A program made the position numbers and the translations under genes. This document shows positions 1-64,000 of a stretch of DNA of 64,000 nucleotides, in pieces. The DNA lies in assembly GCA_016931155.1 (NCBI GenBank), contig JAFGFJ010000006.1:141115-205114 (forward strand). The letters are read 5' to 3'. How positions within the stretch are numbered: the first letter of the stretch is position 1; every line of letters starts with the position of its first letter. The DNA is from Candidatus Dojkabacteria bacterium. GTDB taxonomy: Bacteria; Patescibacteriota; Dojkabacteria; B142; JAFGFJ01. Below the pieces are notes generated by a model. That model was not told where the DNA came from. It saw only the letters and a program-made list of their open reading frames with translations, and made no database searches.

Positions 1-398
1 GTTAACCTAAGAGCACCTTTGTATAAATGCTCAGCATCAACTTTAATATCAAATCTATTACCAAATCCCTGAATTGTTGAACTGATTTTGCTTGGTGTCT
101 TCCATTCTATTGGCTCACTCTCCAAGCCAAAGATAATTCTAACCTTACCATATAAGCCATCTACTTTTATTGGATAACCATGTATCAATGGTTCATCTTT
201 TATTATGGTTTCAGGTAATACTTTAATTTTGAGAGCATCTAAGGCATTTGGGCTATCATTTAGGCTCTCCATAAAAACATCATAGGTATTTTGAGTCCAT
301 ATTCTCCTTCTAAGCAACTCATTTGCAGCTACTAATCCTTCATTCTTATAGATCTCATGAGGAGTTGCATATCTATTTGAGTCAAAAGGCCAATTCAT
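1..398 (-). CDS. hypothetical protein, 5' portion only; runs off the window edge
   Basis: ATG at 398-396 on the minus strand opens a frame that stays open to position 1 (MNWPFDSNRYATPHEIYKNEGLVAANELLRRRIWTQNTYDVFMESLND...). The track omits it because no stop lies inside the window. No family recognised. Confidence 0.4.
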   Translation of the reverse strand, partial: MNWPFDSNRYATPHEIYKNEGLVAANELLRRRIWTQNTYDVFMESLNDSPNALDALKIKVLPETIIKDEPLIHGYPIKVDGLYGKVRIIFGLESEPIEWKTPSKISSTIQGFGNRFDIKVDAEHLYKGALRL

Positions 399-584
399 TA
401 TTCAAAATCGTAATTTACCGGGACATTATCCCAAAATTTTAAAGGGATAGAAATAGTTCTAACTTCGTCCCATAATGGGAGCATTGAAATCCAATGAAAT
501 AACCTTCTGTTTTCATCTTAATAATAACTATACAGTTGTATATAATCGTGCTATAAGATATGCTACAATTAATTATTCATTTGG

Positions 585-1508
585 TTGATTATCAAGAAAA
601 CAATTATGACTGATGCCTCCCCTGAAATATCAGGAAAGAGAAAAAAGAGTGGTTATGAACCGGGTTTATCTTTAGGTACTTGTTTGAGAAAGAGTATTTC
701 AAAGATAATAGTTTCAAAAAATAGAAATGAAAAACAATTACTTGCAAACCAATTAGTCCCATATGGAACAAGGATTTTTCCCCTTAGTATTCATATGTGG
801 GATTTAGGTTTAGATGATGCGAAGCTTGAGACACTAAAAATTCTTGCAGATAATTATGAACCTTATAATTATGGGATTGAAGAGCAGGAAGGTGGACATA
901 TAAACTATTCCCTTAATGTAATAGTAGGTATTGCTCTTGTAAATATTGGAGCAAGAACTGAAGATCTTCAATTAAAAGAACAAATTGTAGAAAAAATTCT
1001 TGATTTCTCTCAAAATGATCCTGGTTTTAGTACAGCTGGTCTAAAAATTATGTTACTTGGTTTGTCAACAATTGCAGATTCGGTTCACAAAGAGAAGAGA
1101 GAAGCTTTTGCTTATGGTATTTTAGATAAACTAATTGAAGCAACTGGAAATGAAGACAATATTTGTACAAAAGATCAGCGAGATGCAGCACATTTTTTTG
1201 TGAGGAATTGCTATACAACCAGGATAAGAGAATTATTTATTCAGCAAATTGCTACAAGGGTTCCAACATTTACTGGCGAGGATAATTATATTAGGTTGCT
1301 GGAAATTGCAGTCAATGATCAAAAAGAAGAGAATACTAATCTGCGTCTGACACATATGGCAATTAATTCATTTATCCAGCTTATAGATAATATACCGGGG
1401 AGTACCCGCAATATAGTTGAATGCCTTACTTATCTGTGTGAATTTCATCCAAATGATAAAGTAAGAAAACATGCACAGAAGGCACTAAGGTTAATATCTG
1501 AGCAATAA
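585..1508 (+). CDS. hypothetical protein, possibly HEAT/PBS-lyase-like repeat protein
   Basis: 307-aa ORF. The C-terminal HPNDKVRKHAQKALRLI resembles a HEAT repeat. The track start is TTG at 585; ATG at 606 (MTDASPEIS) is more likely. A TATAAT at 541-546 lies upstream. Confidence 0.5.
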   Translation: MIIKKTIMTDASPEISGKRKKSGYEPGLSLGTCLRKSISKIIVSKNRNEKQLLANQLVPYGTRIFPLSIHMWDLGLDDAKLETLKILADNYEPYNYGIEEQEGGHINYSLNVIVGIALVNIGARTEDLQLKEQIVEKILDFSQNDPGFSTAGLKIMLLGLSTIADSVHKEKREAFAYGILDKLIEATGNEDNICTKDQRDAAHFFVRNCYTTRIRELFIQQIATRVPTFTGEDNYIRLLEIAVNDQKEENTNLRLTHMAINSFIQLIDNIPGSTRNIVECLTYLCEFHPNDKVRKHAQKALRLISEQ

Positions 1509-1779
1509 TAGATTGAGGTATAAGAAAAAATGCGTTGGAGTCGGACTTAGATAGAAAAGCTATTAAGTTGGGAGAAACATTTTATGAAATTTCAACATAT
1601 AGACATTTTCGAAAAAGCTAATAGAGGCTTGCCAAAGAGGGGAAGTGCCTTTGTTAGTATCCGGGATATTCATTCATTGAGAAAGGTTCTCTCTTTTATT
1701 TGCTTTCTTGAGGGAACTTTATCCCTGTCTTCCCGATGACTTTAACAAAATCCTTAAATTCCAAAATCCCAAAATTCTG

Positions 1780-1859
1780 GAATCAGAATACTCCCGAATC
1801 ACAATTCTTTCGAATCATAGTGCTTTTGAAGAAGAATATTCTAGAATCTCATTTACCAA
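1780..1859. repeat. five degenerate 16-bp tandem units beginning GAATCA/GAAGAA in a 537-bp intergenic region
   Basis: The units are gaatcagaatactccc, gaatcacaattctttc, gaatcatagtgctttt, gaagaagaatattcta and gaatctcatttaccaa. A run of aaattcc/aaaatcc/aaaattc short repeats precedes them. Confidence 0.5.
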
Positions 1860-2045
1860 ACCATCAAAATCAAGTATCATCGGGTACTGTTAAATTAGTA
1901 CAATATAATAAAAAAGTTTCCCGTCAGTAAAAAAATTGCAGATAGATTTCGTTCCCACAAGCCGGAAATTACGATCTTTCTTGTCTTTCTGGCAATCTCA
2001 CTAGTAATTATAAGTCTTCATCTAATTCTTCATCCTGTAAGAGTT

Positions 2046-2588
2046 TTGGGTATGAGTACGAGTATCTTCTACATGGACGAAAAATATACTTTAGCGTCTT
2101 ACTTTACCAGTATTACGGCTTTTATTACGGGGTACACTGCTTTATCGGCTATGATTCTGCAAAAGCAGAAAAAGATTAAAATACAAAACATTGTATTTGG
2201 ATTGTTCTTTCTAATTCTTTCTCTAGACGAATATTTTGAAATTCATGAGTATGCAAATAGTTTAGCTAAATCCGCCTTGAAGGGCACAGGTATGTTTTCC
2301 TCGCTTGCCAATTTGTCGTGGTTGTTTCCTCTTTCAATAATAATACTTGCGGTTTTTGCATTTCTTATAACAAAAATAGTGAAAGCCGGAGGATTGGCAA
2401 GAAAAGCAATGATTGCGGGAAGTGTTTGTTTCTTTGTTGTTCTGGTATTTGAATTGTTTGGATCGTTAACATATGGACAAAATATTTATCTTTATTTTGT
2501 TGCAGTTGAGGAAGGACTGGAGATGATTGGAGTCTCCTTCTTTCTACTTGGAATCCTCGTAGATGTAAAAGATAATAAACAGCAGTAA
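2046..2588 (+). CDS. hypothetical integral membrane protein
   Basis: 180 aa with several hydrophobic helices (FGLFFLILSL, LFPLSIIILAVFAFLIT, SVCFFVVLVFELFG). No motif recognised. Confidence 0.5.
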   Translation: MGMSTSIFYMDEKYTLASYFTSITAFITGYTALSAMILQKQKKIKIQNIVFGLFFLILSLDEYFEIHEYANSLAKSALKGTGMFSSLANLSWLFPLSIIILAVFAFLITKIVKAGGLARKAMIAGSVCFFVVLVFELFGSLTYGQNIYLYFVAVEEGLEMIGVSFFLLGILVDVKDNKQQ

Positions 2589-2622
2589 ACTTCAGTGCAG
2601 TTGCAAATTTTTCCGGTTTGTT

Positions 2623-3288
2623 TTATTGGAACTTAGTCGAGGTAATTTCTTTGATCGCAGAAAAAGCTCTTTCTATATCTTTATCTGAAAAAATAATTGT
2701 GATCTCATTTGACGTAGAAACAATATCAACAACATTTATATTTTCCCAGGCAAGAGCTCTAAGGATTACATAATAGATACCTGTAACCTTAACATTTCTG
2801 GGAGGCAGTTTGAGTGTAATTGATGAAAGTGAGTGGAAATTATTAAGAAGCCTTTCATCAATAAATACTTTTTCTATTTTTTCCCTCAATTCAATACTGG
2901 CAATTATTGTTGTTTCAAAAACACCTTGAGAAATTGTTAGAAATCTATTGTGTGTTGAATTCACAATTTCAAGTAGTTTAGAGAGTTTTGAGAAAAGGTT
3001 GTTTGAGTTTGAAAACGTATACTCTAGGAGTTTGGATCTTACTGAAATGTCAGATATCTGTTTCAATGTTTCAATTATTTTATTCTTGTCAGCACCTTTC
3101 TCCAGATGCAATCTTTTCAAGGCCATAACAATTGCCCCCTCCTTTACGTTTTTCATGGTAATTTTTTCAACTCTTACCTTTATTATTCTTGCAAGGGAAG
3201 ACAGATTCAAAATTCCATCAGCCAAATTCCCCTCAAGGAAAGGCGACCCTTTAATAATTTTTTCAACAGCTTTTGAGACCGAAATCAT
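2623..3288 (-). CDS. hypothetical protein, possibly ACT-domain regulatory protein
   Basis: 221 aa. The C-terminal VTGIYYVILRALAWENINVVDIVSTSNEITIIF resembles an ACT fold (beta-alpha-beta-beta-alpha-beta). Weak call. Confidence 0.4.
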   Translation of the reverse strand: MISVSKAVEKIIKGSPFLEGNLADGILNLSSLARIIKVRVEKITMKNVKEGAIVMALKRLHLEKGADKNKIIETLKQISDISVRSKLLEYTFSNSNNLFSKLSKLLEIVNSTHNRFLTISQGVFETTIIASIELREKIEKVFIDERLLNNFHSLSSITLKLPPRNVKVTGIYYVILRALAWENINVVDIVSTSNEITIIFSDKDIERAFSAIKEITSTKFQ

Positions 3289-3454
3289 GTTAGGAATTTA
3301 ACAAAAAGTACAGTTTTTGTCAAATTACGTTAAAATTTTGACTTAATCCAGGCAACAAAATAGAATTCTCCTTTACTATTTGCAGATATACAAGATTCAA
3401 CCAGCTGCATAAATAGAAATAAAAACAGAAATATTAACAGAAGCACAAAATTCT

Positions 3455-5125
3455 ATGATGACGATGAAAGTTGAAATGGCAAATCAAGTGGAATTGGAGA
3501 CTGGGTTGCACACAGAGTGTGCAGAGAGTAATAGAAGCTTTAATCAACGCATGGAAAGTGTTGCTCAGTATTTATTACCGCTGATCAGACTCAGTCATGG
3601 TGGGGATCTTTCTGCGTTTTACGACTCGTTTCAAGATTACCTAAATGCATATGAAACGATAAGCCATGAAAATATAGATTATTCACAAGTAATTATACAA
3701 ATTAATGAGAGAGAGCAGTTGCAGTCTCCATTTTCGGTTATCAATCCTCTTCCTGAAAATATCAGCCGACTCGCATGTTTGCTGTCCCCTGGATCGATGA
3801 TTGAGTTGAATGCACCGGGACAGATAGAACCAAACGGGAACAGACAAACACTGGTAGATAATATTGAGCAAATACTGAAAGAGGCTCCAGGAGTGCTAGT
3901 GGGATTACATGCAGGAGCAACAAGGCATCTCACAGGTGAGATAAAAGATATACTTACAAATTTCAATGAAGAGCAACAAAAACGGATAATAATAAAGATG
4001 TATGGGCGGATGGGGAAATATGATCCGGCAGAACTTATTGAAACAATTGATTCGTTTGATGTGGTGAACAGTGATAATCTTCGTGTTGGTCTGGAGCATA
4101 TTTTTAGTTGTGTTTATCAGGGATTTGATCAAGGAGGTTCGGAGTCTGAAGCATCAGAAATAATGCAGGCATATTTTGAAATACTCGATATTTTGAAGAA
4201 TAAAGGGATAACCAGGATCAGTATGCCTGAGACTCGTGGTATTGCAGAAGATCCGGCAAAGGTTTTTGCTGTCACATCTTTTCTACTGGAAAGTGCTGCA
4301 CAAGTTTTGGGTGATTCTTTTTATGTTGAGTTCCATTTTCATAATGACAGTCTTTCTGCGCTATCAAATATGGAATCAGCAATAAAAGCAGTAAACTATT
4401 TAAATCGAATACAAGGATCCAACATTATCGCAATTGCTGATCTGGGCATAGGCGGAGAAAGAAACGGAATTACACCTCTTGAGGCAGCATTAAGACTGTT
4501 TGGAATTAATGAGGAAAGGATTGATGCTTTGGTTGATGCAGATAAGAGATTACTTGGGATAGATTTTGATGTAAATATAAGTAATACAGATAATTTAAGC
4601 GATCCGGAATTACTTCTAACTCAAACGGCCGGGACACACGCTGATTATATTTATAATACAATGAAAAATCTTCTTGTTCATATTGTTCCCGATGTCTGGA
4701 TGGAGGATATCGCAGATGTTGCCGATTTACAGCGGGTATTTGAAGGAAACCGTGAGCAATTTTTAGAATTTGGCATTTTTAATTTTACTGAGTATGTGAC
4801 TGTTGCCAGTTATGATTCTTACGCCGCCTCGAGAAAAAGGATTACTCATGAATCACCGGATGTAAAAATAGAACCATCTTATTTTATTGACAAACAAACG
4901 ATAGGAAAAAGAAGTGTAATGTTACATCTGGTTATGAATGGTTTTAGTCTCATTGATACGAGCCCTGAAAATATTTCAGCGATGACATCTCATATATCTC
5001 ATGAGTGTAAAATTGATCTGACTGGAAAATTCAATGGAATTTGTGAATTGGCACAGACTGCTGTTGTGAGGATAAAAGAGAAGTATAGCAATTTCAAATA
5101 CCATAAAAATCCATATGAAATTTAG
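3455..5125 (+). CDS. divergent DRE-TIM metallolyase (HMGL-like / 2-isopropylmalate-homocitrate-citramalate synthase-like) family protein
   Basis: The middle region carries SMPETRGIAEDPAKVF (DTxG-like), EFHFHNDSLSALSNMESAIKA (HxH metal ligands) and GIGGERNGITPLEAALRL (GIGERAGN-like). The N-terminal ~200 aa lack the usual RDGxQ motif. Confidence 0.6.
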   Translation: MMTMKVEMANQVELETGLHTECAESNRSFNQRMESVAQYLLPLIRLSHGGDLSAFYDSFQDYLNAYETISHENIDYSQVIIQINEREQLQSPFSVINPLPENISRLACLLSPGSMIELNAPGQIEPNGNRQTLVDNIEQILKEAPGVLVGLHAGATRHLTGEIKDILTNFNEEQQKRIIIKMYGRMGKYDPAELIETIDSFDVVNSDNLRVGLEHIFSCVYQGFDQGGSESEASEIMQAYFEILDILKNKGITRISMPETRGIAEDPAKVFAVTSFLLESAAQVLGDSFYVEFHFHNDSLSALSNMESAIKAVNYLNRIQGSNIIAIADLGIGGERNGITPLEAALRLFGINEERIDALVDADKRLLGIDFDVNISNTDNLSDPELLLTQTAGTHADYIYNTMKNLLVHIVPDVWMEDIADVADLQRVFEGNREQFLEFGIFNFTEYVTVASYDSYAASRKRITHESPDVKIEPSYFIDKQTIGKRSVMLHLVMNGFSLIDTSPENISAMTSHISHECKIDLTGKFNGICELAQTAVVRIKEKYSNFKYHKNPYEI

Positions 5126-5240
5126 CAAATGATGTAGCATAAACTGGTGCATTTTAGTGATAATCATATAATTGCTTGACATCCGGATAAATTTGTTATA
5201 TAGGTCTTATATGCCCCAGTTTACTTCTTAACGAAATAGT

Positions 5241-5816
5241 ATGAGTAAGTCTCCGGATTTTGGCCCGACTTCTGAAATGAATGGGCGTATATCAGACGCA
5301 GATTTTATAAAATATGCAGTGAGTGTAGTAAAGGAGTGGGAAAAAGATAAAGATAATCTTACTGTTTTTCGCTTTCCTCCCATGGGCAGGCACCACATTG
5401 CCATGGTTATTACACCTACTCATCTTAATTTACAAAAACATGCAACAGAAGTTTTCCACGGTGACTACGAAGAGTATCTTTCTGCAGGAAGTCCTTCCGA
5501 TCATTTATTTCATCGGATAGTAGTTGTTCCGGATTATATACAAGAAGGTTCAATGGCGGATGGATTGACCGCCCTGAAGAATATCTCGACAGGGGAGGGT
5601 CTTCAAAAAGGCAATATAGGAGGTACGGCTATTGTAGCAAATAACAGGTTAATGGAAATAATAGCGCATGGTCTTGGCAGTATTAATGAATTGTTTTGTA
5701 GAAAACAATCGCAACGAACATACTATATCGAACTTGGAATACTTTCAGATGAGAGAATTCTGAGCACTTCATTGGAAGCTTATAAAAAGATAATGTTGCC
5801 ATACTCACAGGAATAA
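5241..5816 (+). CDS. hypothetical protein
   Basis: 191-aa ORF with no recognisable motif. It lies in the same-strand block with 3455 and 5911. Confidence 0.45.
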   Translation: MSKSPDFGPTSEMNGRISDADFIKYAVSVVKEWEKDKDNLTVFRFPPMGRHHIAMVITPTHLNLQKHATEVFHGDYEEYLSAGSPSDHLFHRIVVVPDYIQEGSMADGLTALKNISTGEGLQKGNIGGTAIVANNRLMEIIAHGLGSINELFCRKQSQRTYYIELGILSDERILSTSLEAYKKIMLPYSQE

Positions 5817-5910
5817 CCGGTAAAGATACAAGCATCAAAATTGGTCACAGTAGTTTGTTGTTTCAGGAAAAATGATTTAATTGTGACTTTTAGTTTTTAG
5901 CGAACGTATA

Positions 5911-7101
5911 ATGACTCAAGACAGGGTGGGGGGAGAAGTGTATGAGCAGCCAGGTCGTCGACAGACCGAAAACTTTGATCAGCTTGCTCAATTATTTGGA
6001 GTAAATGCGTCTGAATTGGGAAAGAAAACATTAAGAGTTATTGCGCCAAGGCTGGATGTAAAATCCTTACCAATATTGCCTACTCCAATTACTGGAATTT
6101 CTCTTGATGGAATGACTCTAGAGGAAAGAGCACTTGCTGATGAAATGTTCGCTAAATTTGAGAAAGGTCCATTTGATATACTTATGGATCCGACGGAATA
6201 CATACTTTCGACAGCAGCAAATCACGATAATGTAGTGGAAGAGCAGCGAGCCCGCGAGTTGATATTAAAACACAAAGTGGAAAGTCCAGGAGAGGGAGGC
6301 ATAGTGATTAGTTTTGCAGGTGGTTCATCTACATTTGATGCAGGACGTTCCTGGTTTTTTCCGCATGATTGTTATGTTTCACTGGATCGTAGTATGGCTT
6401 CATTGCAGGCTGGAAAAGAGAATGTTTTCCCTTTATTTTGGGGTGAAAGCGAAAGGCATGCAATTCAGTTTTCACTTGAGCAGCTTGTTGAATCTGGTAT
6501 AAAAGGACTGCCCGATGTGAGGGGGATTCCTGATGAGGACAGAACACAGAGAGAAAAGCTAGTGGAGAGGATAAGGGGTGAAGGAGTGCATCGTATATAC
6601 TTTGACCGTGCAGATATGTTTGTTCCTAACAGTATATATGACGGTCTAATCAGGGAGGCAGCTTCAATGCTTCGACCGGATGGGGCAATATTTATGATTA
6701 CACAAGCTTCAAATGATATTGAGCAATTCGGTTTTAAATTCAGGTCGCATGAGGGGATAGATAGAGAATATGCAATAGCAGTTGGGTTACCATTACCAGT
6801 CTTCAAAAATTTTGGTACAAAACAATTACTTGACCAAATAGTCTATCTGGATGGTAATCATACAGTGGATCACTATGAAATAGTCCCTGTAATTTCATAT
6901 CTCAGGTCTAGCGAAACAATTCGCAGGACAGCTCAAAAATATGGTCTTGAGGCAGAGATACATCCTGTTAGAGTCAACAAACAGTATATTTCTTCAGTAA
7001 CAAAGGATCGTAGCTTGTACGCAATGGGTCTCAAAGCAATGTCTATTTTATCAGGTAACCTGCCCTACTGGATTGTCGTAATGAAACCACAAAATCGATA
7101 A
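5911..7101 (+). CDS. hypothetical protein, weakly class-I methyltransferase-like
   Basis: 396 aa. GIVISFAGGSS ... IYFDRADMF ... LRPDGAIFMIT loosely resemble SAM MTase motifs I, II and III. Low-confidence family call. Confidence 0.45.
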   Translation: MTQDRVGGEVYEQPGRRQTENFDQLAQLFGVNASELGKKTLRVIAPRLDVKSLPILPTPITGISLDGMTLEERALADEMFAKFEKGPFDILMDPTEYILSTAANHDNVVEEQRARELILKHKVESPGEGGIVISFAGGSSTFDAGRSWFFPHDCYVSLDRSMASLQAGKENVFPLFWGESERHAIQFSLEQLVESGIKGLPDVRGIPDEDRTQREKLVERIRGEGVHRIYFDRADMFVPNSIYDGLIREAASMLRPDGAIFMITQASNDIEQFGFKFRSHEGIDREYAIAVGLPLPVFKNFGTKQLLDQIVYLDGNHTVDHYEIVPVISYLRSSETIRRTAQKYGLEAEIHPVRVNKQYISSVTKDRSLYAMGLKAMSILSGNLPYWIVVMKPQNR

Positions 7102-7238
7102 ATCTGGTGTTATTGCTTCGATTCTATTAATCAATCAGAGACAAGTTTTGTCTTCATTAGTATAAACCGATCTTCAACCTAAGGGCGAAGCCCGTATATC
7201 TCAGTTGAAGAAATCATCGGAATAATACACAATGTTTT

Positions 7239-9698
7239 ATGTCCGACTATTCTTTTATCACAAAAGAGCTTATTGGTTCGCAGAAAAAATGTCTTCGTTT
7301 GGCTAACTACCTGTCAGCAACACAGCTTTATCTCAAAGAAAACTTCCTTCTTGAGGTCGAGCTTGAAAAAGCTCATATCAAAAAAAGAATTCTTGGTCAT
7401 TGGGGTACTGTCCCCGGCTTGAACTTTATCTACTCCAATCTAAATATTTTAATCAAGAGACATAATCAGGAAATGATGGTTGTAATAGGATCAGGGCATG
7501 GATCCCCCGCTATTCTTTCCAATATGTTTCTTGATGGTACGCTTGGAGAATTTTATCCTGAATACAAAGTCGGGAAGCAGGGAATAGGAAATTTAATTAG
7601 AAATTTCAGCTGGCCCGGAGGGTTTCCTTCTCATGCAAGTCCCAAAAGTCCTGGAATAATTTTGGAGGGTGGGGAACTTGGCTACTCTCTTGCAACAGCA
7701 TATGGAGCCGCTTTTGATAATAAGGAGCTTATTGTTGCCTGTATAATTGGGGACGGTGAGAGCGAGACAGGTACACTTTCTGCTTCATGGTACAGCAACA
7801 AATTTTTGAATCCTCAAAAAGACGGGGCAGTGCTTCCTGTTCTTCATATAAATAAACACAAAATTTCCGGCCCAACAATTTATGGGACGATGTCAGATAA
7901 AGAATTGATGAATTTATTCAAAGGTTACGGGTACGAACCGATTATCGTTCAGGAAGAAAACATTTATGAGGATTCACTGAAGGTCTTTGAATACGCATTC
8001 CAAAAAATTAAGCAAATCCAGAAAGAATTCCGGGGAGACAATCTTGATCAAGATGAAACTGCTGGGGGTGAGAGCTCAGAGAAAAACTTAAAAGAAAATA
8101 TTGAAGCTTTCAAACAAAAACCTGTGTGGCCTGTTATTCTTCTGAAAAGCAAAAAAGGATGGACAGGTCCGAAGGAATTGGACGGCACAATGGTAGAGGA
8201 TTCCTTTAGATCACACGGAATTCCTCTGGAAGATCCTGTAGAAGATGAAGAGCAGTTTAAACTTCTTGAAGAATGGCTTGGGAGTTATAAAGTTCACGAA
8301 TTGCTGACTGAAGATTTTAGACCAATTGAAGAAATAAAAGGGTTGCTCCCGGAAGGAGAGCTCAGGCCTGGCATGAATAAACATGCAAACAATCTTGTAT
8401 CCCAGCCGTTAAAGCTCCCGGAAATAGGAGATTATGAGCTGGAAATTTCCGGCAGTAAAAAAGCGAGCAGTATGACTGAACTTTCAAAATATCTCCGTGA
8501 TGTAATTAAAAATAACCCAAATATTTTTAGAATAATGTCTCCTGATGAGAGCGAATCGAACAAGCTTCAGTCGCTTTTTGACGTTACTGGCAGAACCTAT
8601 GTCTGGCCTGTCCCGGGTGCATCGGAGAATATTTCCCGGGATGGTAGAATGATGGAGCTTCTCAGCGAAAATGTTCTTCAAGCCTGGCTTCAGGGATATA
8701 TACTTACCGGGAGACATGGCGTCTATATCTCATACGAAGCCTTCATGATGATAATTGCGAGTATGGTAGATCAATACTCAAAGTTTTTGAAACAGGCAAA
8801 AAGTGTGGGATGGAGAAAACCCCTTCCTTCAATGAACTTTATTATTACGAGTACAGGCTGGAGACAAGATCACAACGGCTATTCCCATCAAAATCCCGGG
8901 TTTATCAGTAGTGTACTCAACGACTATTCAGAAAGTATTGATGTTCATTTTCCACCTGATGCCAATTCTCTACTTCTGACTTGTGAAGAAGCTCTAAAAA
9001 GTCGAGATAAGATAAACATAATAATTACTGGCAAAAGAGAACTACCCCAATACATAACAATGGAAAATTTTAAAGAACAAATGAGAAGTGGAATTTCTAT
9101 ATGGGAAGGCGTTGGAAATGTGAAGAGCGTGGGAACAGAAGAAATACTGGAAAATCAAAAAGAAGATGATATACCTGACATAGTTTTTGCGGCAACGGGA
9201 GACTACTCAACACTAGAGTCGATCTCGGCAATAAAAATCCTGAAAAGACTTGTTCCCGAAATGAGAACAAGATTTGTAAGCATAAGTGAGCTTTCGTGTT
9301 TTGGAATTGGTGACAGAAGAGGTTTGAATTTTAATGGTGATAATTTGAAAAGAATTTTAACTGATTCAAAACCCGTGATTTATTCTTATCACGGTTATCC
9401 TCAGGATATAAAAAGCCTGATTTTTGGTCACTCCTTTGCTGGCAGGATTTCGATTCACGGATATAGTGAGAAGGGAACCACAACAACTCCTTTTGATATG
9501 CAGGTACAGAATGATTGCGACAGGTTTCATTTGGCTCTTGAAGCTGTAATGAAGGTTTCAGAAACAAATGAGAAAGTAAGAGAAAAAAGAAAGCAAGTTG
9601 AATACTATATAAATTCTTTACTTGAGAAGCATGCGAAAGTAATAATTGAAACAGGAGAAGACATAGAAGAAATCAGAAATTTTGAAAAATATTTTTAA
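7239..9698 (+). CDS. xfp: xylulose-5-phosphate/fructose-6-phosphate phosphoketolase
   Basis: 819 aa. Carries the phosphoketolase signature GHWGTVPG, the TPP-binding region GDGESETG, and a typical length. Confidence 0.9.
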   Translation: MSDYSFITKELIGSQKKCLRLANYLSATQLYLKENFLLEVELEKAHIKKRILGHWGTVPGLNFIYSNLNILIKRHNQEMMVVIGSGHGSPAILSNMFLDGTLGEFYPEYKVGKQGIGNLIRNFSWPGGFPSHASPKSPGIILEGGELGYSLATAYGAAFDNKELIVACIIGDGESETGTLSASWYSNKFLNPQKDGAVLPVLHINKHKISGPTIYGTMSDKELMNLFKGYGYEPIIVQEENIYEDSLKVFEYAFQKIKQIQKEFRGDNLDQDETAGGESSEKNLKENIEAFKQKPVWPVILLKSKKGWTGPKELDGTMVEDSFRSHGIPLEDPVEDEEQFKLLEEWLGSYKVHELLTEDFRPIEEIKGLLPEGELRPGMNKHANNLVSQPLKLPEIGDYELEISGSKKASSMTELSKYLRDVIKNNPNIFRIMSPDESESNKLQSLFDVTGRTYVWPVPGASENISRDGRMMELLSENVLQAWLQGYILTGRHGVYISYEAFMMIIASMVDQYSKFLKQAKSVGWRKPLPSMNFIITSTGWRQDHNGYSHQNPGFISSVLNDYSESIDVHFPPDANSLLLTCEEALKSRDKINIIITGKRELPQYITMENFKEQMRSGISIWEGVGNVKSVGTEEILENQKEDDIPDIVFAATGDYSTLESISAIKILKRLVPEMRTRFVSISELSCFGIGDRRGLNFNGDNLKRILTDSKPVIYSYHGYPQDIKSLIFGHSFAGRISIHGYSEKGTTTTPFDMQVQNDCDRFHLALEAVMKVSETNEKVREKRKQVEYYINSLLEKHAKVIIETGEDIEEIRNFEKYF

Positions 9699-9706
9699 GA
9701 AAATTT

Positions 9707-10846
9707 ATGATGACAATTTTGGCAGTAAATGCAGGAAGTGAGACGATGAAATTTAAAATTTTTGATAAGGAGCTAAATTCTGTCTCTAAGGGAAAAATAT
9801 TTACAAATAATGGAAAGTATTTTTTCAGGATTAATGGGGAAGAAATAGAGACGGGGCAGAAGGAGTATGATAACCCGATGAATTTAATTCGATGCTCGAT
9901 TCAAGCAAAAATAGATAAAGTTGGATTCAGGATAGTTCACGGCGGAGAAAAATATCTTGATCCGATCCTTCTTACAGATAGGGTTGTTTCTGAAATTGAA
10001 GAACTAAATGACCTTGCTCCGCTTCATAATCCGCCTGCACTTAAGAGAGTAAAGGAATTTAAAGAGCAATTCCCGTCCGTCCCTGTTTATGGTGTTTTTG
10101 ATACTGCTTTTCACAAATCTATCCCTAAAAAAGCTTATTTGTACGGGCTTCCTTACGATTTTTACGAAAAATATAGAATTAGAAAATATGGATTTCATGG
10201 GATATCAAACAGGTTTGTTCTGGATGAATTGAATATAATTGAGCCCGGGCATTCGAGGGTAATAGTATGCCATCTCGGAGGAGGTTCAAGTATTACGGCT
10301 ATTAAGGATGGAAGGTCGATTGATACATCGATGGGATTTACGCCGCTTGATGGCTTGATGATGGCAACAAGAAGTGGGGATGTCGATGATGGTGTTGTTT
10401 TCCATTTGAACAGGAAGTTTCGACTTTCTCTTGATATGATAGCTGATATTGAAAATAACAATAGTGGCTTATTGGGCATTTCTGAAATAAGTGACGATAT
10501 GAGGGTGTTGCTTACAGAGGAAGGAAAAGGGAATATTAGAGCAAAACTTGCAATTGAAATGTATATTTATAGAGTACAAAAGTATATTGGTAGTTTTACT
10601 ACCGCTCTCGGAGGAGTTGATGTACTTGTTTTTACTGCCGGGATAGGAGAGGGATCTGATATTATCAGAAAAAGAATATGTGAAAATTTGTCTTTGTTTG
10701 GGATTGAAATTTCTGACTCTCTAAATGAAGGTAAAAAAAATGTAAGAGAAAATCTGAAAATTTCAAAGAATATTTCCAAGTCTGTCTGGGTAATTCCAAC
10801 GGATGAGGAACTTCAAATTGCAAGAGAAATAAGTACCCTAGAATAA
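9707..10846 (+). CDS. ackA: acetate kinase
   Basis: 379 aa. N-terminal ILAVNAGSETMKFKIF, RIVHGG, VFDTAFH and HLGGGSS are classic acetate/propionate kinase motifs. It starts 9 nt after xfp. Confidence 0.9.
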   Translation: MMTILAVNAGSETMKFKIFDKELNSVSKGKIFTNNGKYFFRINGEEIETGQKEYDNPMNLIRCSIQAKIDKVGFRIVHGGEKYLDPILLTDRVVSEIEELNDLAPLHNPPALKRVKEFKEQFPSVPVYGVFDTAFHKSIPKKAYLYGLPYDFYEKYRIRKYGFHGISNRFVLDELNIIEPGHSRVIVCHLGGGSSITAIKDGRSIDTSMGFTPLDGLMMATRSGDVDDGVVFHLNRKFRLSLDMIADIENNNSGLLGISEISDDMRVLLTEEGKGNIRAKLAIEMYIYRVQKYIGSFTTALGGVDVLVFTAGIGEGSDIIRKRICENLSLFGIEISDSLNEGKKNVRENLKISKNISKSVWVIPTDEELQIAREISTLE

Positions 10847-10884
10847 ATTGAATCAGAAGAAGACTGATCGAAGTCAAGCAAGAA

Positions 10885-10917
10885 AGGAGACAGGTATTCT
10901 CCTATTGTCCTTTTTTT
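10885..10917. terminator. putative bidirectional terminator hairpin between convergent ackA and 10902 ORF
   Basis: AGGAGA (10885-10890), a 7-nt loop, then TCTCCT (10898-10903). A T7 run follows at 10911-10917. The U-tract is not immediately adjacent to the stem. Confidence 0.3.
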
Positions 10918-11291
10918 ATTAGCAAAGTAGCAAGTATTATTAAGGCAAGAGCCAAAGATGCTATCCCGCTATACAAGATATATGTTGCTGTTTGCTGACT
11001 TACAGTTTTAAGAGGTTTTGGGATTATTGAATCAACTGCTCCCAGAACGTCATTTTTTGAATGTGTATTTTCTGGATTGCTGGTTTTTGTTATAGAAACG
11101 CCCTGAATCTCTCCTGTATAAGTTGCAACAGGCTTTACTTCTTTATTGTTTTTGTAAAGAGTATAGAGTTCAACAGGAAGTACAAACATTGCCAGAAATA
11201 TTACAATGATCGCTACTATCTGATGAAGGTTTGTATCAATTGTAATTCCTTCCTTGTGCTCTACTTCCTCTTTTTCTGGTTTTCTTTTCAT
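10902..11291 (-). CDS. hypothetical small membrane protein
   Basis: 129 aa with an N-terminal TM helix (IVAIIVIFLAMFVLPV), a C-terminal TM helix (IASLALALIILATLL) and a KKGQ tail. Confidence 0.45.
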   Translation of the reverse strand: MKRKPEKEEVEHKEGITIDTNLHQIVAIIVIFLAMFVLPVELYTLYKNNKEVKPVATYTGEIQGVSITKTSNPENTHSKNDVLGAVDSIIPKPLKTVSQQTATYILYSGIASLALALIILATLLIKKGQ

Positions 11292-11361
11292 GTCTCTATC
11301 TACATTCTATGCAGATAGGATTGAATTGTCTAGAGCTATTCCTCAGGATACCACGATTCTT

Positions 11362-12435
11362 CTATTTGCTATCAATGTATTGTTTTTTATTTTCATTATG
11401 CTCGCTTAATGTTTTTGCATAATGAATCTGCCCATCATTCCCGTGGAGATAGTAAAAGTATTCATTTTTACCAGGATAAATCACTGCATTAATCGAATCA
11501 ATTCCGGGATTTGAGATTGGAGTCGGTGTAAGTCCTGGGTATTTGTATGTATTGTAAAGGGAATCTTTTTCTTTCAAGAGAAATGCATTTGCTTTCCAGT
11601 CTTTCTTCTCGTAAAGAAGAGCGGCATCAACCTGAAGAAGTTTTACTCCATCCAGTTCACCTTTGAGTCTTTTCAATAAAACGTCTGCTATTTCGTGTTT
11701 TTCATCTTTTGTAAAAGCCTCTCTCTCTATTATTGAAGCAAGTATGAGCGTTTCATAAAAATTTAAATTACTTTTTTCTATGGCAGCATAATCTTCATCC
11801 TTGAATTTTGAAATAAGAGTAGTTATCAGTCTTTCTATTGCCTGCTGTGTAGTGATGTTTTTTGCAAAATTGTAGGTGTCAGGATATAAAAATCCTTCGA
11901 GTGACTTCTTTTCAGGTTTATAAGCAGTAAGAAAATCTCTAATAGATGATGAAAATGTATAATTGTCTGGATTCTTGACCATATCATCGAAATCAGACCT
12001 AACAAATTTGGACTGATTGCCTTGTAGTTTTTCCTCAAGTATTGTTCCAACTTCATCCATTCTGAGTCCTTCGGGTATTGTTATCCAGACAGTATCATCT
12101 GCAGTTGCATTCTGTAGAGCATTGGCTATCTCAACAATTGTCATATTCCTTTTAAGCACGAAAGTGCCTGCTTTTATCTCCGGGATCAAATTGTTTAGTC
12201 TTAAATACCAGTAGAAAGCGTCAACATTATTGATAAGCCCTTCATTTTTCAGTTCCCTTGCTGTGGTATTAATATCCTGTCCAAGTTTAATCTCGAATCT
12301 TACTACCTCCTCAGAAGAGCTTGCTGGAGTATTTACTGTCTTGATGTACCATTGTCTTGTAAAGAAAAATCCTACTCCTGCAAGTATGATCAGGATAAAA
12401 AGAATTATTAGTAATGCATTGACAAATTTTTTCAT
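11362..12435 (-). CDS. mltG: endolytic murein transglycosylase MltG (YceG family)
   Basis: 357 aa. N-terminal TM anchor and a YceG-like layout (VRFEIKLGQ, IPEGLRMDEVGTILEE, GLTPTPISNPG). Adjacent to ruvX as in many genomes. Confidence 0.8.
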   Translation of the reverse strand: MKKFVNALLIILFILIILAGVGFFFTRQWYIKTVNTPASSSEEVVRFEIKLGQDINTTARELKNEGLINNVDAFYWYLRLNNLIPEIKAGTFVLKRNMTIVEIANALQNATADDTVWITIPEGLRMDEVGTILEEKLQGNQSKFVRSDFDDMVKNPDNYTFSSSIRDFLTAYKPEKKSLEGFLYPDTYNFAKNITTQQAIERLITTLISKFKDEDYAAIEKSNLNFYETLILASIIEREAFTKDEKHEIADVLLKRLKGELDGVKLLQVDAALLYEKKDWKANAFLLKEKDSLYNTYKYPGLTPTPISNPGIDSINAVIYPGKNEYFYYLHGNDGQIHYAKTLSEHNENKKQYIDSK

Positions 12436-12476
12436 TATATTCTTCGATAAATTTTAAATAGGTAGAGGTGATTTTA

Positions 12477-12866
12477 TCACTGTTCTGATGAATTTAAAAA
12501 TTCCTGCAGGATAATTGCAGCTGCCTGATCATCAATATCTTTCCGTCCATTACTATTCTTCTCAGCAATTTTACTTGATAGATATTCATCCCAAAAAATA
12601 ATCCTTGTAGTAATTTTTTTGTTTAATTCTTCAGCAAAGTCCTTTATGAGATTTGCCTCCTTTCCGTGACTTCCATCGGGCTTGAGAGGTATACCTATCA
12701 GAATTTGCTGCACTTTCAGTTTATTGTATATTCTGGCAATTTCTTCTATTGCCTCTTTATTGGTTCTTCCCTTGATTATTTTTATCGGTGCTGCTGCAAT
12801 TCCAAGCTCATCAGAAACAGCAATTCCAATTCTTTTTGTTCCAAAATCAATTGCAAGAGTTTTCAT
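12477..12866 (-). CDS. ruvX: Holliday junction resolvase-like RNase RuvX/YqgF
   Basis: 129 aa. MKTLAIDFGTKRIGIAVSD is the canonical YqgF N-terminus. Confidence 0.85.
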   Translation of the reverse strand: MKTLAIDFGTKRIGIAVSDELGIAAAPIKIIKGRTNKEAIEEIARIYNKLKVQQILIGIPLKPDGSHGKEANLIKDFAEELNKKITTRIIFWDEYLSSKIAEKNSNGRKDIDDQAAAIILQEFLNSSEQ

Positions 12867-13032
12867 TATTTTATGAGAAAGCAGCAGAACAGTAAATAAC
12901 TTGTACAGTTTTTGTATTAGAGAGTGAATTTTAACATAATCATGGGGGTTCTGTTTCTGTATTCTATATATCTGAAAATTTTGTTTTTATTAAATATGTT
13001 CTGCATTTTCTGTTATAATCGTTCGACTAATG

Positions 13033-13041
13033 CTTTTTTGA
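13033..13041 (+). promoter_or_regulatory. extended -10 element (TGtTATAAT) upstream of pnp
   Basis: tgttataat at 13033-13041. It would give a ~140-nt leader before the pnp ATG at 13189. Confidence 0.3.
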
Positions 13042-13188
13042 GGAAACGGGTGGTGAGGATTGACAGGAGAAATTAGTAAGGAGTCTATTTCAGGGGATCC
13101 GGGAAAAAGACTTCCTGCTAATTTATTCAAGATTCCCCGCTTCAGTTCTTCACAAAGCAAAATATTTATATTTTGTTTAAGTCTAAAG

Positions 13189-15318
13189 ATGAATAAAAAA
13201 ATCACAAAGACCTTTAGTTTTAATGGTCAGGAAATTATCTTTGAAACCGGGCATATCGGGTTTCGTGCTGACTCTGCACTAACTATCAGGCAGGGTGAGA
13301 CTGTTCTTATGATATTTGTTACTGCAAGTGACAAGCCTTCAGAGTTGGATTATTTCCCTCTGGGAATAACTTACTTCGAAAAGGACTATGCAGCAGGTAT
13401 TATTTCAGGATCCAGATATATAAAGAGAGAAAGGAGACCTTCTGATGAGAATATTGTAAAGGGAAGGGAAATTGATCGTGCACTTCGTCCGCTTTTTCCT
13501 GAAGGATTTAAAAATGAGGTTAACGTTGTAATAAATGTGATGGCATATGATGGAATTAATGACCCTGTTGATCTTGGGATTACTGGTGCTTCTCTTGCTC
13601 TTATGTTGTCCTCTGTACCTTTCGAGGGTCCGGTTTCAGGTATTACGATTGGTATGGATGAAAAGGGAGAATTAAAAGTTAATCCGAGTCTGGAGGAATT
13701 AAAAACTTCCAGCCTTGATGCATCTTTTGGAGTAAATGAAGTTGGAATCACTATGCTTGAGGTTGGGGCAAATATTGTAAAAGAGGAGGAGATGAGTAAA
13801 GCATTTGAGCTTGCCTATAAAGAAGGTCAAAAGCTTATTGGGTGGCAGAAAGAAATTGCAAAAGAACTGGGAAAAGAGAAAATGCAGTTTGAGCCTTTCA
13901 AGCCCGGTAAAGTACTTGTAAAGAAAATAGAAGAGAAATATGCAAAAGAAATTGAATATGCTCTTTTCAATGATGATGACAGAAGGAGTATGCTTCGTGA
14001 AATTGAAGCAAAAGCTGTTGAGGAAATAAGAACAGAAAAAGGGTTTGAGGAAGAGAGCCCTTTTCTTATAGTTGAGGCTGTGAATAAAGTAGCGAAAAAA
14101 ATTACGAGGCATTCTATGCTTAAGGAGAAGAAAAGGCTTTCAAACAGAGCAATGGATGAAGTCCGTGTACTTGATGTAGAGGCAGGAGTTCTTCCGAGAG
14201 TGCATGGTTCTGCTCTTTTCTCCCGTGGAATAACTCAGGTAATGTCAGTTGCAACACTTGGTTCGGTAAGGCTGGTTCAAACTCTGGAAGGACTGGAAGG
14301 TGAGGAAAGTAAAAGATATATTCATCATTACAATGGACCCAGATATTCACTTGGAGAAGCCGGAAGGTTTGAGTTTTATCCCGGAAATAGAGAAATCGGT
14401 CATGGGGCAATGGCGGAGAAGGCATTACTTCCGGTTATTCCCCCAATGGATGAGTTTCCATATGCAATTCGTGTTGTTTCCGAAATTCTTTCACAAAGCG
14501 GATCAAGCTCACAAGCCGCAACTTGTGGATCATCTCTTGCCCTTATGGATGCTGGCGTTCCGATAAAAGCTCCCGTTGGTGGCATTGCAATCGGTTTAGT
14601 AACTGGTGAAACACAGGATGAATTTCAGCTGGTAACGGATATGCAGGATGTGGAAGATTTCTATGGCGATATGGATTTCAAGGTAATGGGGACAATGGAA
14701 GGAATTACTGCTATTCAGATGGATAATAAGTTGAACGGTGTGAAAGTTGAGATTTTACAAAAGGCATTGATAGAGGCAAAGAAAGGAAGAGAAGTTGTGC
14801 TGGAAGCGATGATAAAGATAATAGCTGAACCGAGGAACAATCTTTCTAAATACGCTCCTAAGGTTGAAATTGTTAAGATTAACCCGGCAAAGATTGGTGA
14901 ACTCATTGGACCTGGAGGGAAGAATATCAAGAAGATGGCTGAAATTCTTGGAGACGGTGTCGATATTAACATTGAGGATACGGGAGATGTTTTTGTAACA
15001 ACTTCTGATACTGAACTAATGGCGAAGGCAGTTCAGATGATAAAAGCTGTGGTGGAAGAGGCAGAAGTTGGGAAAGTATACGAAGGTACTATTGACAGGA
15101 TTGAAAACTACGGTGCATTTGTTGATGTCAGTCCTGCAATATCAGGTCTCATTCATGTCTCGGAAATGGCGGATGGATTTGTAAAAGATCCAAATGCTAT
15201 TGTAAAGCTGGGGCAGAAAGTGAGAGCAAAAGTAATACGAATTGATGAACAGGGTAAGGTCAGCATGACACTAAAAGGAATAGATCAAGTTTCAAAAGCT
15301 GAATCAGATAGAGCTTAA
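13189..15318 (+). CDS. pnp: polynucleotide phosphorylase
   Basis: Two RNase PH domains plus KH (IGPGGKNIKKM) and S1 (GKVYEGTIDRIENYGAFVD). The track ORF opens at 13060, but MNKKITKTFSFNGQEI at 13189 matches the usual PNPase N-terminus. Confidence 0.9.
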   Translation: MNKKITKTFSFNGQEIIFETGHIGFRADSALTIRQGETVLMIFVTASDKPSELDYFPLGITYFEKDYAAGIISGSRYIKRERRPSDENIVKGREIDRALRPLFPEGFKNEVNVVINVMAYDGINDPVDLGITGASLALMLSSVPFEGPVSGITIGMDEKGELKVNPSLEELKTSSLDASFGVNEVGITMLEVGANIVKEEEMSKAFELAYKEGQKLIGWQKEIAKELGKEKMQFEPFKPGKVLVKKIEEKYAKEIEYALFNDDDRRSMLREIEAKAVEEIRTEKGFEEESPFLIVEAVNKVAKKITRHSMLKEKKRLSNRAMDEVRVLDVEAGVLPRVHGSALFSRGITQVMSVATLGSVRLVQTLEGLEGEESKRYIHHYNGPRYSLGEAGRFEFYPGNREIGHGAMAEKALLPVIPPMDEFPYAIRVVSEILSQSGSSSQAATCGSSLALMDAGVPIKAPVGGIAIGLVTGETQDEFQLVTDMQDVEDFYGDMDFKVMGTMEGITAIQMDNKLNGVKVEILQKALIEAKKGREVVLEAMIKIIAEPRNNLSKYAPKVEIVKINPAKIGELIGPGGKNIKKMAEILGDGVDINIEDTGDVFVTTSDTELMAKAVQMIKAVVEEAEVGKVYEGTIDRIENYGAFVDVSPAISGLIHVSEMADGFVKDPNAIVKLGQKVRAKVIRIDEQGKVSMTLKGIDQVSKAESDRA

Positions 15319-15325
15319 TACTTTT

Positions 15326-17089
15326 ATGGTTAGTACAGTTTTCGCAAAAGGAAAAAGGCTCCTTTCTATGGAGCAGAGTGGAATCCTTTCAACGGCCGTA
15401 CTGTTGATGGTCTTGAACTTGATCACCAAATTCGCAGGATTCTTTTTTCTTGCAATAGCTGCTTCTACGGTTGGAGCAAACAGATCTTCAGATATATTCT
15501 TTGCGGCAAATACCCTTCCTGAGCTTATTTCCAATGTAATTCTTTTTGGAGCAATTTCAGTATCGGTTGTACCGGTTCTTATTGACGTATTAAACAAAGA
15601 AGGTGAGAAGAGTTTTTTGCGTGTACTAAATTCCATAATGAATATGAGTCTTCTTTTCTTTTCATTTATAGGAATTTTGCTTGCTGTTTTTGCACGGGAT
15701 ATATTTCCTTTCTTTCTTCAAAATGTAATTAATCCTATTGATCCGTTCACACTCGCTGAGATAGAGGAAATAGTTAACATAACGAGGGTTCTCCTTATAC
15801 CGCAAATTGTGCTTGGAATATCAACTTTCGTCTCTAGTGGACTATATTCGAAAAACAGAATTATACTTCCTCAGATTGCACCACTTTTTTATAATTTTGG
15901 AAGAATAGTTGGAACCTTGCTTTTTGTCTCTGTTTTTCATATGGGTATATGGGGACTTGTATGGTCAACTCTGGTTGGCTCAATTTTTCACTTGATAGTA
16001 CAATTGCCTATCGCACAGGAACTGGGGATTAGATATCTTACTGTACTTGATCTTAAAAGTCGTGCTGTGAGAGAGGCTATTACTCTGGGTATTCCCAGGG
16101 TTTTAAGTATTGCAACTGAACAAATAGCTCTCACAGTGGATCAGTTTATAGCTCTTGGGCTTGTTGCAGGCTCTACTACCACTTTTTATTTTGCTGTAAG
16201 ACTCATCTCGATTCCACTTGCTGTATTCGGAAGTACTTTTGCAACAGCAGTTTTCCCTTCACTTTCGGATGCATTTTCCAAAAGGAATATGTCAAAATTT
16301 TCAGTTATTTTGCATAGTGCTATTAATAATATATTCTTTCTTGCCATTCCAACGTCTGTTGTTCTCCTTGTTCTTAGGGTGCCACTTGTCAGGTTGACGT
16401 TCGGTATTTTTGATAAAAGTACTTTCGGTTTTGATAGTACATACATGACAGCATGGATAGTTCTTTTCTTCTCATTTGGGCTTGGGTTTGAGTCTCTTAG
16501 AACGATTTTATACAGGACATTTTATGCAGCACACGACTCAATAAGACCTTTTTTCTCTGCGGTATTTGTTGTAGTTGGGGGAATTATTACAGGTATTCTA
16601 TTTACCAATTATTTCAGTCATTTTGACCATTTTAGTTTAAGAGAAGTGACCTTTAATTTCAGTTATTTCTTTAGCAAGGCAGGGGGGAGAGCAGGTGTTG
16701 GAGGACTTGCTCTGAGTTCGAGCCTTATCTATTTTATCGAGTTTGTGATACTTATCCTGATGCTTAATAAAAGAATTATTAAAGTCAATTTTAAAAATCT
16801 TATTATTTCTTTTGGAAAAAAGTTCTTTTCAGCAATAGTGATGGGACTCCTGCTATACAGTCTCTTCAAACTTTGGGATGATGTCTTGGATGTTGCAAGA
16901 ACCATTAATCTTTTTATCTTGACTTCGTCAACTATTATCTCCGGTCTCATGGTTTATGTCTGGATCAGCTACCTTTTGAATGATGAAGATGTAAGCTTGC
17001 TTGCAAAATTGATAAGAAAAATTGGAGGTGCTTTTAAGAAAAGCGGACAAAAGCACAAGATGTTGGCTCCAGATACTGAGCTAGACTAG
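15326..17089 (+). CDS. murJ: lipid II flippase MurJ (MviN) family
   Basis: 587 aa with about 14 TM segments. The N-terminal GILSTAVLLMVLNLITKFAGFF...ASTVGAN...DIFFAANTLPE matches MurJ-family N-termini. Confidence 0.7.
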   Translation: MVSTVFAKGKRLLSMEQSGILSTAVLLMVLNLITKFAGFFFLAIAASTVGANRSSDIFFAANTLPELISNVILFGAISVSVVPVLIDVLNKEGEKSFLRVLNSIMNMSLLFFSFIGILLAVFARDIFPFFLQNVINPIDPFTLAEIEEIVNITRVLLIPQIVLGISTFVSSGLYSKNRIILPQIAPLFYNFGRIVGTLLFVSVFHMGIWGLVWSTLVGSIFHLIVQLPIAQELGIRYLTVLDLKSRAVREAITLGIPRVLSIATEQIALTVDQFIALGLVAGSTTTFYFAVRLISIPLAVFGSTFATAVFPSLSDAFSKRNMSKFSVILHSAINNIFFLAIPTSVVLLVLRVPLVRLTFGIFDKSTFGFDSTYMTAWIVLFFSFGLGFESLRTILYRTFYAAHDSIRPFFSAVFVVVGGIITGILFTNYFSHFDHFSLREVTFNFSYFFSKAGGRAGVGGLALSSSLIYFIEFVILILMLNKRIIKVNFKNLIISFGKKFFSAIVMGLLLYSLFKLWDDVLDVARTINLFILTSSTIISGLMVYVWISYLLNDEDVSLLAKLIRKIGGAFKKSGQKHKMLAPDTELD

Positions 17090-17160
17090 TCGAAATTTGC
17101 AGAGAGCAGTCTTCTGATATACTATTATTCTGGAAAGTAATTTATGAAGAAATAATTTAA

Positions 17161-18393
17161 ATGTCCACGCCGGATTCTTCGGGAAAAAACCAAAATCCAT
17201 TTGGGACTCCATCAGTCCAGCAAAACGGCACAGATAACTCTTCTGCTTCTGGGAATATTGCTGTTACGAATGCATCATCTGATGAATCAGTATCAACTGT
17301 ATCATCTGTATTACCTGATAAATCAACGTCTCCCGATGTATCTCCAGCTCCAGCTACAGGCGTAGGATCCGATCGAGCAGGTATTGGGGCTCAAGCGCAA
17401 GGAGTAGTTCCGGAAGAGACATCTCGGAGCAGTACGTCTCCGGGCACACCTATAAATGCTGTACCACAAGGTAGTGTATCTTCAAATGGAGTATCCCCAA
17501 CAGGATTATCTCCTGTTGCTGCACCTCCAGACAGTTCATCAGTTGATACTCTGCCGGTTTCTGCTTCTACCCAGACAATTCCAAATACGGTGGGAGGAAT
17601 GACGGACAATCCAATACCACAGTCAAACGGTAATGGAGGACTTCCTCCAATTTCTGATACTCCGCCGGCTGATCTGGGAAATAAAGACGAAAAAGAGGAA
17701 GATGATGAGAAAGATGAGCCTCAAGTTGTTGAGAGAGTTATTATTAAAGAAAAAGGAGGGGGTCTTGGATGTTTCGGTTTAATAAAGCGGATTACGTGTT
17801 TTATTTTATTGATTTTTCTCCTCCTGGTAACAGCTGTTGTTGCTTTAATTATTTTCAAACCTCCATTTCTTACAGAGCCACTAAAAATGTATTTAAACGG
17901 AAATTACAAGCCTGATAAGACATCTGAGGGCATAACCTCTATATCAGTGGAAAGTTATATCGATGAGGTTACAAGTCCAACGAATGGGGAGGTTACTTTT
18001 CAGCTGACTGAAGATCAGCTTACTACTCTGGTCAGGGCTCGACTTGCAGATGGAGCCGATGTGAGGGTCGGCCTTGAGGAAGAGAAAATACAGATATTTG
18101 TTGATGTTGCTGAGCAGGGAGAACCACTGTGGGTCATTGTTGAACTCACCGATACTGAAGATAAACTTGTTTTTTCCAGAATTGGTTTTGGAAAGATCAA
18201 TACACCCGAGTCCCTTCGAGAATTTGTAAAAGAGAGGGCATTTGGTCTTATGGGAACAGTAATTAAGGATCTGGAATTGGGCACAAGTGAACAGCTTATA
18301 AGTAGTTTAGCAGGTGGTGAAATAAGTAGTAGTGTTGTAATTAAGGATGTAAAATTTGCGAAAGATCTAGTTTTGGTCACAGTTGAACTTTGA
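17161..18393 (+). CDS. Ser/Thr/Pro-rich membrane-anchored protein
   Basis: 410 aa. About 170 aa of S/T/P/G low complexity, then an acidic KDEKEEDDEKDE stretch, one TM helix (CFILLIFLLLVTAVVALIIF) and a ~170-aa C-terminal domain. Confidence 0.5.
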   Translation: MSTPDSSGKNQNPFGTPSVQQNGTDNSSASGNIAVTNASSDESVSTVSSVLPDKSTSPDVSPAPATGVGSDRAGIGAQAQGVVPEETSRSSTSPGTPINAVPQGSVSSNGVSPTGLSPVAAPPDSSSVDTLPVSASTQTIPNTVGGMTDNPIPQSNGNGGLPPISDTPPADLGNKDEKEEDDEKDEPQVVERVIIKEKGGGLGCFGLIKRITCFILLIFLLLVTAVVALIIFKPPFLTEPLKMYLNGNYKPDKTSEGITSISVESYIDEVTSPTNGEVTFQLTEDQLTTLVRARLADGADVRVGLEEEKIQIFVDVAEQGEPLWVIVELTDTEDKLVFSRIGFGKINTPESLREFVKERAFGLMGTVIKDLELGTSEQLISSLAGGEISSSVVIKDVKFAKDLVLVTVEL

Positions 18394-19298
18394 TATATCT
18401 AATCCACGGGGACAATTACTTTGAAAGCGGAGAAGAACTTAGGAGTCTGGTTTACGAGTATAATCAGAAATTTTCCGATGCTGAAGTTGAGGTAAAACAT
18501 GGAGATGAGGCTAATACATTAAACGATCTTTTTTCCGGATTAGATACAATTTCTCTTTTTTCTACAAGAAAGCTTTTAGTCGTTAAAAGATTATTTTCAA
18601 ATAAAAAAAAATCTATTTTGTCAGAGACGGCAGATTTTTTGTCTGAGCGGAAAAAAATGACTTTAGTTTTATGGGAAGAAAAATCTGCTGATAAGAGATC
18701 AAAATTATTTAAGCTAATTAGTAAAATTGGAGTAGTCAGGGAATTTGAAATCAGGAAACCAGCAGCTCTGAGAAGCTGGTTTTTGGATCAGGCGGAGAAA
18801 AAGAAAATAGAATTTAAGTCGGGTCTTGCAGATCAGATTATTTTTAGAGTTGGAGAAAATGAGGCAGTTCTTTCCAACGAACTGGATAAATTGAAATTAT
18901 TTCTTGAAGCGGAAGGAAGAAAAGAAATAACGGAAAATGATATTGAGAATCTTGTTGAAAGCAGAGAGGCAAATATCTGGGAATTTATTGATTCGCTTGT
19001 TGAAAGAAATCGCAAAAAGGCTTTATTTCAAATTGAAAAACTAATTCGAGATAAAACTGACTATATTCAAACAGTCGGAATGATTGCCAGGGAGTTAAGA
19101 ATGCTTGCCCTTTCAGACTACAAAGAAAAGCTTGGCCTTCATCCCTTTGTCCTTTCAAAGTTGAAAAAGCATGCCGGAAATTTTACAAAAGAAAAAATTA
19201 AGGAAATGTATAAAAAGCTTGTTGGACTGGATTTTTCCGTGAAACAGGGAAGAATAGATGAGAAACTTGGTCTTAGTTTATATGTTATCAGTGTTTAA
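18390..19298 (+). CDS. holA: DNA polymerase III delta subunit
   Basis: 302 aa. (M)IYLIHGDNYF...LFSTRKLLVVKR fits the HolA N-terminus. The TTG start overlaps the upstream stop by 4 nt. Confidence 0.65.
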   Translation: MIYLIHGDNYFESGEELRSLVYEYNQKFSDAEVEVKHGDEANTLNDLFSGLDTISLFSTRKLLVVKRLFSNKKKSILSETADFLSERKKMTLVLWEEKSADKRSKLFKLISKIGVVREFEIRKPAALRSWFLDQAEKKKIEFKSGLADQIIFRVGENEAVLSNELDKLKLFLEAEGRKEITENDIENLVESREANIWEFIDSLVERNRKKALFQIEKLIRDKTDYIQTVGMIARELRMLALSDYKEKLGLHPFVLSKLKKHAGNFTKEKIKEMYKKLVGLDFSVKQGRIDEKLGLSLYVISV

Positions 19299-19332
19299 TG
19301 TTCCCGCTGCTAACATGATAAGATAATACAAT

Positions 19333-20580
19333 ATGCTAAAGATTATCTATTTGCATTTGCATAAAACCAATACCCTTTTTCTGAACATCTTATTAGTGTT
19401 TGGGGTAATTTTTTGTTTTACACCAAAGGTGAATGCAGAAGTTTCCGTTGTTTCAAGGGCTGAGAGTAAAATTGATGAAAACCTGACAAAGGAAGATGCA
19501 AACTTTGCCTCTCCGAAAAGTATTCTGCTCGTTCCTTTATTCAGACCGGAAGGAGTAAATGAAAATGATAGTAAGTGGTTTAGATCTCTGTACTATTTTT
19601 ACACTGCGAGGCTTGGTTTTCCTGATATCCCATTTCACTTTGTGGTTGGAGGAAATGGTGATATTTATGAGGGGAATAAGGGTGGAGAGGAGCAAAGTAT
19701 TCTTATTAATGGAGAGGAGCCTGGCTCAATCGTTATCGCTTATCTCGTAAAAGAAGGTGAAAATGGATTTTCTATTAGAGCATATGATTCCATCCGGGAA
19801 ATTTTGCTTGACGTTGCAAATAGAAACGCTATTAAACCAGAAAAGATTAAAATTACTGGAGCAGAAGTTGTTGTTAACCTCAAAAACAAAACAGTTTTTA
19901 TTAGATCGAAAGCTCTTGTTGGGGGAGGATGGAGTAATGGAATGAAAGAGGCTCTTGATTTTGTCGATAAAAACTATAAACCTGTTCCAAAGCTATATTC
20001 CATCAAAATTGTCGAGGCAAAACCTCCTGATGCACCGGTAAATTACCGTGAAACAGGACTTATGACTTTAAAAATAAAAAATACGGGAAAGAATAGTATT
20101 TATCAAGGTGGAGATAGCGAAATAATTGGTCTAAAAAAAGACGGAGAGGATAGTAGATTTTTTGTAAATGGTGTCTGGGCAAGTCCTTCTCAACCGACAA
20201 TAATGAGTGAGGGCAACGTTATCCGCCCTGGTGAAGAAAAAACGTTTATATTTAAGTTGCATGTTCCATTGTATTTTGGAGAGCAACGAGAGTCGTTCAG
20301 CCTGGTAAATAGAAATGGACAAAATTTTGATGGAACGGATTTTGATATTGTTTTGAATGTAAATACCCCAACTGAAAAAGTTGTTGAAATACTTTCCACT
20401 GATACTGGATATCTCAATGTGCGTGAAATAGCCAGTGGAGCAGCAAATGTTATTACAAAGGTTAATCCCGGGCAAAGGTATTTCTTCTTGGAGGATAGCA
20501 ATACCGGGTGGTACAAAATAGATATAGAGGGAGGAAAGAGCGGTTGGGTAGCAAAACAGCATGTTAAGTTTGTGAATTAA
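19333..20580 (+). CDS. secreted protein with C-terminal SH3b domain, N-terminal region weakly Amidase_2-like
   Basis: Signal peptide (LNILLVFGVIFCFTPKVNA). The C-terminal GYLNVREIASGAANVITKVNPGQRYFFLEDSNTGWYKIDIEGGKSGWV is a bacterial SH3 pattern. HFVVGGNGDIYEGN resembles an Amidase_2 motif but the His ligands are not evident. Confidence 0.5.
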   Translation: MLKIIYLHLHKTNTLFLNILLVFGVIFCFTPKVNAEVSVVSRAESKIDENLTKEDANFASPKSILLVPLFRPEGVNENDSKWFRSLYYFYTARLGFPDIPFHFVVGGNGDIYEGNKGGEEQSILINGEEPGSIVIAYLVKEGENGFSIRAYDSIREILLDVANRNAIKPEKIKITGAEVVVNLKNKTVFIRSKALVGGGWSNGMKEALDFVDKNYKPVPKLYSIKIVEAKPPDAPVNYRETGLMTLKIKNTGKNSIYQGGDSEIIGLKKDGEDSRFFVNGVWASPSQPTIMSEGNVIRPGEEKTFIFKLHVPLYFGEQRESFSLVNRNGQNFDGTDFDIVLNVNTPTEKVVEILSTDTGYLNVREIASGAANVITKVNPGQRYFFLEDSNTGWYKIDIEGGKSGWVAKQHVKFVN

Positions 20581-20676
20581 TTACAGTTTGAAGTGTGAGG
20601 GTAAGGAGTGCAATATTTTTAATATTTTTTTAATAACTTTGATTTAGAATTTTATATTATTTTTTATTTAGTCCCT

Positions 20677-21708
20677 ATGGTAAAAACTGACGAAAAGAAG
20701 AATACAAAAGAAAGTAGCATTTCTGAAGGTAAAAAAAAGGCGATTGATATAGCAGTGAGTCAAATTGAGAAGCAGTTTGGACAGGGGTCGATTATGAAGA
20801 TGGGAGCCGGGGTGCAAAAAGACATTGACGTCATTCCGACAGGAGCGCTTTCCCTGGATATTGCTTTAGGAGTAGGGGGAGTACCAAAAGGCAGGATTAT
20901 TGAGATTTATGGTCCGGAGTCTTCGGGCAAAACAACGTTGGCACATCATATTGTCGCTGAGGTACAGGCAAAAGGAGGTGTTGCTGCTTTTATAGACGCT
21001 GAACATGCTCTTGATCCGGCTTATGCGAAAAATATCGGAGTTGATCTTGAAAATCTCTATATATCGCAGCCTGATTATGGAGAACAGGCGTTAGAAATAC
21101 TTGAGACCTTAGTGAGGTCAGGAGCGGTGGATGTAGTTGTTGTTGATTCTGTCGCCGCACTTACTCCAAGGGCTGAAATTGAAGGTGATATGGGAGATTC
21201 ACATATGGGACTCCAGGCACGTCTTATGAGCCAGGCACTCAGGAAAATCACAGCAATTACAAGTAAGACAGGTTCAACCGTTGTTTTTCTTAATCAGATA
21301 AGAATGAAAATAGGAATAATGTTTGGAAATCCTGAAACAACAACTGGGGGTAATGCATTGAAGTTCTATTCTTCTGTAAGAATGGAAATAAGAAGAAAAG
21401 AAAAGCTAACGGAGGGAGATGAAGTAATTGGCAATACAGTTAATGTGAAAGTTGTTAAGAACAAAGTTGCTCCTCCTTTTCGGGAAGCAAGCTTTGACAT
21501 AATTTTTTCGAAAGGAATAGATAAATACAGTAGTCTTCTAGATGCTGCCGTGCAATTTGAGATTATTGAAAGATCGGGGGCATGGTTTAAGTATGGAGAA
21601 AAACAGCTTGCACAGGGAAAAGATGCCACAAAAGAAGCACTTAGAGCAGATAAGAAGTTAGCAAAGGAGATTTTTGATAAGGTCAGGGAGGCAGCAGGGA
21701 TAAAGTAA
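20677..21708 (+). CDS. recA: recombinase RecA
   Basis: 343 aa. Walker [12 protein letters not shown], the [13 protein letters not shown]-terminus and the L2 loop are unmistakable. Confidence 0.95.
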
Positions 21709-21788
21709 AAGGACAAATAGTTGAAAAACTTTGTACTTTCTGGTACAAATTAGCACTGCCGTTCTTTCTACTTTATCAGTCTTTAGCC

Positions 21789-22385
21789 ATGTTTAATGAA
21801 AAGGATATTGTTAAGCACTTGCTGGTCTCGAAAGTAAGGATAAAGGCTCTAAAATATTTTCTATTTCACCCTGATGTTCCTATTCATTTAAGAGGAGCTG
21901 TGAGGGAACTGGGTGAGGAGATCAATGCAGTTAGAAGAGAACTGACAAGGCTCGAAAAAATAAAATTTCTCGATACTGAAAGGCGGGGCAACAGAAAGTA
22001 TTTTTTTACGAACAAGAAGTTCAGTTTTTTTTCCGAATTTTTATCAATTTTTCACAAAACCTATGGGCTTGGTGGTGAAATAATCAGAAATACGGGAAAG
22101 CTTGGTGATGTGCAATTTGCTCTCCTTACAAGTTCGTTCACAAAGGGAATGAGGGTGGGGTCACATGATATTGATCTCGTTCTTGTCGGTCAGGTGAATG
22201 TTGATGCTCTGTCTTCGATCGTTGAGAGGATGGAAAAGCAATTAAGAAAAGAAATAAATTATACTGTTCTAAAAAATAGTGAGTTTCAGTTAAGGAAGAA
22301 AAGAAGAGATGCCTTTATTGTGGATTTGATTGTTGGAAGTAAGATAATGCTTATTGGAGATGATGAGGAATTTATTGCAGCATAG
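21789..22385 (+). CDS. winged-helix (ArsR-like) plus minimal nucleotidyltransferase domain protein
   Basis: 198 aa. The N-terminal wHTH-like region (KALKYFLFHPDVPIHLRGAVRELGEEINAVRRELTRLE) is followed by the NTase motif GSHDIDLVLVG. Confidence 0.55.
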   Translation: MFNEKDIVKHLLVSKVRIKALKYFLFHPDVPIHLRGAVRELGEEINAVRRELTRLEKIKFLDTERRGNRKYFFTNKKFSFFSEFLSIFHKTYGLGGEIIRNTGKLGDVQFALLTSSFTKGMRVGSHDIDLVLVGQVNVDALSSIVERMEKQLRKEINYTVLKNSEFQLRKKRRDAFIVDLIVGSKIMLIGDDEEFIAA

Positions 22386-22387
22386 AT

Positions 22388-22750
22388 ATGGAAACAGGTT
22401 TTGATCCCAATACTAAACAAGCAAGGGTTTGTACTCAGAGAAGATTTTACAGTGATGGGAAAAATATTCATGGAGAATCAGGGTGTGGAAGATGTGGAGC
22501 TTGTTGTGTGGCTCTAGGTGTCCCCTCAATAGGGAAAAAAGCAGGAGACAAATGTGTGCATATGACTATTGAAGAAGGTCTTGCCAGTTGTGCTCTTCAT
22601 GAAGCGGACAAACCTCCTGAATGTAAAGAGTGGGGTTGTTATGGGGAAGGCCTGCCAAACGCCCTCCAGAGAGATGATTTCCTGGATATTGCTATTAAGA
22701 TTGGAACAAGGACGGAGGAGGATATTCAAGGATTGATTTCTTCTTTTTAA
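22388..22750 (+). CDS. YkgJ/UPF0153-like cysteine-cluster protein
   Basis: 120 aa. CGRCGACC is a CxxCxxCC motif, with further Cys residues (CVH, CAL, CKEWGC). The start lies 2 nt after the upstream stop. Confidence 0.5.
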   Translation: METGFDPNTKQARVCTQRRFYSDGKNIHGESGCGRCGACCVALGVPSIGKKAGDKCVHMTIEEGLASCALHEADKPPECKEWGCYGEGLPNALQRDDFLDIAIKIGTRTEEDIQGLISSF

Positions 22751-22868
22751 GAGTATTTACTTGACTGGATTTTGTAGTTTAGTTCTTCTTTCTCCAGGCT
22801 GGGAATTATGTTTATTCTATAGATATCCCTCTTGCTCCACAATTCCTATATAATATTTTCTATATTGA

Positions 22869-23696
22869 TTGATAATGAAGAATCAGTTATTTCCTCTTCA
22901 CCAAAAAGGAAAAAGGTTTAAGGTGTGGATAGAGCAGGCGAAGTTTGATCTTCAGGCCGCGAGGATTAGTTATGAGAATGGTTTTTATGAGTGGACAACT
23001 TTCCAGTCAGTTCAGGCGGTAGAAAAAGCACTGAAGTCGGTGATTGTTTATTCCGGATGGAGACCACCCAAACTCCACAGACTCTCTGTACTTATTGGTT
23101 TGGCAAACCAGGTTAACCCGGAATTTGAAAGGATAAAATTTTTATTTAATGATCTGGAATCGTTTACCTTTATTTCCCGATATCCGTTTGCTCTTCCGGG
23201 GAACTATGCTACTCCTCACGATAGTATTTCAAAAGGCGATGCCGACAAAGCCTACAACCAGGCTGTTGATATAGTTGGGAAGATAGGATCACTTCTTGAG
23301 GTGAGTGTAGTTCCTGAACATTCATTTGAAATTGTTGAGCAATCTCTAACTCTGGAAGAGATTGATGAAAGGATCAGACAGATTGTTGGAGTGATCAAAA
23401 GGGAATTTGATCCTGATAAGATTGTTTTGTTTGGCTCATTTGCTGAAAAGAATAAGAAGAATTCAAGACCATTCAATACTATGGATATTATGGTGATTGC
23501 GAAAACGGACTTGCCTTTTTTTGAGAGAATAAAAAAGGTTAGAGAAGTGACAAAGGGAGGAATACCGACCATTGAGCCTCTGGTTTATACACCTGAGGAA
23601 TTTCAATCATTGAAAGATGAAGAAGGAGAAGGTCTTTTGGAAGAAGCTATTGAGAAGGGAAGGGTTCTATACGAAAGACACAACAATGAATTCTAA
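22869..23696 (+). CDS. HEPN domain (N-terminal) fused to minimal nucleotidyltransferase (C-terminal)
   Basis: 275 aa. HEPN pattern: AKFDLQAA...QAVEKALKSVI...RPPKLHRL (Rx4H)...ISRYP. Then IVLFGSFAEKN...TMDIMVIAKTD, an NTP_transf_2 GS...D motif with the second Asp replaced by Met. Confidence 0.7.
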   Translation: MIMKNQLFPLHQKGKRFKVWIEQAKFDLQAARISYENGFYEWTTFQSVQAVEKALKSVIVYSGWRPPKLHRLSVLIGLANQVNPEFERIKFLFNDLESFTFISRYPFALPGNYATPHDSISKGDADKAYNQAVDIVGKIGSLLEVSVVPEHSFEIVEQSLTLEEIDERIRQIVGVIKREFDPDKIVLFGSFAEKNKKNSRPFNTMDIMVIAKTDLPFFERIKKVREVTKGGIPTIEPLVYTPEEFQSLKDEEGEGLLEEAIEKGRVLYERHNNEF

Positions 23697-24051
23697 TCCT
23701 AGAGCCAAAAAGATATTGTGCTAAGGAGATTCCAATACTTGGGGCTATATCCTTGGGACGACCAAACGTTATGACGTTAAAACAAGATGGACAGGAATAT
23801 TAATTATTTGTCCTACTATTGCTGATGAGAGAGTAGAAGGTATAAAAGAAAAATACCGAGGAGCAGAAGAAAAATCCAGGAAACTAGGTCATCTGTACAA
23901 AGAAATAGCTGATAAACATGGTCTTCCTTTTATCGATCTGGGTAGGCATGTTCTCCCAAGTAAAAAAGATGGTTATCATTTTGACAAAGATACGCATAAG
24001 AAAGTAGCAGAAATATTATTTGGAGTCATTCGGGATTTTTACTCTAAATAA
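23686..24051 (+). pseudogene. SGNH/GDSL hydrolase pseudogene with in-frame TAA and apparent internal truncation
   Basis: ATG at 23686 gives MNSNPRAKKILC, then TAA at 23722, then the same frame continues GDSNTWGYILG...DGYHFDKDTHKKVAEILF to TAA at 24049-24051. ILC[F/Y]GDSNTWG and DGxH are SGNH blocks I and V. The total of ~120 aa is too short for the fold. Confidence 0.6.
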
Positions 24052-24116
24052 AGGCATTGTCCTGAAGCGAAACTTCAAGTTGAAAACTTGGTTAAGCGAA
24101 AGGACAATGCCTTTTA
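24051..24116. terminator. bidirectional terminator hairpin between convergent SGNH pseudogene and rny
   Basis: A 13-bp perfect inverted repeat, AAGGCATTGTCCT (24051-24063) and AGGACAATGCCTT (24101-24113). The 37-nt loop has its own inner stem CAAGTT gaaa AACTTG. TTTT follows on the plus strand. Confidence 0.5.
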
Positions 24117-24118
24117 TC

Positions 24119-25660
24119 TTATTTGGCTTCCTCCTCTATCCTGAATTCTCTTATTGCTGTGATTTTTACAATTCCAGGATAATTTTGAGTTTCTTCAATT
24201 TCTTTTGCTATTTTATGTGCCAGAATCTTTGCTTCTTCGTCATCTGCTACTTTTGGATCAATTAAAACTCTAACTTCACGACCGGCATGTATTGCATATG
24301 CTTCCTTAACTTCTTTGTATTGTTTTGCAATATCTTCCAGTGCCTTAATTCTCTTTATGTAATCTTCGTAATTATCAACTCTTGCACCCGGTCTTGCCCC
24401 TGAGATTGCATCAGCTATTGCAACCAGATGTGCTTCGGTACTTTTTGCCTCGATGTCCCCATGGTGAGCCTCTGCTGCGTTTGCCAGTTTCTCATCTTTA
24501 AAATATTTTCTAATAATGTTACCTGAAATATGGTGATGGGGTTTTCCTTCAATTTCGTGAGTTAAAACTTTTCCTATGTCGTGGAGTAAACAGGCTTTTT
24601 TTGTAAGTTGAACGTCGGCTCCGATCTCTGCAGCAAGTTGTGCTCCTATGTTGACCATTTCAATAGTATGTTTTATAAGGTTTTGCCCGTAGCTGAACCT
24701 GTACTTGAATCTTCCAAGAAGCTTTACAACTTCGAGAGGAAGATCGTTGAATCCGGTTTCATAGGCGATGTATTCTCCGGTTTTTCTAATTTCTTTGACG
24801 ACTTCTTCCTTTGCCTTTTTAATACTTTCCTCGATGGTTCCCGGGTGAATCCTTCCATCTTTTAAGAGTCCTTTTAAAGCTATCGCTGCAACCTCTCTTC
24901 TGATAGGGTCGAATGAGGAAACAGATATTTGGCCAGGAGCTTCATCAACGATAATATCTACCCCTGTCAGCCTTTCAAATGTTCTAATATTCCTTCCTTC
25001 TTTCCCGATAATTTTTCCTTTCTGATCCTCGTTTACTTCAACAGATGTGGTAGTTGTTTCTGCCACATAGTCCGTGGCACTTTTCTGCATTGAATCCACC
25101 AAAATTTCCTTTGCCCTTTCTTCAGCTTCGCTTTCTATTTTATATTCAGCTTCTTTAATTTTCTTTGCAATGTACTCTTTCATATCTTCTTCCAGCTTTT
25201 TTTCCAGCTGTTCTTTTGCTTTTGCCTTGGTAAGCCCTGCTATCTGCTGGAGTTCAGTTTCCGTTTTGTCTCTTAATTTCTTAACATCAATTTTTGCCTG
25301 TTCAATTGCCTTTTCTTTTCTTCCAATTTCGTCAAATCTGTGGTCTATTGAATTTGCTCTTTCTATTATCTTTTTCTCCCTTATGTCCAGTCTTTTTTCA
25401 TTTTCCTCTAAATCCCTGTAAAGACTTTTCACTTTTTCATCTGTTTTTGACTTTACGTCAAGGGCTTCTCTCTGTGCTTCAAGAATAATCTCTTTAGCTC
25501 TTACACTTGCTTTTTCGAGAGCCTCATCTTCAGGAATAATTTTGTTCTCTCTATCTTTAAGTTTTCCAGCAAGATCCTTTCTTAGAAGAAACCCAACGAC
25601 TGAACCTCCAATTCCTACAGTAGAAATGATCGACAAGACAACGATAATTAACGTCTCCAT
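24119..25660 (-). CDS. rny: ribonuclease Y
   Basis: 513 aa. N-terminal TM, coiled coil, KH domain (GKIIGKEGRNIRTFERLTGV) and HD domain (LLHDIGKVLTHEIEG...HH). Confidence 0.9.
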   Translation of the reverse strand: METLIIVVLSIISTVGIGGSVVGFLLRKDLAGKLKDRENKIIPEDEALEKASVRAKEIILEAQREALDVKSKTDEKVKSLYRDLEENEKRLDIREKKIIERANSIDHRFDEIGRKEKAIEQAKIDVKKLRDKTETELQQIAGLTKAKAKEQLEKKLEEDMKEYIAKKIKEAEYKIESEAEERAKEILVDSMQKSATDYVAETTTTSVEVNEDQKGKIIGKEGRNIRTFERLTGVDIIVDEAPGQISVSSFDPIRREVAAIALKGLLKDGRIHPGTIEESIKKAKEEVVKEIRKTGEYIAYETGFNDLPLEVVKLLGRFKYRFSYGQNLIKHTIEMVNIGAQLAAEIGADVQLTKKACLLHDIGKVLTHEIEGKPHHHISGNIIRKYFKDEKLANAAEAHHGDIEAKSTEAHLVAIADAISGARPGARVDNYEDYIKRIKALEDIAKQYKEVKEAYAIHAGREVRVLIDPKVADDEEAKILAHKIAKEIEETQNYPGIVKITAIREFRIEEEAK

Positions 25661-25994
25661 AATCGTAAATTAAATTTAAGATATATCAGCATAGCTGAAG
25701 CAAGGGATGAACCTGGTGAAGAACAAAGGGTATGAAACCCGAATCTCAAGTCTGTTGAAGTATTCAGTCAGTGCTAAATTCCTCTTTTATCAACAGTGTT
25801 CCTGAACGATAAGTGTGCAATTGCCTATGTATCAAGGTTTTCAAAATTATGAGATTGTGATTTTTGCCTTTGGACTTCAAAAATAAATACATCAAAAGTA
25901 AAATTCATTTCTTGCACCTAATAATAAATTCTCATCCTCTTATAGTCAAGGATTTATCTGGAATTTATCTAGAAATACAGTCTTTCTCCGATAT

Positions 25995-27371
25995 TTATTC
26001 AAAAATATCGCTAAAAAATTTAAAAACTCTGTCTGTAAATGAAGGTTTATAGCTCAAATAAGGGTCTATTTTACCAGAAAGACTTGATTGATCGTCATTT
26101 CGCAAACTTTTCGGTTTCTTTGCTTCAGCTTGTCGCATTTTATTGTTAATGTCCGAAAGAGCTTGATTCTTCTGGGCAAGAAGAGTATTGAGAGATTTAA
26201 TAATCCCTTCCTGATCTTTCGCTTTAGTATCAATCTCCATAAATTTTGAACTGAGTTCTTCATATTTCTTCTTTGTCTCTATTACCTCTTTTCGAGCTTT
26301 TACCAGATCCATATGTTCCTGAGAATCTACCATTCTCTTGATGAGTTGATCCTCTGTTATTCCAATATTAAGGAAATAATTCAGGTCATTTTGATTTGGC
26401 TCTCTTCCGAGTACCTTCATGTAAGTTTCTTCGATTGTTTTTTTCCTACTATCACGTGACTGTGTAATATTTGATCCTCCATATGTACTTTCCCCGTTGC
26501 CTCCAGTTTCATTGAATAAGCCAGCCCCTCCGACAGGGCGGTCAAATCCTCTTGATAGTCCGCCGATGGATCCACCTGTCAGTGGAGAAGGGTAAGTTAC
26601 TGGCGGAATACTACTTGGCTGGAAAGAGGGCCTAGGAGGGAGGTTTGGTTGTTGTGTCTGTGCAGGTGGAGGACTGGTTCTCTGGTTAAGTAGAATATGC
26701 TCATTTGCAGCCTGTGATACCTTGTCTTTTTTGTTATCTGTCTGGTTATCTGGAGTAACTTTTGAAGTTTGATTGATTTTTTGTGCCGGGATTTCCCCGG
26801 TATTTTTCATTTCTCTAAACTCAATATTTAAGTATTTTAATATGCCTTTCGCAATACCCTTTCCCAGGAGATCAATTTTCTTATCGTCCTTCAAAAATAC
26901 CCTGTCTTCTTCGTTATCAATATAAAGACATTCCAGTAAAACGCTTACTGGATTACAGTTGTGTACAAAGGCAAGTGTGCCCAGTTCATGATGATATTCA
27001 CTACTTACTCCCTGATTTTGAAGTCCAGTTAACCTGGATGATTCTTCAAGTATTTTTTTTGCTAGATCTTCAGATTTGTTTCCCCCTTCCTCCTTGAACC
27101 AACCTTCTATACCACTTTTCCCACCATCATTTATATGTATTTCTATTGCTATGTCATTGAGCGTCTCTCTGTACCCGGTTGAATTGATCCATTCAATTCT
27201 TCTTGCAAGGTCAAGTTCAGGTGGAACCGATAGAGTAATAAGGCCGTGAGATCTCAGATACGGGATAATAGCATTAGCAATTTTTCTTGTTAGTTCATAC
27301 TCCTTTAGATTGCCAGAAACTGCTCCGGGATCAACAGAAGTATGTCCTGCTGAAATAATAACTCTTGCCAT
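25995..27371 (-). CDS. N-acetylmuramoyl-L-alanine amidase (Amidase_3) with Pro/Gln-rich linker and coiled-coil C-terminal extension
   Basis: The N-terminal MARVIISAGHTSVDPGAVS...ELTRKIA...IEIHINDGG matches Amidase_3. Then a PPPAQTQQPNLPPRPSFQPSSIPP linker and about 150 aa of charged/coiled-coil sequence. Confidence 0.7.
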   Translation of the reverse strand: MARVIISAGHTSVDPGAVSGNLKEYELTRKIANAIIPYLRSHGLITLSVPPELDLARRIEWINSTGYRETLNDIAIEIHINDGGKSGIEGWFKEEGGNKSEDLAKKILEESSRLTGLQNQGVSSEYHHELGTLAFVHNCNPVSVLLECLYIDNEEDRVFLKDDKKIDLLGKGIAKGILKYLNIEFREMKNTGEIPAQKINQTSKVTPDNQTDNKKDKVSQAANEHILLNQRTSPPPAQTQQPNLPPRPSFQPSSIPPVTYPSPLTGGSIGGLSRGFDRPVGGAGLFNETGGNGESTYGGSNITQSRDSRKKTIEETYMKVLGREPNQNDLNYFLNIGITEDQLIKRMVDSQEHMDLVKARKEVIETKKKYEELSSKFMEIDTKAKDQEGIIKSLNTLLAQKNQALSDINNKMRQAEAKKPKSLRNDDQSSLSGKIDPYLSYKPSFTDRVFKFFSDIFE

Positions 27372-27633
27372 AATTTGTTTAAAATACTACAGGGTATTTT
27401 ATCACAAATAATGAGCTTTTTGCTAGTTGTTGTTGCTTTTGACTTTGTCCAACCCATAACAATAAAATTGTAGTATAATAAGGCAACCGCATAAGATAGT
27501 ATCTAGTTGTGAGTAGGGGAGAAATCCCAAAAAACTATCAAAATTTAAATCCTCCCTGATCTTTACAAAATTTTTGTTAACAAAGAACCATATGAACAAC
27601 AATATCGACAATCTACAATCGGGAGAAGTAGTA

Positions 27634-28548
27634 ATGGGGAGGAGAAGTGCTTTAAAGGTTATTGCAATGGCTGTTGTCGCTGGTATCAGTTCAGCCTGTA
27701 GCAGGTTAAAAACAACTTTACCAACTCCCACAGACAGTGTTTCTACTCAAGTAGGAACTGTAGAACCAGCTACTCAGGTTCTTACAGCTACAGTCACACC
27801 GACTGAGGCGCCAACGGCTACTCCGACTGAGGTGGTTCCTACCCCCGAGCCCCTGGCAATTCCAGAGGTGGAAGATAGTTTGGTGTTTAGTTATAGGACT
27901 ATAACACAAATAGTTAAAAATGAACCTGGGTCTTTTGGTCCTGAAACCATCATTATTGATCAAGATAGTCGCCTGCCCATTCCTATTGGTAAAATTGACC
28001 CCGAGACAGCTAACCCCAGAGTCCTTGAAGCTTTGTCAAAATGGGAAGAGCTTTATGGTATTTGCGGGGTTGTTTTAAGTGTCGATAAAGATGACTCTGT
28101 ACCAAATATCTGGTACATCACCCTGAGGACAAAGACCCCCAATCGCACCCCCTTCATAGTTAATGCTCGATTTGATAATAAAGTTTCATTTGATCCACGT
28201 AACCAAGATTTTGATCCGGTGGGAGACCAAGATGAAGACAGCATTACATTACACGGCATTAATTCAGTGTTTTCACCAGATAAAATAGTTACTCCTACGG
28301 GGGCAGTCATTGGGCCGGGAACAATAATAGCTTTTCCTATTGAAAATCCCACTGCCGCGAGCAATGACCCCATTGGAATTGCTTTTCAGATTAATGCTAT
28401 GGCAAATGGGGTTGAGGATGGTACACCAAGTAAAATTTTTGACCAAATTGACAATGGAATCATTGATCCGGAAAATGCTTTTTTGCACACTCTGGCTCAT
28501 GAAATAATTATTTATATTCAAAAAGACAGACTTCTCAATCGTAGTTAA
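27634..28548 (+). CDS. Tat-signal lipoprotein with Thr/Pro-rich linker, unknown C-terminal domain
   Basis: MGRRSALKVIAMAVVAGISSAC has a twin-arginine motif plus lipobox Cys. The track ORF opens at 27574; ATG at 27634 follows GGGAGAAG. A TATVTPTEAPTATPTEVVPTPEP linker follows. Confidence 0.5.
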   Translation: MGRRSALKVIAMAVVAGISSACSRLKTTLPTPTDSVSTQVGTVEPATQVLTATVTPTEAPTATPTEVVPTPEPLAIPEVEDSLVFSYRTITQIVKNEPGSFGPETIIIDQDSRLPIPIGKIDPETANPRVLEALSKWEELYGICGVVLSVDKDDSVPNIWYITLRTKTPNRTPFIVNARFDNKVSFDPRNQDFDPVGDQDEDSITLHGINSVFSPDKIVTPTGAVIGPGTIIAFPIENPTAASNDPIGIAFQINAMANGVEDGTPSKIFDQIDNGIIDPENAFLHTLAHEIIIYIQKDRLLNRS

Positions 28549-28635
28549 TTCATCATATACTATATTTATGAAGCCCAAAGTTATGTTGGCTGATGGTTTA
28601 TTGATTTTGACTCTTTTTGCTAGTTATTGGAGCTT

Positions 28636-29499
28636 TTATGATGCTAAAATCCCGTAGATTCTATCCAGTTCCTTGTCGTTCTTGAAGGGGATTATAATTT
28701 TTCCGCCTCGTTTTGACCTCGAAACAGAAATTTTGGAGTTAAACTTCTTACTAAGGAACAACTCGATTGAACCTACGAGTGTGTCGGTTGTCGGTTCATC
28801 GACTGCTTCAGCGGGTGATTTATCCTTTGATTTTGAAAGGAGTCTCCTTACAAGCTCTTCAGTTGCTCTTACACTTATCTGATTTTTTACGACAAGAGCG
28901 TAGGTTGCAATCATAGCCTGCGGTTCATGGAGTCCAAGAAGTGCCCTTGCATGTCCTTCGCTTATTGTTCCTTCCAGAAGTCCCTTTTTAAGTTCATCGG
29001 GAAGTGTAAGTAGTCTGATTTTATTTGCAATTGCTGGTCTTGAGTATCCAACCTTGTTTGAGATTTCCTCATGACCCATATTGAAGTGCTTTACCATTTG
29101 ATCAAAGGCAAGTGCTTCTTCAAGAGGATTCAGATCCTGCCGCTGAATATTTTCAACGACTGCAAGTTCGAGCATCTGCTGAGGAGAAGCTTCAAGAACA
29201 ACAACAGCTACGGTTTCTGCTCCGGCAAGTTTTGCAGCTCTTAATCTTCTCTCTCCAGCAATAAGCTGAAACTGTGAGGGTGATATTCTTTTTACAATAA
29301 GGGGCTCGATTATTCCGTGCTCTCTAATAGAATCGGTGAGTTCAACAAGGGTTTCAGGCTTTATTTCTATTCTTGGCTGATAGGGGTTTGGCTCAATGTT
29401 GTCTATCGGAAGATTTGGTATATATGCTTGATCGGAGGAATCAAGAGAACCTTCTGAAATCAGTGCAGAGAGACCTTTCCCAAGTCCTATTTTGTTCAT
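28636..29499 (-). CDS. parB: chromosome partitioning protein ParB (Spo0J)
   Basis: 287 aa with GLGKGLSALI, IEPNPYQPR, GERRLRAAKLAG and an HTH region. Confidence 0.85.
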   Translation of the reverse strand: MNKIGLGKGLSALISEGSLDSSDQAYIPNLPIDNIEPNPYQPRIEIKPETLVELTDSIREHGIIEPLIVKRISPSQFQLIAGERRLRAAKLAGAETVAVVVLEASPQQMLELAVVENIQRQDLNPLEEALAFDQMVKHFNMGHEEISNKVGYSRPAIANKIRLLTLPDELKKGLLEGTISEGHARALLGLHEPQAMIATYALVVKNQISVRATEELVRRLLSKSKDKSPAEAVDEPTTDTLVGSIELFLSKKFNSKISVSRSKRGGKIIIPFKNDKELDRIYGILAS

Positions 29500-29501
29500 A
29501 A

Positions 29502-30071
29502 TTATTTCTCTTGGGCTAAAATACTAAATGATCCATCGCTGTCTTTTGCAAATTCTAAAACTCTAAATGTTCTCGATAACTTATTTTTAATATCTTTTTC
29601 TTCCAGGATAAGATGGTCAGACATTTTATTTTTTTCAGTGTCTTTTGAAGGGACAACAAGCCAGAAAAGTCCGCCGTCTTTTAAAATTCTGTTTATCTCC
29701 CTCAAAATATCATCAAACTGCTTATCACTAGAGTACTCTAATGTGTGTACTGCAACAACTGCGTCAAATGAAGAATCAGCAATTCCTGCAATATGTTCAT
29801 GGATATCTGCTATTAGAAGTTCTGCATGTAGATTTTTACTTTGAAGCCAATCTCTTGTGAGCTGGATAGCAGCAGGGGAGAAGTCAACTCCAAGTACTGA
29901 GAAACCCTTTTCAGCAAAGGAGATTGTGTGTCTTCCGGTTCCACATCCCATATCAAAAATACTATGGACATCATAGGTTTTGAATCGATTCGCTATCCTT
30001 TCAAAGTACTCGTGTTCCTTCAAGTAGAAGCGTCCGTGTTTTCGATAGAAGTCAGACCATTTTTTGCTCAT
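29502..30071 (-). CDS. class I SAM-dependent methyltransferase
   Basis: 189 aa. FDMGCGTGRHTISFAEKGFSVLGVDFS (motif I) and LKDGGLFWLV (motif III). Its stop lies 2 nt upstream of the parB start. Confidence 0.75.
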   Translation of the reverse strand: MSKKWSDFYRKHGRFYLKEHEYFERIANRFKTYDVHSIFDMGCGTGRHTISFAEKGFSVLGVDFSPAAIQLTRDWLQSKNLHAELLIADIHEHIAGIADSSFDAVVAVHTLEYSSDKQFDDILREINRILKDGGLFWLVVPSKDTEKNKMSDHLILEEKDIKNKLSRTFRVLEFAKDSDGSFSILAQEK

Positions 30072-30167
30072 ACGAAGTAGAGTTGAGATAATGTTATTAT
30101 AAATAGAAGGTGCCGGACTTGCAAACAGATAGTTGGTAAATTGGTGTGAATAGGATTTGTATAGAGA

Positions 30168-30956
30168 CTAGCCTATTTCTCCTGACAGTATTTCTTTAGC
30201 AAGTTTTTCATATGATTTTGCCCCTTCGGAAGACCTGTCATAAAGAGTAATTGGTTTCCCATGAGAGGGGGATTCGGATAGACGGACATTTCTTGGGATA
30301 ATTGTCTTGAATACTTTATCTTTGAAAAATCTGTTGACTTCCTCAACTATCTCCTTTGAAAGTCTTGTTCTTGAATCAAACATCGTGAGTACTACCCCTT
30401 TTAGTTCAAGGGTGGAATTTAAATTCTTTTTAACTATGTTAAATGTATTTATGAGTTGTCCAAGCCCTTCCAGGGCAAAGTATTCGCACTGAACTGGAAT
30501 TATCAGTTGTTCTGCAGCGACAAGTGCATTGATTGTTAAAAGACCGAGGGAAGGTGGGCAATCAATCAGAATATAATCAAATTGATCATTAACTGTAGCG
30601 ATTTTTCTTTTCAGGATTGTTTCTCTGCTCATCATACTAACCAGTTCAATTTCTGCTCCTGCAAGTTCGATACCAGAGGGAACTAAATAGAGGTTTTCAA
30701 TCTGAGTTGATACAAAAACGTTGGAAAGTTCCTTGTCTCCAATTAACACTTCATATACAGTTTTATTCTTAGTTTTTTCAGGGATAGACTTTTCATCTCC
30801 ATGAACGGAATAGCCTGTGCCGGAAGTAAGATTCGCTTGTGGATCAAGGTCGATTAGAAGGACTTTCTTTCCCATTTCTGCAAGGTAGCTTCCCAGATTA
30901 AGTACAGTAGTTGTTTTTCCGACCCCTCCTTTTTGATTTGAAAAAACTATTATCAT
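30168..30956 (-). CDS. parA: chromosome partitioning ATPase ParA/Soj
   Basis: 262 aa with the deviant Walker A NQKGGVGKTTT. Confidence 0.9.
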   Translation of the reverse strand: MIIVFSNQKGGVGKTTTVLNLGSYLAEMGKKVLLIDLDPQANLTSGTGYSVHGDEKSIPEKTKNKTVYEVLIGDKELSNVFVSTQIENLYLVPSGIELAGAEIELVSMMSRETILKRKIATVNDQFDYILIDCPPSLGLLTINALVAAEQLIIPVQCEYFALEGLGQLINTFNIVKKNLNSTLELKGVVLTMFDSRTRLSKEIVEEVNRFFKDKVFKTIIPRNVRLSESPSHGKPITLYDRSSEGAKSYEKLAKEILSGEIG

Positions 30957-30968
30957 TTAAGGCATGTG

Positions 30969-31619
30969 CTATTCTGATGGATTTCTGTCTACTTCCTGAT
31001 ACTTTCCGGTTTCGATTATTCCGAATCTATTCAAAGGCCAGTATCTTAAAAAAACTTTTCCTTTAATGTATTTTCTCGCCACGAAACCTACATCTGAAAA
31101 CCTTGAGTCCTTGCTATTATCTCTATTATCGCCCATTACAAAATATGAATCTTCCGGGACTCTTTTTGTTTCTCCTTCTGCCAGAAAAGAAGCTCCTTTT
31201 GTCGGTTCATTAATATATTCTTCGATAATTATTTTCCCGTTCACGACTGGCTTACCTTCCTCTATTGAGATTGTGTCTCCAGGTTTTGCAATTACTCTTT
31301 TGATGAAATCAGATTTTCCAGGTTCTTTAAATATAATGACATCACCTCTCTTGTAATTGTACTCAAGATTTTCCCCTATTGCTGTATCACCAAGGTACTG
31401 AATAATCTTATTTGTTAAGAGCAATTCGTTGTTGTAAAAATTTGGTTCCATTGACTGACCATCAACTTGATTTGGTATAGCGATGAAAAGATAGATAACA
31501 ACTACAATTGCGAGAGCAATTACAATTGTTTGAATAAAATCAACTACGACACCGGCACTACCAGTTGTGATAGTTGGAGCGTGGAGAAAAGGATTTTCCT
31601 GTTGTTTCTGCTTGTTCAT
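30969..31619 (-). CDS. lepB: signal peptidase I
   Basis: 216 aa. N-terminal TM, GQSMEPNF (Ser box), GDNRDNSKDSR (box E). Confidence 0.85.
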   Translation of the reverse strand: MNKQKQQENPFLHAPTITTGSAGVVVDFIQTIVIALAIVVVIYLFIAIPNQVDGQSMEPNFYNNELLLTNKIIQYLGDTAIGENLEYNYKRGDVIIFKEPGKSDFIKRVIAKPGDTISIEEGKPVVNGKIIIEEYINEPTKGASFLAEGETKRVPEDSYFVMGDNRDNSKDSRFSDVGFVARKYIKGKVFLRYWPLNRFGIIETGKYQEVDRNPSE

Positions 31620-31646
31620 TACAATCTTTAATATAAACTAAAATTT

Positions 31647-34600
31647 TTACTTTATCTCGAAGGTTAGTTTTTCCCCGTTCAGATTTATCTCATTTTTTTG
31701 TGGTGTATCTGATTCTATTATCTCATCAGCTGAGATGCCTTGTTTCAGCTCTTCATTGAGTGCTGCAAAAAACTCTTTAATCATTATACTTTCAGTATAA
31801 ATCTGGAGTTTGATTTTGTCCCCAATTTTCAACCCCTGTTTTTTTCTGGCTGCCTGAACAGTCCTTATGATTTCTCTAAGTGTTCCTTCCCGCCTGAGTT
31901 CTTCGGTAAGGGTGGTGTTTAGTGACACAGCGAGGTGTCCATTCATTGCTGCTTCTGTTATCCACCCTTTCTCTGCTGGTGACTCCTGTATTTCCTTTAC
32001 TTCCTTTACGTTAAGTTCTTCTTTAATAAGCTCTTTCATCCAGTCTTTTAAGTCCTGATCCTTTGTGTTACTTTTCACATAAGCAGCTGCAAGAGGCTGG
32101 CGGACTTTTGTGCCTGAGTTTATCCTTGCAGCCTGTCCCAAATTCACTATATCACGTACAATTTTCATCTCCGTTAGAAGCGGAGCATTCTTCTCCAGAA
32201 ATTCTATATCATCTTGAGGGTATGATGTCAGGTGTATTGATTCTTCAACTTCTATTAATTGGCTTTTTACCAGATTCTCATACATAGCCTCAGTAATGAA
32301 GGGTGCGAAAGGTGCAAGAAGTTTGATAAATTCAATAAGAACAAAGTAAAGAGTTTCAAAGGCCTTTATTTCTCCTTCTGCAAATCTGTCTCTGGATCTT
32401 CTTATGTACCATTTAGAGATATCTTCAAGAAGAGGAGAGAATTCTCTCGCAGCTGAGGGAATCTGGTATTCCTGCATGGCATTAGTTACTGCTTTTATTG
32501 TCTCCTGAAGTCTTGCTACAATCCATGTGTCGAGCTGATTATCGAGTTTCAGGGGTACTTTATAATTACAGAGACTCTCCTTGTCTTTCTGACTTGAAAA
32601 TGCGTTTGTTACCAGACTATTATTTGGGCTCCATTTGTGAATTTCGGCGTACGTTATGAGAAAAGAGTAACTATTCCACAGCATTAGAATAAAATTCTTT
32701 ATCTGATCTGCAATTTCTTCTTCATTTATATTCACATCATCTCCAACCATAACTTTACTCCCCATAAGATAAAGTCTTAAAGCATCTCCACCATATTTTT
32801 TAATTGTTTCTTTAGGATCCGGATAATTGCCATAATTTTTACTCATTTTTCTTCCATCATTCCCGAAAATTACACCTGTAGTGACAACATTCTTGAAGCT
32901 ATTTGTATCAAACATTGCTGTTGAAACAACGTGCATAACATAAAACCACGCTCTTGTTTGTGCGATATATTCAACTATGAAGTCAGCGGGGAAGTTCTTC
33001 TCAAAACTCTCCTTGTTTTCGAAGGGATAGTGAATCTGGGCATAAGGCATAGATGCACTATCCAACCACACATCAAGAACCTCTTTTATCCTGTGCATAT
33101 CCTTGCCGCATTTTTCGCATTTTACTACTATCTCGTCAATTTTTGGTCTGTGGAAATCAACTATGGTCTGGCCGGAAGCCTCTTCTATTTCTTTCTTTGA
33201 CCCAAAGACCATTGTATGACTGCATTCCGATCCGTTCTCGTGTCTCCATACAGGCATTGGCGTTGCCCAGTATCTTGTTCTTGATATGCACCAGTCAGGA
33301 GCGGAATCAATTCCTACCTTAAATCTGCCAGTCTTTAGATGATCTGGAACCCAATTTATCTTTTCGTTATTTTTCAGAAGACTTTGTTTCATATCCTGGA
33401 TGTTGATGAACCAGGAATCCTGTGCCCGGTGAATAAGGGGAGTCTGGCATCTCCAGCAGTAGGGATATCTATGTACTATTTTTTCATTATTGAACAACAA
33501 CTTCCTACTCTGCAGCTCCTCAACAATGTTTTTGTCTGCTTCTTTTACATAAATTCCTGCCCAGGGCTTAACCTCAGAGACGAACTTACCTGCATCATCC
33601 ACTCCGGTCATTATTGTAAGACCGGTTTCTCTTCCCATCTCTGTATCGATTTCTCCAAAGCCGGGGGCAGAGTGAACAATTCCTGTTCCTTCTTCCATGT
33701 GTACCATTCCTTTGAAAGAATATACTTTCCAGTCTTTGGAGTTGGGGGGAAAAAACTTGTACGGAGGTTCGTATTCGAGTCCGGTAAGCTCTTTGCCTTT
33801 AAAAGTATCAAGTATTTTATACTTTTCTTCTCCAGTAAATTTTTCACTAAAAACATATTCAAGTCTCTTTTTCGCAATAATTACTTTTTCTCCTTTAAAT
33901 CCGGCTATTACATAATCCTCTTCTTCATCAACAACTAATGCTCTGTTTGAAGGCAGTGTCCAGGGAGTAGTGGTCCAGGCGAGTATATATGTGTCTTTGA
34001 ATTTGCTCCCGTTTTTTACTTTAAATTTGACTGTCACTGCCGGATCTTCCATGTCAGTGTAGGAGTTGTCCATTGCAATTTCAAAGTTTGAAACAGGCGT
34101 TCCGCATCTCGTACAGTAAAGGGAAGTCCTTACTCCCTCGTATATAAATCCTTTATCGTAAAGTTGCTTGAAGACCCAGATTACAGACTCCATATAATTT
34201 TGATCGATTGTTTTGTATGCATTTTTGAAGTCAACCCAGCGTCCAATGTGATCGACGTACCATTCCCATTCTGCGGAAGTCTCCTCGGTGTATTTGTAGC
34301 ATTCGTCAATAAATTTCTGGATTCCGTAGCTTTCAATATCTCGACGGTTTTTAAGTTCCAGTTTTTTTTCCACTTTGTTTTCTATTGGTAGTCCGTGAGC
34401 GTCCCATCCCCAAACTCTCTCAACTCTTTTTCCTTGCATAGTCTGATACCTCGGAACAACGTCCTTTGCGATACTTGGGAGAAGAGAGCCGTAATGAGGG
34501 GTTCCAGTGATAAATGGAGGTCCATCGTAAAAAACATACTTGTTTTCCTCCGGTCTGCTTTCGACCGATTTTTCAAAGATTTTTCTGTCCTTCCAGAATT

Positions 34601-34658
34601 TCAGGATTTGTTCCTCCTGCTCTGCGAAATTTTGTCTTGGGTTTATTTTCTTAAACAT
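31647..34658 (-). CDS. ileS: isoleucyl-tRNA synthetase (type 2, eukaryote/archaea-like)
   Basis: 1003 aa. GPPFITGTPHYGSL (HIGH-region variant), KMSKNYGN (KMSKS), and type-2 architecture without the C-terminal zinc finger. Confidence 0.95.
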   Translation of the reverse strand: MFKKINPRQNFAEQEEQILKFWKDRKIFEKSVESRPEENKYVFYDGPPFITGTPHYGSLLPSIAKDVVPRYQTMQGKRVERVWGWDAHGLPIENKVEKKLELKNRRDIESYGIQKFIDECYKYTEETSAEWEWYVDHIGRWVDFKNAYKTIDQNYMESVIWVFKQLYDKGFIYEGVRTSLYCTRCGTPVSNFEIAMDNSYTDMEDPAVTVKFKVKNGSKFKDTYILAWTTTPWTLPSNRALVVDEEEDYVIAGFKGEKVIIAKKRLEYVFSEKFTGEEKYKILDTFKGKELTGLEYEPPYKFFPPNSKDWKVYSFKGMVHMEEGTGIVHSAPGFGEIDTEMGRETGLTIMTGVDDAGKFVSEVKPWAGIYVKEADKNIVEELQSRKLLFNNEKIVHRYPYCWRCQTPLIHRAQDSWFINIQDMKQSLLKNNEKINWVPDHLKTGRFKVGIDSAPDWCISRTRYWATPMPVWRHENGSECSHTMVFGSKKEIEEASGQTIVDFHRPKIDEIVVKCEKCGKDMHRIKEVLDVWLDSASMPYAQIHYPFENKESFEKNFPADFIVEYIAQTRAWFYVMHVVSTAMFDTNSFKNVVTTGVIFGNDGRKMSKNYGNYPDPKETIKKYGGDALRLYLMGSKVMVGDDVNINEEEIADQIKNFILMLWNSYSFLITYAEIHKWSPNNSLVTNAFSSQKDKESLCNYKVPLKLDNQLDTWIVARLQETIKAVTNAMQEYQIPSAAREFSPLLEDISKWYIRRSRDRFAEGEIKAFETLYFVLIEFIKLLAPFAPFITEAMYENLVKSQLIEVEESIHLTSYPQDDIEFLEKNAPLLTEMKIVRDIVNLGQAARINSGTKVRQPLAAAYVKSNTKDQDLKDWMKELIKEELNVKEVKEIQESPAEKGWITEAAMNGHLAVSLNTTLTEELRREGTLREIIRTVQAARKKQGLKIGDKIKLQIYTESIMIKEFFAALNEELKQGISADEIIESDTPQKNEINLNGEKLTFEIK

Positions 34659-34733
34659 TGTGAGTATTTGACTGTCAAGCTATCTCAGCAAAAAGATACT
34701 ACCACCTTTACTTCTGATTGGAAAGTTTTGGCA

Positions 34734-34955
34734 TTATTCCTCAGTCTCACTATCTTTTTTAGCTACTTCTCCTTCTATTACCTGTCCGTCTTTTTTTTCT
34801 TTTCCCAAAAGCTTGTCTCTTACGAGCTCAATAATTGCAGCAGTAAGAATAGCGATCAGGTCATCGAATAAAAGACCTGGAAGAAGATCAAGAGGCCATA
34901 TAAGGTATGCTATTGCGAGGATAAGAATAAAATGTTTTTTTATAAAATTTTTCAT
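34734..34955 (-). CDS. DUF1232 (YkvA-like) small membrane protein
   Basis: 73 aa. ILAIAYLIWPLDLLPGLLFDDLIAIL fits the DUF1232 pattern. Confidence 0.45.
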   Translation of the reverse strand: MKNFIKKHFILILAIAYLIWPLDLLPGLLFDDLIAILTAAIIELVRDKLLGKEKKDGQVIEGEVAKKDSETEE

Positions 34956-35039
34956 AAAAGTATTGACTATTTTTTTCTAATTTGATTATTTAAATTGTAA
35001 GATAAATTACTTAATTTTATTCTACAGGATTTTTCTCAC

Positions 35040-35390
35040 ATGAGCGACGATAATAAAAATAATACACAAGTTGAAGACTTGGAAGAGCAGGATATTATAC
35101 CTGACGAAAATGATTTGGAAGAGATAGAGGATGAGTCAGGAGATCTGGAAAATGATGATCTGGATTTAGATGAAAATGAAGTTTCTGCAAGTGATCACTT
35201 TTATTCAGATGATGTTGCGGCTGCAGCAATAGCAGATGTAAACCTTGATCCAGACAAACTTATTCCTCACGACGAAGATCCGGTTACTTCGGGAGAGATG
35301 GAAATTGGAGATTTGGATATTGATGAAGATGATACTGATCTTTCAGGAAGCGATGATGAGGAAAACGATGCGACATTTGATATAGATTAA
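35040..35390 (+). CDS. highly acidic (Asp/Glu-rich) hypothetical protein
   Basis: 116 aa, about 45% D/E, with no hydrophobic core and a poor RBS. Existence uncertain. Confidence 0.35.
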   Translation: MSDDNKNNTQVEDLEEQDIIPDENDLEEIEDESGDLENDDLDLDENEVSASDHFYSDDVAAAAIADVNLDPDKLIPHDEDPVTSGEMEIGDLDIDEDDTDLSGSDDEENDATFDID

Positions 35391-35893
35391 CATTTTGATT
35401 GACTATCAATACTACGCAAGCTTCAGTGTACTGATCAGCAGGGCAGGGTTCTGTTTATCCATAAACCCAACATTTCTGCTGTTGCAGAAATAATTGTATT
35501 TAGATAAAAAATGAGACAGTTGCGCTAATCTTTTTTGAGAAAGAACTGGGACACTAGGATGCTGTTAGGCTTTCATTTGTGTGTCCTGTGTACTATACCC
35601 CAGAGACTTTCTCGTTTAGCATTTTGCAACCATCTCACTTATAATAACGGAAGTAATTTATTTTTTTCACACCTCTATTGTCTTGTTATATAGGCATAGG
35701 GAGTGAAGATGAAACGATAGAAAACGCATTGATGTTGTAGCTAAAAGGGTCGAATGGTTATGTAAAACAGGCGATATACAATGGGTTTTCAGTAGTTGTG
35801 GTCTATTTACAATTTAATTAAATCATTTCAAAAGCTGGGACTCAGAATTAGTGGTATTGTTTTTACAGGTTCTATTTTTTAACTTACAAAAAA

Positions 35894-36715
35894 ATGGTTG
35901 CAAATTATAGGGCAGTAGTTGAGTCAAATGAAAAAATAAATGCGAAGATATATAAGACCGTTTTTAGACTGATTGAACCAGTTTTAATGGAATTTAAGGC
36001 TGGACAGTTTATTAATATTTTGGTTGCTCCGAACACTAGAAGAAGCTATTCAATAGGTTCAAGTCCTGCACAAAACACAAAGCTGGATATCTATACCGAT
36101 GTGACCCCGGGGGGTCCAGGATCAAAATTTTTTGAGGCGGCAAAAGCTGGAGATGAAGCAAGCTTTATTGGTCCTCTTGGGCTATTTGTGTATGAGGATA
36201 ATGAAAATAGCAAAGCTATATTCATCGCAACAGGCACTGGGCTGGCTCCATTTTATTCAATGATTTGCTATGCTCTTGAGACCCTGAAATCCAAAAGAGA
36301 GATAAAGCTTTACTTGGGCTTTCGCTATGAGGAGGACTGCTTTCTATTGGATGAGTTGGAAATGCTTGAGGAAAAGTACTCCAATTTCAGTTTTTGTCTC
36401 ACGCTTTCAAAGCCTTCCGATTCGTGGAGGGGGAATTCAGGTTATGTAACAAAGTATCTGGAGCAGGATTTAAAGGAGGACTTAGGGGAGGATTTAAAGA
36501 GTGGCTTGAAACAAAATTTGAAGGATGAGTTGGATCAGGACTTGAGGCAAAATTTGAAGAAGGAATTAAACCAGCAAATAAAACAGGACTCAAAAAAGAA
36601 AGAACTTCTAGATGCTTATATCTGCGGAGGGCAGGCAATGATTACTTCTGTGAACGAATTTTTAATAAATAAAGGAATAAGTCCGGATAATATATATTCT
36701 GAAAAGTTTTTTTAA
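35894..36715 (+). CDS. FNR-like FAD/NAD(P)-binding oxidoreductase with low-complexity insertion
   Basis: RRSYS (RxYS), GGPGS, GTGLAPF and ICGGQAM are ferredoxin-reductase-family motifs. About 50 aa of LKxxLxx heptads interrupt the NAD domain. Confidence 0.7.
   Translation: MVANYRAVVESNEKINAKIYKTVFRLIEPVLMEFKAGQFINILVAPNTRRSYSIGSSPAQNTKLDIYTDVTPGGPGSKFFEAAKAGDEASFIGPLGLFVYEDNENSKAIFIATGTGLAPFYSMICYALETLKSKREIKLYLGFRYEEDCFLLDELEMLEEKYSNFSFCLTLSKPSDSWRGNSGYVTKYLEQDLKEDLGEDLKSGLKQNLKDELDQDLRQNLKKELNQQIKQDSKKKELLDAYICGGQAMITSVNEFLINKGISPDNIYSEKFF
36458..36607 (+). repeat. degenerate 21-nt (7-aa) tandem repeats inside the FNR-like gene
   Basis: LEQDLKE DLGEDLK SGLKQNL KDELDQD LRQNLKK ELNQQIK. At DNA level gatttaaag and caaaatttg recur. 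The track also shows an antisense proline-rich ORF at 36399-36638. Confidence 0.5.
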
Positions 36716-37632
36716 TGGGTAAAGTTTTAAAAGTTTTTCATAAGAGAAATTTTGCTTATCTCTTCTTCCTTATCCTTTTTTTTCTTGGTGTGTATGGGAT
36801 GTATATTATTGCTCTGGCTTTTGCAGGAAAGATCGAAATTCCAAAGGGAATTATGCTTGGCAGGGTTCAGTTCAGGTTCTATGGAATGATCATAGTTTTA
36901 TCCGTACTGATCTCAGCAGTTATATTTGAAAGGCTCGCAGGAAAACTTGCTAAAACGGATCAAAAATTCCGGAAAGAAACCAGAAAGTTTGATATTTATG
37001 AAGCTCTCATATGGATAATTATTCCAGGTGTTTTGTTGGGGAGAATTTTTTACTTTGTGCAAAATGCATCGATGTCTGGTGTATTCCCAGAGATTTATAA
37101 AGTTTGGGATGGAGGATTATCAATTTTTGGCGGGGTACTTGGTGGTGTTCTTGGTATAATTATTTACCTGAAAAGATCAAAAATTAATACTTTTCCTACC
37201 CTCGATCATGTATTTATAGCGATCCCGCTTGGACATGCTGTCGGGAGATGGGCAAACTTTATAAACCAGGAGATATATGGTCTTCCCACAAATCTTCCCT
37301 GGAAAATGTATATATCACCGGAAAATAAAGTCGGAATTGCACCTGAGTTTGTTGGGGAGAAATTCTATCATCCTTTATTTTTGTATGAGTTTATTCTGAA
37401 TCTTGTTCTTTTTGGGGTTTTGTATTTTCTTTTTAAAGCAAAAAATAAGAGATTTGACGGATTTTTCATCTCGGTTTATTTGGTCGGATATGGACTCATT
37501 AGATTTTTTATTGAATTTTTAAGGTTAGATCCTAAAGTATTTTTGGGGCTTTCTGTGGCACAATATATTTCAGTTGTTATGGTTGTTTCTGGTACAGTGG
37601 TTTTAGTGTTAAAGCTAAGAAAGGGGAAATAG
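36715..37632 (+). CDS. lgt: prolipoprotein diacylglyceryl transferase
   Basis: 305 aa. WDGGLSIFGGVLGGVLG and HAVGRWANFINQEIYG are Lgt signatures. TAATG overlap with the upstream gene. Confidence 0.85.
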   Translation: MGKVLKVFHKRNFAYLFFLILFFLGVYGMYIIALAFAGKIEIPKGIMLGRVQFRFYGMIIVLSVLISAVIFERLAGKLAKTDQKFRKETRKFDIYEALIWIIIPGVLLGRIFYFVQNASMSGVFPEIYKVWDGGLSIFGGVLGGVLGIIIYLKRSKINTFPTLDHVFIAIPLGHAVGRWANFINQEIYGLPTNLPWKMYISPENKVGIAPEFVGEKFYHPLFLYEFILNLVLFGVLYFLFKAKNKRFDGFFISVYLVGYGLIRFFIEFLRLDPKVFLGLSVAQYISVVMVVSGTVVLVLKLRKGK

Positions 37633-37783
37633 TAAATTTTAAATATCTAACATGAGAACACTGTGGAAAAATGAACTGGGTTCTGAAGGAATAGAGACGA
37701 ACAAAATTCAAATGCACCAGGGCTGGATAAAGAGGACTTGGAGAACAACCCCCAAAAGAATTAAGGGATAATGAGGAATAGCA

Positions 37784-38857
37784 GTGGACACAATGCATAA
37801 ATCAAAGATAAAAACACTTTTTATAGGCACATCGGAGTTTGCTGTACCGACCCTTCGTGCCTTGGCTCTGAGTAATCTCGTGGAACTTGTTGGAGTGGTA
37901 ACTCAGCCTGACAGGCCGGCAGGAAGAAAACAGGAACTCGAAGAGCCTGCTGTGAAAAAGGCTTATTTGGAACTTAAAGACGAGGGTACTTTGGAAAGAG
38001 ATGTGGAAATCTTCCAGCCTGATAAAATAAAGAATGAGGCAGAGAAGATTTTGAAGTTGACTGAGCCAGAATTGATAATCGTGGCTTCCTATGGACAGAT
38101 TCTTCCCGCAGCTATTATCAATTATCCAAAGTACAAATGTCTCAATGTTCACGCTTCTCTATTACCTGATCTGAGAGGTGCGGTTCCCATCCCCATGGCG
38201 ATTCTTAAAGGCTACGAGAAGACAGGAGTATCGATCCCTGTTATGACGGAAGGACTTGATGATGGGTCGATTGTTGTACAAAAGGAGTTGAGGATTTCGA
38301 AGGATGATACGACAGAGTCTTTGACAAAAAAGCTTGCAAATCTCGGAGCGAAACTTCTTATCGAAGTACTTTCTTCCTGGATTAAAGGAGAAATTGAGCC
38401 GACTCCACAAGAGGAAAGTGCAGCAACTTATTGCTACACAAAAGATATTTCAAAGGGAAAAGCAGAGATTAACTTTGATAAACCCATTGATGAGATAGAG
38501 AGAATGATAAGAGCTTTTTTTCCGTGGCCTGTTGCGTGGATGTGGATAGAGCTTGGTGGGCAGAAAAAACGACTAAAGATATATATAGCGAAGAAAGTTG
38601 ATATGAATTGTTTTGAGAGTAGATACAAATCTGATGTTTCTATGTTTGAGAGTAAACAGGAGGATTTCAGAACACATATTTACAGGGTGCTTCATAAACT
38701 TTCTGTCGAAGAGAAAAGAAATTGGGTATTTATTTTGTTCGAAAAAAAGTTATTCCTAGTGACTAAAGACGGAGCAATTGAGTTTATGCGAATACAACTA
38801 GAGGGTAAGAAAGTAGGAACTGGTAAGAGTTATCTCTATCTTGCACAAAAGAAATGA
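37784..38857 (+). CDS. fmt: methionyl-tRNA formyltransferase
   Basis: LFIGTSEFAVPTLRAL, IIVASYGQILP and LNVHASLLPDLRGAVPI match Fmt. An insertion after the PDRPAGRKQ loop and a C-terminal extension give 357 aa. Confidence 0.8.
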   Translation: MDTMHKSKIKTLFIGTSEFAVPTLRALALSNLVELVGVVTQPDRPAGRKQELEEPAVKKAYLELKDEGTLERDVEIFQPDKIKNEAEKILKLTEPELIIVASYGQILPAAIINYPKYKCLNVHASLLPDLRGAVPIPMAILKGYEKTGVSIPVMTEGLDDGSIVVQKELRISKDDTTESLTKKLANLGAKLLIEVLSSWIKGEIEPTPQEESAATYCYTKDISKGKAEINFDKPIDEIERMIRAFFPWPVAWMWIELGGQKKRLKIYIAKKVDMNCFESRYKSDVSMFESKQEDFRTHIYRVLHKLSVEEKRNWVFILFEKKLFLVTKDGAIEFMRIQLEGKKVGTGKSYLYLAQKK

Positions 38858-39570
38858 ACATATCTGAGCTGCATAAATTTATTGATCAATGGAGAAAATT
38901 AAAATCATACCCTTCAGCAGGTGGGTGGCCGGATAAGCTTTTGCTCACTCCGGGTATCTGGAAAAAACTCTCAGAAATAATGAATTATACTAAAGGTGAT
39001 GGTCATGAGTATGCGGTAAACTTATTTTATGTTGACGGAGAAATTGTTGTTACACCATCTACAAGAGGTACTCGAGAGAGCGTGACTGCAAGGAACAAGA
39101 TAGAGGTGAAATATGAACCTGACAGGAAGGGATATTACTCGAAGAAAATATTCATTGATTCAAAGTTAGTTGGGAAAAGCGTGCTTACTCAAAGCAAAGT
39201 ACCAAAGAAAATAGAAATAAGTTATCTTTTTAATGTTCACACTCATCCTGTTTGGAAAAATCTGGGTCAAAAGGGAGTTTCTGTCGGATCTGAAAGCTAC
39301 AGTTTTTTCTCCGATACCGATATAAGAAGCTTTTTATTGTCACCTGCACTTGTAATGGGACTTCTTACTGATAGATTGTGGCTTGTGTGTAAAACAAGTG
39401 GATCTATAAAAATATTGGGTGAGAATGGGATAGAGAGGCTTTATGATATCAGTAAAGATATTTTTGAGGGGAAAGGAAATGCTGAATCTTTGATAAAAGA
39501 CAAGCTGGCTAACTGGGGTCTTGTGTTTTACAGGGCGGGAAAAAATCAAAGTCTGGTGAAGGTTAATTGA
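38854..39570 (+). CDS. hypothetical protein
   Basis: 238 aa, with a 4-nt overlap with the fmt stop. HTHP...SDTD loosely resembles a JAMM motif but the spacing is wrong. Confidence 0.45.
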   Translation: MNISELHKFIDQWRKLKSYPSAGGWPDKLLLTPGIWKKLSEIMNYTKGDGHEYAVNLFYVDGEIVVTPSTRGTRESVTARNKIEVKYEPDRKGYYSKKIFIDSKLVGKSVLTQSKVPKKIEISYLFNVHTHPVWKNLGQKGVSVGSESYSFFSDTDIRSFLLSPALVMGLLTDRLWLVCKTSGSIKILGENGIERLYDISKDIFEGKGNAESLIKDKLANWGLVFYRAGKNQSLVKVN

Positions 39571-39663
39571 GTCCTGCCGTTACCTGGCAAACTGTCAGGA
39601 GATTTAAAAGTGTTACCCGGTAAAAGATAAAACAGCCTGCCTATGCTATAATTCAGGATTCTT

Positions 39664-40455
39664 TTGGCTCATAGAAAAAGAAAAGATATGGGAAAAACAA
39701 ATACGGTTGATCTTCTTTTTGAACTGATAAAAACCAATTTTAAACTCAGGTACAACAATTCAGTACTGGGTTTTGTCTGGGTTCTTCTAAAGCCATTTTT
39801 AACATTTTTAGTTTTGTACATTGTTTTTTCCAACTTCAGGGGGAATTCGTCCATCGATAATTACACTATTTATCTTCTATCGGGAATAATACTTTTTACT
39901 TTTATTAACGAAGGAGTACTTTTTGGACTAAACTCTCTCCTTGATAAAGCAAACATTATTCTTAAAGTTAATTTCAATAAGATAATTGCAGTGCTCAGTT
40001 CGGAGATCATGGCTCTGGTAAATTTTCTGATCAATCTTCTGATTTTGTCTATCTTTATTATTTTTAATCCAGTAAACATTTCTGTTCTGAGTTTTTTTTA
40101 CTTATTGTTCATACTTTTTGTAATCTCGTTAGGATTAGTTTCAATTTCTTTGTTCTCCAGTATTCTTATCTTAAAATTCAGGGATTTGCAGAATATTGCT
40201 GAACTTGCAATGCAACTTTTATTTTATGGTTCAGCTATTTTTTATCCCGTAGAGCAAATCCCCGGGAGGTTTCAATGGCTTATTAAACTGAATCCACTCT
40301 ATAATCTGATTGATGCCGCAAGAAATGCTCTTGTGCAGGGGGAGATTATCAATACGAAAGAAGTGCTGATCATTTTTTTTGTTATTGTTTTCTTCTTCTC
40401 AATTGGGGCAATCTTCTTTTCCAGGAATGTAAAAAAGGTAGCTGAATACTTCTAA
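39664..40455 (+). CDS. ABC-2 type polysaccharide/teichoic-acid exporter permease (Wzm/TagG-like)
   Basis: 263 aa and 6 TM. The N-terminal LIKTNFKLRYNNSVLGFVWVLLKP is typical of ABC-2 permeases. Confidence 0.7.
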   Translation: MAHRKRKDMGKTNTVDLLFELIKTNFKLRYNNSVLGFVWVLLKPFLTFLVLYIVFSNFRGNSSIDNYTIYLLSGIILFTFINEGVLFGLNSLLDKANIILKVNFNKIIAVLSSEIMALVNFLINLLILSIFIIFNPVNISVLSFFYLLFILFVISLGLVSISLFSSILILKFRDLQNIAELAMQLLFYGSAIFYPVEQIPGRFQWLIKLNPLYNLIDAARNALVQGEIINTKEVLIIFFVIVFFFSIGAIFFSRNVKKVAEYF

Positions 40456-40456
40456 T

Positions 40457-41326
40457 ATGGGAAATCTATTCGAACCAAAGGTCTCAATTGTAGTAGTGAA
40501 TCTCAATGGTGAAGATGATACTTTCGAATGTGTGGACTCATTGAAAAAGATTGGCTACAAGAATTATGAAATTGTTGTTGTTGATAATGGCTCTTCAAAG
40601 AAGAATTACGAAAGACTTAAGAAAAACTTAAAAGGCGTAACAATTCTCAGGAAAGAGGAAAATCTGGGTTTTACGGGAGGCTATAATGTTGGTATAAGAT
40701 ACGCAAAGGCATCAGGTTCCAGATATGTTGCCATATTAAATAACGATACTGTGGTAGATGAAAAATGGCTTTCTGAATTTGTAAAACTTGCTAAAGAAGA
40801 AAAGAAATTTGGAGTGATAGGGTCAAAATCGTGTTACTACGGTCAAAGAGAAATTATCCAGACCGCTGGTCTTGCCTTCAATAAGTTCTGGGCTACTTTT
40901 TATGAAATCGGAAACGGTCTTAGAGATGAGGATCATTATAATGAAAACAGAGAAGTAACAGCTGTGAGTGGAGTTTCTATGCTGATGGATTTAAAAAACC
41001 CGCTAGAGGATATATTATTTGATGAGGAACTATTTCTCTATTACGAGGATGTTGATCTATGTTTGAGAATGAAGAGAAATGGTTATAAAGTGCTGTATTG
41101 TGCCAAGTCAAAAGTCTATCATAAGATTTCAAGGACAGCCAAAAAGGTGAAAGGTCTTAGCTTGTATTGGGGGATAAGGAACAGGCTTAGAGTCATAAGA
41201 AGATACTATGGTTTTATTCCATATGTCTGGGTATTTATCAGACTTTTGGTAAAGGGGGTAGTAGATTTGTCTGTGATGGATAAGGTATCAGCTAAGGCTT
41301 ATTTTAGGGGATTATGTAATAAATAA
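40457..41326 (+). CDS. family 2 glycosyltransferase
   Basis: VSIVVVNLNGEDDT, VVVDNGS and ILNNDTVVDEKWL (DxD region). Confidence 0.8.
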   Translation: MGNLFEPKVSIVVVNLNGEDDTFECVDSLKKIGYKNYEIVVVDNGSSKKNYERLKKNLKGVTILRKEENLGFTGGYNVGIRYAKASGSRYVAILNNDTVVDEKWLSEFVKLAKEEKKFGVIGSKSCYYGQREIIQTAGLAFNKFWATFYEIGNGLRDEDHYNENREVTAVSGVSMLMDLKNPLEDILFDEELFLYYEDVDLCLRMKRNGYKVLYCAKSKVYHKISRTAKKVKGLSLYWGIRNRLRVIRRYYGFIPYVWVFIRLLVKGVVDLSVMDKVSAKAYFRGLCNK

Positions 41327-41454
41327 TGAAAAATTTAGTTGAGATAAAAAATCTTTCTAAGGTGTTTGAAGTACCAAGAGAGAAAAAACAGACCTTGAAG
41401 AGCCATTTTCTGGATTTATTTAGAAGAACGAGTAAGGAATTTATACTATTATAG
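41326..41454 (+). pseudogene. 43-codon remnant of an ABC transporter ATPase (Wzt/TagH-like) N-terminus
   Basis: MKNLVEIKNLSKVFEVPREKKQTLKSHFLDLFRRTSKEFILL then stop. It parallels the N-terminus of the full wzt-like gene on the opposite strand and is coupled to GT2 by a TAATG overlap. Confidence 0.5.
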
Positions 41455-41462
41455 TAAGGAAT

Positions 41463-42668
41463 CTATTGTTCCCATTTACTACTGACTAGGATATTCCCTC
41501 TTTGTCCGTTGTGAGGAGACTTAGTATTTACAGTAAAAATGGTTCCCTTGGGATAGAAGTCATAATACTTTGTCTCACTTTCACCAAATACAACAAAATT
41601 TACAAAGTACTTCCCCGATAACAGCGATGTATTATAGATATTAAACGAAATACTTCTTTTTTCCTTGTTTATTAATATCTTTGCGTACTTTGTATTTGTT
41701 CCGAATAAGTAGAAACCAGTCTTTTCATCATATATACCCAATCCTATGTGTAGGTTCTCGACGCCCTTATTTATTTTATAATCAATTCTGAACTTTATAT
41801 TATCACCCACTGTGAAGTTGTTCCCATCTTTTTTATTCTGATCTTCTATTGCTATTTTCGAAATTCTTACTTGTCCTGTGCCAGGCCTCTCTTTTTCTGG
41901 TGATCTATTTTCTGATTTTATTTCAGATTTATTGACCAATTCATGGTAGTGAAATATTATGTCTCTCACTTCCCCTTCTTTTGCAATTTTCCCGTCCACT
42001 AGTAGAACAGCTCTATCGGAAAACTCTTCTACTTGAGATAAAGAATGAGAAACAAATATGATTGTCTTTCCCAGCTTTTTCATTTTCCTAAAGTATTCAA
42101 AGCACTTTTCTTGAAAACCCATATCTCCAACAGCCAAGACTTCATCAAGTATATATATGTCAGCATCTGCTTTGATAGCTATTGAGAACGCTAGTCTCAC
42201 CTGCATTCCAGAAGAGAAGTTTTTAATGGGAACGTCTAGAAATTCTCTGATTTCAGCGAAATCAACAATCTCATTAAATTTTTCGTTGATAAATTTTCTA
42301 GTCATTCCAAGAATTGTTCCATTCAAGTAAATATTTTCTCTAGCACTTAATTCTGGGTTAAAGCCAACGCCAAGCTCTAAGAAGGGTATTATTTTGCCTC
42401 TCGTAACTATATTTCCTGAATCTGGAAGATATATTTGTGAAATAAGTTTTAACAAGGTCGATTTCCCGGATCCATTTTTTCCGATTATGCTGATAAACTC
42501 TCCTTTGTTTATTTCGAGAGTTAATCTGTCTATTGCTATAAATTTTTTTTTCCTTATTGGCCTGAAAAGATTGAAAAATCGAGATTTTATTGTGTCTCTT
42601 TTTTCACTGACTATTTCAAAACTTTTCGTTACATTATCTATTTTAATTGCTGTTTCAGTTTTCTTCAT
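41463..42668 (-). CDS. ABC transporter ATP-binding protein with C-terminal Wzt-like carbohydrate-binding domain
   Basis: Walker A GKNGSGKSTLLK, signature FSSGMQVRLAFS, Walker B ILDEVLAVGD, plus a ~150-aa beta-rich C-terminal domain. Confidence 0.8.
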   Translation of the reverse strand: MKKTETAIKIDNVTKSFEIVSEKRDTIKSRFFNLFRPIRKKKFIAIDRLTLEINKGEFISIIGKNGSGKSTLLKLISQIYLPDSGNIVTRGKIIPFLELGVGFNPELSARENIYLNGTILGMTRKFINEKFNEIVDFAEIREFLDVPIKNFSSGMQVRLAFSIAIKADADIYILDEVLAVGDMGFQEKCFEYFRKMKKLGKTIIFVSHSLSQVEEFSDRAVLLVDGKIAKEGEVRDIIFHYHELVNKSEIKSENRSPEKERPGTGQVRISKIAIEDQNKKDGNNFTVGDNIKFRIDYKINKGVENLHIGLGIYDEKTGFYLFGTNTKYAKILINKEKRSISFNIYNTSLLSGKYFVNFVVFGESETKYYDFYPKGTIFTVNTKSPHNGQRGNILVSSKWEQ

Positions 42669-42735
42669 TAGTGGTATTTTGTATAAATTTTATTCTTATT
42701 GAAATACAGAAGTCGATTTCACCAGTATGATTATT

Positions 42736-43686
42736 TTACTCTGATAATTTTCCTTTAATTTTTTGTAGAGAATTAATGACTTTCGTCAGACCAGTTTTTT
42801 GAGATACCTTAATTATGTGTTTATTTTTACTAAGAATTTCAGATAATTGCTCATTTTGATTCCTTAAAGAAGTTAATTCTTCTTGCTGTTCTACTGTTTT
42901 CCTTTCTAGATTATGCAAAAAAGTTAGCCTTTCTGTGAGATCGGGAGTTTCACTATAGCTAAAGATATTTTTGGGAATTCTACTTAAAGAGCTACGGTTA
43001 GAAGTCGTCAGATTAATGTAGTTTTGAAAAGAATCCTCGGCAAGCAGATACTGCTCTTTATAATATTTTGAGAATATTCTATCTTCAATATAACTTGGAT
43101 CTAAACCTTGAGATTGGATTGCGTCAAGCAAAGAATATAGTCCACGAAAAATTACAAAATCTCTTGGAATTGGGAAATTCCAAGTCCACTCATAATCGAT
43201 GTTATAAATAATTTTTCTATTTATTGTGAAATTATCGAGGTTCAGATCAAGAATTCCTGGTTTAATCCATGCAGTCTCTTCATTTAGGTGATGGCCAAAA
43301 ATATTATTAAACTCCTTATTTATAATGGGAGGTTTTTTTATCTGATCCAATTTGTTAATAATCTCTTCAAGATAAAACTTAAATAGTTCATCTATATCTT
43401 TATAATCTCTTTGTTGAACACTCCTATACATTCTATTAAGTAGATTCTCCCCATTTATATATTTAAAAATTACTCTGTTATCAACTATGTTAGGTTTTAA
43501 TATTTGAAAGGGGAGATGGTAACTCGAAAGGAGTTTGTATTTGTTGTAAAAACTTCTTAGGAATTGTAGAGATGAAGGGAATGCAATTTTGTGTACAAGT
43601 AGGGATGTGCCATTACTAACAAAAGCAGTCATTAATCTAAACTTTTCCTTTCTATTTTGGTTATGTCTTACGTATAAAACTTTCAT
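42736..43686 (-). CDS. hypothetical protein with C-terminal coiled coil
   Basis: 316 aa. No motif recognised. Sits in the glycan locus. Confidence 0.45.
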   Translation of the reverse strand: MKVLYVRHNQNRKEKFRLMTAFVSNGTSLLVHKIAFPSSLQFLRSFYNKYKLLSSYHLPFQILKPNIVDNRVIFKYINGENLLNRMYRSVQQRDYKDIDELFKFYLEEIINKLDQIKKPPIINKEFNNIFGHHLNEETAWIKPGILDLNLDNFTINRKIIYNIDYEWTWNFPIPRDFVIFRGLYSLLDAIQSQGLDPSYIEDRIFSKYYKEQYLLAEDSFQNYINLTTSNRSSLSRIPKNIFSYSETPDLTERLTFLHNLERKTVEQQEELTSLRNQNEQLSEILSKNKHIIKVSQKTGLTKVINSLQKIKGKLSE

Positions 43687-43695
43687 ATAACTTAC

Positions 43696-44586
43696 TTATT
43701 TCTTAATACTAATTTGAGACTTTTTTGCTACGATTAGAAATGCGTTAGAAAATATGTCAAAATACCCTGATTCAATTAATTGCCTTGCGACCCTTGCCTC
43801 ATTAAATAGTTCTGTTCTGTTGGTAGAATGTTTGGATGGATATATTCCTGCCTTCGGAAGAAAATTATTTGTGGGCAGATACTGGTCACTAAATATTTCA
43901 TCAGGAAAGTGATAGTGAGGTAGGGGATAATAGAAAAAGATATCTGAAAATCCTGTATCCTTGAGCATTTTACTGATTTCATCTTTACTGTAGGTTTGTA
44001 TGCCGTTATGTTTTGGGTACCCCTCGATACTCTCAAAAAACCCTACAGTGTGATCCTCTGGAGCTCCAGCCCAGTATTTTAGTCCAAACTTATTTTCTAT
44101 GGCAAGAATAAACTCACCATTTGTCTTCATAAGAGAACAGATTTTTTTGAGTAGCGTTAAGGCTGGATTTTTTGTTTTAATAAATAACCCTGAATATTCT
44201 AAGACACCGATAGCAGTGATAAAATCATACTTACTATCCGTTTCATATTTCATGACGTCGATGGGGAAAACCTTTAAATTTTTTAACTTTTTATATCTTT
44301 CTTTTATGATTTTTGCTCTTCTATCTGAAATTTCAATACAATCTACATGTTTCACTCTTGAGGTAAAAAGTCCTGTCAGTGCTCCACAGCCCCCGCCAAT
44401 TTCAAGCAAATTACCGCTTGAATGGAAATCATACCAATTAAGTAAGTTTTCTCTTCCTGGTGACAGATGAGCTATGAAAGGCCAAATCCCTGTTCTAATG
44501 AGATTATCCCTCTTTCGCTGTGATCCAACAGATTCCAGTAAAGCTTTTTCCACTTCATCCCCATCTGAATAAACCATAGTATTCAT
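43696..44586 (-). CDS. class I SAM-dependent methyltransferase
   Basis: LEIGGGCGALTGLF (motif I), CIEIS, and a typical fold length. Confidence 0.7.
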   Translation of the reverse strand: MNTMVYSDGDEVEKALLESVGSQRKRDNLIRTGIWPFIAHLSPGRENLLNWYDFHSSGNLLEIGGGCGALTGLFTSRVKHVDCIEISDRRAKIIKERYKKLKNLKVFPIDVMKYETDSKYDFITAIGVLEYSGLFIKTKNPALTLLKKICSLMKTNGEFILAIENKFGLKYWAGAPEDHTVGFFESIEGYPKHNGIQTYSKDEISKMLKDTGFSDIFFYYPLPHYHFPDEIFSDQYLPTNNFLPKAGIYPSKHSTNRTELFNEARVARQLIESGYFDIFSNAFLIVAKKSQISIKK

Positions 44587-44677
44587 ATTTGCTTAAGATG
44601 TTGTAATGTTATCACTAACTAGGACATTAAAAAATTGAATTGCTAAACCTTTGTTAATTAGATTCACTTTAAATGTG

Positions 44678-47600
44678 CTATATACCATTTAACTCACTGA
44701 AGGAGTTATTGTATCTTACTCTTTGCGTTGTGAATATATTTTGATCGGAATAAATTATTACTGGTCCTCCAGTTTGTTCATTGTATTGTGGAGTTATAGT
44801 CTGACCGGGGTTAACTCTTCCATCAAAGATAATAACGCCTTGAACCGTGATTATTACAATCGCTGTGGAATTAATCGATGGATTCCCAATAAGAATCCAT
44901 GCCTCTCTTATAACGCCACCCCCGTCACTGTCGTCATACCATGTATAGAACTGTTTCTTGTTTAATTTATTGTTATCAATAGATTTTGTTTCATTAAAGG
45001 AGTTGATATATCTGACTCTTTGTGTCGCATATATGGGTTGCGTACTAGTTACTACTATTGAACCTGTACAACATAGCTCATCCCATTGTACTGAGTTGCT
45101 ACTATTCGCATACACATTTATTACCTTATCGGGTTGTCCTGGAATTCTTAATGTGACCGATGTGTTTGAATCATTAGGATTGCCTATTAGTATGTATGCT
45201 TCTCTATGAATGCCTCCATTTTCGCTGTCATCGTACCAAGGGAAAAAGTGATTACTTTCTATATCTGAATTAGTTACAGCCATTATTTCGTTGAATGAAT
45301 CCATAAATTTAACTCTTTGAGAAGAATAAATATTTACTGGTATACCAGTACTTTTTTCTACAGCAGTTATCTTTACAGGGCCACCTCTTTGTTCGTCAAA
45401 TTGAAAACAAGTGCTTTCTCCGGGGGATGCAGACTGTGTATGTAATATAACTTGTCCGCTTGTATTTTTGAACTGAACTGTAACATCAACGTTTGCAGAA
45501 ACAGTTTCTGGTATTCCTGCGATGATCCATGCCTCTCTTACGACTCCATCGTCACTATCATCATACCAGGGGAAGTACAGCAAATTGGCTAACTCACTTG
45601 AAGGGAAACCCGTGATTTCTTCAAATGATTCGTTATACCTTACCCTTACCGAAGAGTAGATTGGTATACCGTTAGTACTGTTAACAACAATTGGTCCTCC
45701 GGACTGTTCATTAAACTGTGGAGTGATTCTTTCTCCTGGGGCTAACGTTTGATCTATTTCCAAGACACCTTTGTACCAAACCTCTATACTAGCAACTTCA
45801 GCTTGGCTTTGGTTTGCTATTATAAGCCATGCTTCTCTTGGTATACCAATGTCACTGTCGTCATACCATGGGAAGTAGTATTTTGTATCAAGATTTCTTT
45901 CAGTATATCCTACTAAGGAGTTGTCCAATTGCAGGAGCCCGTAACCGGTTTGTGTATCAAACCCTGATGATGCTACATCTTGTGCACTGCTCCTTAATCT
46001 AATATTAATATCTATTGGTGTTATGTTCGGGTGGATACTTTTCATGAGTGCAACCGCTGCACTCACCTGAGGTGCGGCAAAACTTGTACCAATTACTGTT
46101 GTAGGTGAAGTGTTTGAAGTGAAGGCATTGAAAAGGTTTACATTCGTTTCATCTGAACAGTTGTTTTTATTGGGATAGCATGAATAAGATTGTGATGCAA
46201 TTTGGGGTCCACTATCTCCAACAGGGGCAACAAGATCCAACTCGTCTCCATAGTTTGAGTAACTTGCACGGTTGTCATTCGCATCTGTCGCTCCGACTGC
46301 TATTACATTTGGAAATGAAGCAGGGAAGTAGTTTGCAATATCCGAGTTGTCATTTCCTGCCGCAGCTACAACAACAACTCCGGCATTGACAGCGTCATTA
46401 ATTGCCACTTGCATCATAGGGTCAGTCCCGACTCCTCTGAGGCTCATGTTTATAACATCAGCACCATTTGCTACAGCATATTCAATAGCCTGTGAAATTA
46501 CGAAAGAATCAGCAACTGTCCTGTAGTCTTTGCTTGAGTTTGAACACGTAAGATCAAGATTCCCGGAAGCATCCTGGCACATTGATCTGTCATTCGGATA
46601 AAAAACTTTAATTGGCATGATGCTTGCATTGTGTGCTATTCCAATTACCTTGTTTGGTGCAGTATCACCTGTTCTCCCCGCTAGAATTGTTGTAACAAGA
46701 GTGCCATGTCCATAGTCATCATTTGCATGGTCGATTTTGGCAAGCTCATTTGCATTACAGTCATTGGCAGGATTTCCATCAATAGCTCTAAGCATGCAAA
46801 AATAATCCTGCACGGCATCATATGGACTTACAATATTTACACCACTTAATTCTGAGGATTGTGAATATTGCCTTTCATAACCTTTATAACTGCCGTTTAC
46901 GAAGGTACCATCTTGTGTATTATTTGTTGGATACTCAAGGTAGATTCCATTAAATTTTCCAACAGTATAGGAGTTATCATTTCCAGCGTCATATACATAG
47001 TTTTCATAGGATGCCCCTGTATCAAGAACAGCAACAACCACGGAGGGGTCGCCTCCACAGGAGTTGTCACTTGTACATCCTCCCATTTCTTTCCATGCCT
47101 CAGGAAGTTTGGTTTTTTCAGCTGTCCAGTGAGTAGCAGTATCATAGTCGCTAGGGATAGATCTTTCAGGGTCAGTATTGTTCCAGCTCTCAGTTTTGTA
47201 AATATAGATTGGCTGAGGATTAGTCTCGGGAGCCACAAGAAGAATCTCTCCTATGAGTTGATCTATTTTTGAATTGTCGACCTTATAGATTATTTTATTT
47301 CCGAGTTCTGCTAAGCTCTCTACACCACGTGACAGTGTTAGTAATTTTTCTTTGGTGAGTGCGTTCGATTGGGAAGAGTTGAGTGCTACCCGTGCCTTTG
47401 TTCCATCAATAATGTAGTTTCTATTGTCTATTAAATTGTTCCTTTTAGCATCAGCTGATCGAAGATTGGAGTTTAGTGGTTTCATTTGGACTGCACGAGA
47501 AGCAACAGTTTCTAGTTGATTGTAGATTCTTCCAGGACAGGCTGTTGCCGCAAGATCTCTGTGTCCGTAGAGTCCAGTTCCGCTTTTTGGGTCACCACCT

Positions 47601-48637
47601 TGCCATACTGCATTGAAATTGTTCAGTTGGGATAAAGCAGATATGAGTTTCGTGAGAGCTTCCATTGAGGCCTGTGTGGGATCCTGCGAGACATAGTTCC
47701 CAAGGATTGAGATTCCTATGCTTCCGGTGTTTGGGACTGCATGAGCACCAACAACTCCGTTTCCTCCAGATCTGCCTTCATAAATATTTCCATACGGATC
47801 AATCATGTAGTTGTAGCCAACATCAGTCCAGGTTCCTTTGCTCGGATCAGTGCAGTTTGGCCATGAACCCGAGTTATCTGAACATCTGTTGTAGTGATAA
47901 TTATAAACTGCCATTACCGTGTTTTTTGGATTTGCCATGTCAACACTTGTTGCTGTGTGATGAACAACTATGCGGTTAACATTTGCGATCGTCGGAGCCC
48001 ACGGGCTTGCTGTAGGAGCTCCCCATTCTTCTCTTGTAATGAGATCGAACCCCATTTGTGAAAATAATTTTTCCTTGTAAGCTCTTTCTGCCTGAGTGCT
48101 TGCAAATTCCTCTGGTATAGAAAAGGAAGTGTCTGAAGTGCTGTTGAATTCATATTTGCTGATAATAAATTCTTTTTCTCCATCGTAATAGAACTCTATC
48201 TCTTTAACTCCTTCTGAAAATATGAACAAATCAGAAACACTGTTCTTGCTTGTATCAAAGGAAGTGTCGTCTCCCATAAATACATCTTCGCTCTCAATCT
48301 TGAGGTACTTGGTAAAAGTATCATCTCCTTTTTTTACTCTGACTATTATTCCTTCAATATTTCCAGAGATGGAGAAGCCGTAGTAGGTTTTATCGAGGGT
48401 TTCAATTTTTGTTGGTGTGCTCCCTGAGAGGAAAATTCCTGCCTTTTGAATTAAGCCTGCTTCTTCGTATGCTTCGGGATCAGAGAGATTTGTACCTCCC
48501 ATTTTCGGGAAAGAGGAGTCTTCCGCATTTACTTTCTGAATTGGAGCAGGGGAGAAACTCAATGTCAGTACGAAGGTCAGAAAGATAATGAACAGATGTT
48601 TTGTTTTTTTTCTGGCTTCGAAAAAAGATTTATGCAA
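44678..48637 (-). CDS. secreted multidomain protein: PGRP/Amidase_2 N-acetylmuramoyl-L-alanine amidase + subtilisin-like S8 peptidase + four ~100-aa C-terminal repeats
   Basis: Signal peptide. Amidase_2: VVHHTATS, GYNYMIDPYGNIYEGR, GAHAVPNTGSIGISILGNY, ACPG. S8 triad: VAVLDTGAS, HGTLVTTILAG, GTSFAAPQVSAAVALM. Then four repeats each beginning [YF]FPWYDDSDxGxxREAWI. Confidence 0.8.
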   Translation of the reverse strand: MHKSFFEARKKTKHLFIIFLTFVLTLSFSPAPIQKVNAEDSSFPKMGGTNLSDPEAYEEAGLIQKAGIFLSGSTPTKIETLDKTYYGFSISGNIEGIIVRVKKGDDTFTKYLKIESEDVFMGDDTSFDTSKNSVSDLFIFSEGVKEIEFYYDGEKEFIISKYEFNSTSDTSFSIPEEFASTQAERAYKEKLFSQMGFDLITREEWGAPTASPWAPTIANVNRIVVHHTATSVDMANPKNTVMAVYNYHYNRCSDNSGSWPNCTDPSKGTWTDVGYNYMIDPYGNIYEGRSGGNGVVGAHAVPNTGSIGISILGNYVSQDPTQASMEALTKLISALSQLNNFNAVWQGGDPKSGTGLYGHRDLAATACPGRIYNQLETVASRAVQMKPLNSNLRSADAKRNNLIDNRNYIIDGTKARVALNSSQSNALTKEKLLTLSRGVESLAELGNKIIYKVDNSKIDQLIGEILLVAPETNPQPIYIYKTESWNNTDPERSIPSDYDTATHWTAEKTKLPEAWKEMGGCTSDNSCGGDPSVVVAVLDTGASYENYVYDAGNDNSYTVGKFNGIYLEYPTNNTQDGTFVNGSYKGYERQYSQSSELSGVNIVSPYDAVQDYFCMLRAIDGNPANDCNANELAKIDHANDDYGHGTLVTTILAGRTGDTAPNKVIGIAHNASIMPIKVFYPNDRSMCQDASGNLDLTCSNSSKDYRTVADSFVISQAIEYAVANGADVINMSLRGVGTDPMMQVAINDAVNAGVVVVAAAGNDNSDIANYFPASFPNVIAVGATDANDNRASYSNYGDELDLVAPVGDSGPQIASQSYSCYPNKNNCSDETNVNLFNAFTSNTSPTTVIGTSFAAPQVSAAVALMKSIHPNITPIDINIRLRSSAQDVASSGFDTQTGYGLLQLDNSLVGYTERNLDTKYYFPWYDDSDIGIPREAWLIIANQSQAEVASIEVWYKGVLEIDQTLAPGERITPQFNEQSGGPIVVNSTNGIPIYSSVRVRYNESFEEITGFPSSELANLLYFPWYDDSDDGVVREAWIIAGIPETVSANVDVTVQFKNTSGQVILHTQSASPGESTCFQFDEQRGGPVKITAVEKSTGIPVNIYSSQRVKFMDSFNEIMAVTNSDIESNHFFPWYDDSENGGIHREAYILIGNPNDSNTSVTLRIPGQPDKVINVYANSSNSVQWDELCCTGSIVVTSTQPIYATQRVRYINSFNETKSIDNNKLNKKQFYTWYDDSDGGGVIREAWILIGNPSINSTAIVIITVQGVIIFDGRVNPGQTITPQYNEQTGGPVIIYSDQNIFTTQRVRYNNSFSELNGI
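44681..45895 (-). repeat. four tandem ~100-aa protein repeats (FPWYDDSD...REAW...PG...GGP...QRV(R/K)...SF.E) of unrecognised family
   Basis: Repeat boundaries are about 45593-45895, 45266-45592, 44966-45265 and 44681-44965. Conserved positions are W-Y-D-D-S, REAW, PG, E(Q)xGGP, QRV and SF.E. Confidence 0.6.
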
Positions 48638-48780
48638 TTTGTGTTTTTCTTATAAGGTATTTTATCAGAAGTTTGCGTCGGATTGTAGAGGATGCATGGA
48701 TTGTACACATCTCAAATACTGAGGTGCAAACTAATTAGTCTACTAATAAATACCTGTTTTGGAGTCTAAAACCGAACAGC

Positions 48781-50964
48781 CTACCATCTTCTTAGATTTC
48801 TGATGATTTGAACGCCAGTCCTAATGAAAGAATGAGCAGGTTTAATCTTCTCTACTACCCCAAGAACTTTATCTAGTACTTTGTACCTGAGACGTTCAAG
48901 GTTCCTTTTTTGAATGGAATGCCCCTTAACATCTTTATAAAGTGATTCCTGCAAAAGTGTAAAATCATTATTAATTATTTTAGAAACACCAAGAAAACGC
49001 GTGTAGATTTTATTGTAGACTTCCTTATATTTTTCTATCATTTCTTCCAGGCTTGTAATTTTTGTACTGTCCAGATTTTTATATATTTGTCTTAACATTT
49101 TTCTATCTTTATCTATATCTAAGAGCAATCTTTTAAGATTCTTATCTGTTTCGAATGTCAGACCAAATTTATGCTTTTTTATTCTTGATCCAATTGCTCC
49201 AATATTTCTACCAATAGCTGGGATACCCAGGCTTACACTTTCCGAAAGAGTAAAGCAAAAAGACTCTGGAACTTTTGTGGGGAAGATGGAAATATCAACT
49301 TTATATTTTTCTATTAGTTTTGAAGGGTCAGAATTTGAGTACGAATCACTTGTATAGTGTATCCCTCTTTTTAGGCCTTTTTGTCTCAAATATCTTTTTA
49401 CTTCTGGATCAACGATGCCTATTAAATGCCAGGAAAATCTGTTTCTTAATTTGGTATCTGCGATTAGATTTACGAAAGTCTTGAGACCTTTTTGAAACGA
49501 GCATGGTCCAATATAGGCAATGCTTAGTTTTTTCTTTTCATGTTCAAGATTCTTGTTGGATTTTAGTAATTTTATGCCATGTTCAATTACTATTTGCTTC
49601 GTGTTTATATTTAAGACCTCGTTGTATTTCTTATAAAGATACTCTGAAGGGTAAATTATCAAATTTAATTTGGAAATTAGATTTTCTATATGACTTTTAA
49701 AACTAGAATCATTTACTTTGGAGAGAAAACCCTTTTTTGTATGTTCAATAAGTTGTTCTGCACTTGAAATTAGAAGAACATCATGTGCAGTAAAAACCGC
49801 TTTAATCCCAAGCTTTTTGTGAATACCAAGAAGGTTGATGTTTGCGTTTAGCAAATGATGAAAATGAATTAGTCCAATATTAAAAAATCTGCAAATACTT
49901 GTTATTACTTTTTCTTGAAATATTTCGTTTGCTTCATTCGTCTCATTTACTAAACTAGTGTTTAGTATTAACTTTCCTTCGGAAAAAATGTCTACAAAGA
50001 TATGATCGTTTCTGATTGATAGTGTAATAAAATTTATAGTTTTGTTCCCGTCAATTAGATGCTGAATATGAACTTGTGTTCCGCCAATCGATTCCTCAAC
50101 GTGCTTAACAAAAAGAACGTTTTGAGATTTCCTATTTAATTTTAATTTTTTGCAAAGAAAACTGGCAATTGTGGTTTGTGCATCAAGTGGATCCAGTTTA
50201 ATGTATTTATTAATATGTTTTTGGAAGTCCGGGTGTTTGTCTAATAACTTCCGCATTTTTTCTTCTGAGAAGGATTTGCCGGTCTGGAAACTGACGTTGC
50301 CTTTATGGTATATAAATGTTTTTGTATCGGCAACATTGATATAACCGGCCTTGATTGCTCGCATTGAGAAGTCATTTTCTTCACCATATCCTTTTCCAAA
50401 TGTTTCTTCATCAAAAAGCCCGACTTCTGTGATCACCTGTCTTTTGATATACATACAAAAACCTATAGCGGTGGGGATTGAAAGGATTTCATTACTTGAA
50501 GACTTTTTGGCTATATCCGACATATCTTCTATTTCAAAATCTTTTGGGAGTTCATTGTTTGTGTTTTTATTGGGGAGCGATAAGATTGAGGCATTGTTGC
50601 TCATTGGTGTGACTGTTGCAATTGAATCACTTTTATACGCTGTGATTATGAGATTTTGCAACCATCCCTTTGTTACTTCAGTATCACTATTGAGAAGTAC
50701 TACATCGTTCTTTGTAAGGGTCATACCTCGATTACAATTGCCTACAAAACCCAGATTTTTCTTATTAAAGTAGACTTTGACATTAGGGTGGCTTAGGCTC
50801 CCTAGATACTTTTTAACTCTTGAATCGGGGCTTTTGTCATCTATTAAAATTAGTTCGTATAGCTCAGCTGGAGTATTACATATGACGCTGTTCACACATT
50901 TCATCAGATACTCGTAGGCATCATAGACAGGAATTATAATAGATACTTTAGTTTTTACACTCAT
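48781..50964 (-). CDS. bifunctional glycosyltransferase (N-terminal GT2, C-terminal GT4/group-1)
   Basis: N-terminal VSIIIPVYDAYEYL...LILIDDKSPD...LLNSDTEV (GT2). C-terminal ESFCFTLSESVSLGIPAIG (Ex7E motif of GT4). Confidence 0.75.
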   Translation of the reverse strand: MSVKTKVSIIIPVYDAYEYLMKCVNSVICNTPAELYELILIDDKSPDSRVKKYLGSLSHPNVKVYFNKKNLGFVGNCNRGMTLTKNDVVLLNSDTEVTKGWLQNLIITAYKSDSIATVTPMSNNASILSLPNKNTNNELPKDFEIEDMSDIAKKSSSNEILSIPTAIGFCMYIKRQVITEVGLFDEETFGKGYGEENDFSMRAIKAGYINVADTKTFIYHKGNVSFQTGKSFSEEKMRKLLDKHPDFQKHINKYIKLDPLDAQTTIASFLCKKLKLNRKSQNVLFVKHVEESIGGTQVHIQHLIDGNKTINFITLSIRNDHIFVDIFSEGKLILNTSLVNETNEANEIFQEKVITSICRFFNIGLIHFHHLLNANINLLGIHKKLGIKAVFTAHDVLLISSAEQLIEHTKKGFLSKVNDSSFKSHIENLISKLNLIIYPSEYLYKKYNEVLNINTKQIVIEHGIKLLKSNKNLEHEKKKLSIAYIGPCSFQKGLKTFVNLIADTKLRNRFSWHLIGIVDPEVKRYLRQKGLKRGIHYTSDSYSNSDPSKLIEKYKVDISIFPTKVPESFCFTLSESVSLGIPAIGRNIGAIGSRIKKHKFGLTFETDKNLKRLLLDIDKDRKMLRQIYKNLDSTKITSLEEMIEKYKEVYNKIYTRFLGVSKIINNDFTLLQESLYKDVKGHSIQKRNLERLRYKVLDKVLGVVEKIKPAHSFIRTGVQIIRNLRRW

Positions 50965-52519
50965 GGGTATTAATTTTAAGTTGTTTTAGACTCCTATTAT
51001 ATTGAATTAGCATAACAGAATTAAGTACATATCCACTATGAGTCTCTTGTTCTATACATATAGTTTCGCTTGCTGGCAGATAAGAACTTTCAGCCAGTAT
51101 AAAATAATCATTATAAGGACTGTTATTGTATCTGATTTTATCTCTTTCCAGGATTGTAGCAACAAAAGCTGGCTCCAGGTGATTAATAATGTTTCCTTCT
51201 GAGGTGTCATATAGTTCAACGGGAAACATGATTTCTCCTTTCGCCTTTTTGTCTATTTGTGATTCGAACTTATAATATGATGCAGTTGTAATGTAGACTC
51301 TATCCCAAGTAAATAGGCTTTCCTCTCCCGTAGAAAAAAAATAACCATTGAGAAAAATTACGAATAGTATTACCCAAGTCAAAATATTTACTTTTTGGGT
51401 TTTAAACACAATTGACCATATTCCGATTGCCGAAAGAATATATACGTAGGGAATTAAATAAAGTAAAAATCTTCTATCATTCCAGTTGTACAAGAATACC
51501 CAGAAGATAACAGTGAAGAAAAAAAATAAAAAAATATTTAGACAAAGAACCCTGTGATTATACTGTTTTAACAGAATATTTATAAAGCCAATGGCTAATA
51601 GCAGCAAGAGTGGTATTCCAAATATACTGATGGCACCTGCCAGATAAAACAAAACAGAATTTGCGTGGGGAATAATTAACTCTAATTGCTTAACATTAGT
51701 ATAAAGAGGATTCCTGAATAAAAGAAATTTATATAAAAACCATGGTCCTGTAGTTATAAGGATAATCTCAGTATGGAAAAAAATCTGTTTTATGAATAAC
51801 TTTATACTTTTCTTGTCTTTTGCTTTGTTCTTAATTACTTGTTTTAAGAAGAAATCAGTAACTAATACTAATTCGTAAATTAGGATAAGGAAAAATGAAA
51901 AATTCTGAAAAGAGGTTGATATGCATAAAAACAATATAGCAAAATTACTTTTTCCCTTTATCAAAAATAGAACAGCCAGGCAAATAAATAAGATTGCATA
52001 GTAATCAGATAAAATGAAATTACTAAAGTTTTGCATCGTAAAGTTGCAGAAAAAAAGTATACTAACTGCGGAAGTTATCGCAAAAAGTACATTTGTTTTT
52101 TTAAGTTGAATTTTCCTGCCAAAAACTTCAATTGTTTGTGTCTGTTTCTCTTTTGCGGAGAATCTCTTTAGTAACCCATCAATGCATGCCCACAAGGTAA
52201 AAGTTATCCCTGCAAAAACCATTTGGTTTAAGAGAGGAAGCATTCTCAGTGTATTGACTTCTGAGAGTGCTCTAATAATAAGAGGAAGTCCGGGATTTCT
52301 AAAAGAAATTGTTGAGTTCTCTCCAAATCTTAGACCATTAGCAATCCAATCAAATCCATCTGACGTGAAGTATTTATAAGTCCTTAAGAATTCATTATCA
52401 GAATTTAAATTGGTGATCAGGAAAAATTTGGCGATTAAAATAACGACCGCACTGAGAGCGAATAAGAACAATAAATGTTTTTTGGAATTTTTTTTGAGTA
52501 GCTGATTAAGTCTGCTCAT
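50948..52519 (-). CDS. polytopic membrane protein with C-terminal soluble domain, possibly GT-C glycosyltransferase or polymerase-like
   Basis: 523 aa with more than 10 TM helices and a ~120-aa C-terminal non-membrane domain. A TSDGFDW acidic motif lies in the first loop. Architecture-based call only. Confidence 0.4.
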   Translation of the reverse strand: MSRLNQLLKKNSKKHLLFLFALSAVVILIAKFFLITNLNSDNEFLRTYKYFTSDGFDWIANGLRFGENSTISFRNPGLPLIIRALSEVNTLRMLPLLNQMVFAGITFTLWACIDGLLKRFSAKEKQTQTIEVFGRKIQLKKTNVLFAITSAVSILFFCNFTMQNFSNFILSDYYAILFICLAVLFLIKGKSNFAILFLCISTSFQNFSFFLILIYELVLVTDFFLKQVIKNKAKDKKSIKLFIKQIFFHTEIILITTGPWFLYKFLLFRNPLYTNVKQLELIIPHANSVLFYLAGAISIFGIPLLLLLAIGFINILLKQYNHRVLCLNIFLFFFFTVIFWVFLYNWNDRRFLLYLIPYVYILSAIGIWSIVFKTQKVNILTWVILFVIFLNGYFFSTGEESLFTWDRVYITTASYYKFESQIDKKAKGEIMFPVELYDTSEGNIINHLEPAFVATILERDKIRYNNSPYNDYFILAESSYLPASETICIEQETHSGYVLNSVMLIQYNRSLKQLKINTHECKN

Positions 52520-52847
52520 TGCTAATTAAATAGGGCTTTTATCATTATAGATTCAATTTCTCGTAAGATATTAGGTATATTATTCCTAATATTTTCTGTT
52601 TGCAATTTCCGGTTCTTGGTTAGTAGACGTATAACAACACTGCCTAGGAAGGCATTTTGTATTTCTAATGACTTCCAAAGGCAATTTACAATTTAGCTCA
52701 ATATGTCCACTCCTCATATGATATCCCATCAGATCAATATTTGTCGGGTTTTCGAGTTTACTCTAAACGATATTGCGACGTTGACATTACCATTTTAATT
52801 AAATACTATTCTTAAGAATTTCGCCAACTCCTTAAATTTAGAGACTA

Positions 52848-53591
52848 ATGGGAAATCTATTATCAATAATCATTCCAGCGTGGAATGAAGAAAATACTTT
52901 AGAAAAACTGGTTTCAAAGGTTAGGAAAATACGTCTTCCAGATGGAATTGAGAAGGAAATTATAATAATAGATGACTGCTCGACAGACAGGACGTTAGAG
53001 ATAATAAAGAATCTCGGGGAAAAGCATAAAGAGATCAAAGGACTTTCAAACTTAAAAAACAGCGGAAAATCGCAAACCGTAAAGAAAGGTATCCTTGCTT
53101 CAAGTGGTGATTACGTTGTTATTCAGGACGCAGATTTAGAATATGAGCCGGAAGAAATTCCTGAGATGCTTAAACTGTTGATAGATAAAGAATACGATGC
53201 CGTATACGGAAACAGATTTGGAAAGAAGAATAAGGTCATTTACTGGCAGAACTATTTTGGAAATAAAATGTTGACAGTCTTCTCAAATATCTTTACTTTT
53301 CCGAAACTAAAAACGTGGATACCGGATATGGAGGTCTGCTATAAATTAGTGAGAGGAGATGTAATGAGACAGATAGCAAAGATGATCGTATCGACAAGCA
53401 GGTTTGGACTCGAACCAGAAATTACTGCAAGACTTGCCTCATATAAATCAAGGGGAAAAAGAATAAAACTTGGCATACATCCTATTAGCTATTATCCGAG
53501 ATCAATTCAAGAAGGGAAGAAAATGAATGCGCTCAAACACGGATTTGAAGCACTGGTAGAAATTATAAAGTTTAATCTTCTTAAGAATTAG
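52848..53591 (+). CDS. GT2 polyprenyl-phosphate sugar synthase (DPM1/GtrB-like)
   Basis: LSIIIPAWNEENTL, IIIIDDCSTDRT and VVIQDADLEYEPEEI are typical of dolichyl/undecaprenyl-phosphate mannosyl/glucosyl transferases. Confidence 0.8.
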   Translation: MGNLLSIIIPAWNEENTLEKLVSKVRKIRLPDGIEKEIIIIDDCSTDRTLEIIKNLGEKHKEIKGLSNLKNSGKSQTVKKGILASSGDYVVIQDADLEYEPEEIPEMLKLLIDKEYDAVYGNRFGKKNKVIYWQNYFGNKMLTVFSNIFTFPKLKTWIPDMEVCYKLVRGDVMRQIAKMIVSTSRFGLEPEITARLASYKSRGKRIKLGIHPISYYPRSIQEGKKMNALKHGFEALVEIIKFNLLKN

Positions 53592-53615
53592 TTTTGCTCT
53601 GGTTTTTGTATCCCA

Positions 53616-54140
53616 CTATTTATAGGGTGCTTTTTTCCTAACCAGTAAAGTTTCTGATTCAGGATATGAGAATAGAACCTCAACTTCTTTTTCATTTATG
53701 TCCTTTCTGAATACATAGGATAATTCTTCGCCTCTGTTTTTGTCCGTGTCGATGTTGTTTGTTTCTATGTAGTCTAATTTAAACTTCTCTATGTAATAGT
53801 GTACTGGAGGTGCTAATCTCCAGTTCGTAGACAGACTGATCTTATTGTTGCTCTCATTAAGACTCAAAGTCTTTACATCAGTGATCATATTTTTCACATC
53901 ACAATTACTTTTCCAGGAGATTGTATAAGTAAAATTAATTGAAACCAAAGATATAATTAGAATAAAACCGGCTAATGCGTAACCTGAAAAGAGTGCACAC
54001 TTTTTTGCAGTATTTGTGAGCAAAGTCAGTGAGTTCAGTGCACTTACGAAACAGAAGAAAAATAAAGGAATTAGAAATATTGCTGTTCTCTCGATCAAGA
54101 ACTTTGTTCCAAGTATGTGGTGTTGAAGGATTGTACTCAA
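53616..54140 (-). CDS. membrane protein, likely C-terminal part of a frameshifted GT-C-like glycosyltransferase
   Basis: Two or three TM helices, then a ~100-aa soluble domain. The reading frame stays open upstream to 54311 and encodes further TM helices, overlapping the end of ORF 54245-55099. Confidence 0.45.
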   Translation of the reverse strand: MSTILQHHILGTKFLIERTAIFLIPLFFFCFVSALNSLTLLTNTAKKCALFSGYALAGFILIISLVSINFTYTISWKSNCDVKNMITDVKTLSLNESNNKISLSTNWRLAPPVHYYIEKFKLDYIETNNIDTDKNRGEELSYVFRKDINEKEVEVLFSYPESETLLVRKKAPYK

Positions 54141-54244
54141 AATACATATTGTCAGAATCGCAGTGGTTGAAATAACCGGATAATTCTTTTTGGATAAATT
54201 TTTACTTACGAGATAAAGGGTGGTAATAGAAGTAATAATATATA

Positions 54245-55099
54245 TCAGAAAATTAAAATGGTAAGTATTGTTTCGTGAGTTGGAGATAAATTGAATTTGT
54301 AAAGAGACGCTCTAACAAGAGAGCCAATGGTATCAGAAACAAAGTTGTTATCACCCCCATAATAAAGCAACTTTCTCTTTACGACCCTCCCCAAGGGGAT
54401 AAGTATTGATAAGAATGTTGTAACAGTAATTATTATTATTGGATAGCTGTTATATAATATTTTTTTCACTCTACCAAAAAAATTCTGTTTCATCCTTATG
54501 TTTTCAAATATAGACAGGCAAAATAGAAAGGAAATCAGAGCAATGAAATAATTCAATAATGTAAAGTTGGTTAATACCGAAAGCCAGCTCGTTATAAGAC
54601 TGGCGAAAAGATAGATCCTCTTTTTTCGGTTCGATAAATATTCGATAAGAAAGTAAACGCTTGAAGCAACGAGTCCTGCCGCAAGTGCATAACCTCTTGC
54701 CAGGGAGAAAAAATCGAGGAGAAATATGTTTAAGTTTAGGAGTATAAAAGAAGTTATTTTAGCAGTTTTGCTTTTTACAAATTTTTCAACAAAAATGAAA
54801 GTGAAAAATAAATAAAGAAGGTGACCGATAAGACTTGGAAGTCTTAAGACAAATTCTGTGTTTCCAAAAAAGTTGTAAAAGATTTTAACCAATATGGTAT
54901 TTACAATGTGATTATTTGCGATTTCTGCCGAAAAATTATTTGTAAGGATATCGAAAATATTTGTATGTACAAAAGTTTGAAATGTATATGCTTCGTCAAA
55001 AGTCAGAGAAAGATTGATTGCTCGATAGGTTGTGTAAGTAAAAAGTATTATTGAGATTAACACCATCGTGAACTTTACAGGAGAGATTCTCATTTGCAA
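54245..55099 (-). CDS. membrane protein, likely N-terminal part of a GT-C-like glycosyltransferase
   Basis: 284 aa with 8 or more TM helices. LTFDEAYTF in the first loop resembles the GT-C DE motif. It ends abruptly inside a hydrophobic segment. Confidence 0.45.
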   Translation of the reverse strand: MQMRISPVKFTMVLISIILFTYTTYRAINLSLTFDEAYTFQTFVHTNIFDILTNNFSAEIANNHIVNTILVKIFYNFFGNTEFVLRLPSLIGHLLYLFFTFIFVEKFVKSKTAKITSFILLNLNIFLLDFFSLARGYALAAGLVASSVYFLIEYLSNRKKRIYLFASLITSWLSVLTNFTLLNYFIALISFLFCLSIFENIRMKQNFFGRVKKILYNSYPIIIITVTTFLSILIPLGRVVKRKLLYYGGDNNFVSDTIGSLVRASLYKFNLSPTHETILTILIF

Positions 55100-55271
55100 A
55101 CTTTTTAATATAATTCTGTAAGACTGTCAGTGCTGGAAAAGCGGTCACCAGTAAATCTACTTTTTTCTTTGCTGTTCAAATAGGTTTTCAGCCCTTTGTA
55201 GATTGGAGTATTCTACCAGACAAGTGCCATACAGGTAAGTAAATGATGTAAAACAAAAATTATTTTTCGCA

Positions 55272-55634
55272 TTGAAATATTCCAACAAAAAGGGTATTAT
55301 CCGAATCCGTATATCTTTATTCTATAAGTTAGCCAACAAAACAGTGGGTCAGAAAATTGTTGATGCAGGAAAATGTGACTACTGCAGAGATAGAAAAAAA
55401 GCAGTTTACTACACAGGACTATATTCTCAAGATGAGGATTTAATGGAAATACACTGCAATACTTGCAGGGCATCCTGGGAGGCGGATGGCACTCCTAGGG
55501 CAATACCATCACAATCAAAATTGGAGCAGTTGGGAGTGTTTAGTGAAGTTGTAGAAAATAGTTTGCCTTTTACTCCAGGAACCAAAGGTGAATGGTTTTG
55601 CAATTATGTGGGATCAGCAGAAGCTTTGGGTTGA
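55272..55634 (+). CDS. hypothetical zinc-ribbon-like protein
   Basis: CDYC...CNTC pairs spaced about 25 aa apart. Weak; may not be expressed. Confidence 0.3.
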   Translation: MKYSNKKGIIRIRISLFYKLANKTVGQKIVDAGKCDYCRDRKKAVYYTGLYSQDEDLMEIHCNTCRASWEADGTPRAIPSQSKLEQLGVFSEVVENSLPFTPGTKGEWFCNYVGSAEALG

Positions 55635-56909
55635 CCTAATCTTTTGATCCTTCTGTATTTTAGATGCAAATATCCAATACCCAAAAATCAATCCAGCCGT
55701 TACAGACAGCACCCCTAATTGTACATTGACAATTTCCCCGATACTCGAATGATACTGGCTTATCAAAAATATTTGTGCAACTATGGCTATAGTTGCCACC
55801 ACTACGTGCCCTCTTTTGTTGATTGCTATGAGGTAGCTGTGGAAGATATTAATAAAAGAAAGCATTACCATAGCTAGACCAAACTTTCCTATGTATTTGG
55901 CAGTTTCTTTGAAAGAATCACCGTAAAGAAGCCTTACCATAAATTCAGGGAAGAAAACATAGAGTAGTAAAACCGAGGCAACAGCTAAAGTGGCGACCAT
56001 CAATACTGAAACAAAGTTACTTTCGTAATTGCTACCTTTGTTTTTTGCCTTTACGGTAGCCGGGATAATGGCATTTCCAATGCTTGCAGAAAGAAAAAAT
56101 ATTACCCGTCCAAGAATTGAGGTGCTTGCATATATTCCTGATTCGTGGTCTGTCAGATAATGTTTCGCCAGAATAACATCAGCAATCAGAAAAATATTAA
56201 TTGCTGAAGACACAAGAAGTATTGTGAAAAATTCTTTTATATCAAAACTGATTTTTATTTCTTCAATTTTTTCCTTGATTATTTCTTTTATACTGAATAG
56301 TGCATATAATAATGAAACGATACTCCCGGCTACGAGACCTGCTAGAGCACCTGGTGTTTTGAATCCTTGAGTTACTAAAAGCGTTCCTATAAACAATCTA
56401 AATAAAATCTCTATCACATATGCGATAGCGAGTTTTTTGTATTTCTCCAGTCCAAGAAGAACACCAAATAGAATTGACTTCTCAGTCATAAACAGCAGAT
56501 AGGCAAGAATTATTAAATATGACGACGAAGATTCTATTCTCAGGAATTCTTTTAATGAAGGGATCAGGAATATCATTAGTATTCCGATCGCAATTGTTAT
56601 CAGAAAAACAATTTTGCTGAGATGAATTATGAAATACTTCATCCTGTCCTTTTCATTTCTGGAAGCAAGGTCAGATATGTTTTTCGCTGAGAATACTTGT
56701 AAGGCTGTGGCAGGAAGTGTGATGACATAGGTGAGTGAAGCAAGAGCTACAAAATTTCCATATTCAGTGGTTCCTAAAAGGTTTCCAAGGATCAATTGAA
56801 ACAGGTAAGTCCCGAAGTTAACTATCATGGTAGCGGAGAAGAGAATTGCACTGCCTCTGATTAGAGTGTTTGATTTTAGAGAATTTATTTTCTTGAAAAT
56901 TCTGTTCAT
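55614..56909 (-). CDS. oligosaccharide/polysaccharide flippase (Wzx, MOP superfamily)
   Basis: 431 aa, about 12-14 TM, with a Wzx-like N-terminus (NTLIRGSAILFSATMIVNFGTYLFQLILGNLLG). Confidence 0.7.
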   Translation of the reverse strand: MNRIFKKINSLKSNTLIRGSAILFSATMIVNFGTYLFQLILGNLLGTTEYGNFVALASLTYVITLPATALQVFSAKNISDLASRNEKDRMKYFIIHLSKIVFLITIAIGILMIFLIPSLKEFLRIESSSSYLIILAYLLFMTEKSILFGVLLGLEKYKKLAIAYVIEILFRLFIGTLLVTQGFKTPGALAGLVAGSIVSLLYALFSIKEIIKEKIEEIKISFDIKEFFTILLVSSAINIFLIADVILAKHYLTDHESGIYASTSILGRVIFFLSASIGNAIIPATVKAKNKGSNYESNFVSVLMVATLAVASVLLLYVFFPEFMVRLLYGDSFKETAKYIGKFGLAMVMLSFINIFHSYLIAINKRGHVVVATIAIVAQIFLISQYHSSIGEIVNVQLGVLSVTAGLIFGYWIFASKIQKDQKIRSTQSFC

Positions 56910-57007
56910 AAAGATATTTTACTGTCTGGTTATTGAGTTGTCCCCAACAACACGATAGTACTCAAAAACTAATAGAAAAAAAAGTAAGCCGGATAATAAA
57001 GAGGCTT

Positions 57008-57499
57008 TCACTTTTTCTTTACTCTAAACACAAAAAACTTGTAAAAGAGAAAACTGGTAATAAGCTGGATAGATGTTGCGAAAAATTTTGCAAGGAGTTT
57101 GTTGCCATCATCCCCTTCTACAAAACCAAAAGTTTCCCGGAGATTTTCTGAAATGAGACTCGCTATATTTAAGACTATGGCACTGACGTTTATTGCCACG
57201 AAAAGAAGAAGGAATAAGTTGTTTGAAAGAAAATTAAATCCCTGAACGAGCATAAATTTCCCGAATTCCAGTGCGACTTTCTTTTCTTCACTTTGCCAAA
57301 CCCAGAACCGGTTGATCACGTAGTTTACGACTATTGCAATGCTAACGGAAATAGAGTTGGCCAAAAGGAATGGGAGTCCAGCTTTTACCCCGATCGAGTA
57401 CAGGGCAAAATCAATAGCAAAAGCGGTTATCCCTGTAATAAAGAATTTGATAAAGCGAGGAGTGAAAAAAGTGTCTTTAACCTTTTTTATTATATTCAT
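57008..57499 (-). CDS. GtrA family membrane protein
   Basis: 163 aa, 4 TM. RFIKFFITGITAFAIDFALY...VNYVINRFWVW matches the GtrA pattern. Confidence 0.75.
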   Translation of the reverse strand: MNIIKKVKDTFFTPRFIKFFITGITAFAIDFALYSIGVKAGLPFLLANSISVSIAIVVNYVINRFWVWQSEEKKVALEFGKFMLVQGFNFLSNNLFLLLFVAINVSAIVLNIASLISENLRETFGFVEGDDGNKLLAKFFATSIQLITSFLFYKFFVFRVKKK

Positions 57500-58205
57500 T
57501 GAAATTGTATTTTGTGAGCCTGATTTTAATCAATTCCGAGAGTGTTTTAAAGTAGTGGAAGGGTTTTACCTTGCTGTCTTCTTTGTGTTCCCACTTTACG
57601 GCAAGCTCTTTTATTTTATAACCCAGCCTTTGTGCGAGGTATAGGATTTCAAAGTCAAAGCCCCATCTCTCAATTTTCTGCATGATAAAAAGCTTCCGGC
57701 ATTTTTTATTGAAGAGTTTGAATCCTGCCTGAGTGTCTTTTATATCTTTGACTAAAATTGTGTTAATAAGAAAATTTCCAACTCTACCCATTACTTTACG
57801 TGGAAGAGAAGTGTTAACTTTTGAATTTGCCATTGCGCGTGAGGCAATTACAATATCGTATTGATCTTTGTACTTTAAAAATTTATCAAGCTCTTCAATA
57901 GGGGTAGAAAGATCACTGTCGCAGAGGTACATATAGTCACCTTTAGCAGCAAGCATTCCTGTTCTGGTAGCATATCCCTTTCCACGGTTCGGCTGATATT
58001 CAAGACCTATGATTTTTACATTTTTTCTCTCGTGTTTCTTTATGAAATCAATTACAACTTCGGTAGTTTTGTCTTTTGAACCGTCACTAACTACAATTAT
58101 TTCACTTTCAAAATTTTTCTTCCCCAAAAAACAGAAGATTTCCTCAAGTGAAGGACGTAGTCTTTTTTCTTCGTTGTAACAAGGGATTACTACTGATAAA
58201 AACAT
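57477..58205 (-). CDS. GT2 polyprenyl-phosphate glycosyltransferase (GtrB/DPM1-like)
   Basis: FLSVVIPCYNEEKRL, IIVVSDGSKDKT and YMYLCDSDLSTP. It overlaps the GtrA-like gene by 23 nt. Confidence 0.8.
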   Translation of the reverse strand: MFLSVVIPCYNEEKRLRPSLEEIFCFLGKKNFESEIIVVSDGSKDKTTEVVIDFIKKHERKNVKIIGLEYQPNRGKGYATRTGMLAAKGDYMYLCDSDLSTPIEELDKFLKYKDQYDIVIASRAMANSKVNTSLPRKVMGRVGNFLINTILVKDIKDTQAGFKLFNKKCRKLFIMQKIERWGFDFEILYLAQRLGYKIKELAVKWEHKEDSKVKPFHYFKTLSELIKIRLTKYNFNEYNKKG

Positions 58206-58320
58206 TCTATGGTTAATAAATGCATAACTTCTTTGCTTATGCGTACTATTTTATCTATAGATCGAATGAGCGCCAATATCAAGGAAGTATATATTATTCC
58301 GGTTTATTTGAAAAACTCAA

Positions 58321-59700
58321 CTATTTGCCCGTCTTGCTGTATTCTTCCCCAAGAAGACTAGAAAATAACTGGACTTTCTCTGAAACCAGATTTTCATCTT
58401 TAGCTTCAATGCTGAGTCTCACAAATGGCTGAGTATTTGACTCTCTCAAGTTGAATCTCCAGTCAGTAAAATCGAAAGAAATCCCATCTATTTCATTATA
58501 CTTTCCCTCTTTGAATTTATCTTTTAACATTTCAAATATCGCCTTCGTATCTTTAATCTCAAAATTTATCTCTCCGCCTGTAGGATATTTTTCGTAATAG
58601 TCATCACAAAGTTCAGAAAGTTTCTTTTCGCTTTCTGAGAGAAGTTCGAGCATAAGGGCAATTGTAACCATACCCGAATCCCAGAAAAAATAATCTCTGT
58701 AATACATATGTGATGTCGTCTCAAATCCGAAAAGTGCGTTGTATTTTTGCATAGCTTCGCGCATGAAACTTCTTCCGGATTTTGACATGACAGGTATTCC
58801 TCCTGCATTAGAGATTTCTTCATGGGGTGCCCAGATGAGTCTTGTATCGTGAATAATTTTTGGCTTTTCTACTTTTTCTTTTCTTATCAGGTGGGAAGCG
58901 ATCAGGGGACCAGTGTAATAACCACTTGGAGCTCTTCCCTTACTGTCGATAAACGATGCTCTGTCGGCATCTCCATCAAAAGCAATTCCAAAATCAGCAT
59001 TCAAACTTTTTGTTTTTTCTCTAATTTCCCTTATATTTTTTTCTTCTGCGGGATTGGGTGGATGATTCGGAAAACTTCCGTCCGGTTTGAAATGCATCCT
59101 CGTAACATCGAGAGGTAAACCAGCAAAAACTATATCAAAAAACTTTCCTCCAAGCCCGTTACCTGCATCAACAACAACTTTGAGATCTCGTATTTTCTCT
59201 ATATTTATAAAACTCAAGACTTTTTTCCTGTAATCCTGTATCAAATCTTTGTTAATGATTTTTCCTTTCGGAGGACGGGACGGGAAGTTGTTTTCAATGA
59301 TTATTTTTTTAATTTTCTCGAAGCCTGTATTTCCTGCCACAACTGAAGCATTTGCTCCTACTATTTTTGCTCCATTATATTCTTCCGGATTGTGAGAAGC
59401 GGTAACAATAACGGTGCCATCAATTTCTTTCATGCTTGCGGCAGAGAAGTACCCGATCTCGGTGATAATCTCTCCAAGAAAGTAAACGTCGCATCCCATA
59501 TCTGTAATTCCTTCTATGAGAGCCTTTGAGAAAGGTCTGGAAGACTGCCTCATGTCAATTCCTACAGCAATAACTTTTGCATTCCAAAATTTGACGAGAG
59601 CCTTACCTAGGTTTAGGTAGAAATTTTCGGTCAGCTCTTCTCCAATTATTCCACGGATATCGTAGGCGAGAAATATTTTATCAAGAAGGCTTTTGTCCAT
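58321..59700 (-). CDS. phosphomannomutase/phosphoglucomutase
   Basis: TASHNPEEYNGAKI (active-site Ser), GIAFDGDADR (metal-binding) and GGEINFE. The track ORF extends to 59796, but MDKSLLDKIFLAYDIRG at 59700 is the conserved start. Confidence 0.85.
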   Translation of the reverse strand: MDKSLLDKIFLAYDIRGIIGEELTENFYLNLGKALVKFWNAKVIAVGIDMRQSSRPFSKALIEGITDMGCDVYFLGEIITEIGYFSAASMKEIDGTVIVTASHNPEEYNGAKIVGANASVVAGNTGFEKIKKIIIENNFPSRPPKGKIINKDLIQDYRKKVLSFINIEKIRDLKVVVDAGNGLGGKFFDIVFAGLPLDVTRMHFKPDGSFPNHPPNPAEEKNIREIREKTKSLNADFGIAFDGDADRASFIDSKGRAPSGYYTGPLIASHLIRKEKVEKPKIIHDTRLIWAPHEEISNAGGIPVMSKSGRSFMREAMQKYNALFGFETTSHMYYRDYFFWDSGMVTIALMLELLSESEKKLSELCDDYYEKYPTGGEINFEIKDTKAIFEMLKDKFKEGKYNEIDGISFDFTDWRFNLRESNTQPFVRLSIEAKDENLVSEKVQLFSSLLGEEYSKTGK

Positions 59701-59761
59701 AGGGCAAGTATATTTGAATATACAATCGGTGTAAATTAACCTGAAAAATGAAAACAATTCA

Positions 59762-59876
59762 TAAACCTGTAATTGAAGCTCGTAGAGTATTGGCAAAATC
59801 AGGCTTAAATTTGCGATTTAAGCTCACAGAATCTTGGTATAACCAATCTTAAACCTGCAAGTGAAGTACGTAGAGT
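59762..59876. promoter_or_regulatory. 27-bp imperfect direct repeat pair flanking an 8-bp-stem hairpin, upstream of the phosphomannomutase gene
   Basis: taaacctgtaattgaagctcgtagagt (59762-59788) and taaacctgcaagtgaagtacgtagagt (59850-59876) match at 23 of 27 positions. GCTTAAAT-ttgcg-ATTTAAGC sits at 59803-59823. Confidence 0.35.
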
Positions 59877-59919
59877 CTCAGTACAATTGGTTCTGAATCT
59901 CCAATTTAGCCTATAGAGA

Positions 59920-60804
59920 TCAGTTTACAAAACCCTTCGTTTTATAAATAGTGTGCTCTTTATCTACGAGCATACCTTCCAATTCTTTCCGTTCAAGCAG
60001 TTTTATCCCATCTCTACCTGCAACAAAAAGGGCGGTTGAGTATGCATCAGCCAGAATCGCACTTTTTGCAACTACAAATGATTGCAGAATTTTACTGCAA
60101 GGTTTCCCTGTTTTTGGATTTAATAAATGGTGAAAATATTTTACTTTCCTTGCCCATGAGCCTGAGGATGCTAGAGCCTGGTTTTTGAGATTCATTTTTC
60201 TGATCACTTCGCTTTTACCTTTTTCGTCAACAAAAAGAAGTCCTGCCGTCCAGGGTTTATTTTCCTTATTAACACCATGCGCATAAATGTCACCCCCTGC
60301 GTTTATCAAGAAATTTTTAAGTGGTAGAAGGACTTTTCTTGCAAGATCCATAGCGTATCCCTTTCCAATCCCGCCAAGATCAATTCTTTGATTTTTGGCA
60401 AGTGTTATCGTTGATGCTTTTTCATTGAGCTTTATGTCTCTGAAGTTTGGACGATCTTTGACAAGTGTATCTATTTCTTTTCGGATTTTTTCCGGATCTT
60501 CCAGAACAGAAAAATCATATCCTTTTTTATAACCGTATGCTTCAATGAGATCGATTATTGTTGGATCAAATGCTCCATCAGTTTCTTCGGCAACGTCAAG
60601 GGAAAATCTTACAAGCCTGAAAAGCTCTTTGCTTGCCTCAAATGCTTTTTTCGAATCATTCAGTTTTGCAAGTTCGCTTGTTTCTTCAAATCTGGTAAAT
60701 CGATTGACAATATATCTAAATTTTGAAAATGCTTCATCTATCTTCTTTTCAATCTCGTCTCTTTCCGCATCGGAAAACACTTTAATATTTAATTTTGAGT
60801 TCAT
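59920..60804 (-). CDS. apbE: FAD:protein FMN transferase (ApbE family)
   Basis: DPTIIDLIEAYGY, IDLGGIGKGYAMD, INAGGDIYAHG, ASSGSWARK and ADAYSTALFVAG. The track start is 60855; ATG at 60804 follows GGAGAGAGTTTT. Confidence 0.75.
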   Translation of the reverse strand: MNSKLNIKVFSDAERDEIEKKIDEAFSKFRYIVNRFTRFEETSELAKLNDSKKAFEASKELFRLVRFSLDVAEETDGAFDPTIIDLIEAYGYKKGYDFSVLEDPEKIRKEIDTLVKDRPNFRDIKLNEKASTITLAKNQRIDLGGIGKGYAMDLARKVLLPLKNFLINAGGDIYAHGVNKENKPWTAGLLFVDEKGKSEVIRKMNLKNQALASSGSWARKVKYFHHLLNPKTGKPCSKILQSFVVAKSAILADAYSTALFVAGRDGIKLLERKELEGMLVDKEHTIYKTKGFVN

Positions 60805-60854
60805 AAAAACTCTCTCCTGTTCTATTATTCTTGGTCTTGTTACTGTCTGGATCA

Positions 60855-61544
60855 TTATTTCCCAACTTTCCGGTATCTAATTGCGAGCATGATACCTGTC
60901 ATTACAAGAAGTATCCCAACTATTCCGGTGAGTACTGGACTTTCATCGAGAATTCCGCTTTTTGGAAGTCCGGGTGTTGGTATTATGGTTGGAGTTGTGG
61001 TGTCTCCGGTGATTGTTATTACAAGTGGTACAGTTGATGCAGGAATGTTTGTATTATTTGTTCCCGTAAGAGAGCTATGCTCATCCATTATTTCGAGGGT
61101 TACAGTTCCTGTTGCCCGTCCCTCAAATTCTATGTCAGCTACATTTCTATTTACAGTAACTGCAGAGCTTGGAGTTGTAGCGGCAATTTCAATTGTTCCA
61201 ATCTGCTCACTAGCCAGATTTGCATTATCTGTAAAATAAGTATCAGTGAAAGATATTTGTGTTCCGGAAGTCTGTGCGTCTTTATCGATAACTCCAAGTT
61301 TAGTTGGGTCGTATGAAATAACGATTTTGTAAGTATTTATTTCTATGTCATCTGATTCTACTCTTATTGTCACAGTCGTCTTTTCTCCCACTTTGAGCGT
61401 TGCTTTGCTGGTATTGAGAGAGATTTTTGCTCCATCAGTGGTTGTCGCTGGGGGTTGTTCTTCAAATGGTGGAGTAAACGGAAATGTTGGTGCCGCCAGG
61501 GTGTCCAAATTGCTTTGTGCGTATACTTTGTCTAATAAGTTCAT
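60855..61544 (-). CDS. cell-surface protein with Ig/cohesin-like beta domain and C-terminal LPxTG-like sorting signal
   Basis: The C-terminus LPKSG...IVGILLVMTGIMLAI-RYRKVGK has motif, TM helix and basic tail. No clear N-terminal signal peptide. Confidence 0.45.
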   Translation of the reverse strand: MNLLDKVYAQSNLDTLAAPTFPFTPPFEEQPPATTTDGAKISLNTSKATLKVGEKTTVTIRVESDDIEINTYKIVISYDPTKLGVIDKDAQTSGTQISFTDTYFTDNANLASEQIGTIEIAATTPSSAVTVNRNVADIEFEGRATGTVTLEIMDEHSSLTGTNNTNIPASTVPLVITITGDTTTPTIIPTPGLPKSGILDESPVLTGIVGILLVMTGIMLAIRYRKVGK

Positions 61545-61731
61545 GTGATAATGATGTCATTTTAGGCTTTTATTGTAAAGTCAAACGATTTGAGGAATTT
61601 TTGTGAGGGTCAAGACTGGAAATTGTTGAAAAATGAAGATTATCAAATAAACTGATTATGAATTAACTCGGACATAACCGATTTGTTGCTATTCTTGTTG
61701 AATTTATGTATACTCCCTTTGTTTTTCCTTC

Positions 61732-62697
61732 TTGAGAGATACTCAATATAAATTTATTTGGTTAGTTTTTATGCATTCTATTGCAGCTGGGGTTATAACT
61801 GAAGTGTTTGGAATACCGGTAACAAATACCATGTTGGCGGCAATGCTCACAACTATTACTATTACTATTATAGCTCTTCTAATAAGGAAGAATCTTTCTG
61901 AAAAGCCTGGCAAATTGCAGGCTTTTTTTGAACTTATTTATGATTATATCTATGACCTTTGTGTTTCTATTGCTGACAATAAAAGAGCAGAGAAATTTCT
62001 TCCATGGATACTAAGTTTTTTTCTTTTTATTCTTGTTAGTAATTACTGGGGATTGATCCCGATTTTTGGAGAAGGAATTGTAGTAGAAGAATATTCGGAT
62101 GAAATAAGTTTGACACATAAAGTTAATACAGAAGAGAATACTGTTTTCGAAGTGAGTAAAGACAATCTGGAGTTAGCAGAGGGGACGGGGACTCTAATTA
62201 TTGAGGAAGCAGAGTCAGATGAGGTTGAACTTTCCGAAGAACACGGAGAAGTTACTCTTCTCAGGGGAGCTACAAGTGATCCAAATGCAACATTTGCACT
62301 GTCAGCTGTCTCTTTTGCTTTGGTCATTGGATTTGGCATTTCTGCACACAATCCGATTGGGCTTTTGAAGCACTATATCCAATATGGCTCACTGAAAACG
62401 ATGAAAGGGATTATGCAGATAGTGATGTTTCCGATATTTTTGTTTGTAGGTATTCTCGAAATTATTCTTGAGCCGCTGAAAAGTGTTTCTCTTTCGTTCC
62501 GTTTGTTTGGAAATATTTTTGCAGGGGAAACTCTTGTAAATGCAATGACAATTTTGAATGGTGTGGCCGTTCCTTTTGTAGCAACGCCTTTTTTGCTCCT
62601 TGAGATTCTGGTCGGAGTGATTCAGGCGCTGGTTTTTTCTTTGTTGACCTTGGTATTTTTATCTATAATCACCAAGCAACATTCGGCTGAACACTAA
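61732..62697 (+). CDS. atpB: F0F1 ATP synthase subunit a with ~70-aa acidic insertion
   Basis: LSFRLFGNIFAGE (Arg of the proton path) and a C-terminal TM hairpin. The insertion is EEYSDEISLTHKVN...EEAESDEVELSEEHGE. Confidence 0.85.
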   Translation: MRDTQYKFIWLVFMHSIAAGVITEVFGIPVTNTMLAAMLTTITITIIALLIRKNLSEKPGKLQAFFELIYDYIYDLCVSIADNKRAEKFLPWILSFFLFILVSNYWGLIPIFGEGIVVEEYSDEISLTHKVNTEENTVFEVSKDNLELAEGTGTLIIEEAESDEVELSEEHGEVTLLRGATSDPNATFALSAVSFALVIGFGISAHNPIGLLKHYIQYGSLKTMKGIMQIVMFPIFLFVGILEIILEPLKSVSLSFRLFGNIFAGETLVNAMTILNGVAVPFVATPFLLLEILVGVIQALVFSLLTLVFLSIITKQHSAEH

Positions 62698-62706
62698 ATC
62701 CCGTAA

Positions 62707-62946
<240 letters not shown>

Positions 62947-62970
62947 TAGATTATTATTTATGAATATAAA

Positions 62971-63471
62971 ATGTCGGATATACTTGAAAAGCTGACGATA
63001 AATCCAAAGATTCTGGGATTTATGATCTTGAACTTCCTTGTTCTCGTTGTGGCTTTGAGATTTATTTTATTGAAACCTCTAACTAAGGCAATCAAAGAAC
63101 GGCAGGAAAAAATTGGAAGGGGCTTGGATAATGCGGAAAAAATGGAGAAAAAGATGGCAGAATTTAATGAAAATTACGAGAAAAAAATGATAAAAGTGAA
63201 AGAGGAAACCAAAAGTATTTTGGAAAGGGCAAAGCAGGAAGGAAGACAACTTAGAGAAGAGGAACTAAAGAAAGCAAAGAAAGATGCGACAGCTCTTATT
63301 GAGCAGGCAAAATTGGATATAGTAAAAAGCAAGAAAGAACTTAAACAGGAAGTAAAAGAGGAGATAGGAGTTGTCATGGAAGAGGTCTTCAATAGAGTTT
63401 TAAAGACTGGAATGACAAAGGAACAAAAAGAAGGGCTTGTTAAAGAAGCAATTAAAGAGTTAGAGAAATGA
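62971..63471 (+). CDS. atpF: F0F1 ATP synthase subunit b
   Basis: N-terminal TM, a long charged coiled coil, and its position in the operon. Confidence 0.75.
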   Translation: MSDILEKLTINPKILGFMILNFLVLVVALRFILLKPLTKAIKERQEKIGRGLDNAEKMEKKMAEFNENYEKKMIKVKEETKSILERAKQEGRQLREEELKKAKKDATALIEQAKLDIVKSKKELKQEVKEEIGVVMEEVFNRVLKTGMTKEQKEGLVKEAIKELEK

Positions 63472-63914
63472 AAAACGTTCAAACAAGACAAATTGCCGTT
63501 AGTTTTGCAAAAGCTTTGAAGGAGGAGCTGGTTTCATCACTTGGGGACGAGAGGCTTGCAGATAAGTCCCTTTCTTCCTTTTACAAGGTAACTACTGATT
63601 TGGTAAGGGTATTAAAAGAAGTGCATAGGGAAGATCTTTTTCTTGAAGCATTCTCCCGGTCTGAAGATACAGCAAGTATGAAGTTAGTAGAAGAGGATTT
63701 AGCTTATGTCCTTTCACCTATTGAATTGACTGAAATACAAGTCAGCTTACTGAAAAAAGTTCTCGGGAAAAAACTGGGAGTAGATGTAAAGATGAAAGTT
63801 GTATTAGATGAAAGTATAAAAGGGGGACTTCTTATAAAGTATAAAGATATGGAAATTGATTTGAGGGCAGAGTCGAAGTTGAAAAAGCTCTTGCAAAATT
63901 TTAATAAAAATTAG
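63468..63914 (+). CDS. atpH: F0F1 ATP synthase subunit delta (OSCP)
   Basis: The N-terminal RQIAVSFAKAL fits delta; position in the operon; 148 aa is somewhat short. Confidence 0.6.
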   Translation: MKNVQTRQIAVSFAKALKEELVSSLGDERLADKSLSSFYKVTTDLVRVLKEVHREDLFLEAFSRSEDTASMKLVEEDLAYVLSPIELTEIQVSLLKKVLGKKLGVDVKMKVVLDESIKGGLLIKYKDMEIDLRAESKLKKLLQNFNKN

Positions 63915-63925
63915 TACAACAACTA

Positions 63926-64000
63926 ATGTCAAATAAATTCATTGAAGAAATAAAAAAGGATCTTTCAAAAACACAAAATTTTGCTGACGTAAAGAACGTT
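63926..64000 (+). CDS. atpA: probable start of ATP synthase F1 alpha subunit (partial)
   Basis: MSNKFIEEIKKDLSKTQNFADVKNV resembles an alpha N-terminus. Operon position. Runs off the window. Confidence 0.4.
   Translation, partial: MSNKFIEEIKKDLSKTQNFADVKNV

Follow-up and report, generated by a model that had tools for sequence, protein, structure and literature searches.

A predicted secreted fusion of a PGRP-type amidase, a prodomain-like domain, an S8 subtilase and an ASRAH tetrad in a Dojkabacteria surface-glycan locus

Introduction

Bacterial and phage wall hydrolases are often modular. Staphylococcus Atl (amidase-glucosaminidase), phage LysK (CHAP-Amidase_2-SH3b) and mycobacteriophage LysA each join two wall-cleaving activities to a wall-binding module, a layout resembling that of the fusion protein described here. 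Atl is split proteolytically into two enzymes, and processing of bifunctional autolysins and endolysins is carried out by other proteases. The peptidase modules of these enzymes are peptidoglycan-specific (CHAP, M23, NlpC/P60), whereas the fusion has a general S8 subtilase, and we know of no subtilase prodomain in Atl, LysK or LysA. The catalytic peptidoglycan recognition proteins (PGRPs), including insect PGRP-LB, amphioxus PGRP3 (4z8i) and the T7 lysozyme family, have a His/His/Cys zinc site and Tyr and Thr positions in common with the fusion amidase, but they are small proteins of one domain, or immune proteins, and lack the attached protease that the fusion has.

For the protease half, the closest described system is WprA of Bacillus subtilis, a secreted, wall-associated S8 precursor. 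Its N-terminal pro-region is unusually large, and the precursor yields two stable wall-bound proteins, CWBP23 and CWBP52. WprA serves as a precedent for a processed wall-bound S8 precursor, although its pro-region is not an enzyme, it has no ASRAH anchor, and processing of the fusion is a prediction. For the C-terminal half, the closest systems are the secreted amidases of Chloroflexi (ASRAH family 2), in which an N-acetylmuramoyl-L-alanine amidase precedes a tandem array of four ASRT/TM1070-like beta-sandwich domains, as here. It was predicted that such tetrads form tetramer-like units and bind either sugars or peptidoglycan, and the ASRAH signature was defined by two positions, a Trp conserved where strand 1 begins and an Asn, nearly invariant, where strand 2 ends (De Souza, Iyer and Aravind 2009, PMC2739507).

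Results

A single ORF encodes a rare amidase-subtilase fusion

Within the window, the whole 64,000-nucleotide stretch of Dojkabacteria DNA that we analysed, we focused on one ORF whose product runs from a signal peptide through a PGRP-type Amidase_2 domain and an S8 subtilase to four C-terminal repeats of ~100 aa (Table 1). The initial annotation had described one secreted 1319-aa fusion protein with an unusual architecture, and this description holds. The ORF, both Pfam matches and the signal peptide read from the sequence all agree, every catalytic motif quoted was located in the translated ORF, and in profile searches Amidase_2 and Peptidase_S8 both scored above their cut-offs with motifs that are not degenerate. 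The combination of Amidase_2 with S8 is indeed rare, with 17 clusters among the 5.8 billion proteins searched, and our literature search found no published description of it. The NCBI counterpart is identical in sequence and carries the sole label 'S8 family serine peptidase [Candidatus Dojkabacteria bacterium]'.

Table 1. Features of the fusion gene and its locus, with window positions
Feature	Residues	Position	Strand	Basis
Surface-glycan biosynthesis and export locus		39664..59796		Pfam scans
ORF		44678..48637	minus	1319 aa, TTG start
Sec-type signal peptide	1-38	48524..48637	minus	Read from sequence; predicted cleavage after VNA
Family-specific N-terminal all-beta domain	~73-165	48143..48421	minus	AF2 model
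Amidase_2 (PGRP-type)	219-370	47528..47983	minus	Pfam, 63.4 bits (cut-off 26)
Subtilase-prodomain-like domain	~405-480	47198..47425	minus	AF2 topology and hhalign
Flexible junction and mature-protease N-terminus	481-531	47045..47197	minus	Low pLDDT, conserved motif
Peptidase_S8 (PF00082)	532-900	45938..47044	minus	Pfam, 130.2 bits (cut-off 21.8)
ASRAH repeat 1	921-1020	45578..45877	minus	
ASRAH repeat 2	1021-1130	45248..45577	minus	
ASRAH repeat 3	1131-1229	44951..45247	minus	
ASRAH repeat 4 (last part of the protein)	1230-1319	44681..44950	minus	

The N-terminus (KKTKH-LFIIFLTFVLTLSF-..VNA/ED) was identified by eye as a Sec signal peptide, and a hydrophobic N-terminus is also found in the homologues. 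Five cysteine pairs co-vary among family members, with both residues present or both absent. Both these cysteine pairs and the signal sequence at the N-terminus speak for an extracytoplasmic location, and from the sequence we infer that the fusion protein is secreted. The signal peptide is followed by a domain that had no Pfam match and has sequence relatives among family members only; an AF2 model covering 920 residues with moderate confidence (mean pLDDT 62.5) places beta strands at residues 77-162 of this domain (pLDDT ~70).

The C-terminal repeats are an ASRAH tetrad

The repeats had initially been listed as an unrecognised domain. We find instead that they belong to ASRAH, a domain of the ASRT/TM1070 superfamily reported in 2009 (PMC2739507). 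They have the ASRT/TM1070-type beta-sandwich fold and keep both defining ASRAH residues, the conserved Trp and the near-invariant Asn, an equivalence drawn by sequence; the Trp of the WYD motif and N22 are conserved at a level of at least 90% in two repeat alignments. Pfam, including its ASRT / DUF1362 models, gave no match to the repeats at E up to 10, and the repeat profile reached the ASRT structure 2ii7 only at E = 0.4. The relation between ASRAH and ASRT likewise required transitive searches in the 2009 paper (PMC2739507). Exact tetrads of contiguous units account for 146 of 162 ASRAH carriers, and another 8 carry exactly eight units; the array lies at the extreme C-terminus in 147. Outside the fusion, the tetrads are joined to M23, Amidase_2, glucosaminidase, GH18 and S8 domains. 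The Chloroflexi amidase-ASRAH proteins share fold, motifs and the rule of four with the fusion repeats, but neither a subtilase nor a prodomain-like domain was described in them (PMC2739507), whereas the fusion inserts an S8 domain between amidase and tetrad. The fusion also differs in coming from a CPR lineage and in having repeats too diverged for the Pfam ASRT model.

The fusion is one form of a conserved enzyme pair

The fusion exposes a conserved enzyme pair, because relatives encode the amidase and the protease as neighbouring genes. The initial annotation was thus right about the fusion but did not recognise that its halves form a conserved gene pair elsewhere. Split versions, in which an amidase gene and a pre-pro-S8 gene are divergent or in tandem, were found in L009, L010, L012, L013, L038, L087 and L088, and the split amidases are orthologous to the fusion over the N-domain, the PGRP amidase and the prodomain-like C-terminal domain. 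In the stand-alone pairs of Dojkabacteria and Patescibacteria (for example, P0246-P0295 with L009, L012, L087 and L088), the adjoining S8 belongs to the same clade and the pair often lies in a glycan locus. These differ from the fusion in being two genes, with an S8 that has its own signal peptide, its own prodomain and other C-terminal modules (FG-GAP or other repeats). At one stand-alone amidase locus, there was no S8 gene nearby. We conclude that, across Dojkabacteria and their relatives, amidase and S8 protease make up a conserved functional pair, of which the fusion is the fused form. The Dojkabacteria and Patescibacteria gene pairs are themselves undescribed.

A surface-glycan locus surrounds the gene

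The gene was first placed in the middle of a glycan-biosynthesis locus, and Pfam scans bear this out. The locus encodes Wzm, a GT2, Wzt, a methyltransferase, a GT2-GT4, a GT2, a Wzx-like flippase, GtrA, a GT2 and a PGM/PMM, together with four ORFs that had no Pfam match, and the fusion gene is flanked by the methyltransferase gene and the GT2-GT4 glycosyltransferase gene. The same association recurs at homologous loci. Of the 15 fused or split loci, 11 have glycan genes alongside, compared with 13/70 generic Amidase_2 loci (Fisher p = 8e-5), and Pfam identified further glycan genes in L011, L038, L087 and L089. With regard to whether the target is the cell's own envelope or another cell's wall, the gene neighbourhood favours the own envelope; in small CPR genomes, the clustering of envelope genes may also have causes other than function. 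That the producer's wall is 'heavily glycosylated', as stated initially, is a conjecture.

We tentatively propose, at close to an even chance, that the fusion is a secreted, wall-anchored, protease-coupled autolysin precursor acting on the producer's own envelope. The chain would be exported by Sec and fold, and its S8 domain would then cut the chain just past the prodomain-like domain, near Tyr480, in the manner of subtilases. One product would comprise the N-domain, the PGRP-type MurNAc-L-Ala amidase and the prodomain, and the other the mature S8 and the four ASRAH domains. The prodomain would probably tether both pieces temporarily and restrain the protease until the prodomain is degraded. 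The ASRAH tetrad, probably a single pseudo-tetrameric sugar-binding unit, would anchor the complex to a wall glycan, most likely the polymer of the surrounding locus. There, the amidase would remove stem peptides from peptidoglycan and the protease would cleave wall-associated peptides or proteins, so that the producer's own envelope would be remodelled or turned over.

The main rival is attack on a host wall, in which an episymbiotic CPR bacterium would secrete or display the protein as a weapon or feeding tool that opens the peptidoglycan and surface proteins of host or prey. The variable C-terminal module, here the ASRAH tetrad, would recognise a glycan on the host surface, and the bacterium would take up the peptides and amino sugars set free. 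We regard this as possible but less probable. Both lytic activities look intact from their motifs, and CPR bacteria are commonly seen as dependent on a host. The window also encodes a conventional Amidase_3, which would already serve the cell's own division; therefore, the fusion is not needed as the sole division amidase. The C-terminal module differs among fusion orthologues (ASRAH, FG-GAP/VCBS, H-lectin, dockerin or TIG), and such free swapping of binding modules is typical for proteins that track variable targets; it fits adaptation to a foreign surface as well as to a variable glycan of the cell's own. However, the conserved link is with the producer's own glycan-synthesis and export genes, and ASRAH tetrads elsewhere sit on ordinary autolysin-type enzymes of Chloroflexota, Thermoleophilia and Dormibacteraeota, lineages not known for predation. 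Moreover, no secretion-system or toxin/immunity context was seen in the window.

A rather doubtful extension is that the amidase and S8 pair constitutes a new kind of module, a 'protease-gated autolysin', in Dojkabacteria and related CPR. A grafted prodomain would dock the amidase to the protease so that each governs when or where the other acts, interchangeable glycan-binding modules matching the neighbouring locus would position the complex, and the module might act at the host contact site.

A prodomain-like domain predicts autoprocessing

The initial two-enzyme reading was correct about both enzymes and overlooked the domain between them. In the AF2 model, this middle domain (E414-420, H426-432, E439-445, E448-454, H455-468; pLDDT 63-86) shows a beta-alpha-beta-beta-alpha-beta topology and precedes a disordered linker; its C-terminal end carries an invariant Q475-P476...Y480. 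Using hhalign, the domain matched the C-terminal domain of the stand-alone amidases (Prob 96%, E 1.5e-9), which in turn matched S8 N-terminal prodomains (Prob 89-94%, with E 2e-6 at 89%); reversed alignments, used as a control, gave Prob 0.1-0.3%. The stand-alone amidases stop 2-8 residues past the position equivalent to Y480. In the fusion, pLDDT is <50 at residues 479-527, and the junction contains a motif (WNNTDPERSIPSDYD..HW..EK..PEAW, with the Cys521/Cys527 pair) that is conserved in the family alignment and aligns with the prodomain/mature boundary of the pre-pro-S8 proteins P0128 and L009. Foldseek alignments to unprocessed pro-subtilases were ~130-150 columns longer than those to mature enzymes. 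Because the stand-alone amidases end with the prodomain-like domain near the fusion joint, we predict that the protein cleaves itself near Tyr480, giving one fragment with the amidase and prodomain and another with S8 and ASRAH.

It is unlikely, in our estimation, that the chain instead remains uncleaved as a simple tandem bifunctional hydrolase, with a generic RNP/SPOR-like or spacer domain of the amidase in the middle and an S8 domain that needs no prodomain to fold. Such a protein can be likened to amidase + SPOR autolysins, and the beta-alpha-beta-beta-alpha-beta fold is common to many unrelated domains. The middle domain had no Pfam I9 or Fervidolysin_NPro match and no match in PDB sequences that would tie it to the I9 or fervidolysin prodomains, and hhalign gave no support for a relation to the subtilisin BPN' prodomain. 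The stand-alone amidases also carry the domain though the partner S8 has an N-terminal prodomain of its own. However, a SPOR identity fares no better in Pfam, with no SPOR match for the linker or the stand-alone amidase tails at E up to 5-10, and we rejected it. The profile-profile matches to S8 prodomains far exceed the reversed controls, the domain lies exactly at the prodomain position, ahead of a canonical mature N-terminus motif and disordered linker, and the fused proteins have no other prodomain.

Both catalytic domains look intact

The amidase domain (PF01510) contains the motifs HHTATS at 226, GYNYMID at 274 and GHRDLAATACPG at 358, and thus the two His and the Cys, the catalytic Tyr and the Thr/Lys two residues before the Cys by which we defined membership. 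H226, H227, Y275, H359, T365 and C367 are invariant in 17/17 family members, the fusion itself included. From PGRP-LB and T7 lysozyme, we take H226, H359 and C367 to be the zinc ligands, Y275 the catalytic Tyr and T365 the Thr/Lys position. The best PDB matches are animal PGRPs (4z8i, E 1e-18), and the zinc ligands and Y275/T365 of the fusion align with those of amphioxus PGRP3 (4z8i). Judged by these residues, the amidase domain looks catalytically intact.

The S8 domain carries VLDTGAS at 537 (D539), HGTLV at 644, AAAGN (N762) and GTSFAAP at 850 (S852), giving the Asp-His-Ser triad in subtilase order together with the oxyanion Asn. D539 and H644 are present in 17/17 members, S852 in 16/17, the exception being a truncated protein, and N762 in 14/17. 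The domain matches subtilisins by sequence and fold, with subtilisin Carlsberg as the closest solved structure (E 1.5e-21), and has ~105 residues inserted between its Asp and His, as well as three additional Cys pairs of the disulfide type. Its motifs suggest that it also looks catalytically intact. A type VII secretion mycosin (TIGR03921) was rejected, since the score of 155 bits falls below the equivalog cut-off of 278.75 and the window has no ESX context.

An improbable alternative is that the protein is mainly a surface protease whose PGRP domain is a peptidoglycan-binding or targeting module, or a large pro-region, with amidase catalysis dispensable. Many animal PGRPs are non-catalytic binders, and the orthologues P0144 and P0107 have kept the prodomain, S8 and four ASRAH domains while losing the amidase His/Cys ligands and Pfam signal. 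Nevertheless, the zinc ligands and Y275/T365 are invariant in the 17 Amidase_2-positive members, which argues for selection for catalysis.

Mis-assembly or read-through of two separate genes, a possibility raised at the outset, is hardly credible: the two enzymes do occur as separate genes in related genomes, but the ORF stands because 16 collinear fused homologues, mostly from Dojkabacteria, come from independent assemblies and sources, and in addition the junction in the fused proteins has neither the signal peptide nor the start that an independent S8 gene would require, their amidase domains group in a clade of their own, and a second, separately assembled contig encodes the identical protein with the same neighbours.

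A fusion of two enzymes with conserved active sites

The fusion protein has an identical counterpart at NCBI, which comes from a metagenome-assembled genome (MAG) of Candidatus Dojkabacteria (candidate division WS6, CPR) and whose only annotation is 'S8 family serine peptidase'. The initial annotation had read it as a secreted amidase-protease fusion with two intact catalytic modules, and this was confirmed: both Pfam domains score far over threshold and all the motifs it had quoted are present. In an alignment of the fusion with 16 two-domain homologues, amidase residues H226, H227, Y275, H359, T365 and C367 and protease residues D539 and H644 were invariant; S852 was absent from one sequence only, a truncated one, and the oxyanion residue N762 was kept in 14 of the 17 family members. 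Among solved structures, the amidase comes closest to animal PGRPs and the protease to subtilisins. The NCBIfam labels mycosin, dentilisin and PatA were rejected because their scores fell far under the respective cut-offs. A mis-assembly had been raised as a possibility, and is excluded for practical purposes by the 16 homologues and by a second, separately assembled contig that carries the same fusion protein and the same neighbour genes.

The N-terminal stretch resembles a Sec signal peptide, and five cysteine pairs appear or disappear jointly across the fusion family; together these features fit an exported, disulfide-bonded protein. A relaxed-threshold Pfam search of the N-domain gave nothing meaningful. 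The GC content of the fusion ORF is 0.403 vs 0.367 for the window, reaching 0.467 in the amidase segment, and the GC maximum of the window lies inside the ORF. Amino-acid composition may account for this, or a foreign origin. Between 41 and 53 kb, promoter-like sites were no more frequent than the shuffled expectation, and the terminator scan found no convincing terminator flanking the fusion gene.

Coordinates of the fusion gene, its domains and the associated loci
Sequence	Feature	Position	Strand	Detail
Window	Fusion ORF	44678-48637	-	1319 residues, TTG start
Fusion protein	Amidase_2	residues 219-370
Fusion protein	Peptidase_S8	residues 532-900
Fusion protein	Four head-to-tail repeats	starts 921, 1021, 1131, 1230		~100 residues each
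Window	GC maximum	46001-48000
Window	Amidase_3 (AmiC/CwlC-type)	25995-27371	-	458 aa; near RNase Y and parA/parB
Window	Glycan-locus ORFs without any Pfam match	42736-43686, 50948-52519, 53616-54140, 54245-55099	-
Window	ABC-type exporter (Wzm/Wzt, Wzt_C domain); Wzx-like Polysacc_synt flippase with GtrA and GT2	39664-42668; 55614-58205
L004	Second large S8 gene	12431-15721
L008	Interrupted fusion orthologue	6001-8497		AP024679.1
L009	Split-type S8 partner	5815-8502
L011	Fused Amidase_2-S8 homologue	5350-8409		1019 aa
L012	Split-type S8 partner	2193-4214
L038	GT4, S8 and Amidase_2 genes	4166-9436		one strand
L089	P0144/P0107-type orthologue	8001-11657

The fusion is one form of a conserved amidase-protease module

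Proteins with Amidase_2 and S8 in the same order form seventeen clusters at 90% identity, all from Dojkabacteria/WS6 where the organism is named. Their catalytic core is conserved and the C-terminal module is swapped: orthologues carry a canonical ASRAH tetrad, a diverged one (P0009, P0011), FG-GAP/VCBS repeats, an H-type lectin, a dockerin or TIG. A scan of species-representative genomes added further fused copies (L006, L007, L011); because its patterns were all amidase-derived, it does not measure how often Dojkabacteria really carry the fusion.

At other loci the two enzymes are encoded by separate genes that lie next to each other. The amidase gene is transcribed divergently from a pre-pro-S8 gene at L009, L010 and L012, and it follows the S8 gene at L013 and L038, the latter from an Acidimicrobiia MAG. 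A stand-alone amidase used as query retrieved ~45 clusters of 500-600-residue proteins that share the N-domain and amidase of the fusion and add a C-terminal domain of ~110-150 residues; an S8 gene was divergently adjacent in two of three further loci of this kind (L087, L088). Neighbour joining of the amidase domains (no bootstrap) placed the 15 fused sequences in one clade, sister to the split-gene amidases, a topology that would fit a single fusion or fission event. With these results, we conclude that the fusion belongs to a conserved amidase/S8 module. Catalytic residues are strictly retained within the Amidase_2-positive clade. Two orthologues, P0144 and P0107, keep the prodomain-like domain, S8 and four ASRAH units and have a degenerate amidase region lacking the His/Cys ligands and any Pfam match, which indicates that the S8-ASRAH half can stand alone.

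Several loci showed features of their own. An orthologue of the P0144/P0107 type (L089) has a DsbA-like thioredoxin gene directly upstream and GT2/GT4 genes downstream. In the complete Dojkabacteria genome KatS3mg085 (L008) the fusion orthologue is spread over several short ORFs, either as a pseudogene or through frameshift errors of assembly. The L011 homologue, with GT4 genes on either side, comes from a MAG labelled Candidatus Nanoarchaeia, which reflects either a mis-binned CPR contig or gene transfer. The split-type S8 partners of L009 and L012 end in a different repeat of ~45 residues (..RLYQAVRGxDGxSILTRYTTDGxxWSxW..), present in about 6-8 copies in L009, that looks like another interchangeable C-terminal module.

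PGRP amidases, subtilases, ASRAH tetrads and modular wall hydrolases are all known kinds. Literature searches for an Amidase_2 and S8 fusion returned nothing relevant, and the fusion, the conserved gene pair behind it and a subtilase-prodomain-like domain on a peptidoglycan amidase appear to be undescribed.

The C-terminal repeats are an ASRAH tetrad

The repeats had been called unrecognised, which holds insofar as they have no Pfam model; the literature, however, knows them as the ASRAH domain. A relaxed-threshold Pfam search of the repeats gave no ASRT match and nothing else meaningful. De Souza, Iyer and Aravind (2009; PMC2739507) defined the superfamily and described a secreted ASRAH family, joined to N-acetylmuramoyl-L-alanine amidases in Chloroflexi and 'always' arranged as tetrads. 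Its hallmarks are a Trp conserved at strand 1 and an Asn, almost invariant, that closes strand 2. From these, and from the TM1070 tetramer, in which part of the binding cleft is made at the subunit interface, the authors predicted sugar or peptidoglycan binding (PMC2739507). The repeats found here retain the WYD Trp and the Asn, each at >= 90% conservation. Structure prediction of one repeat, as the initial annotation had proposed, gave a confident AlphaFold model (pLDDT 89), and independently Foldseek ranked three 1nc7 chains at the top.

Another proposed check, a search with the repeat region itself, revealed tandem arrays of this unit in proteins of Chloroflexota and other phyla. A profile built from 46 repeat units matched 2,733 proteins (50%-identity representatives) in a library of 1.84 billion proteins, 762 of them at E <= 1e-30. 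Exactly four full units were present in 146 of 162 carriers and exactly eight in 8, the exceptions being mostly fragments; about one residue separates successive units, and 147 of the 162 carry the array at the very C-terminal end. Its fusion partners, in 61 proteins, include M23, Amidase_2, S8, GH18, GH16, M14, CAP, sortase and Ig-like spacers, with a glucosaminidase in P0070. A module for anchoring to wall or glycan would be expected to show such a pattern of tetrads, C-terminal placement and partner enzymes, and in that putative role the tetrad is comparable to SLH or CWB2 triplets. A test of whether repeats keep an identity specific to their position in the tetrad gave a partial signal family-wide (diagonal 34-43 of 72) and none for the four repeats of the window.

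The term ASRAH occurred in no later paper in our literature search, and no experimental study of the tetrad family since 2009 is known. The fusion is a new and clear context for the tetrad, and strengthens the case for a general wall-glycan anchor.

The conserved glycan context favors action on the producer's own envelope

The placement in a glycan-biosynthesis locus was borne out: the surrounding genes encode Wzm and Wzt (an ABC exporter), several GT2 proteins, a GT2-GT4 protein, a methyltransferase, a Wzx-like flippase, GtrA and PGM/PMM. Glycan clusters contain or adjoin all five homologous loci first examined; at L002 the homologue lies between GT2 and UDP-GlcNAc 2-epimerase, nucleotidyltransferase and TagF-like genes. 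In a crude tblastn test with the window's own glycan genes, matches were found at 11 of 15 fused or split loci vs 13 of 70 generic Amidase_2 loci (p = 8e-5). Pfam adds GT4 neighbours (L011, L038) and glycan genes (L087, L089). The L038 MAG is actinobacterial and its GT4, S8 and amidase genes stand in a row, so the association of S8, amidase and glycosyltransferase is not confined to CPR.

The best-supported reading is that the fusion is a secreted, self-processing precursor that brings a PGRP-type amidase and a subtilase to the producer's own envelope. The ASRAH tetrad would hold both enzymes on wall glycan, making up an autolysin/protease module whose function is linked to the synthesis of surface glycan. 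The conserved own-glycan neighbourhood argues against the main alternative, that an episymbiont uses the protein to lyse or feed on its host, as does the fact that ASRAH tetrads of free-living phyla have ordinary autolysin partners. The same alternative gains from the swappable binding modules and from the separate Amidase_3, whose presence in the window means that the fusion is not the genome's sole peptidoglycan amidase. Atl-type bifunctional autolysins are a parallel to the fusion.

A large part of bacterial diversity belongs to CPR/Patescibacteria, and little is known of how these bacteria build, remodel or use their envelopes or breach those of hosts. The locus offers an enzyme module that is concrete, open to testing and conserved across one CPR class, with a prodomain-like domain as the physical link between a peptidoglycan amidase and a subtilase. 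The exchange of ASRAH tetrads for other binding modules could show which glycan is recognised.

Within the glycan locus, four ORFs lack any Pfam match and could be novel glycan-processing or membrane proteins. The ABC-type exporter and the Wzx-like flippase suggest two glycan export routes side by side.

The middle domain resembles a subtilase prodomain

Residues ~405-480 are predicted to adopt a beta-alpha-beta-beta-alpha-beta arrangement, followed by disorder from 479 to 527. The domain ends in an invariant family motif (...E..L..PE..IQPNYxY), and directly after it comes WDNxDPxRSxPxDY...HWxLEKIxAPEAW, a typical mature-subtilase start. Related pre-pro-S8 proteins align with this junction where their prodomain ends and the mature N-terminus begins (Prob 95-97%); one of them has a Fervidolysin_NPro-like Pfam match and another a sub-threshold one. 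The post-amidase segment of fused proteins is homologous to the C-terminal domain of stand-alone amidases (129 columns, Prob 96%, E 1.5e-9), which in turn matches S8 N-terminal prodomains (92 columns, Prob 89%, E 2e-6); controls with reversed alignments and unrelated profiles gave 0.1-0.3%. Stand-alone amidases stop 2-8 residues past a ...LDPxVxxaxLNxxY motif, a position equivalent to Y480 of the fusion. In Foldseek, a 920-residue model, itself only moderately confident, aligned with unprocessed pro-subtilases over ~130-150 more columns than with mature subtilisins; the search could not isolate the prodomain, and this extra length is its only usable signal.

We infer with moderate confidence that the middle domain is subtilase-prodomain-like and that the fused precursor would be cut by its own protease directly after Y480, where an aromatic P1 residue would suit a subtilase. 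A second alternative, orthogonal to the question of host or own envelope, is that the chain stays uncleaved and that the amidase simply carries the middle domain as an appendage. Its predicted fold class is common to SPOR and other domains; relaxed-threshold Pfam found neither I9 nor SPOR in the linker and amidase tails. Profiles of the linker, with and without stand-alone amidase tails, gave chance matches only against PDB sequences, and hhalign found no match between the linker profile and the subtilisin BPN' prodomain.

Self-cleavage after Y480 would yield an amidase-prodomain fragment able to stay docked on the S8-ASRAH fragment. WprA of B. subtilis, which is processed into two wall-bound proteins, is a known parallel to this prediction. 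If true, self-processing would deliver two wall enzymes compactly and in a fixed ratio, and would put a subtilase prodomain to a new use. On another Dojkabacteria contig (L004), a further large S8 gene, whose prodomain is Fervidolysin_NPro-like, lies directly downstream of the fusion gene.

Follow-up and report, generated by a model that had tools for sequence, protein, structure and literature searches.

The window analysed here, a stretch of 64,000 nucleotides from a Candidatus Dojkabacteria bacterium, carries on its minus strand a gene (44678..48637) encoding a secreted multidomain hydrolase of 1319 aa, identical to the NCBI entry MBN1915824.1 'S8 family serine peptidase [Candidatus Dojkabacteria bacterium]'. 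From the N to the C terminus, this protein comprises a probable Sec signal peptide (aa 1-38, ...KVNA/ED; 48524..48637), recognised by eye in the sequence, an Amidase_2 domain (N-acetylmuramoyl-L-alanine amidase; aa 219-370, 47528..47983; PF01510, E 3.6e-17) that also matches PHROG endolysin/amidase families, a Peptidase_S8 domain (subtilase; aa 532-900, 45938..47044; PF00082, E 1.3e-37) and four tandem repeats.

The gene sits within a co-directional cluster devoted to glycan synthesis and export (41463..52519), whose genes are all on the minus strand. Upstream are found a fusion glycosyltransferase of the GT2+GT4/GT1 type (48781-50964) and an unknown protein of 523 aa (50948-52519). The downstream genes encode a methyltransferase (43696-44586), an unknown protein of 316 aa (42736-43686) and a Wzt-type ABC ATPase with a Wzt_C glycan-binding domain (41463-42668); these three (41463..44586) are possibly linked functionally to the repeat-protein gene as a wall-polysaccharide pathway.

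The repeats, each of about 100 aa, make up the C-terminal 401 aa of the protein (44681-45883, minus strand). Repeat 1 corresponds to aa 919-1018 (45584..45883). Repeat 2 (aa 1019-1128; 45254..45583) has a 10-aa insertion in the region of the beta3-beta4 loop. Repeat 3 (aa 1129-1227; 44957..45253) is the most divergent copy, being devoid of the PGE turn and having CCTGS in the place of GGP. Repeat 4 (aa 1228-1319; 44681..44956) leads directly to the end of the protein, after SFSELNGI.

Sequence relationships of the repeats

The original prediction of four tandem repeats of about 100 aa, placed at 44681-45895 and described as beta-rich and C-terminal to catalytic domains, was borne out, the array following the Amidase_2 and Peptidase_S8 domains. 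All the motifs that it listed (FPWYDDSDxGxxREAW, PGE/PGQ, GGP and QRVRYxxSFxE) were found. The alignment of the four copies that it called for gave pairwise Smith-Waterman scores of 122-220, against 26-28 +/- 5 in 500 shuffles (z = 21-35), and the copies are thus statistically similar. None of the other ORFs of the window carries the repeat.

Pairs of repeats share 36-46% identity at the amino acid level and 51-56% at the nucleotide level. As only short patches of 24-33 nt, spaced by 297-333 nt, can be detected in the DNA, the copies have indeed diverged at this level. The conclusion that they are old, drawn from this divergence, holds only in part. Across the family, two repeats of the same protein resemble each other more (46-58%) than do repeats occupying the same position in different proteins (32-38%). 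This points to repeated homogenisation or re-duplication of the repeats within the proteins of the family.

The suspicion that the repeat is not a named domain proved correct, since no Pfam, NCBIfam or CAZy-type model matches it. Searches of Pfam, NCBIfam and PDB sequences yielded no model covering aa 901-1319; those of the PDB returned nothing beyond beta-hairpins of de novo Ig and 'Bagel' designs, matches that we regard as spurious. In the same way, PHROGs gave no match to the module. The Pfam matches DBB, Daz, PLipase_C_C, Enas and GH30C, which appear over the repeats, were rejected as noise, being short, below threshold or driven by repeat summation.

Predicted fold and probable relationship to ASRAH domains

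An AlphaFold2 model of the 404-aa module, built from 41 sequences, has a pLDDT of 91.9 and a pTM of 0.90, and the tetrad is modelled as one rigid body. Each repeat has eight strands, the first of which (beta1) is interrupted by a bulge. A Foldseek search of the PDB with the whole module retrieved no whole-module match (TMq <= 0.2). The single repeat matches TM1070 (1nc7) with a probability of 1.00, a TM of 0.60 over 112 columns, 17% identity and E = 1.2e-2, and 1nc7 is the only PDB entry that spans the whole repeat; with a single-repeat model made from a shallow alignment, 1nc7 was absent from the Foldseek top 50. Matches of the single-repeat model to CBM22, CBM35 and CBM36 are weak (E 0.07-0.2, TM 0.42-0.49), and Ena appendage subunits and C1q/TNF-like heads are likewise only weakly similar in fold. 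A beta-propeller-like or P-domain reading was dropped because each repeat is a full eight-stranded sandwich and because the fusion partners of the module are too diverse.

TM1070, from Thermotoga, is an orthologue of ASRT and forms a homotetramer in which the dimer interface makes up part of the cleft wall (PMC2739507). It belongs to the ASRAH superfamily, defined by De Souza, Iyer and Aravind in 2009 (Biol Direct 4:25; PMC2739507). In secreted proteins, ASRAH domains are arranged in dyads or in tetrads, and the tetrads carry a fusion to an N-acetylmuramoyl-L-alanine amidase; a site for sugars or small molecules was predicted in the cleft lined by strand 2, and binding of sugar or peptidoglycan by the secreted domains is likewise a computational prediction (PMC2739507). 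According to our literature search, this 2009 paper is the only one to use 'ASRAH' in the superfamily sense.

The repeats share several of the features by which ASRAH domains were described. The model and the 1nc7 match (E = 1.2e-2) correspond to an eight-stranded beta-sandwich of about 100-125 aa like that of TM1070. ASRAH domains bear two hallmarks, a Trp in beta1 and, at the end of beta2 just before a tight turn, an Asn that is nearly invariant (PMC2739507). Trp is found at W6 (FPW/FTW) in 85% of 501 repeats and in the four copies of the window, and Asn at N24 in 96% of the 501. In the module model, strand 19-27 (REAWLIIAN) ends at N27, which is the hallmark Asn. Repeats 1, 3 and 4 of the window retain this Asn, and repeat 2 has AGIP at this column. 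Other conserved positions include D8, R79 and E88. The organisation is also that expected, with four-copy proteins (131 of the best 150), dyads (P0194-P0196) and fusions to Amidase_2.

The novelty claimed for the domain is overstated, since the best structural match of the repeat is TM1070/ASRT and the combination of tetrad and amidase was described in 2009 (PMC2739507). The tetrad probably belongs to a domain type that had already been defined computationally at that time, and it extends a known concept, because both the ASRAH amidase tetrads and their sugar binding were published then. Like these tetrads, to which its family is likened by description, the module of the window is secreted, consists of four tandem beta-sandwich domains of about 100 aa with the strand-1 Trp and the Asn ending strand 2, and is fused to an amidase. 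The published tetrads were predicted to form a hetero-tetramer-like unit that binds peptidoglycan or sugar, a reading that we share for the window module. However, they were reported as 'always fused to an amidase' and mainly from Chloroflexi, whereas the window module is found in a CPR bacterium and also follows an S8 protease; furthermore, its family (1193 clusters) includes many other partners, eight-copy forms and circular permutants. Compared with TM1070/ASRT (1nc7, 2ii7; Pfam DUF1362/ASRT), the eight-stranded sandwich is common to both and the fused repeats would mimic the ASRT tetramer. Nevertheless, ASRTs are cytoplasmic single-domain homotetramers with the ligand signature SHEshChhN, where the repeats of the window family have xxxWILVxN, and ASRT was proposed to be a metabolite sensor and not, as we suggest for the tetrad, a targeting module.

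Copy number and circular permutation across the family

An exhaustive profile search identified 1193 clusters (50% identity) at E < 1e-3, of which 573 at E < 1e-30. This search and that with a module-length profile (A3) were the only productive ones; a word-indexed homologue search with repeat profiles gave a single match (A1) or none (64-repeat profile A6). Among the best 150 of the 1193, exactly four copies are found in 131 and eight in 7, the remainder having mostly three copies (7 proteins), some of them starting or ending inside a repeat.

About a fifth of the four-repeat proteins (~36 of ~165) are circular permutants. Their repeat 1 is devoid of its first two strands (YFPWYD...WILVGNP), and they carry instead a C-terminal tail of 21 aa, EYWFPWYDsxsMxTxiLvGrP. 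This implies that the N and C termini of these proteins must meet in one sandwich, i.e., that the assembly is closed. Since it ends straight after SFSELNGI, the window protein is of the non-permuted form.

It was originally proposed that selection maintains multivalency. Copy numbers quantised at four or eight, the existence of permutants and the single rigid unit modelled by AlphaFold (pTM 0.90) show that this is the wrong frame. These three results indicate that the four copies are kept because they jointly form one fold, similar to a single-chain tetramer, and not a variable string of independent binders. We infer that the ring closes in atomic detail and that it is equivalent to the TM1070 tetramer.

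Fusion partners and proposed function

The partners of the module in related proteins are mostly hydrolases of the wall or of other polymers, i.e., Amidase_2 (in the window protein, P0006, P0070, P0077 and P0139), Glucosaminidase, M23, SpoIID, GH5 and S8. Counting all partners, no fewer than 15 unrelated domains, catalytic or binding, are joined to the module, which can be N-terminal, internal or doubled and thus behaves as an autonomous module. Its carriers are almost all uncultivated organisms, from lineages that have Gram-positive-type walls (CPR, Actinomycetota), a taxonomic breadth based on few source names.

These fusions are best read in terms of the original suggestion, a targeting to carbohydrate or to the cell wall. 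We consider it fairly probable that the tetrad consists of ASRAH-type domains, forms a pseudo-tetramer within a single chain and directs enzymes to the cell wall. The repeats would be four ASRAH-type (ASRT/TM1070-like) eight-stranded beta-sandwich domains in one chain, packed into a closed and rigid pseudo-tetramer that would be the single-chain counterpart of the stand-alone ASRT homotetramer. The module would thus act as a portable, non-catalytic targeting unit on secreted enzymes. Its predicted ligand is most probably a cell-wall glycan, either peptidoglycan or a wall polysaccharide (e.g., the product of the flanking Wzm/Wzt-glycosyltransferase-methyltransferase genes). In the window protein, the tetrad would keep at the wall, or guide to it, the muramoyl-alanine amidase and the subtilase.

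As a non-catalytic repeat module carried by autolysins or proteases, it would be comparable to SLH, CWB2, LysM, SH3b and choline-binding repeats and to CAZy CBMs, and, by analogy with SLH/LysM-type modules and CBMs, it could plausibly recognise peptidoglycan or else a secondary polymer of the wall that is specified by nearby genes. However, it has no sequence match to any of these modules, its fold matches to CBM22/35/36 are weak and, according to the model, its four copies would form one obligate unit.

It is rather unlikely that the tetrad is instead a scaffold for protein-protein interaction or self-assembly (e.g., one that docks onto a surface protein or an S-layer, or that oligomerises secreted enzymes) and not a glycan binder. 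Stand-alone ASRT works through protein interactions, with rhodopsin (PMC2739507) and, in later work, with DNA, and the weak resemblance to Ena subunits and C1q/TNF-like heads goes in the same direction. Some partners are also not wall hydrolases (CAP, GSDH, PD40 beta-propellers), and proteins of about 400 aa made almost wholly of the module exist (P0005, P0085, P0093). However, several module-only proteins may be fragments, because their ends fall inside a repeat or because they lie on contigs of 1-3 kb. Furthermore, the partners that recur have peptidoglycan or polysaccharide as their substrate, and no conserved partner gene was seen adjoining the family members.

An array of four independent carbohydrate-binding modules, arranged like beads on a string and kept for avidity, is quite improbable. 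Tandem repeats located C-terminal to catalytic domains, with beta-sandwiches weakly resembling CBM35/36/22, would suit it, and a cleft of its own was proposed for each ASRAH unit (PMC2739507), so that up to four sites may exist. Nevertheless, the copy number is not variable (four or eight in 138 of the best 150), circular permutants exist, the linkers are very short and a pTM of 0.90 for the whole tetrad is unexpected for flexibly linked domains.

We also regard as very unlikely that the repeats are a genuinely new beta-sandwich family without relation to ASRT/ASRAH, in which case convergence on a common fold would explain the match to TM1070. The E-value of the 1nc7 match is only 1.2e-2 and its TM is moderate, and HMMER revealed no similarity to ASRT (PF07100; 1nc7, 2ii7) at E <= 10, whether the query was a single repeat, a profile of 4, 25 or 64 sequences or the consensus of the family. 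The ASRAH assignment consequently stands on one Foldseek match, the hallmarks and the architecture. Furthermore, DUF5719 (PF18986) is the sole Pfam family touched, over a short hairpin only. It is the top match of the family consensus and is matched over the repeat by 5 of 41 family members, the best at 48 bits (cut-off 26.2 bits); for example, P0062 and P0155 pass at 48.2 and 31.2 bits, over profile positions ~48-135 of 319 only. The window protein and its repeats gave no match to this model at E <= 5-10, and our literature search found no paper on it. DUF5719, which differs from the window module in architecture, may be the Pfam model of an actinobacterial ASRAH-dyad lipoprotein. Against an unrelated family, 1nc7 is the only PDB entry to cover the whole repeat, and the Trp and Asn hallmarks, the strand count, the organisation in tetrads or dyads and the amidase fusion are all shared with ASRAH domains, for which the 2009 authors too needed profile-profile methods to recognise the link (PMC2739507).

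A role as intramolecular accessory of the subtilase in folding, stability or autoinhibition, like P-domains of the kexin/furin or fervidolysin type, is highly improbable: beta-sandwich or jelly-roll domains are common C-terminal to subtilases, the module of the window protein comes straight after S8 and no other single partner is as frequent as S8 (12 of 55 scanned proteins; 20 of 202 by phmmer), but the autonomy indicated by its many unrelated partners and varied placement speaks against it.

Dojkabacteria, like other CPR bacteria, possess tiny genomes and are considered to live attached to other cells. The large lytic enzymes that they secrete are candidates for the remodelling of their own wall or for an attack on that of a host, and a targeting module decides the site of enzyme action. 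A broader proposal, which we make tentatively and with some doubt, is that the tetrad is a distinct and uncatalogued wall-binding module, a velcro-closed, permutable single-chain beta-sandwich pseudo-tetramer, and a principal device fixing secreted lytic enzymes to peptidoglycan or wall polysaccharide in CPR, Thermoleophilia and related uncultivated lineages; in episymbiotic CPR, the target of the tetrad could be the wall of the host. Under this proposal, the tetrad would represent a new family of carbohydrate-binding modules, quaternary-like in its architecture and with no whole-module match among PDB structures. The module is widespread (1193 clusters), missing from Pfam and devoid of a solved structure; its fixed four-fold organisation and its permutants provide a clear structural hypothesis, and a family model would improve the annotation of many 'hypothetical' metagenomic proteins.

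Among the relatives, one that combines S8 with a dyad also adjoins GT2, GLF and methyltransferase genes, and two from Thermoleophilia lie outside glycan clusters. A related-locus search with the single module retrieved one locus, in an SR1 bacterium.

A hydrolase gene within a surface-polysaccharide locus

The four repeats terminate a protein of 1319 aa, identical to the S8 family serine peptidase MBN1915824.1 of NCBI, which is encoded by one ORF on the minus strand (window 44678..48637) and was found again on a 25-kb Logan contig. The G+C content of the window is 36.7%. Reading of the sequence by eye indicates a probable signal peptide at the N-terminus. It is followed by a stretch of about 170 aa without domain assignment (aa 39-218, window 47984-48523), which has neither a Pfam match nor a relative among the 202 proteins compared, and by an Amidase_2 domain (aa 219-370, E 3.6e-17). 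The next stretch of about 160 aa (aa 371-531, window 47045-47527) also gave no match in a Pfam search; common only to close S8-containing relatives among these 202 proteins, it may be a subtilase pro-region or a linker domain. Beyond the Peptidase_S8 domain (aa 532-900, E 1.3e-37), repeats 1 to 4 lie in tandem (aa 919-1018, 1019-1128, 1129-1227 and 1228-1319).

This gene forms part of a surface-polysaccharide locus (39664-44586 and 48781-53591), where it shares the direction of its flanking genes, a GT2+GT4 glycosyltransferase and a methyltransferase/unknown protein/Wzt group. On one side are found a Wzm-like ABC-2 permease (39664-40455) and a GT2 (40457-41326), both on the plus strand, then, on the minus strand, a Wzt ABC ATPase with a glycan-end-binding Wzt_C domain (41463-42668), a 316-aa protein without assignment (42736-43686) and the methyltransferase (43696-44586). 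On the other side, the GT2+GT4 fusion (48781-50964) and a 523-aa protein without assignment (50948-52519), both on the minus strand, precede a plus-strand GT2 (52848-53591) and, further on, a minus-strand Polysacc_synt flippase (55614-56909). The presence of both Wzt_C and a methyltransferase suggests that this CPR bacterium makes a glycan with a capped chain end and ABC-type export. A relative combining S8 with two repeats (a dyad) likewise adjoins GT2, UDP-galactopyranose mutase and methyltransferase genes; no such glycan cluster surrounds the two Thermoleophilia members examined.

Repeats maintained in fours

The four tandem repeats of the original prediction are borne out: pairwise local alignments reach scores of 122-220, those of shuffled copies 26-28 +/- 5 (z = 21-35), and all the quoted motifs are present. 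The divergence claimed at the DNA level is also real, with 36-46% amino-acid and 51-56% nucleotide identity and only short patches, spaced by 297-333 nt, in DNA-level repeat detection. The repeat is absent from every other ORF within the window. As predicted, no named domain covers the region in Pfam-A or NCBIfam, which match nothing in aa 901-1319, even for single repeats at E <= 10. Neither PHROGs nor the PDB, searched by sequence using profiles built from 4, 25 or 64 sequences, gave a genuine match for the module; PDB sequence matches to designed proteins involved hairpins only and were rejected as spurious. The sole Pfam family touched is DUF5719, matched by 5 of 41 relatives (best 48 bits) and ranking first for the family consensus, over only about positions 48-135 of its 319-position profile. 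The window protein gives no DUF5719 match at all, and a literature search found no paper mentioning this family.

An exhaustive HMMER search of 1.84 billion cluster representatives, for which six repeats made up the profile, retrieved 1193 proteins at E < 1e-3, including 573 at E < 1e-30. Among the best 150 of these 1193 proteins, 131 carry exactly four copies and seven carry eight, arranged as two blocks of four. Three copies, found in another seven, make up most of the remainder; some of these proteins, which begin or stop within a repeat, may be fragmentary. Three S8 peptidases, P0194, P0195 and P0196 (L003 8001-10178), end in a dyad, and P0196 is complete on its contig; such proteins might build a four-domain unit by dimerising. 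Nearly all members are metagenomic, with source names pointing to Dojkabacteria, SR1, Thermoleophilia, Gaiellales and other Actinomycetota. The only related locus found in the reference-genome collection belongs to a MAG of candidate division SR1, a lineage that recodes UGA (L002 5001-5660, JACMQI010000037.1), and the match stops just a few bases short of where the contig ends.

Repeats of one protein share 46-58% identity, versus 32-38% for same-position repeats of different proteins, and the best cross-protein match is the same repeat position in about 58% of cases. Judged from these sequences, this implies that the copies have probably been repeatedly homogenised or re-duplicated, by concerted evolution or recurrent re-quadruplication, while their number stayed at four. 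Furthermore, among about 165 proteins with four repeats, about 36 are circular permutants. Their first repeat is shortened to about 77 aa and lacks the "YFPWYD...WILVGNP" strands, and they end in a 21-aa tail, "EYWFPWYDsxsMxTxiLvGrP", which is exactly the two missing strands. Such a permutation works only if the chain ends join in one sandwich, which argues for a closed assembly.

Predicted structure and relationship to ASRAH

A single-repeat model from 6 sequences is a sandwich with uncertain terminal strands (pLDDT 81, pTM 0.69), which has only weak PDB matches (Ena3A, C1q-like heads, CBM22/35/36; E >= 0.015, TM < 0.5). The model of the whole 404-aa module, from 41 sequences, has eight strands per repeat, a pLDDT of 91.9 with no segment under 50, and a pTM of 0.90. 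The mutual placement of the domains is thus confidently predicted, as would not be expected of beads on a string; the four repeats very probably form one closed four-domain unit. Foldseek found no PDB equivalent of the whole module (TMq <= 0.2). One PDB entry spans a complete repeat: 1nc7, the Thermotoga maritima TM1070 (probability 1.00, TM 0.60, 112 columns, 17% identity), an orthologue of ASRT, the sensory rhodopsin transducer from Anabaena. The sole whole-module match in the PDB and BFVD is Q6XLX4 (FirrV-1-C4; E 1.9e-10, TMq 0.62, 435 columns, 12% identity), a protein of 525 aa from Feldmannia irregularis virus a, a phaeovirus of brown algae.

Starting from this closest match, De Souza, Iyer and Aravind defined the ASRAH superfamily in 2009; their PSI-BLAST and HMMER values were borderline only, and HHpred carried their case (PMC2739507). 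[quoted passage not shown] In the same way, 85% of the 501 repeats analysed here have W6 and 96% have N24, N27 of the module closes strand 19-27 in the model, the repeats come as tetrads and dyads, and the window protein and four relatives carry a fused Amidase_2. Other near-invariant positions are G62 (99%), E88 (99%), P63 (97%), R79 (96%) and D8 (91%). The repeats are probably related to ASRAH. We suspect that DUF5719 is the actinobacterial family of ASRAH-dyad lipoproteins. No sequence-level link to ASRT was recovered with single repeats, profiles or the family consensus; since the link sits at the fold level only, it is possible that the repeats are wholly unrelated to ASRT. The repeats of the window protein have no Pfam or NCBIfam model; secreted ASRAH tetrads on amidases, with predicted sugar binding, were already published in 2009 (PMC2739507). 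To this concept are added the family size, the CPR occurrence, many non-amidase partners, eight-copy forms, circular permutants that speak for a closed ring, and a confident whole-module model without whole-module match among solved PDB structures.

Fusion partners and putative role

Of the partners that recur in relatives, Peptidase_S8 is found in 12 of 55 scanned proteins and 20 of 202 by phmmer, Glucosaminidase in 5/55 and 10/41, Peptidase_M23 in several, and Amidase_2 in 5/202, with SpoIID in P0139. GH5 cellulase/mannanase occurs in one protein each, and Phosphoesterase, CAP, GSDH, beta-helix and Ig-like domains are scattered. The module itself may sit at the C-terminus, internally or at the N-terminus, and it may be doubled. 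This variable placement and these varied partners mark the module as autonomous, its partners being clearly skewed towards peptidoglycan- or polysaccharide-cutting enzymes.

The best explanation, which we favour with some reserve, is that four ASRAH-type sandwiches in one chain would form a pseudo-tetramer targeting secreted enzymes to wall glycan; the binding of glycan or peptidoglycan itself is predicted with slightly less assurance. The module could possibly be a protein-docking device. A subtilase-specific, P-domain-like part is unlikely because the partner range is too wide. The quantised copy number, the permutants and the rigid model all contradict the originally proposed multivalency as the reason for keeping four copies.

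The module may not be confined to bacteria with Gram-positive-type walls, as P0004 (1194 aa) joins an M23 peptidase and eight repeats to a C-terminal PEP-CTERM sorting signal, usually tied to exopolysaccharide-producing Gram-negative bacteria.

Follow-up and report, generated by a model that had tools for sequence, protein, structure and literature searches.

Glycosyltransferases of the GT-C(A) class combine seven conserved N-terminal transmembrane (TM) helices with a variable C-terminal module; their first outer loop contains two short helices, the first of which bears the acidic catalytic base, whereas the contacts to the donor phosphate come partly from later loops (PMC13503287). We studied a gene of this general appearance in a genome of Candidatus Dojkabacteria, within a stretch of 64,000 nucleotides (64 kb) that is referred to as the window. 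The initial annotation, made from the DNA sequence, had described positions 53616-55099 of the minus strand as a GT-C-like membrane glycosyltransferase split by a frameshift. Our comparisons support the view that this region holds one ancestral GT-C gene, and that a frameshift has split it. The split gene is an ordinary broken gene, the result of either a recent mutation or a consensus error, and no special recoding device is involved. It is a 1-nt break in an enzyme of a known kind, and a specialist will find nothing surprising in it.

Split gene and its homologues

The two open frames, their overlap and the neighboring genes are listed in Table 1. Coordinates and frames of both ORFs agree with those given earlier, including the upstream extension of frame B to position 54311, where it is bounded by a TAG codon (54314-54312). 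ORF A stops in the middle of a transmembrane helix, at a TGA codon in positions 54247-54245, and has the C-terminus THETILTILIF (the last residues before the TGA are ...SPTHETILTILIF). Frame B is open across the overlap, reading ...NFLIYIITSITTLYLVSKNLSKKNYPVISTTAILTICIL... / ...YHFNFLIYIITSITTLYLVSKNLSKKNYPVISTTAILTICILSTILQHH... The coding strand of the overlap reads ...ACC ATT TTA ATT TTC TGA TAT ATA..., and no homopolymer in it is longer than the two T4 runs found at 54258-54255 and 54252-54249. Since frame B is displaced by -1 from frame A, either one missing base or a -1 slip is required to connect them.

Table 1. Open frames, overlap and probable lesion site of the split gene, with the genes of the surrounding cluster (positions in the window)
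Feature	Position	Strand	Remarks
Wzt-type ABC ATPase	41463-42668		
Methyltransferase	43696-44586		
Amidase plus subtilase	44678-48637		1319 aa
GT2-GT4 fusion	48781-50964		
Polytopic protein	50948-52519		523 aa; family unassigned
GT2	52848-53591	+	247 aa; convergent with the GT-C gene; Pfam PF00535, 7.8e-33
Frame B	54311..53616	minus	-1 relative to ORF A; 231 open codons
Overlap with both frames open	54311..54245	minus	67 nt; the frame switch necessarily lies inside
Likeliest site of the missing base (best fit), ATTTTCTGA	54252-54247	minus	A-TTTT-C-TGA; T4 at 54252-54249
ORF A	55099..54245	minus	284 aa from TTG; 282 aa from ATG at 55093
Wzx-like protein	55614-56909		
GtrA-family small membrane protein	57008-57499	minus	Pfam PF04138, 1.7e-17, positions 1-117 of 117
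Second small GT2, GtrB-like	57477-58205	minus	242 aa; Pfam PF00535, 5.7e-25
PGM/PMM	58321-59796		

The first 57 codons of frame B contain no ATG, GTG or TTG, and this startless leader is the longest among the ~55 open frames of the 64-kb window. The first start codon is TTG at 54140; the first ATG, at 53888, is the start of the deposited JW796_02415. In the deposited record, ORF A is JW796_02420, a 282-aa "hypothetical protein", and exact look-up finds frame B only as JW796_02415, a "hypothetical protein" of 90 aa.

We compared both frames to a profile built from 77 homologues, with the window protein left out. ORF A covers profile positions 7-272 with a score of 284 bits. Frame B scores 134 bits over positions 265-477, and its match sets in at residue 17 of the frame (profile position 265), i.e., inside the startless leader. 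The 231 open codons of frame B in DNA of 34% GC, together with its profile score, far exceed what is expected by chance.

The joined product has 494 aa. When it was used as a query, one entry was 100% identical, namely the 282-aa JW796_02420 [Candidatus Dojkabacteria bacterium], on a contig of 559,650 bp. There were 118 homologues at 22-35% identity, mostly 477-511 aa in length, and the closest of them span 94-99% of the joined sequence; no orthologue more than 35% identical was found in the collections searched. Alignments of 20 and of 78 sequences show the homologues collinear, and ungapped, through the junction. In the 78-sequence alignment, residues D35, E36, H64, R86, R135, G136 and Y137 are invariant before the junction, R338 is invariant after it, and W396 and Y436 are near-invariant. 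Among the 20 closest homologues, Q326 is invariant and H327 nearly so. The first-loop motif FDEAYTF, reported earlier, is indeed present in ORF A (as LTFDEAYTF), and its acidic pair is the invariant D35/E36.

A scan of GTDB species-representative genomes revealed 503 loci that encode relatives, mostly in Bacteroidota MAGs. Of these, 80 loci were kept, and they do not include the source genome; a locus was counted as single-frame when one tblastn segment extended from query residue <=60 to >=430. In this comparison with relatives, which the initial annotation had suggested, the gene has one reading frame across the junction in all 80 of the kept loci. The reading as a single gene is based on the collinearity of both halves with one profile, on full-length homologues, on the 80/80 single-frame loci and on a confident predicted fold (see below), and the frameshift proposed in the initial annotation is borne out by the first three of these. 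As judged from these alignments, a single GT-C glycosyltransferase is the source of both fragments, JW796_02420 and JW796_02415.

Class and predicted structure of the protein

Neither half of the gene product, nor the repaired protein, matches any Pfam or NCBIfam model (for PF13231, there is no match even at E<=1), and the family profile has no meaningful chain match among PDB sequences. Therefore, the family assignment was drawn from homologues and from structure. PF13231 (PMT_2) is matched by 32 of the 78 family members at E<=0.01, with a best E of 1.9e-9. The comparison to GT-C HMMs that had been suggested thus gave a divided result: the window protein is without a match, and 32 of 78 homologues match PMT_2. 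Several homologues bear a precomputed PF13231 label, and one has the UniRef name "Glycosyltransferase RgtA/...". The window protein itself would belong to PF13231 through transitive homology only.

The AlphaFold2 model of the repaired 494 aa, computed with the 78-sequence alignment, has a mean pLDDT of 94.9 and a pTM of 0.94. It consists of a polytopic helical domain, in which an unbroken helix (residues 273-300) spans the break at 284/285, consistent with the earlier remark that ORF A ends abruptly inside a hydrophobic stretch. In the model, frame B holds the rest of the broken helix, TM helices 304-330, 343-359 and 363-387, and a C-terminal alpha/beta domain (~400-494). The prediction of a joined protein of ~490 aa with a TM part and a C-terminal domain is thus in good agreement with the model. 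The figure of eight or more TM helices in ORF A fares less evenly, as the model places approximately eight membrane helices, and half of a further one, in ORF A, whereas only six segments exceed a Kyte-Doolittle value of 1.6.

In the model, TM1 (7-29) is followed by two helices of the first outer loop (34-42 and 48-52), and the invariant D35/E36 open the first of them, which is the arrangement described for the first outer loop of GT-C(A) enzymes. A Foldseek search against PDB returned GT-C proteins at all of the ranks 1-27. The top match is ArnT (5f15; E 9e-7, TM 0.51/0.48), and the other GT-C matches include STT3/PglB/AglB, DPY19, ALG9/12/3, AftA/B, EmbA/B and Pmt1/2/4. Non-GT-C matches (unrelated transporters) begin at E 0.045, with TM 0.11. 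The structural similarity thus points to the GT-C(A) class as well. Taken with the PMT_2 matches of the homologues and the invariant DE motif, these results uphold the original description of a GT-C-like membrane glycosyltransferase, and they support a product of the GT-C(A) class, of the PMT_2 / RgtA-D-like kind. Assignment to ArnT (GT83) proper was considered and rejected: there is no ArnT match in Pfam or NCBIfam, no PDB chain is found with the profile, and the identity is 8%. Production of lipid A is not known from Dojkabacteria.

Probable lesion site and its predicted consequence

A 1-nt repair was introduced at each position of the overlap and scored against the profile. The score climbs steadily from 411.6 bits for a repair at the upstream end, reaching 428.2 bits at 54252-54247, where the added base yields ...ILTILIF-LIYIITS... 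(...ILTILIFLIYIITS...). The likeliest lesion is the shortening of T5 to T4 at 54252-54249; this placement should be regarded as a best fit only, because the gradient amounts to 16.6 bits in a poorly conserved helix. The initial annotation had cast suspicion on short A runs. The relevant runs, however, are the two T4 runs of the coding strand, i.e., A4 on the plus strand. An indel in the (AT)4 just past the TGA was rejected as a candidate, since it would lie downstream of the frame-A stop and would be unable to restore the frame.

The order of modules in the GT-C(A) class implies that the frame break lies past the conserved module and deletes the variable module, with R338 and Q326-H327. The loss of one base within TM helix 273-300 would cause translation to end at the TGA after 284 residues, and the truncated product would stop short of the final three and a half TM helices and would have neither R338 nor the C-terminal domain. 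Such a product is presumably inactive. Since translation would end after 284 residues, the glycosylation step is presumably lost.

Genomic context and proposed pathway

The GT-C gene is embedded in an envelope-glycan cluster (Table 1). The gene for the second GT2 and the GtrA gene overlap by 23 nt. The 247-aa GT2 matches the NCBIfam models of AglJ, PgfS, ArnC and dolichyl-P-hexose transferase, all below threshold; the match to the ArnC model (3e-15) is far below the cut-off of that model. By sequence, this protein resembles synthases of the polyprenyl-phosphate-sugar type (DPM1/GtrB/ArnC-like). In ~29-30 of the 80 loci, an orthologue of this GT2 (40-43% identity, full length) is located no more than 6 kb from the GT-C homologue, and in 12 of those ~29 loci the orthologue lies on the same strand, <=800 bp downstream. 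By clustering, GT2 is the most frequent conserved neighbor of GT-C homologues (34/80 loci). The 523-aa polytopic neighbor has no detectable paralogy to the GT-C protein (hhalign probability 16%) and no sequence match in PDB; it could be a partner of the other GT2.

We propose the following pathway for the intact enzyme. The adjoining GT2 would load a sugar on undecaprenyl phosphate at the cytoplasmic face, as suggested by the context. The lipid-linked sugar would then be flipped across the membrane, with GtrA as a candidate flippase, and the GT-C enzyme would move the sugar to some envelope acceptor at the outer face, with D35/E36 of loop 1 as the proposed catalytic base. We infer the use of a polyprenyl-phosphate-linked sugar donor from the conserved GT2 adjacency and from the presence of GtrA, the second GT2, the Wzx-like protein and PGM/PMM nearby.

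Origin of the frameshift

The two ordinary causes of a broken gene are a mutation in the organism and an error in the consensus. We lean towards a real, very recent inactivating deletion in the sequenced population. The deletion would have to be recent because the 231 downstream codons are open and every conserved residue of the family is retained. An error of sequencing, assembly or polishing is a credible explanation, although the less probable one; here, the organism would carry an intact 494-aa gene, and the consensus would have dropped a T from T5. The fully open frame B and the retention of all family-invariant residues, as if the gene were intact, fit such an error, and so does a best-fitting repair that alters a homopolymer by one base. 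In addition, the source is a metagenome-assembled genome, and such a consensus can mix strains. It should be noted that the absence of further decay in frame B is predicted by an error and equally by a very recent mutation.

What speaks against an error is the quality of the rest of the consensus. There is no other split gene among the ~55 open frames of the 64-kb window, and the full-length profile matches in the window include RecA, RuvX, PNPase, MurJ, ApbE, PGM and others. Runs of A or T are frequent: 875 of 4 nt, 386 of 5 nt and 199 of 6-9 nt. The lack of another split gene despite hundreds of longer homopolymers, among them the 199 runs of 6-9 nt, suggests that the consensus is not indel-prone. 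Furthermore, NCBI and Logan both list the same truncated products, i.e., identical 282-aa and 90-aa fragments, and an intact allele is absent from 5.8 billion clustered proteins. The Logan listing gives one contig in total, and it may not be an independent observation. For contigs encoding either fragment or three neighboring genes, no independent copy of the locus is on record, and the JGI metagenome contigs contain no match to a 26-mer taken from the gene.

Surface-glycan genes are often subject to on/off switching, and phase variation, in which a hypermutable tract toggles the gene within the population, had been offered as an explanation. The gene does belong to a surface-glycan cluster, and the likely site of the indel is a homopolymer. 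Contingency loci, however, need tracts of roughly 7-8 nt. The longest run in the overlap is T4 (twice), well below that length and nothing special in a window with 875 A/T runs of 4 nt and 585 longer ones. We regard phase variation as a very improbable account of this locus.

A programmed -1 frameshift is likewise hard to defend. At A-UUU-UCU-GA, the P-site tRNA-Phe would slip from UUC to UUU while UGA occupies the A site. Re-pairing of this tRNA on UUU is feasible, CUG would be read next, and the product would be the best-scoring repair. A stop codon in the A site is known to stimulate P-site slippage, e.g., in B. subtilis cdd. On the other hand, frame A contains no X XXY YYZ heptamer, so that just the single-tRNA slip is possible. 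The 113 nt from the site fold with -7.9 kcal/mol, compared to -7.75 kcal/mol for shuffles (z -0.06), and there is no SD-like stimulator upstream of the site, an absence that tells little in a genome in which none of 13 well-supported genes is preceded by an SD motif. The shift is not conserved either, as 80/80 of the related loci kept are single-frame, and TGA is the ordinary stop of other genes in the window. The programmed shift that had been listed among the possible causes thus finds no backing in a heptamer, in downstream RNA structure beyond that of shuffles or in conservation, and we assign it a minimal probability. In its most novel form, this idea would have a stop-stimulated slip of tRNA-Phe at AUU-UUC-UGA yield a little, possibly regulated, full-length GT-C protein in this CPR bacterium, with neither a canonical heptamer nor a stimulatory structure, and it is equally improbable.

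The deposited annotation has two CDS, and accordingly one might suppose two separate genes, with products acting apart or as a split enzyme. We consider this scarcely believable. Frame B is startless for 57 codons, yet its leader aligns from residue 17; a product initiated at TTG 54140 would begin inside a TM helix (profile position 310), whereas the 90 aa of the annotation comprise just the tail of the C-terminal domain. Among the 80 related loci kept, there is no split homologue. A Shine-Dalgarno (SD) motif is absent before ORF B, but this is uninformative, since none of 13 well-supported genes has such a motif. A promoter-like match at 54264-54235 is at chance level, and the counts from promoter and terminator scans are likewise.

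Reading of TGA as a sense codon (code 4/25) was rejected, because frame A meets TAA 12 codons on, the homology runs on in frame B, and other intact genes terminate at TGA.

A real deletion would mean that a step of envelope glycosylation was lost very recently in this Dojkabacteria population, a point of some interest for a lineage whose members are believed to live attached to host cells. The value of the analysis is mostly in annotation: JW796_02420 and JW796_02415 should be merged or flagged as a pseudogene. In addition, an uncharacterised family (503 loci, mainly in Bacteroidota) now has a confident structural model. The family is marked by its distinctive C-terminal domain and by its conserved association with a GT2 partner.

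Comparison with described systems

Like other frameshift pseudogenes and consensus indels of metagenome-assembled genomes, this locus has a single 1-nt break in a short homopolymer, two halves homologous to one family, and an annotation as two hypothetical proteins. The fragments are collinear (profile positions 7-272 and 265-477), and frame B is without a start of its own. There is no feature here that distinguishes the locus from such cases.

As in the GtrA/GtrB/Gtr(type) and DPM1-PMT pathways, the cluster has a small GT2, a GtrA-family protein and a GT-C transferase, and the adjacency of GT2 and GT-C is kept in relatives. Unlike these pathways, the cluster contains two GT2 genes, and either of them is a candidate partner of the GT-C enzyme. 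The comparison to ArnT (GT83; PDB 5f15/5ezm), the best structural match, shows a similar size and a predicted GT-C(A) membrane core, and arnT, too, has a GT2 partner, ArnC, which supplies the undecaprenyl-P-sugar donor; however, the two proteins share 8% identity when aligned by structure, and no PDB chain is matched by sequence. With the PMT_2 family, the window protein shares a polytopic membrane architecture whose first outer loop bears an acidic DE motif, whereas its own family is set apart by a C-terminal alpha/beta domain of ~95 aa.

Envelope-glycan cluster and its uncharacterized members

The GT-C gene lies in a contiguous envelope-glycan cluster that includes a Wzt ABC ATPase with a Wzt_C domain, a methyltransferase, a 1319-aa amidase_2 and subtilase protein, a GT2-GT4 fusion, two small GT2s, GtrA, a Wzx-like protein and PGM/PMM. 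The cluster is slightly AT-richer than most of the window, where GC is mostly 0.35-0.40: GC is 0.31-0.34 over 42-44 kb and 48-56 kb, with a peak of up to 0.42 at 46-48 kb.

Features of the window and of a related locus
Feature	Coordinates	Strand	Remarks
Envelope-glycan cluster	41463-59796		contiguous
Polytopic membrane protein, 523 aa	50948-52519	-	between GT2-GT4 fusion and GT2
ORF, 120 aa	55272-55634	+	two Cys pairs (CDYC ... CNTC)
HEPN + Pol-beta nucleotidyltransferase fusion	22869-23696		
Open frame, 108 codons	23725-24051	+	just downstream of HEPN fusion; contains no ATG, GTG or TTG
Example locus L053 with the polytopic family of roughly 476 aa near the GT-C homologue	7647-9041 and 9038-10459 (locus coordinates)		example locus

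The 523-aa polytopic protein had no match in Pfam, NCBIfam or PDB sequences, and by hhalign (probability 16%) no kinship to the GT-C family was detectable. Its role could be that of another GT-C-like transferase, or of a polymerase or ligase in the glycan cluster. It should be noted that a second polytopic family, of roughly 476 aa, was found near the GT-C homologue in 17 of the best 80 of 503 related loci. The 120-aa ORF fills the gap between the start of the GT-C gene and the end of the Wzx-like gene, on the strand opposite to the GT-C gene, and may encode a small zinc-ribbon protein or may be no gene at all.

Start-less frame and translation initiation

Outside the cluster, the 108-codon open frame is possibly the remnant of a gene. 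In Pfam it matches the GDSL lipase PF13472 weakly and below threshold (E 1.3e-4), over the C-terminal part only (positions 97-175 of 178). A Shine-Dalgarno-like motif (AGGA, GGAG or GAGG) was found within 25 nt upstream of none of 13 well-supported genes at 42-62 kb; this genome apparently does not depend on SD-led initiation.

Relatives and possible origin of the GT-C/GT2 pair

Among the best 80 loci, drawn from species-representative genomes, a class-A PBP and two CoA-transferase subunits recur near the GT-C homologues (23 loci each), which probably reflects synteny within the lineage, not a functional connection. The nearest relatives of the GT-C gene (31-35% identity) and of its convergent GT2 partner (40-43%) are almost all from Bacteroidota, and a single CPR-labelled bin (L034, "Saccharibacteria") is present in this set. 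This distribution points to horizontal acquisition of the pair, or else to rarity of the family in CPR.
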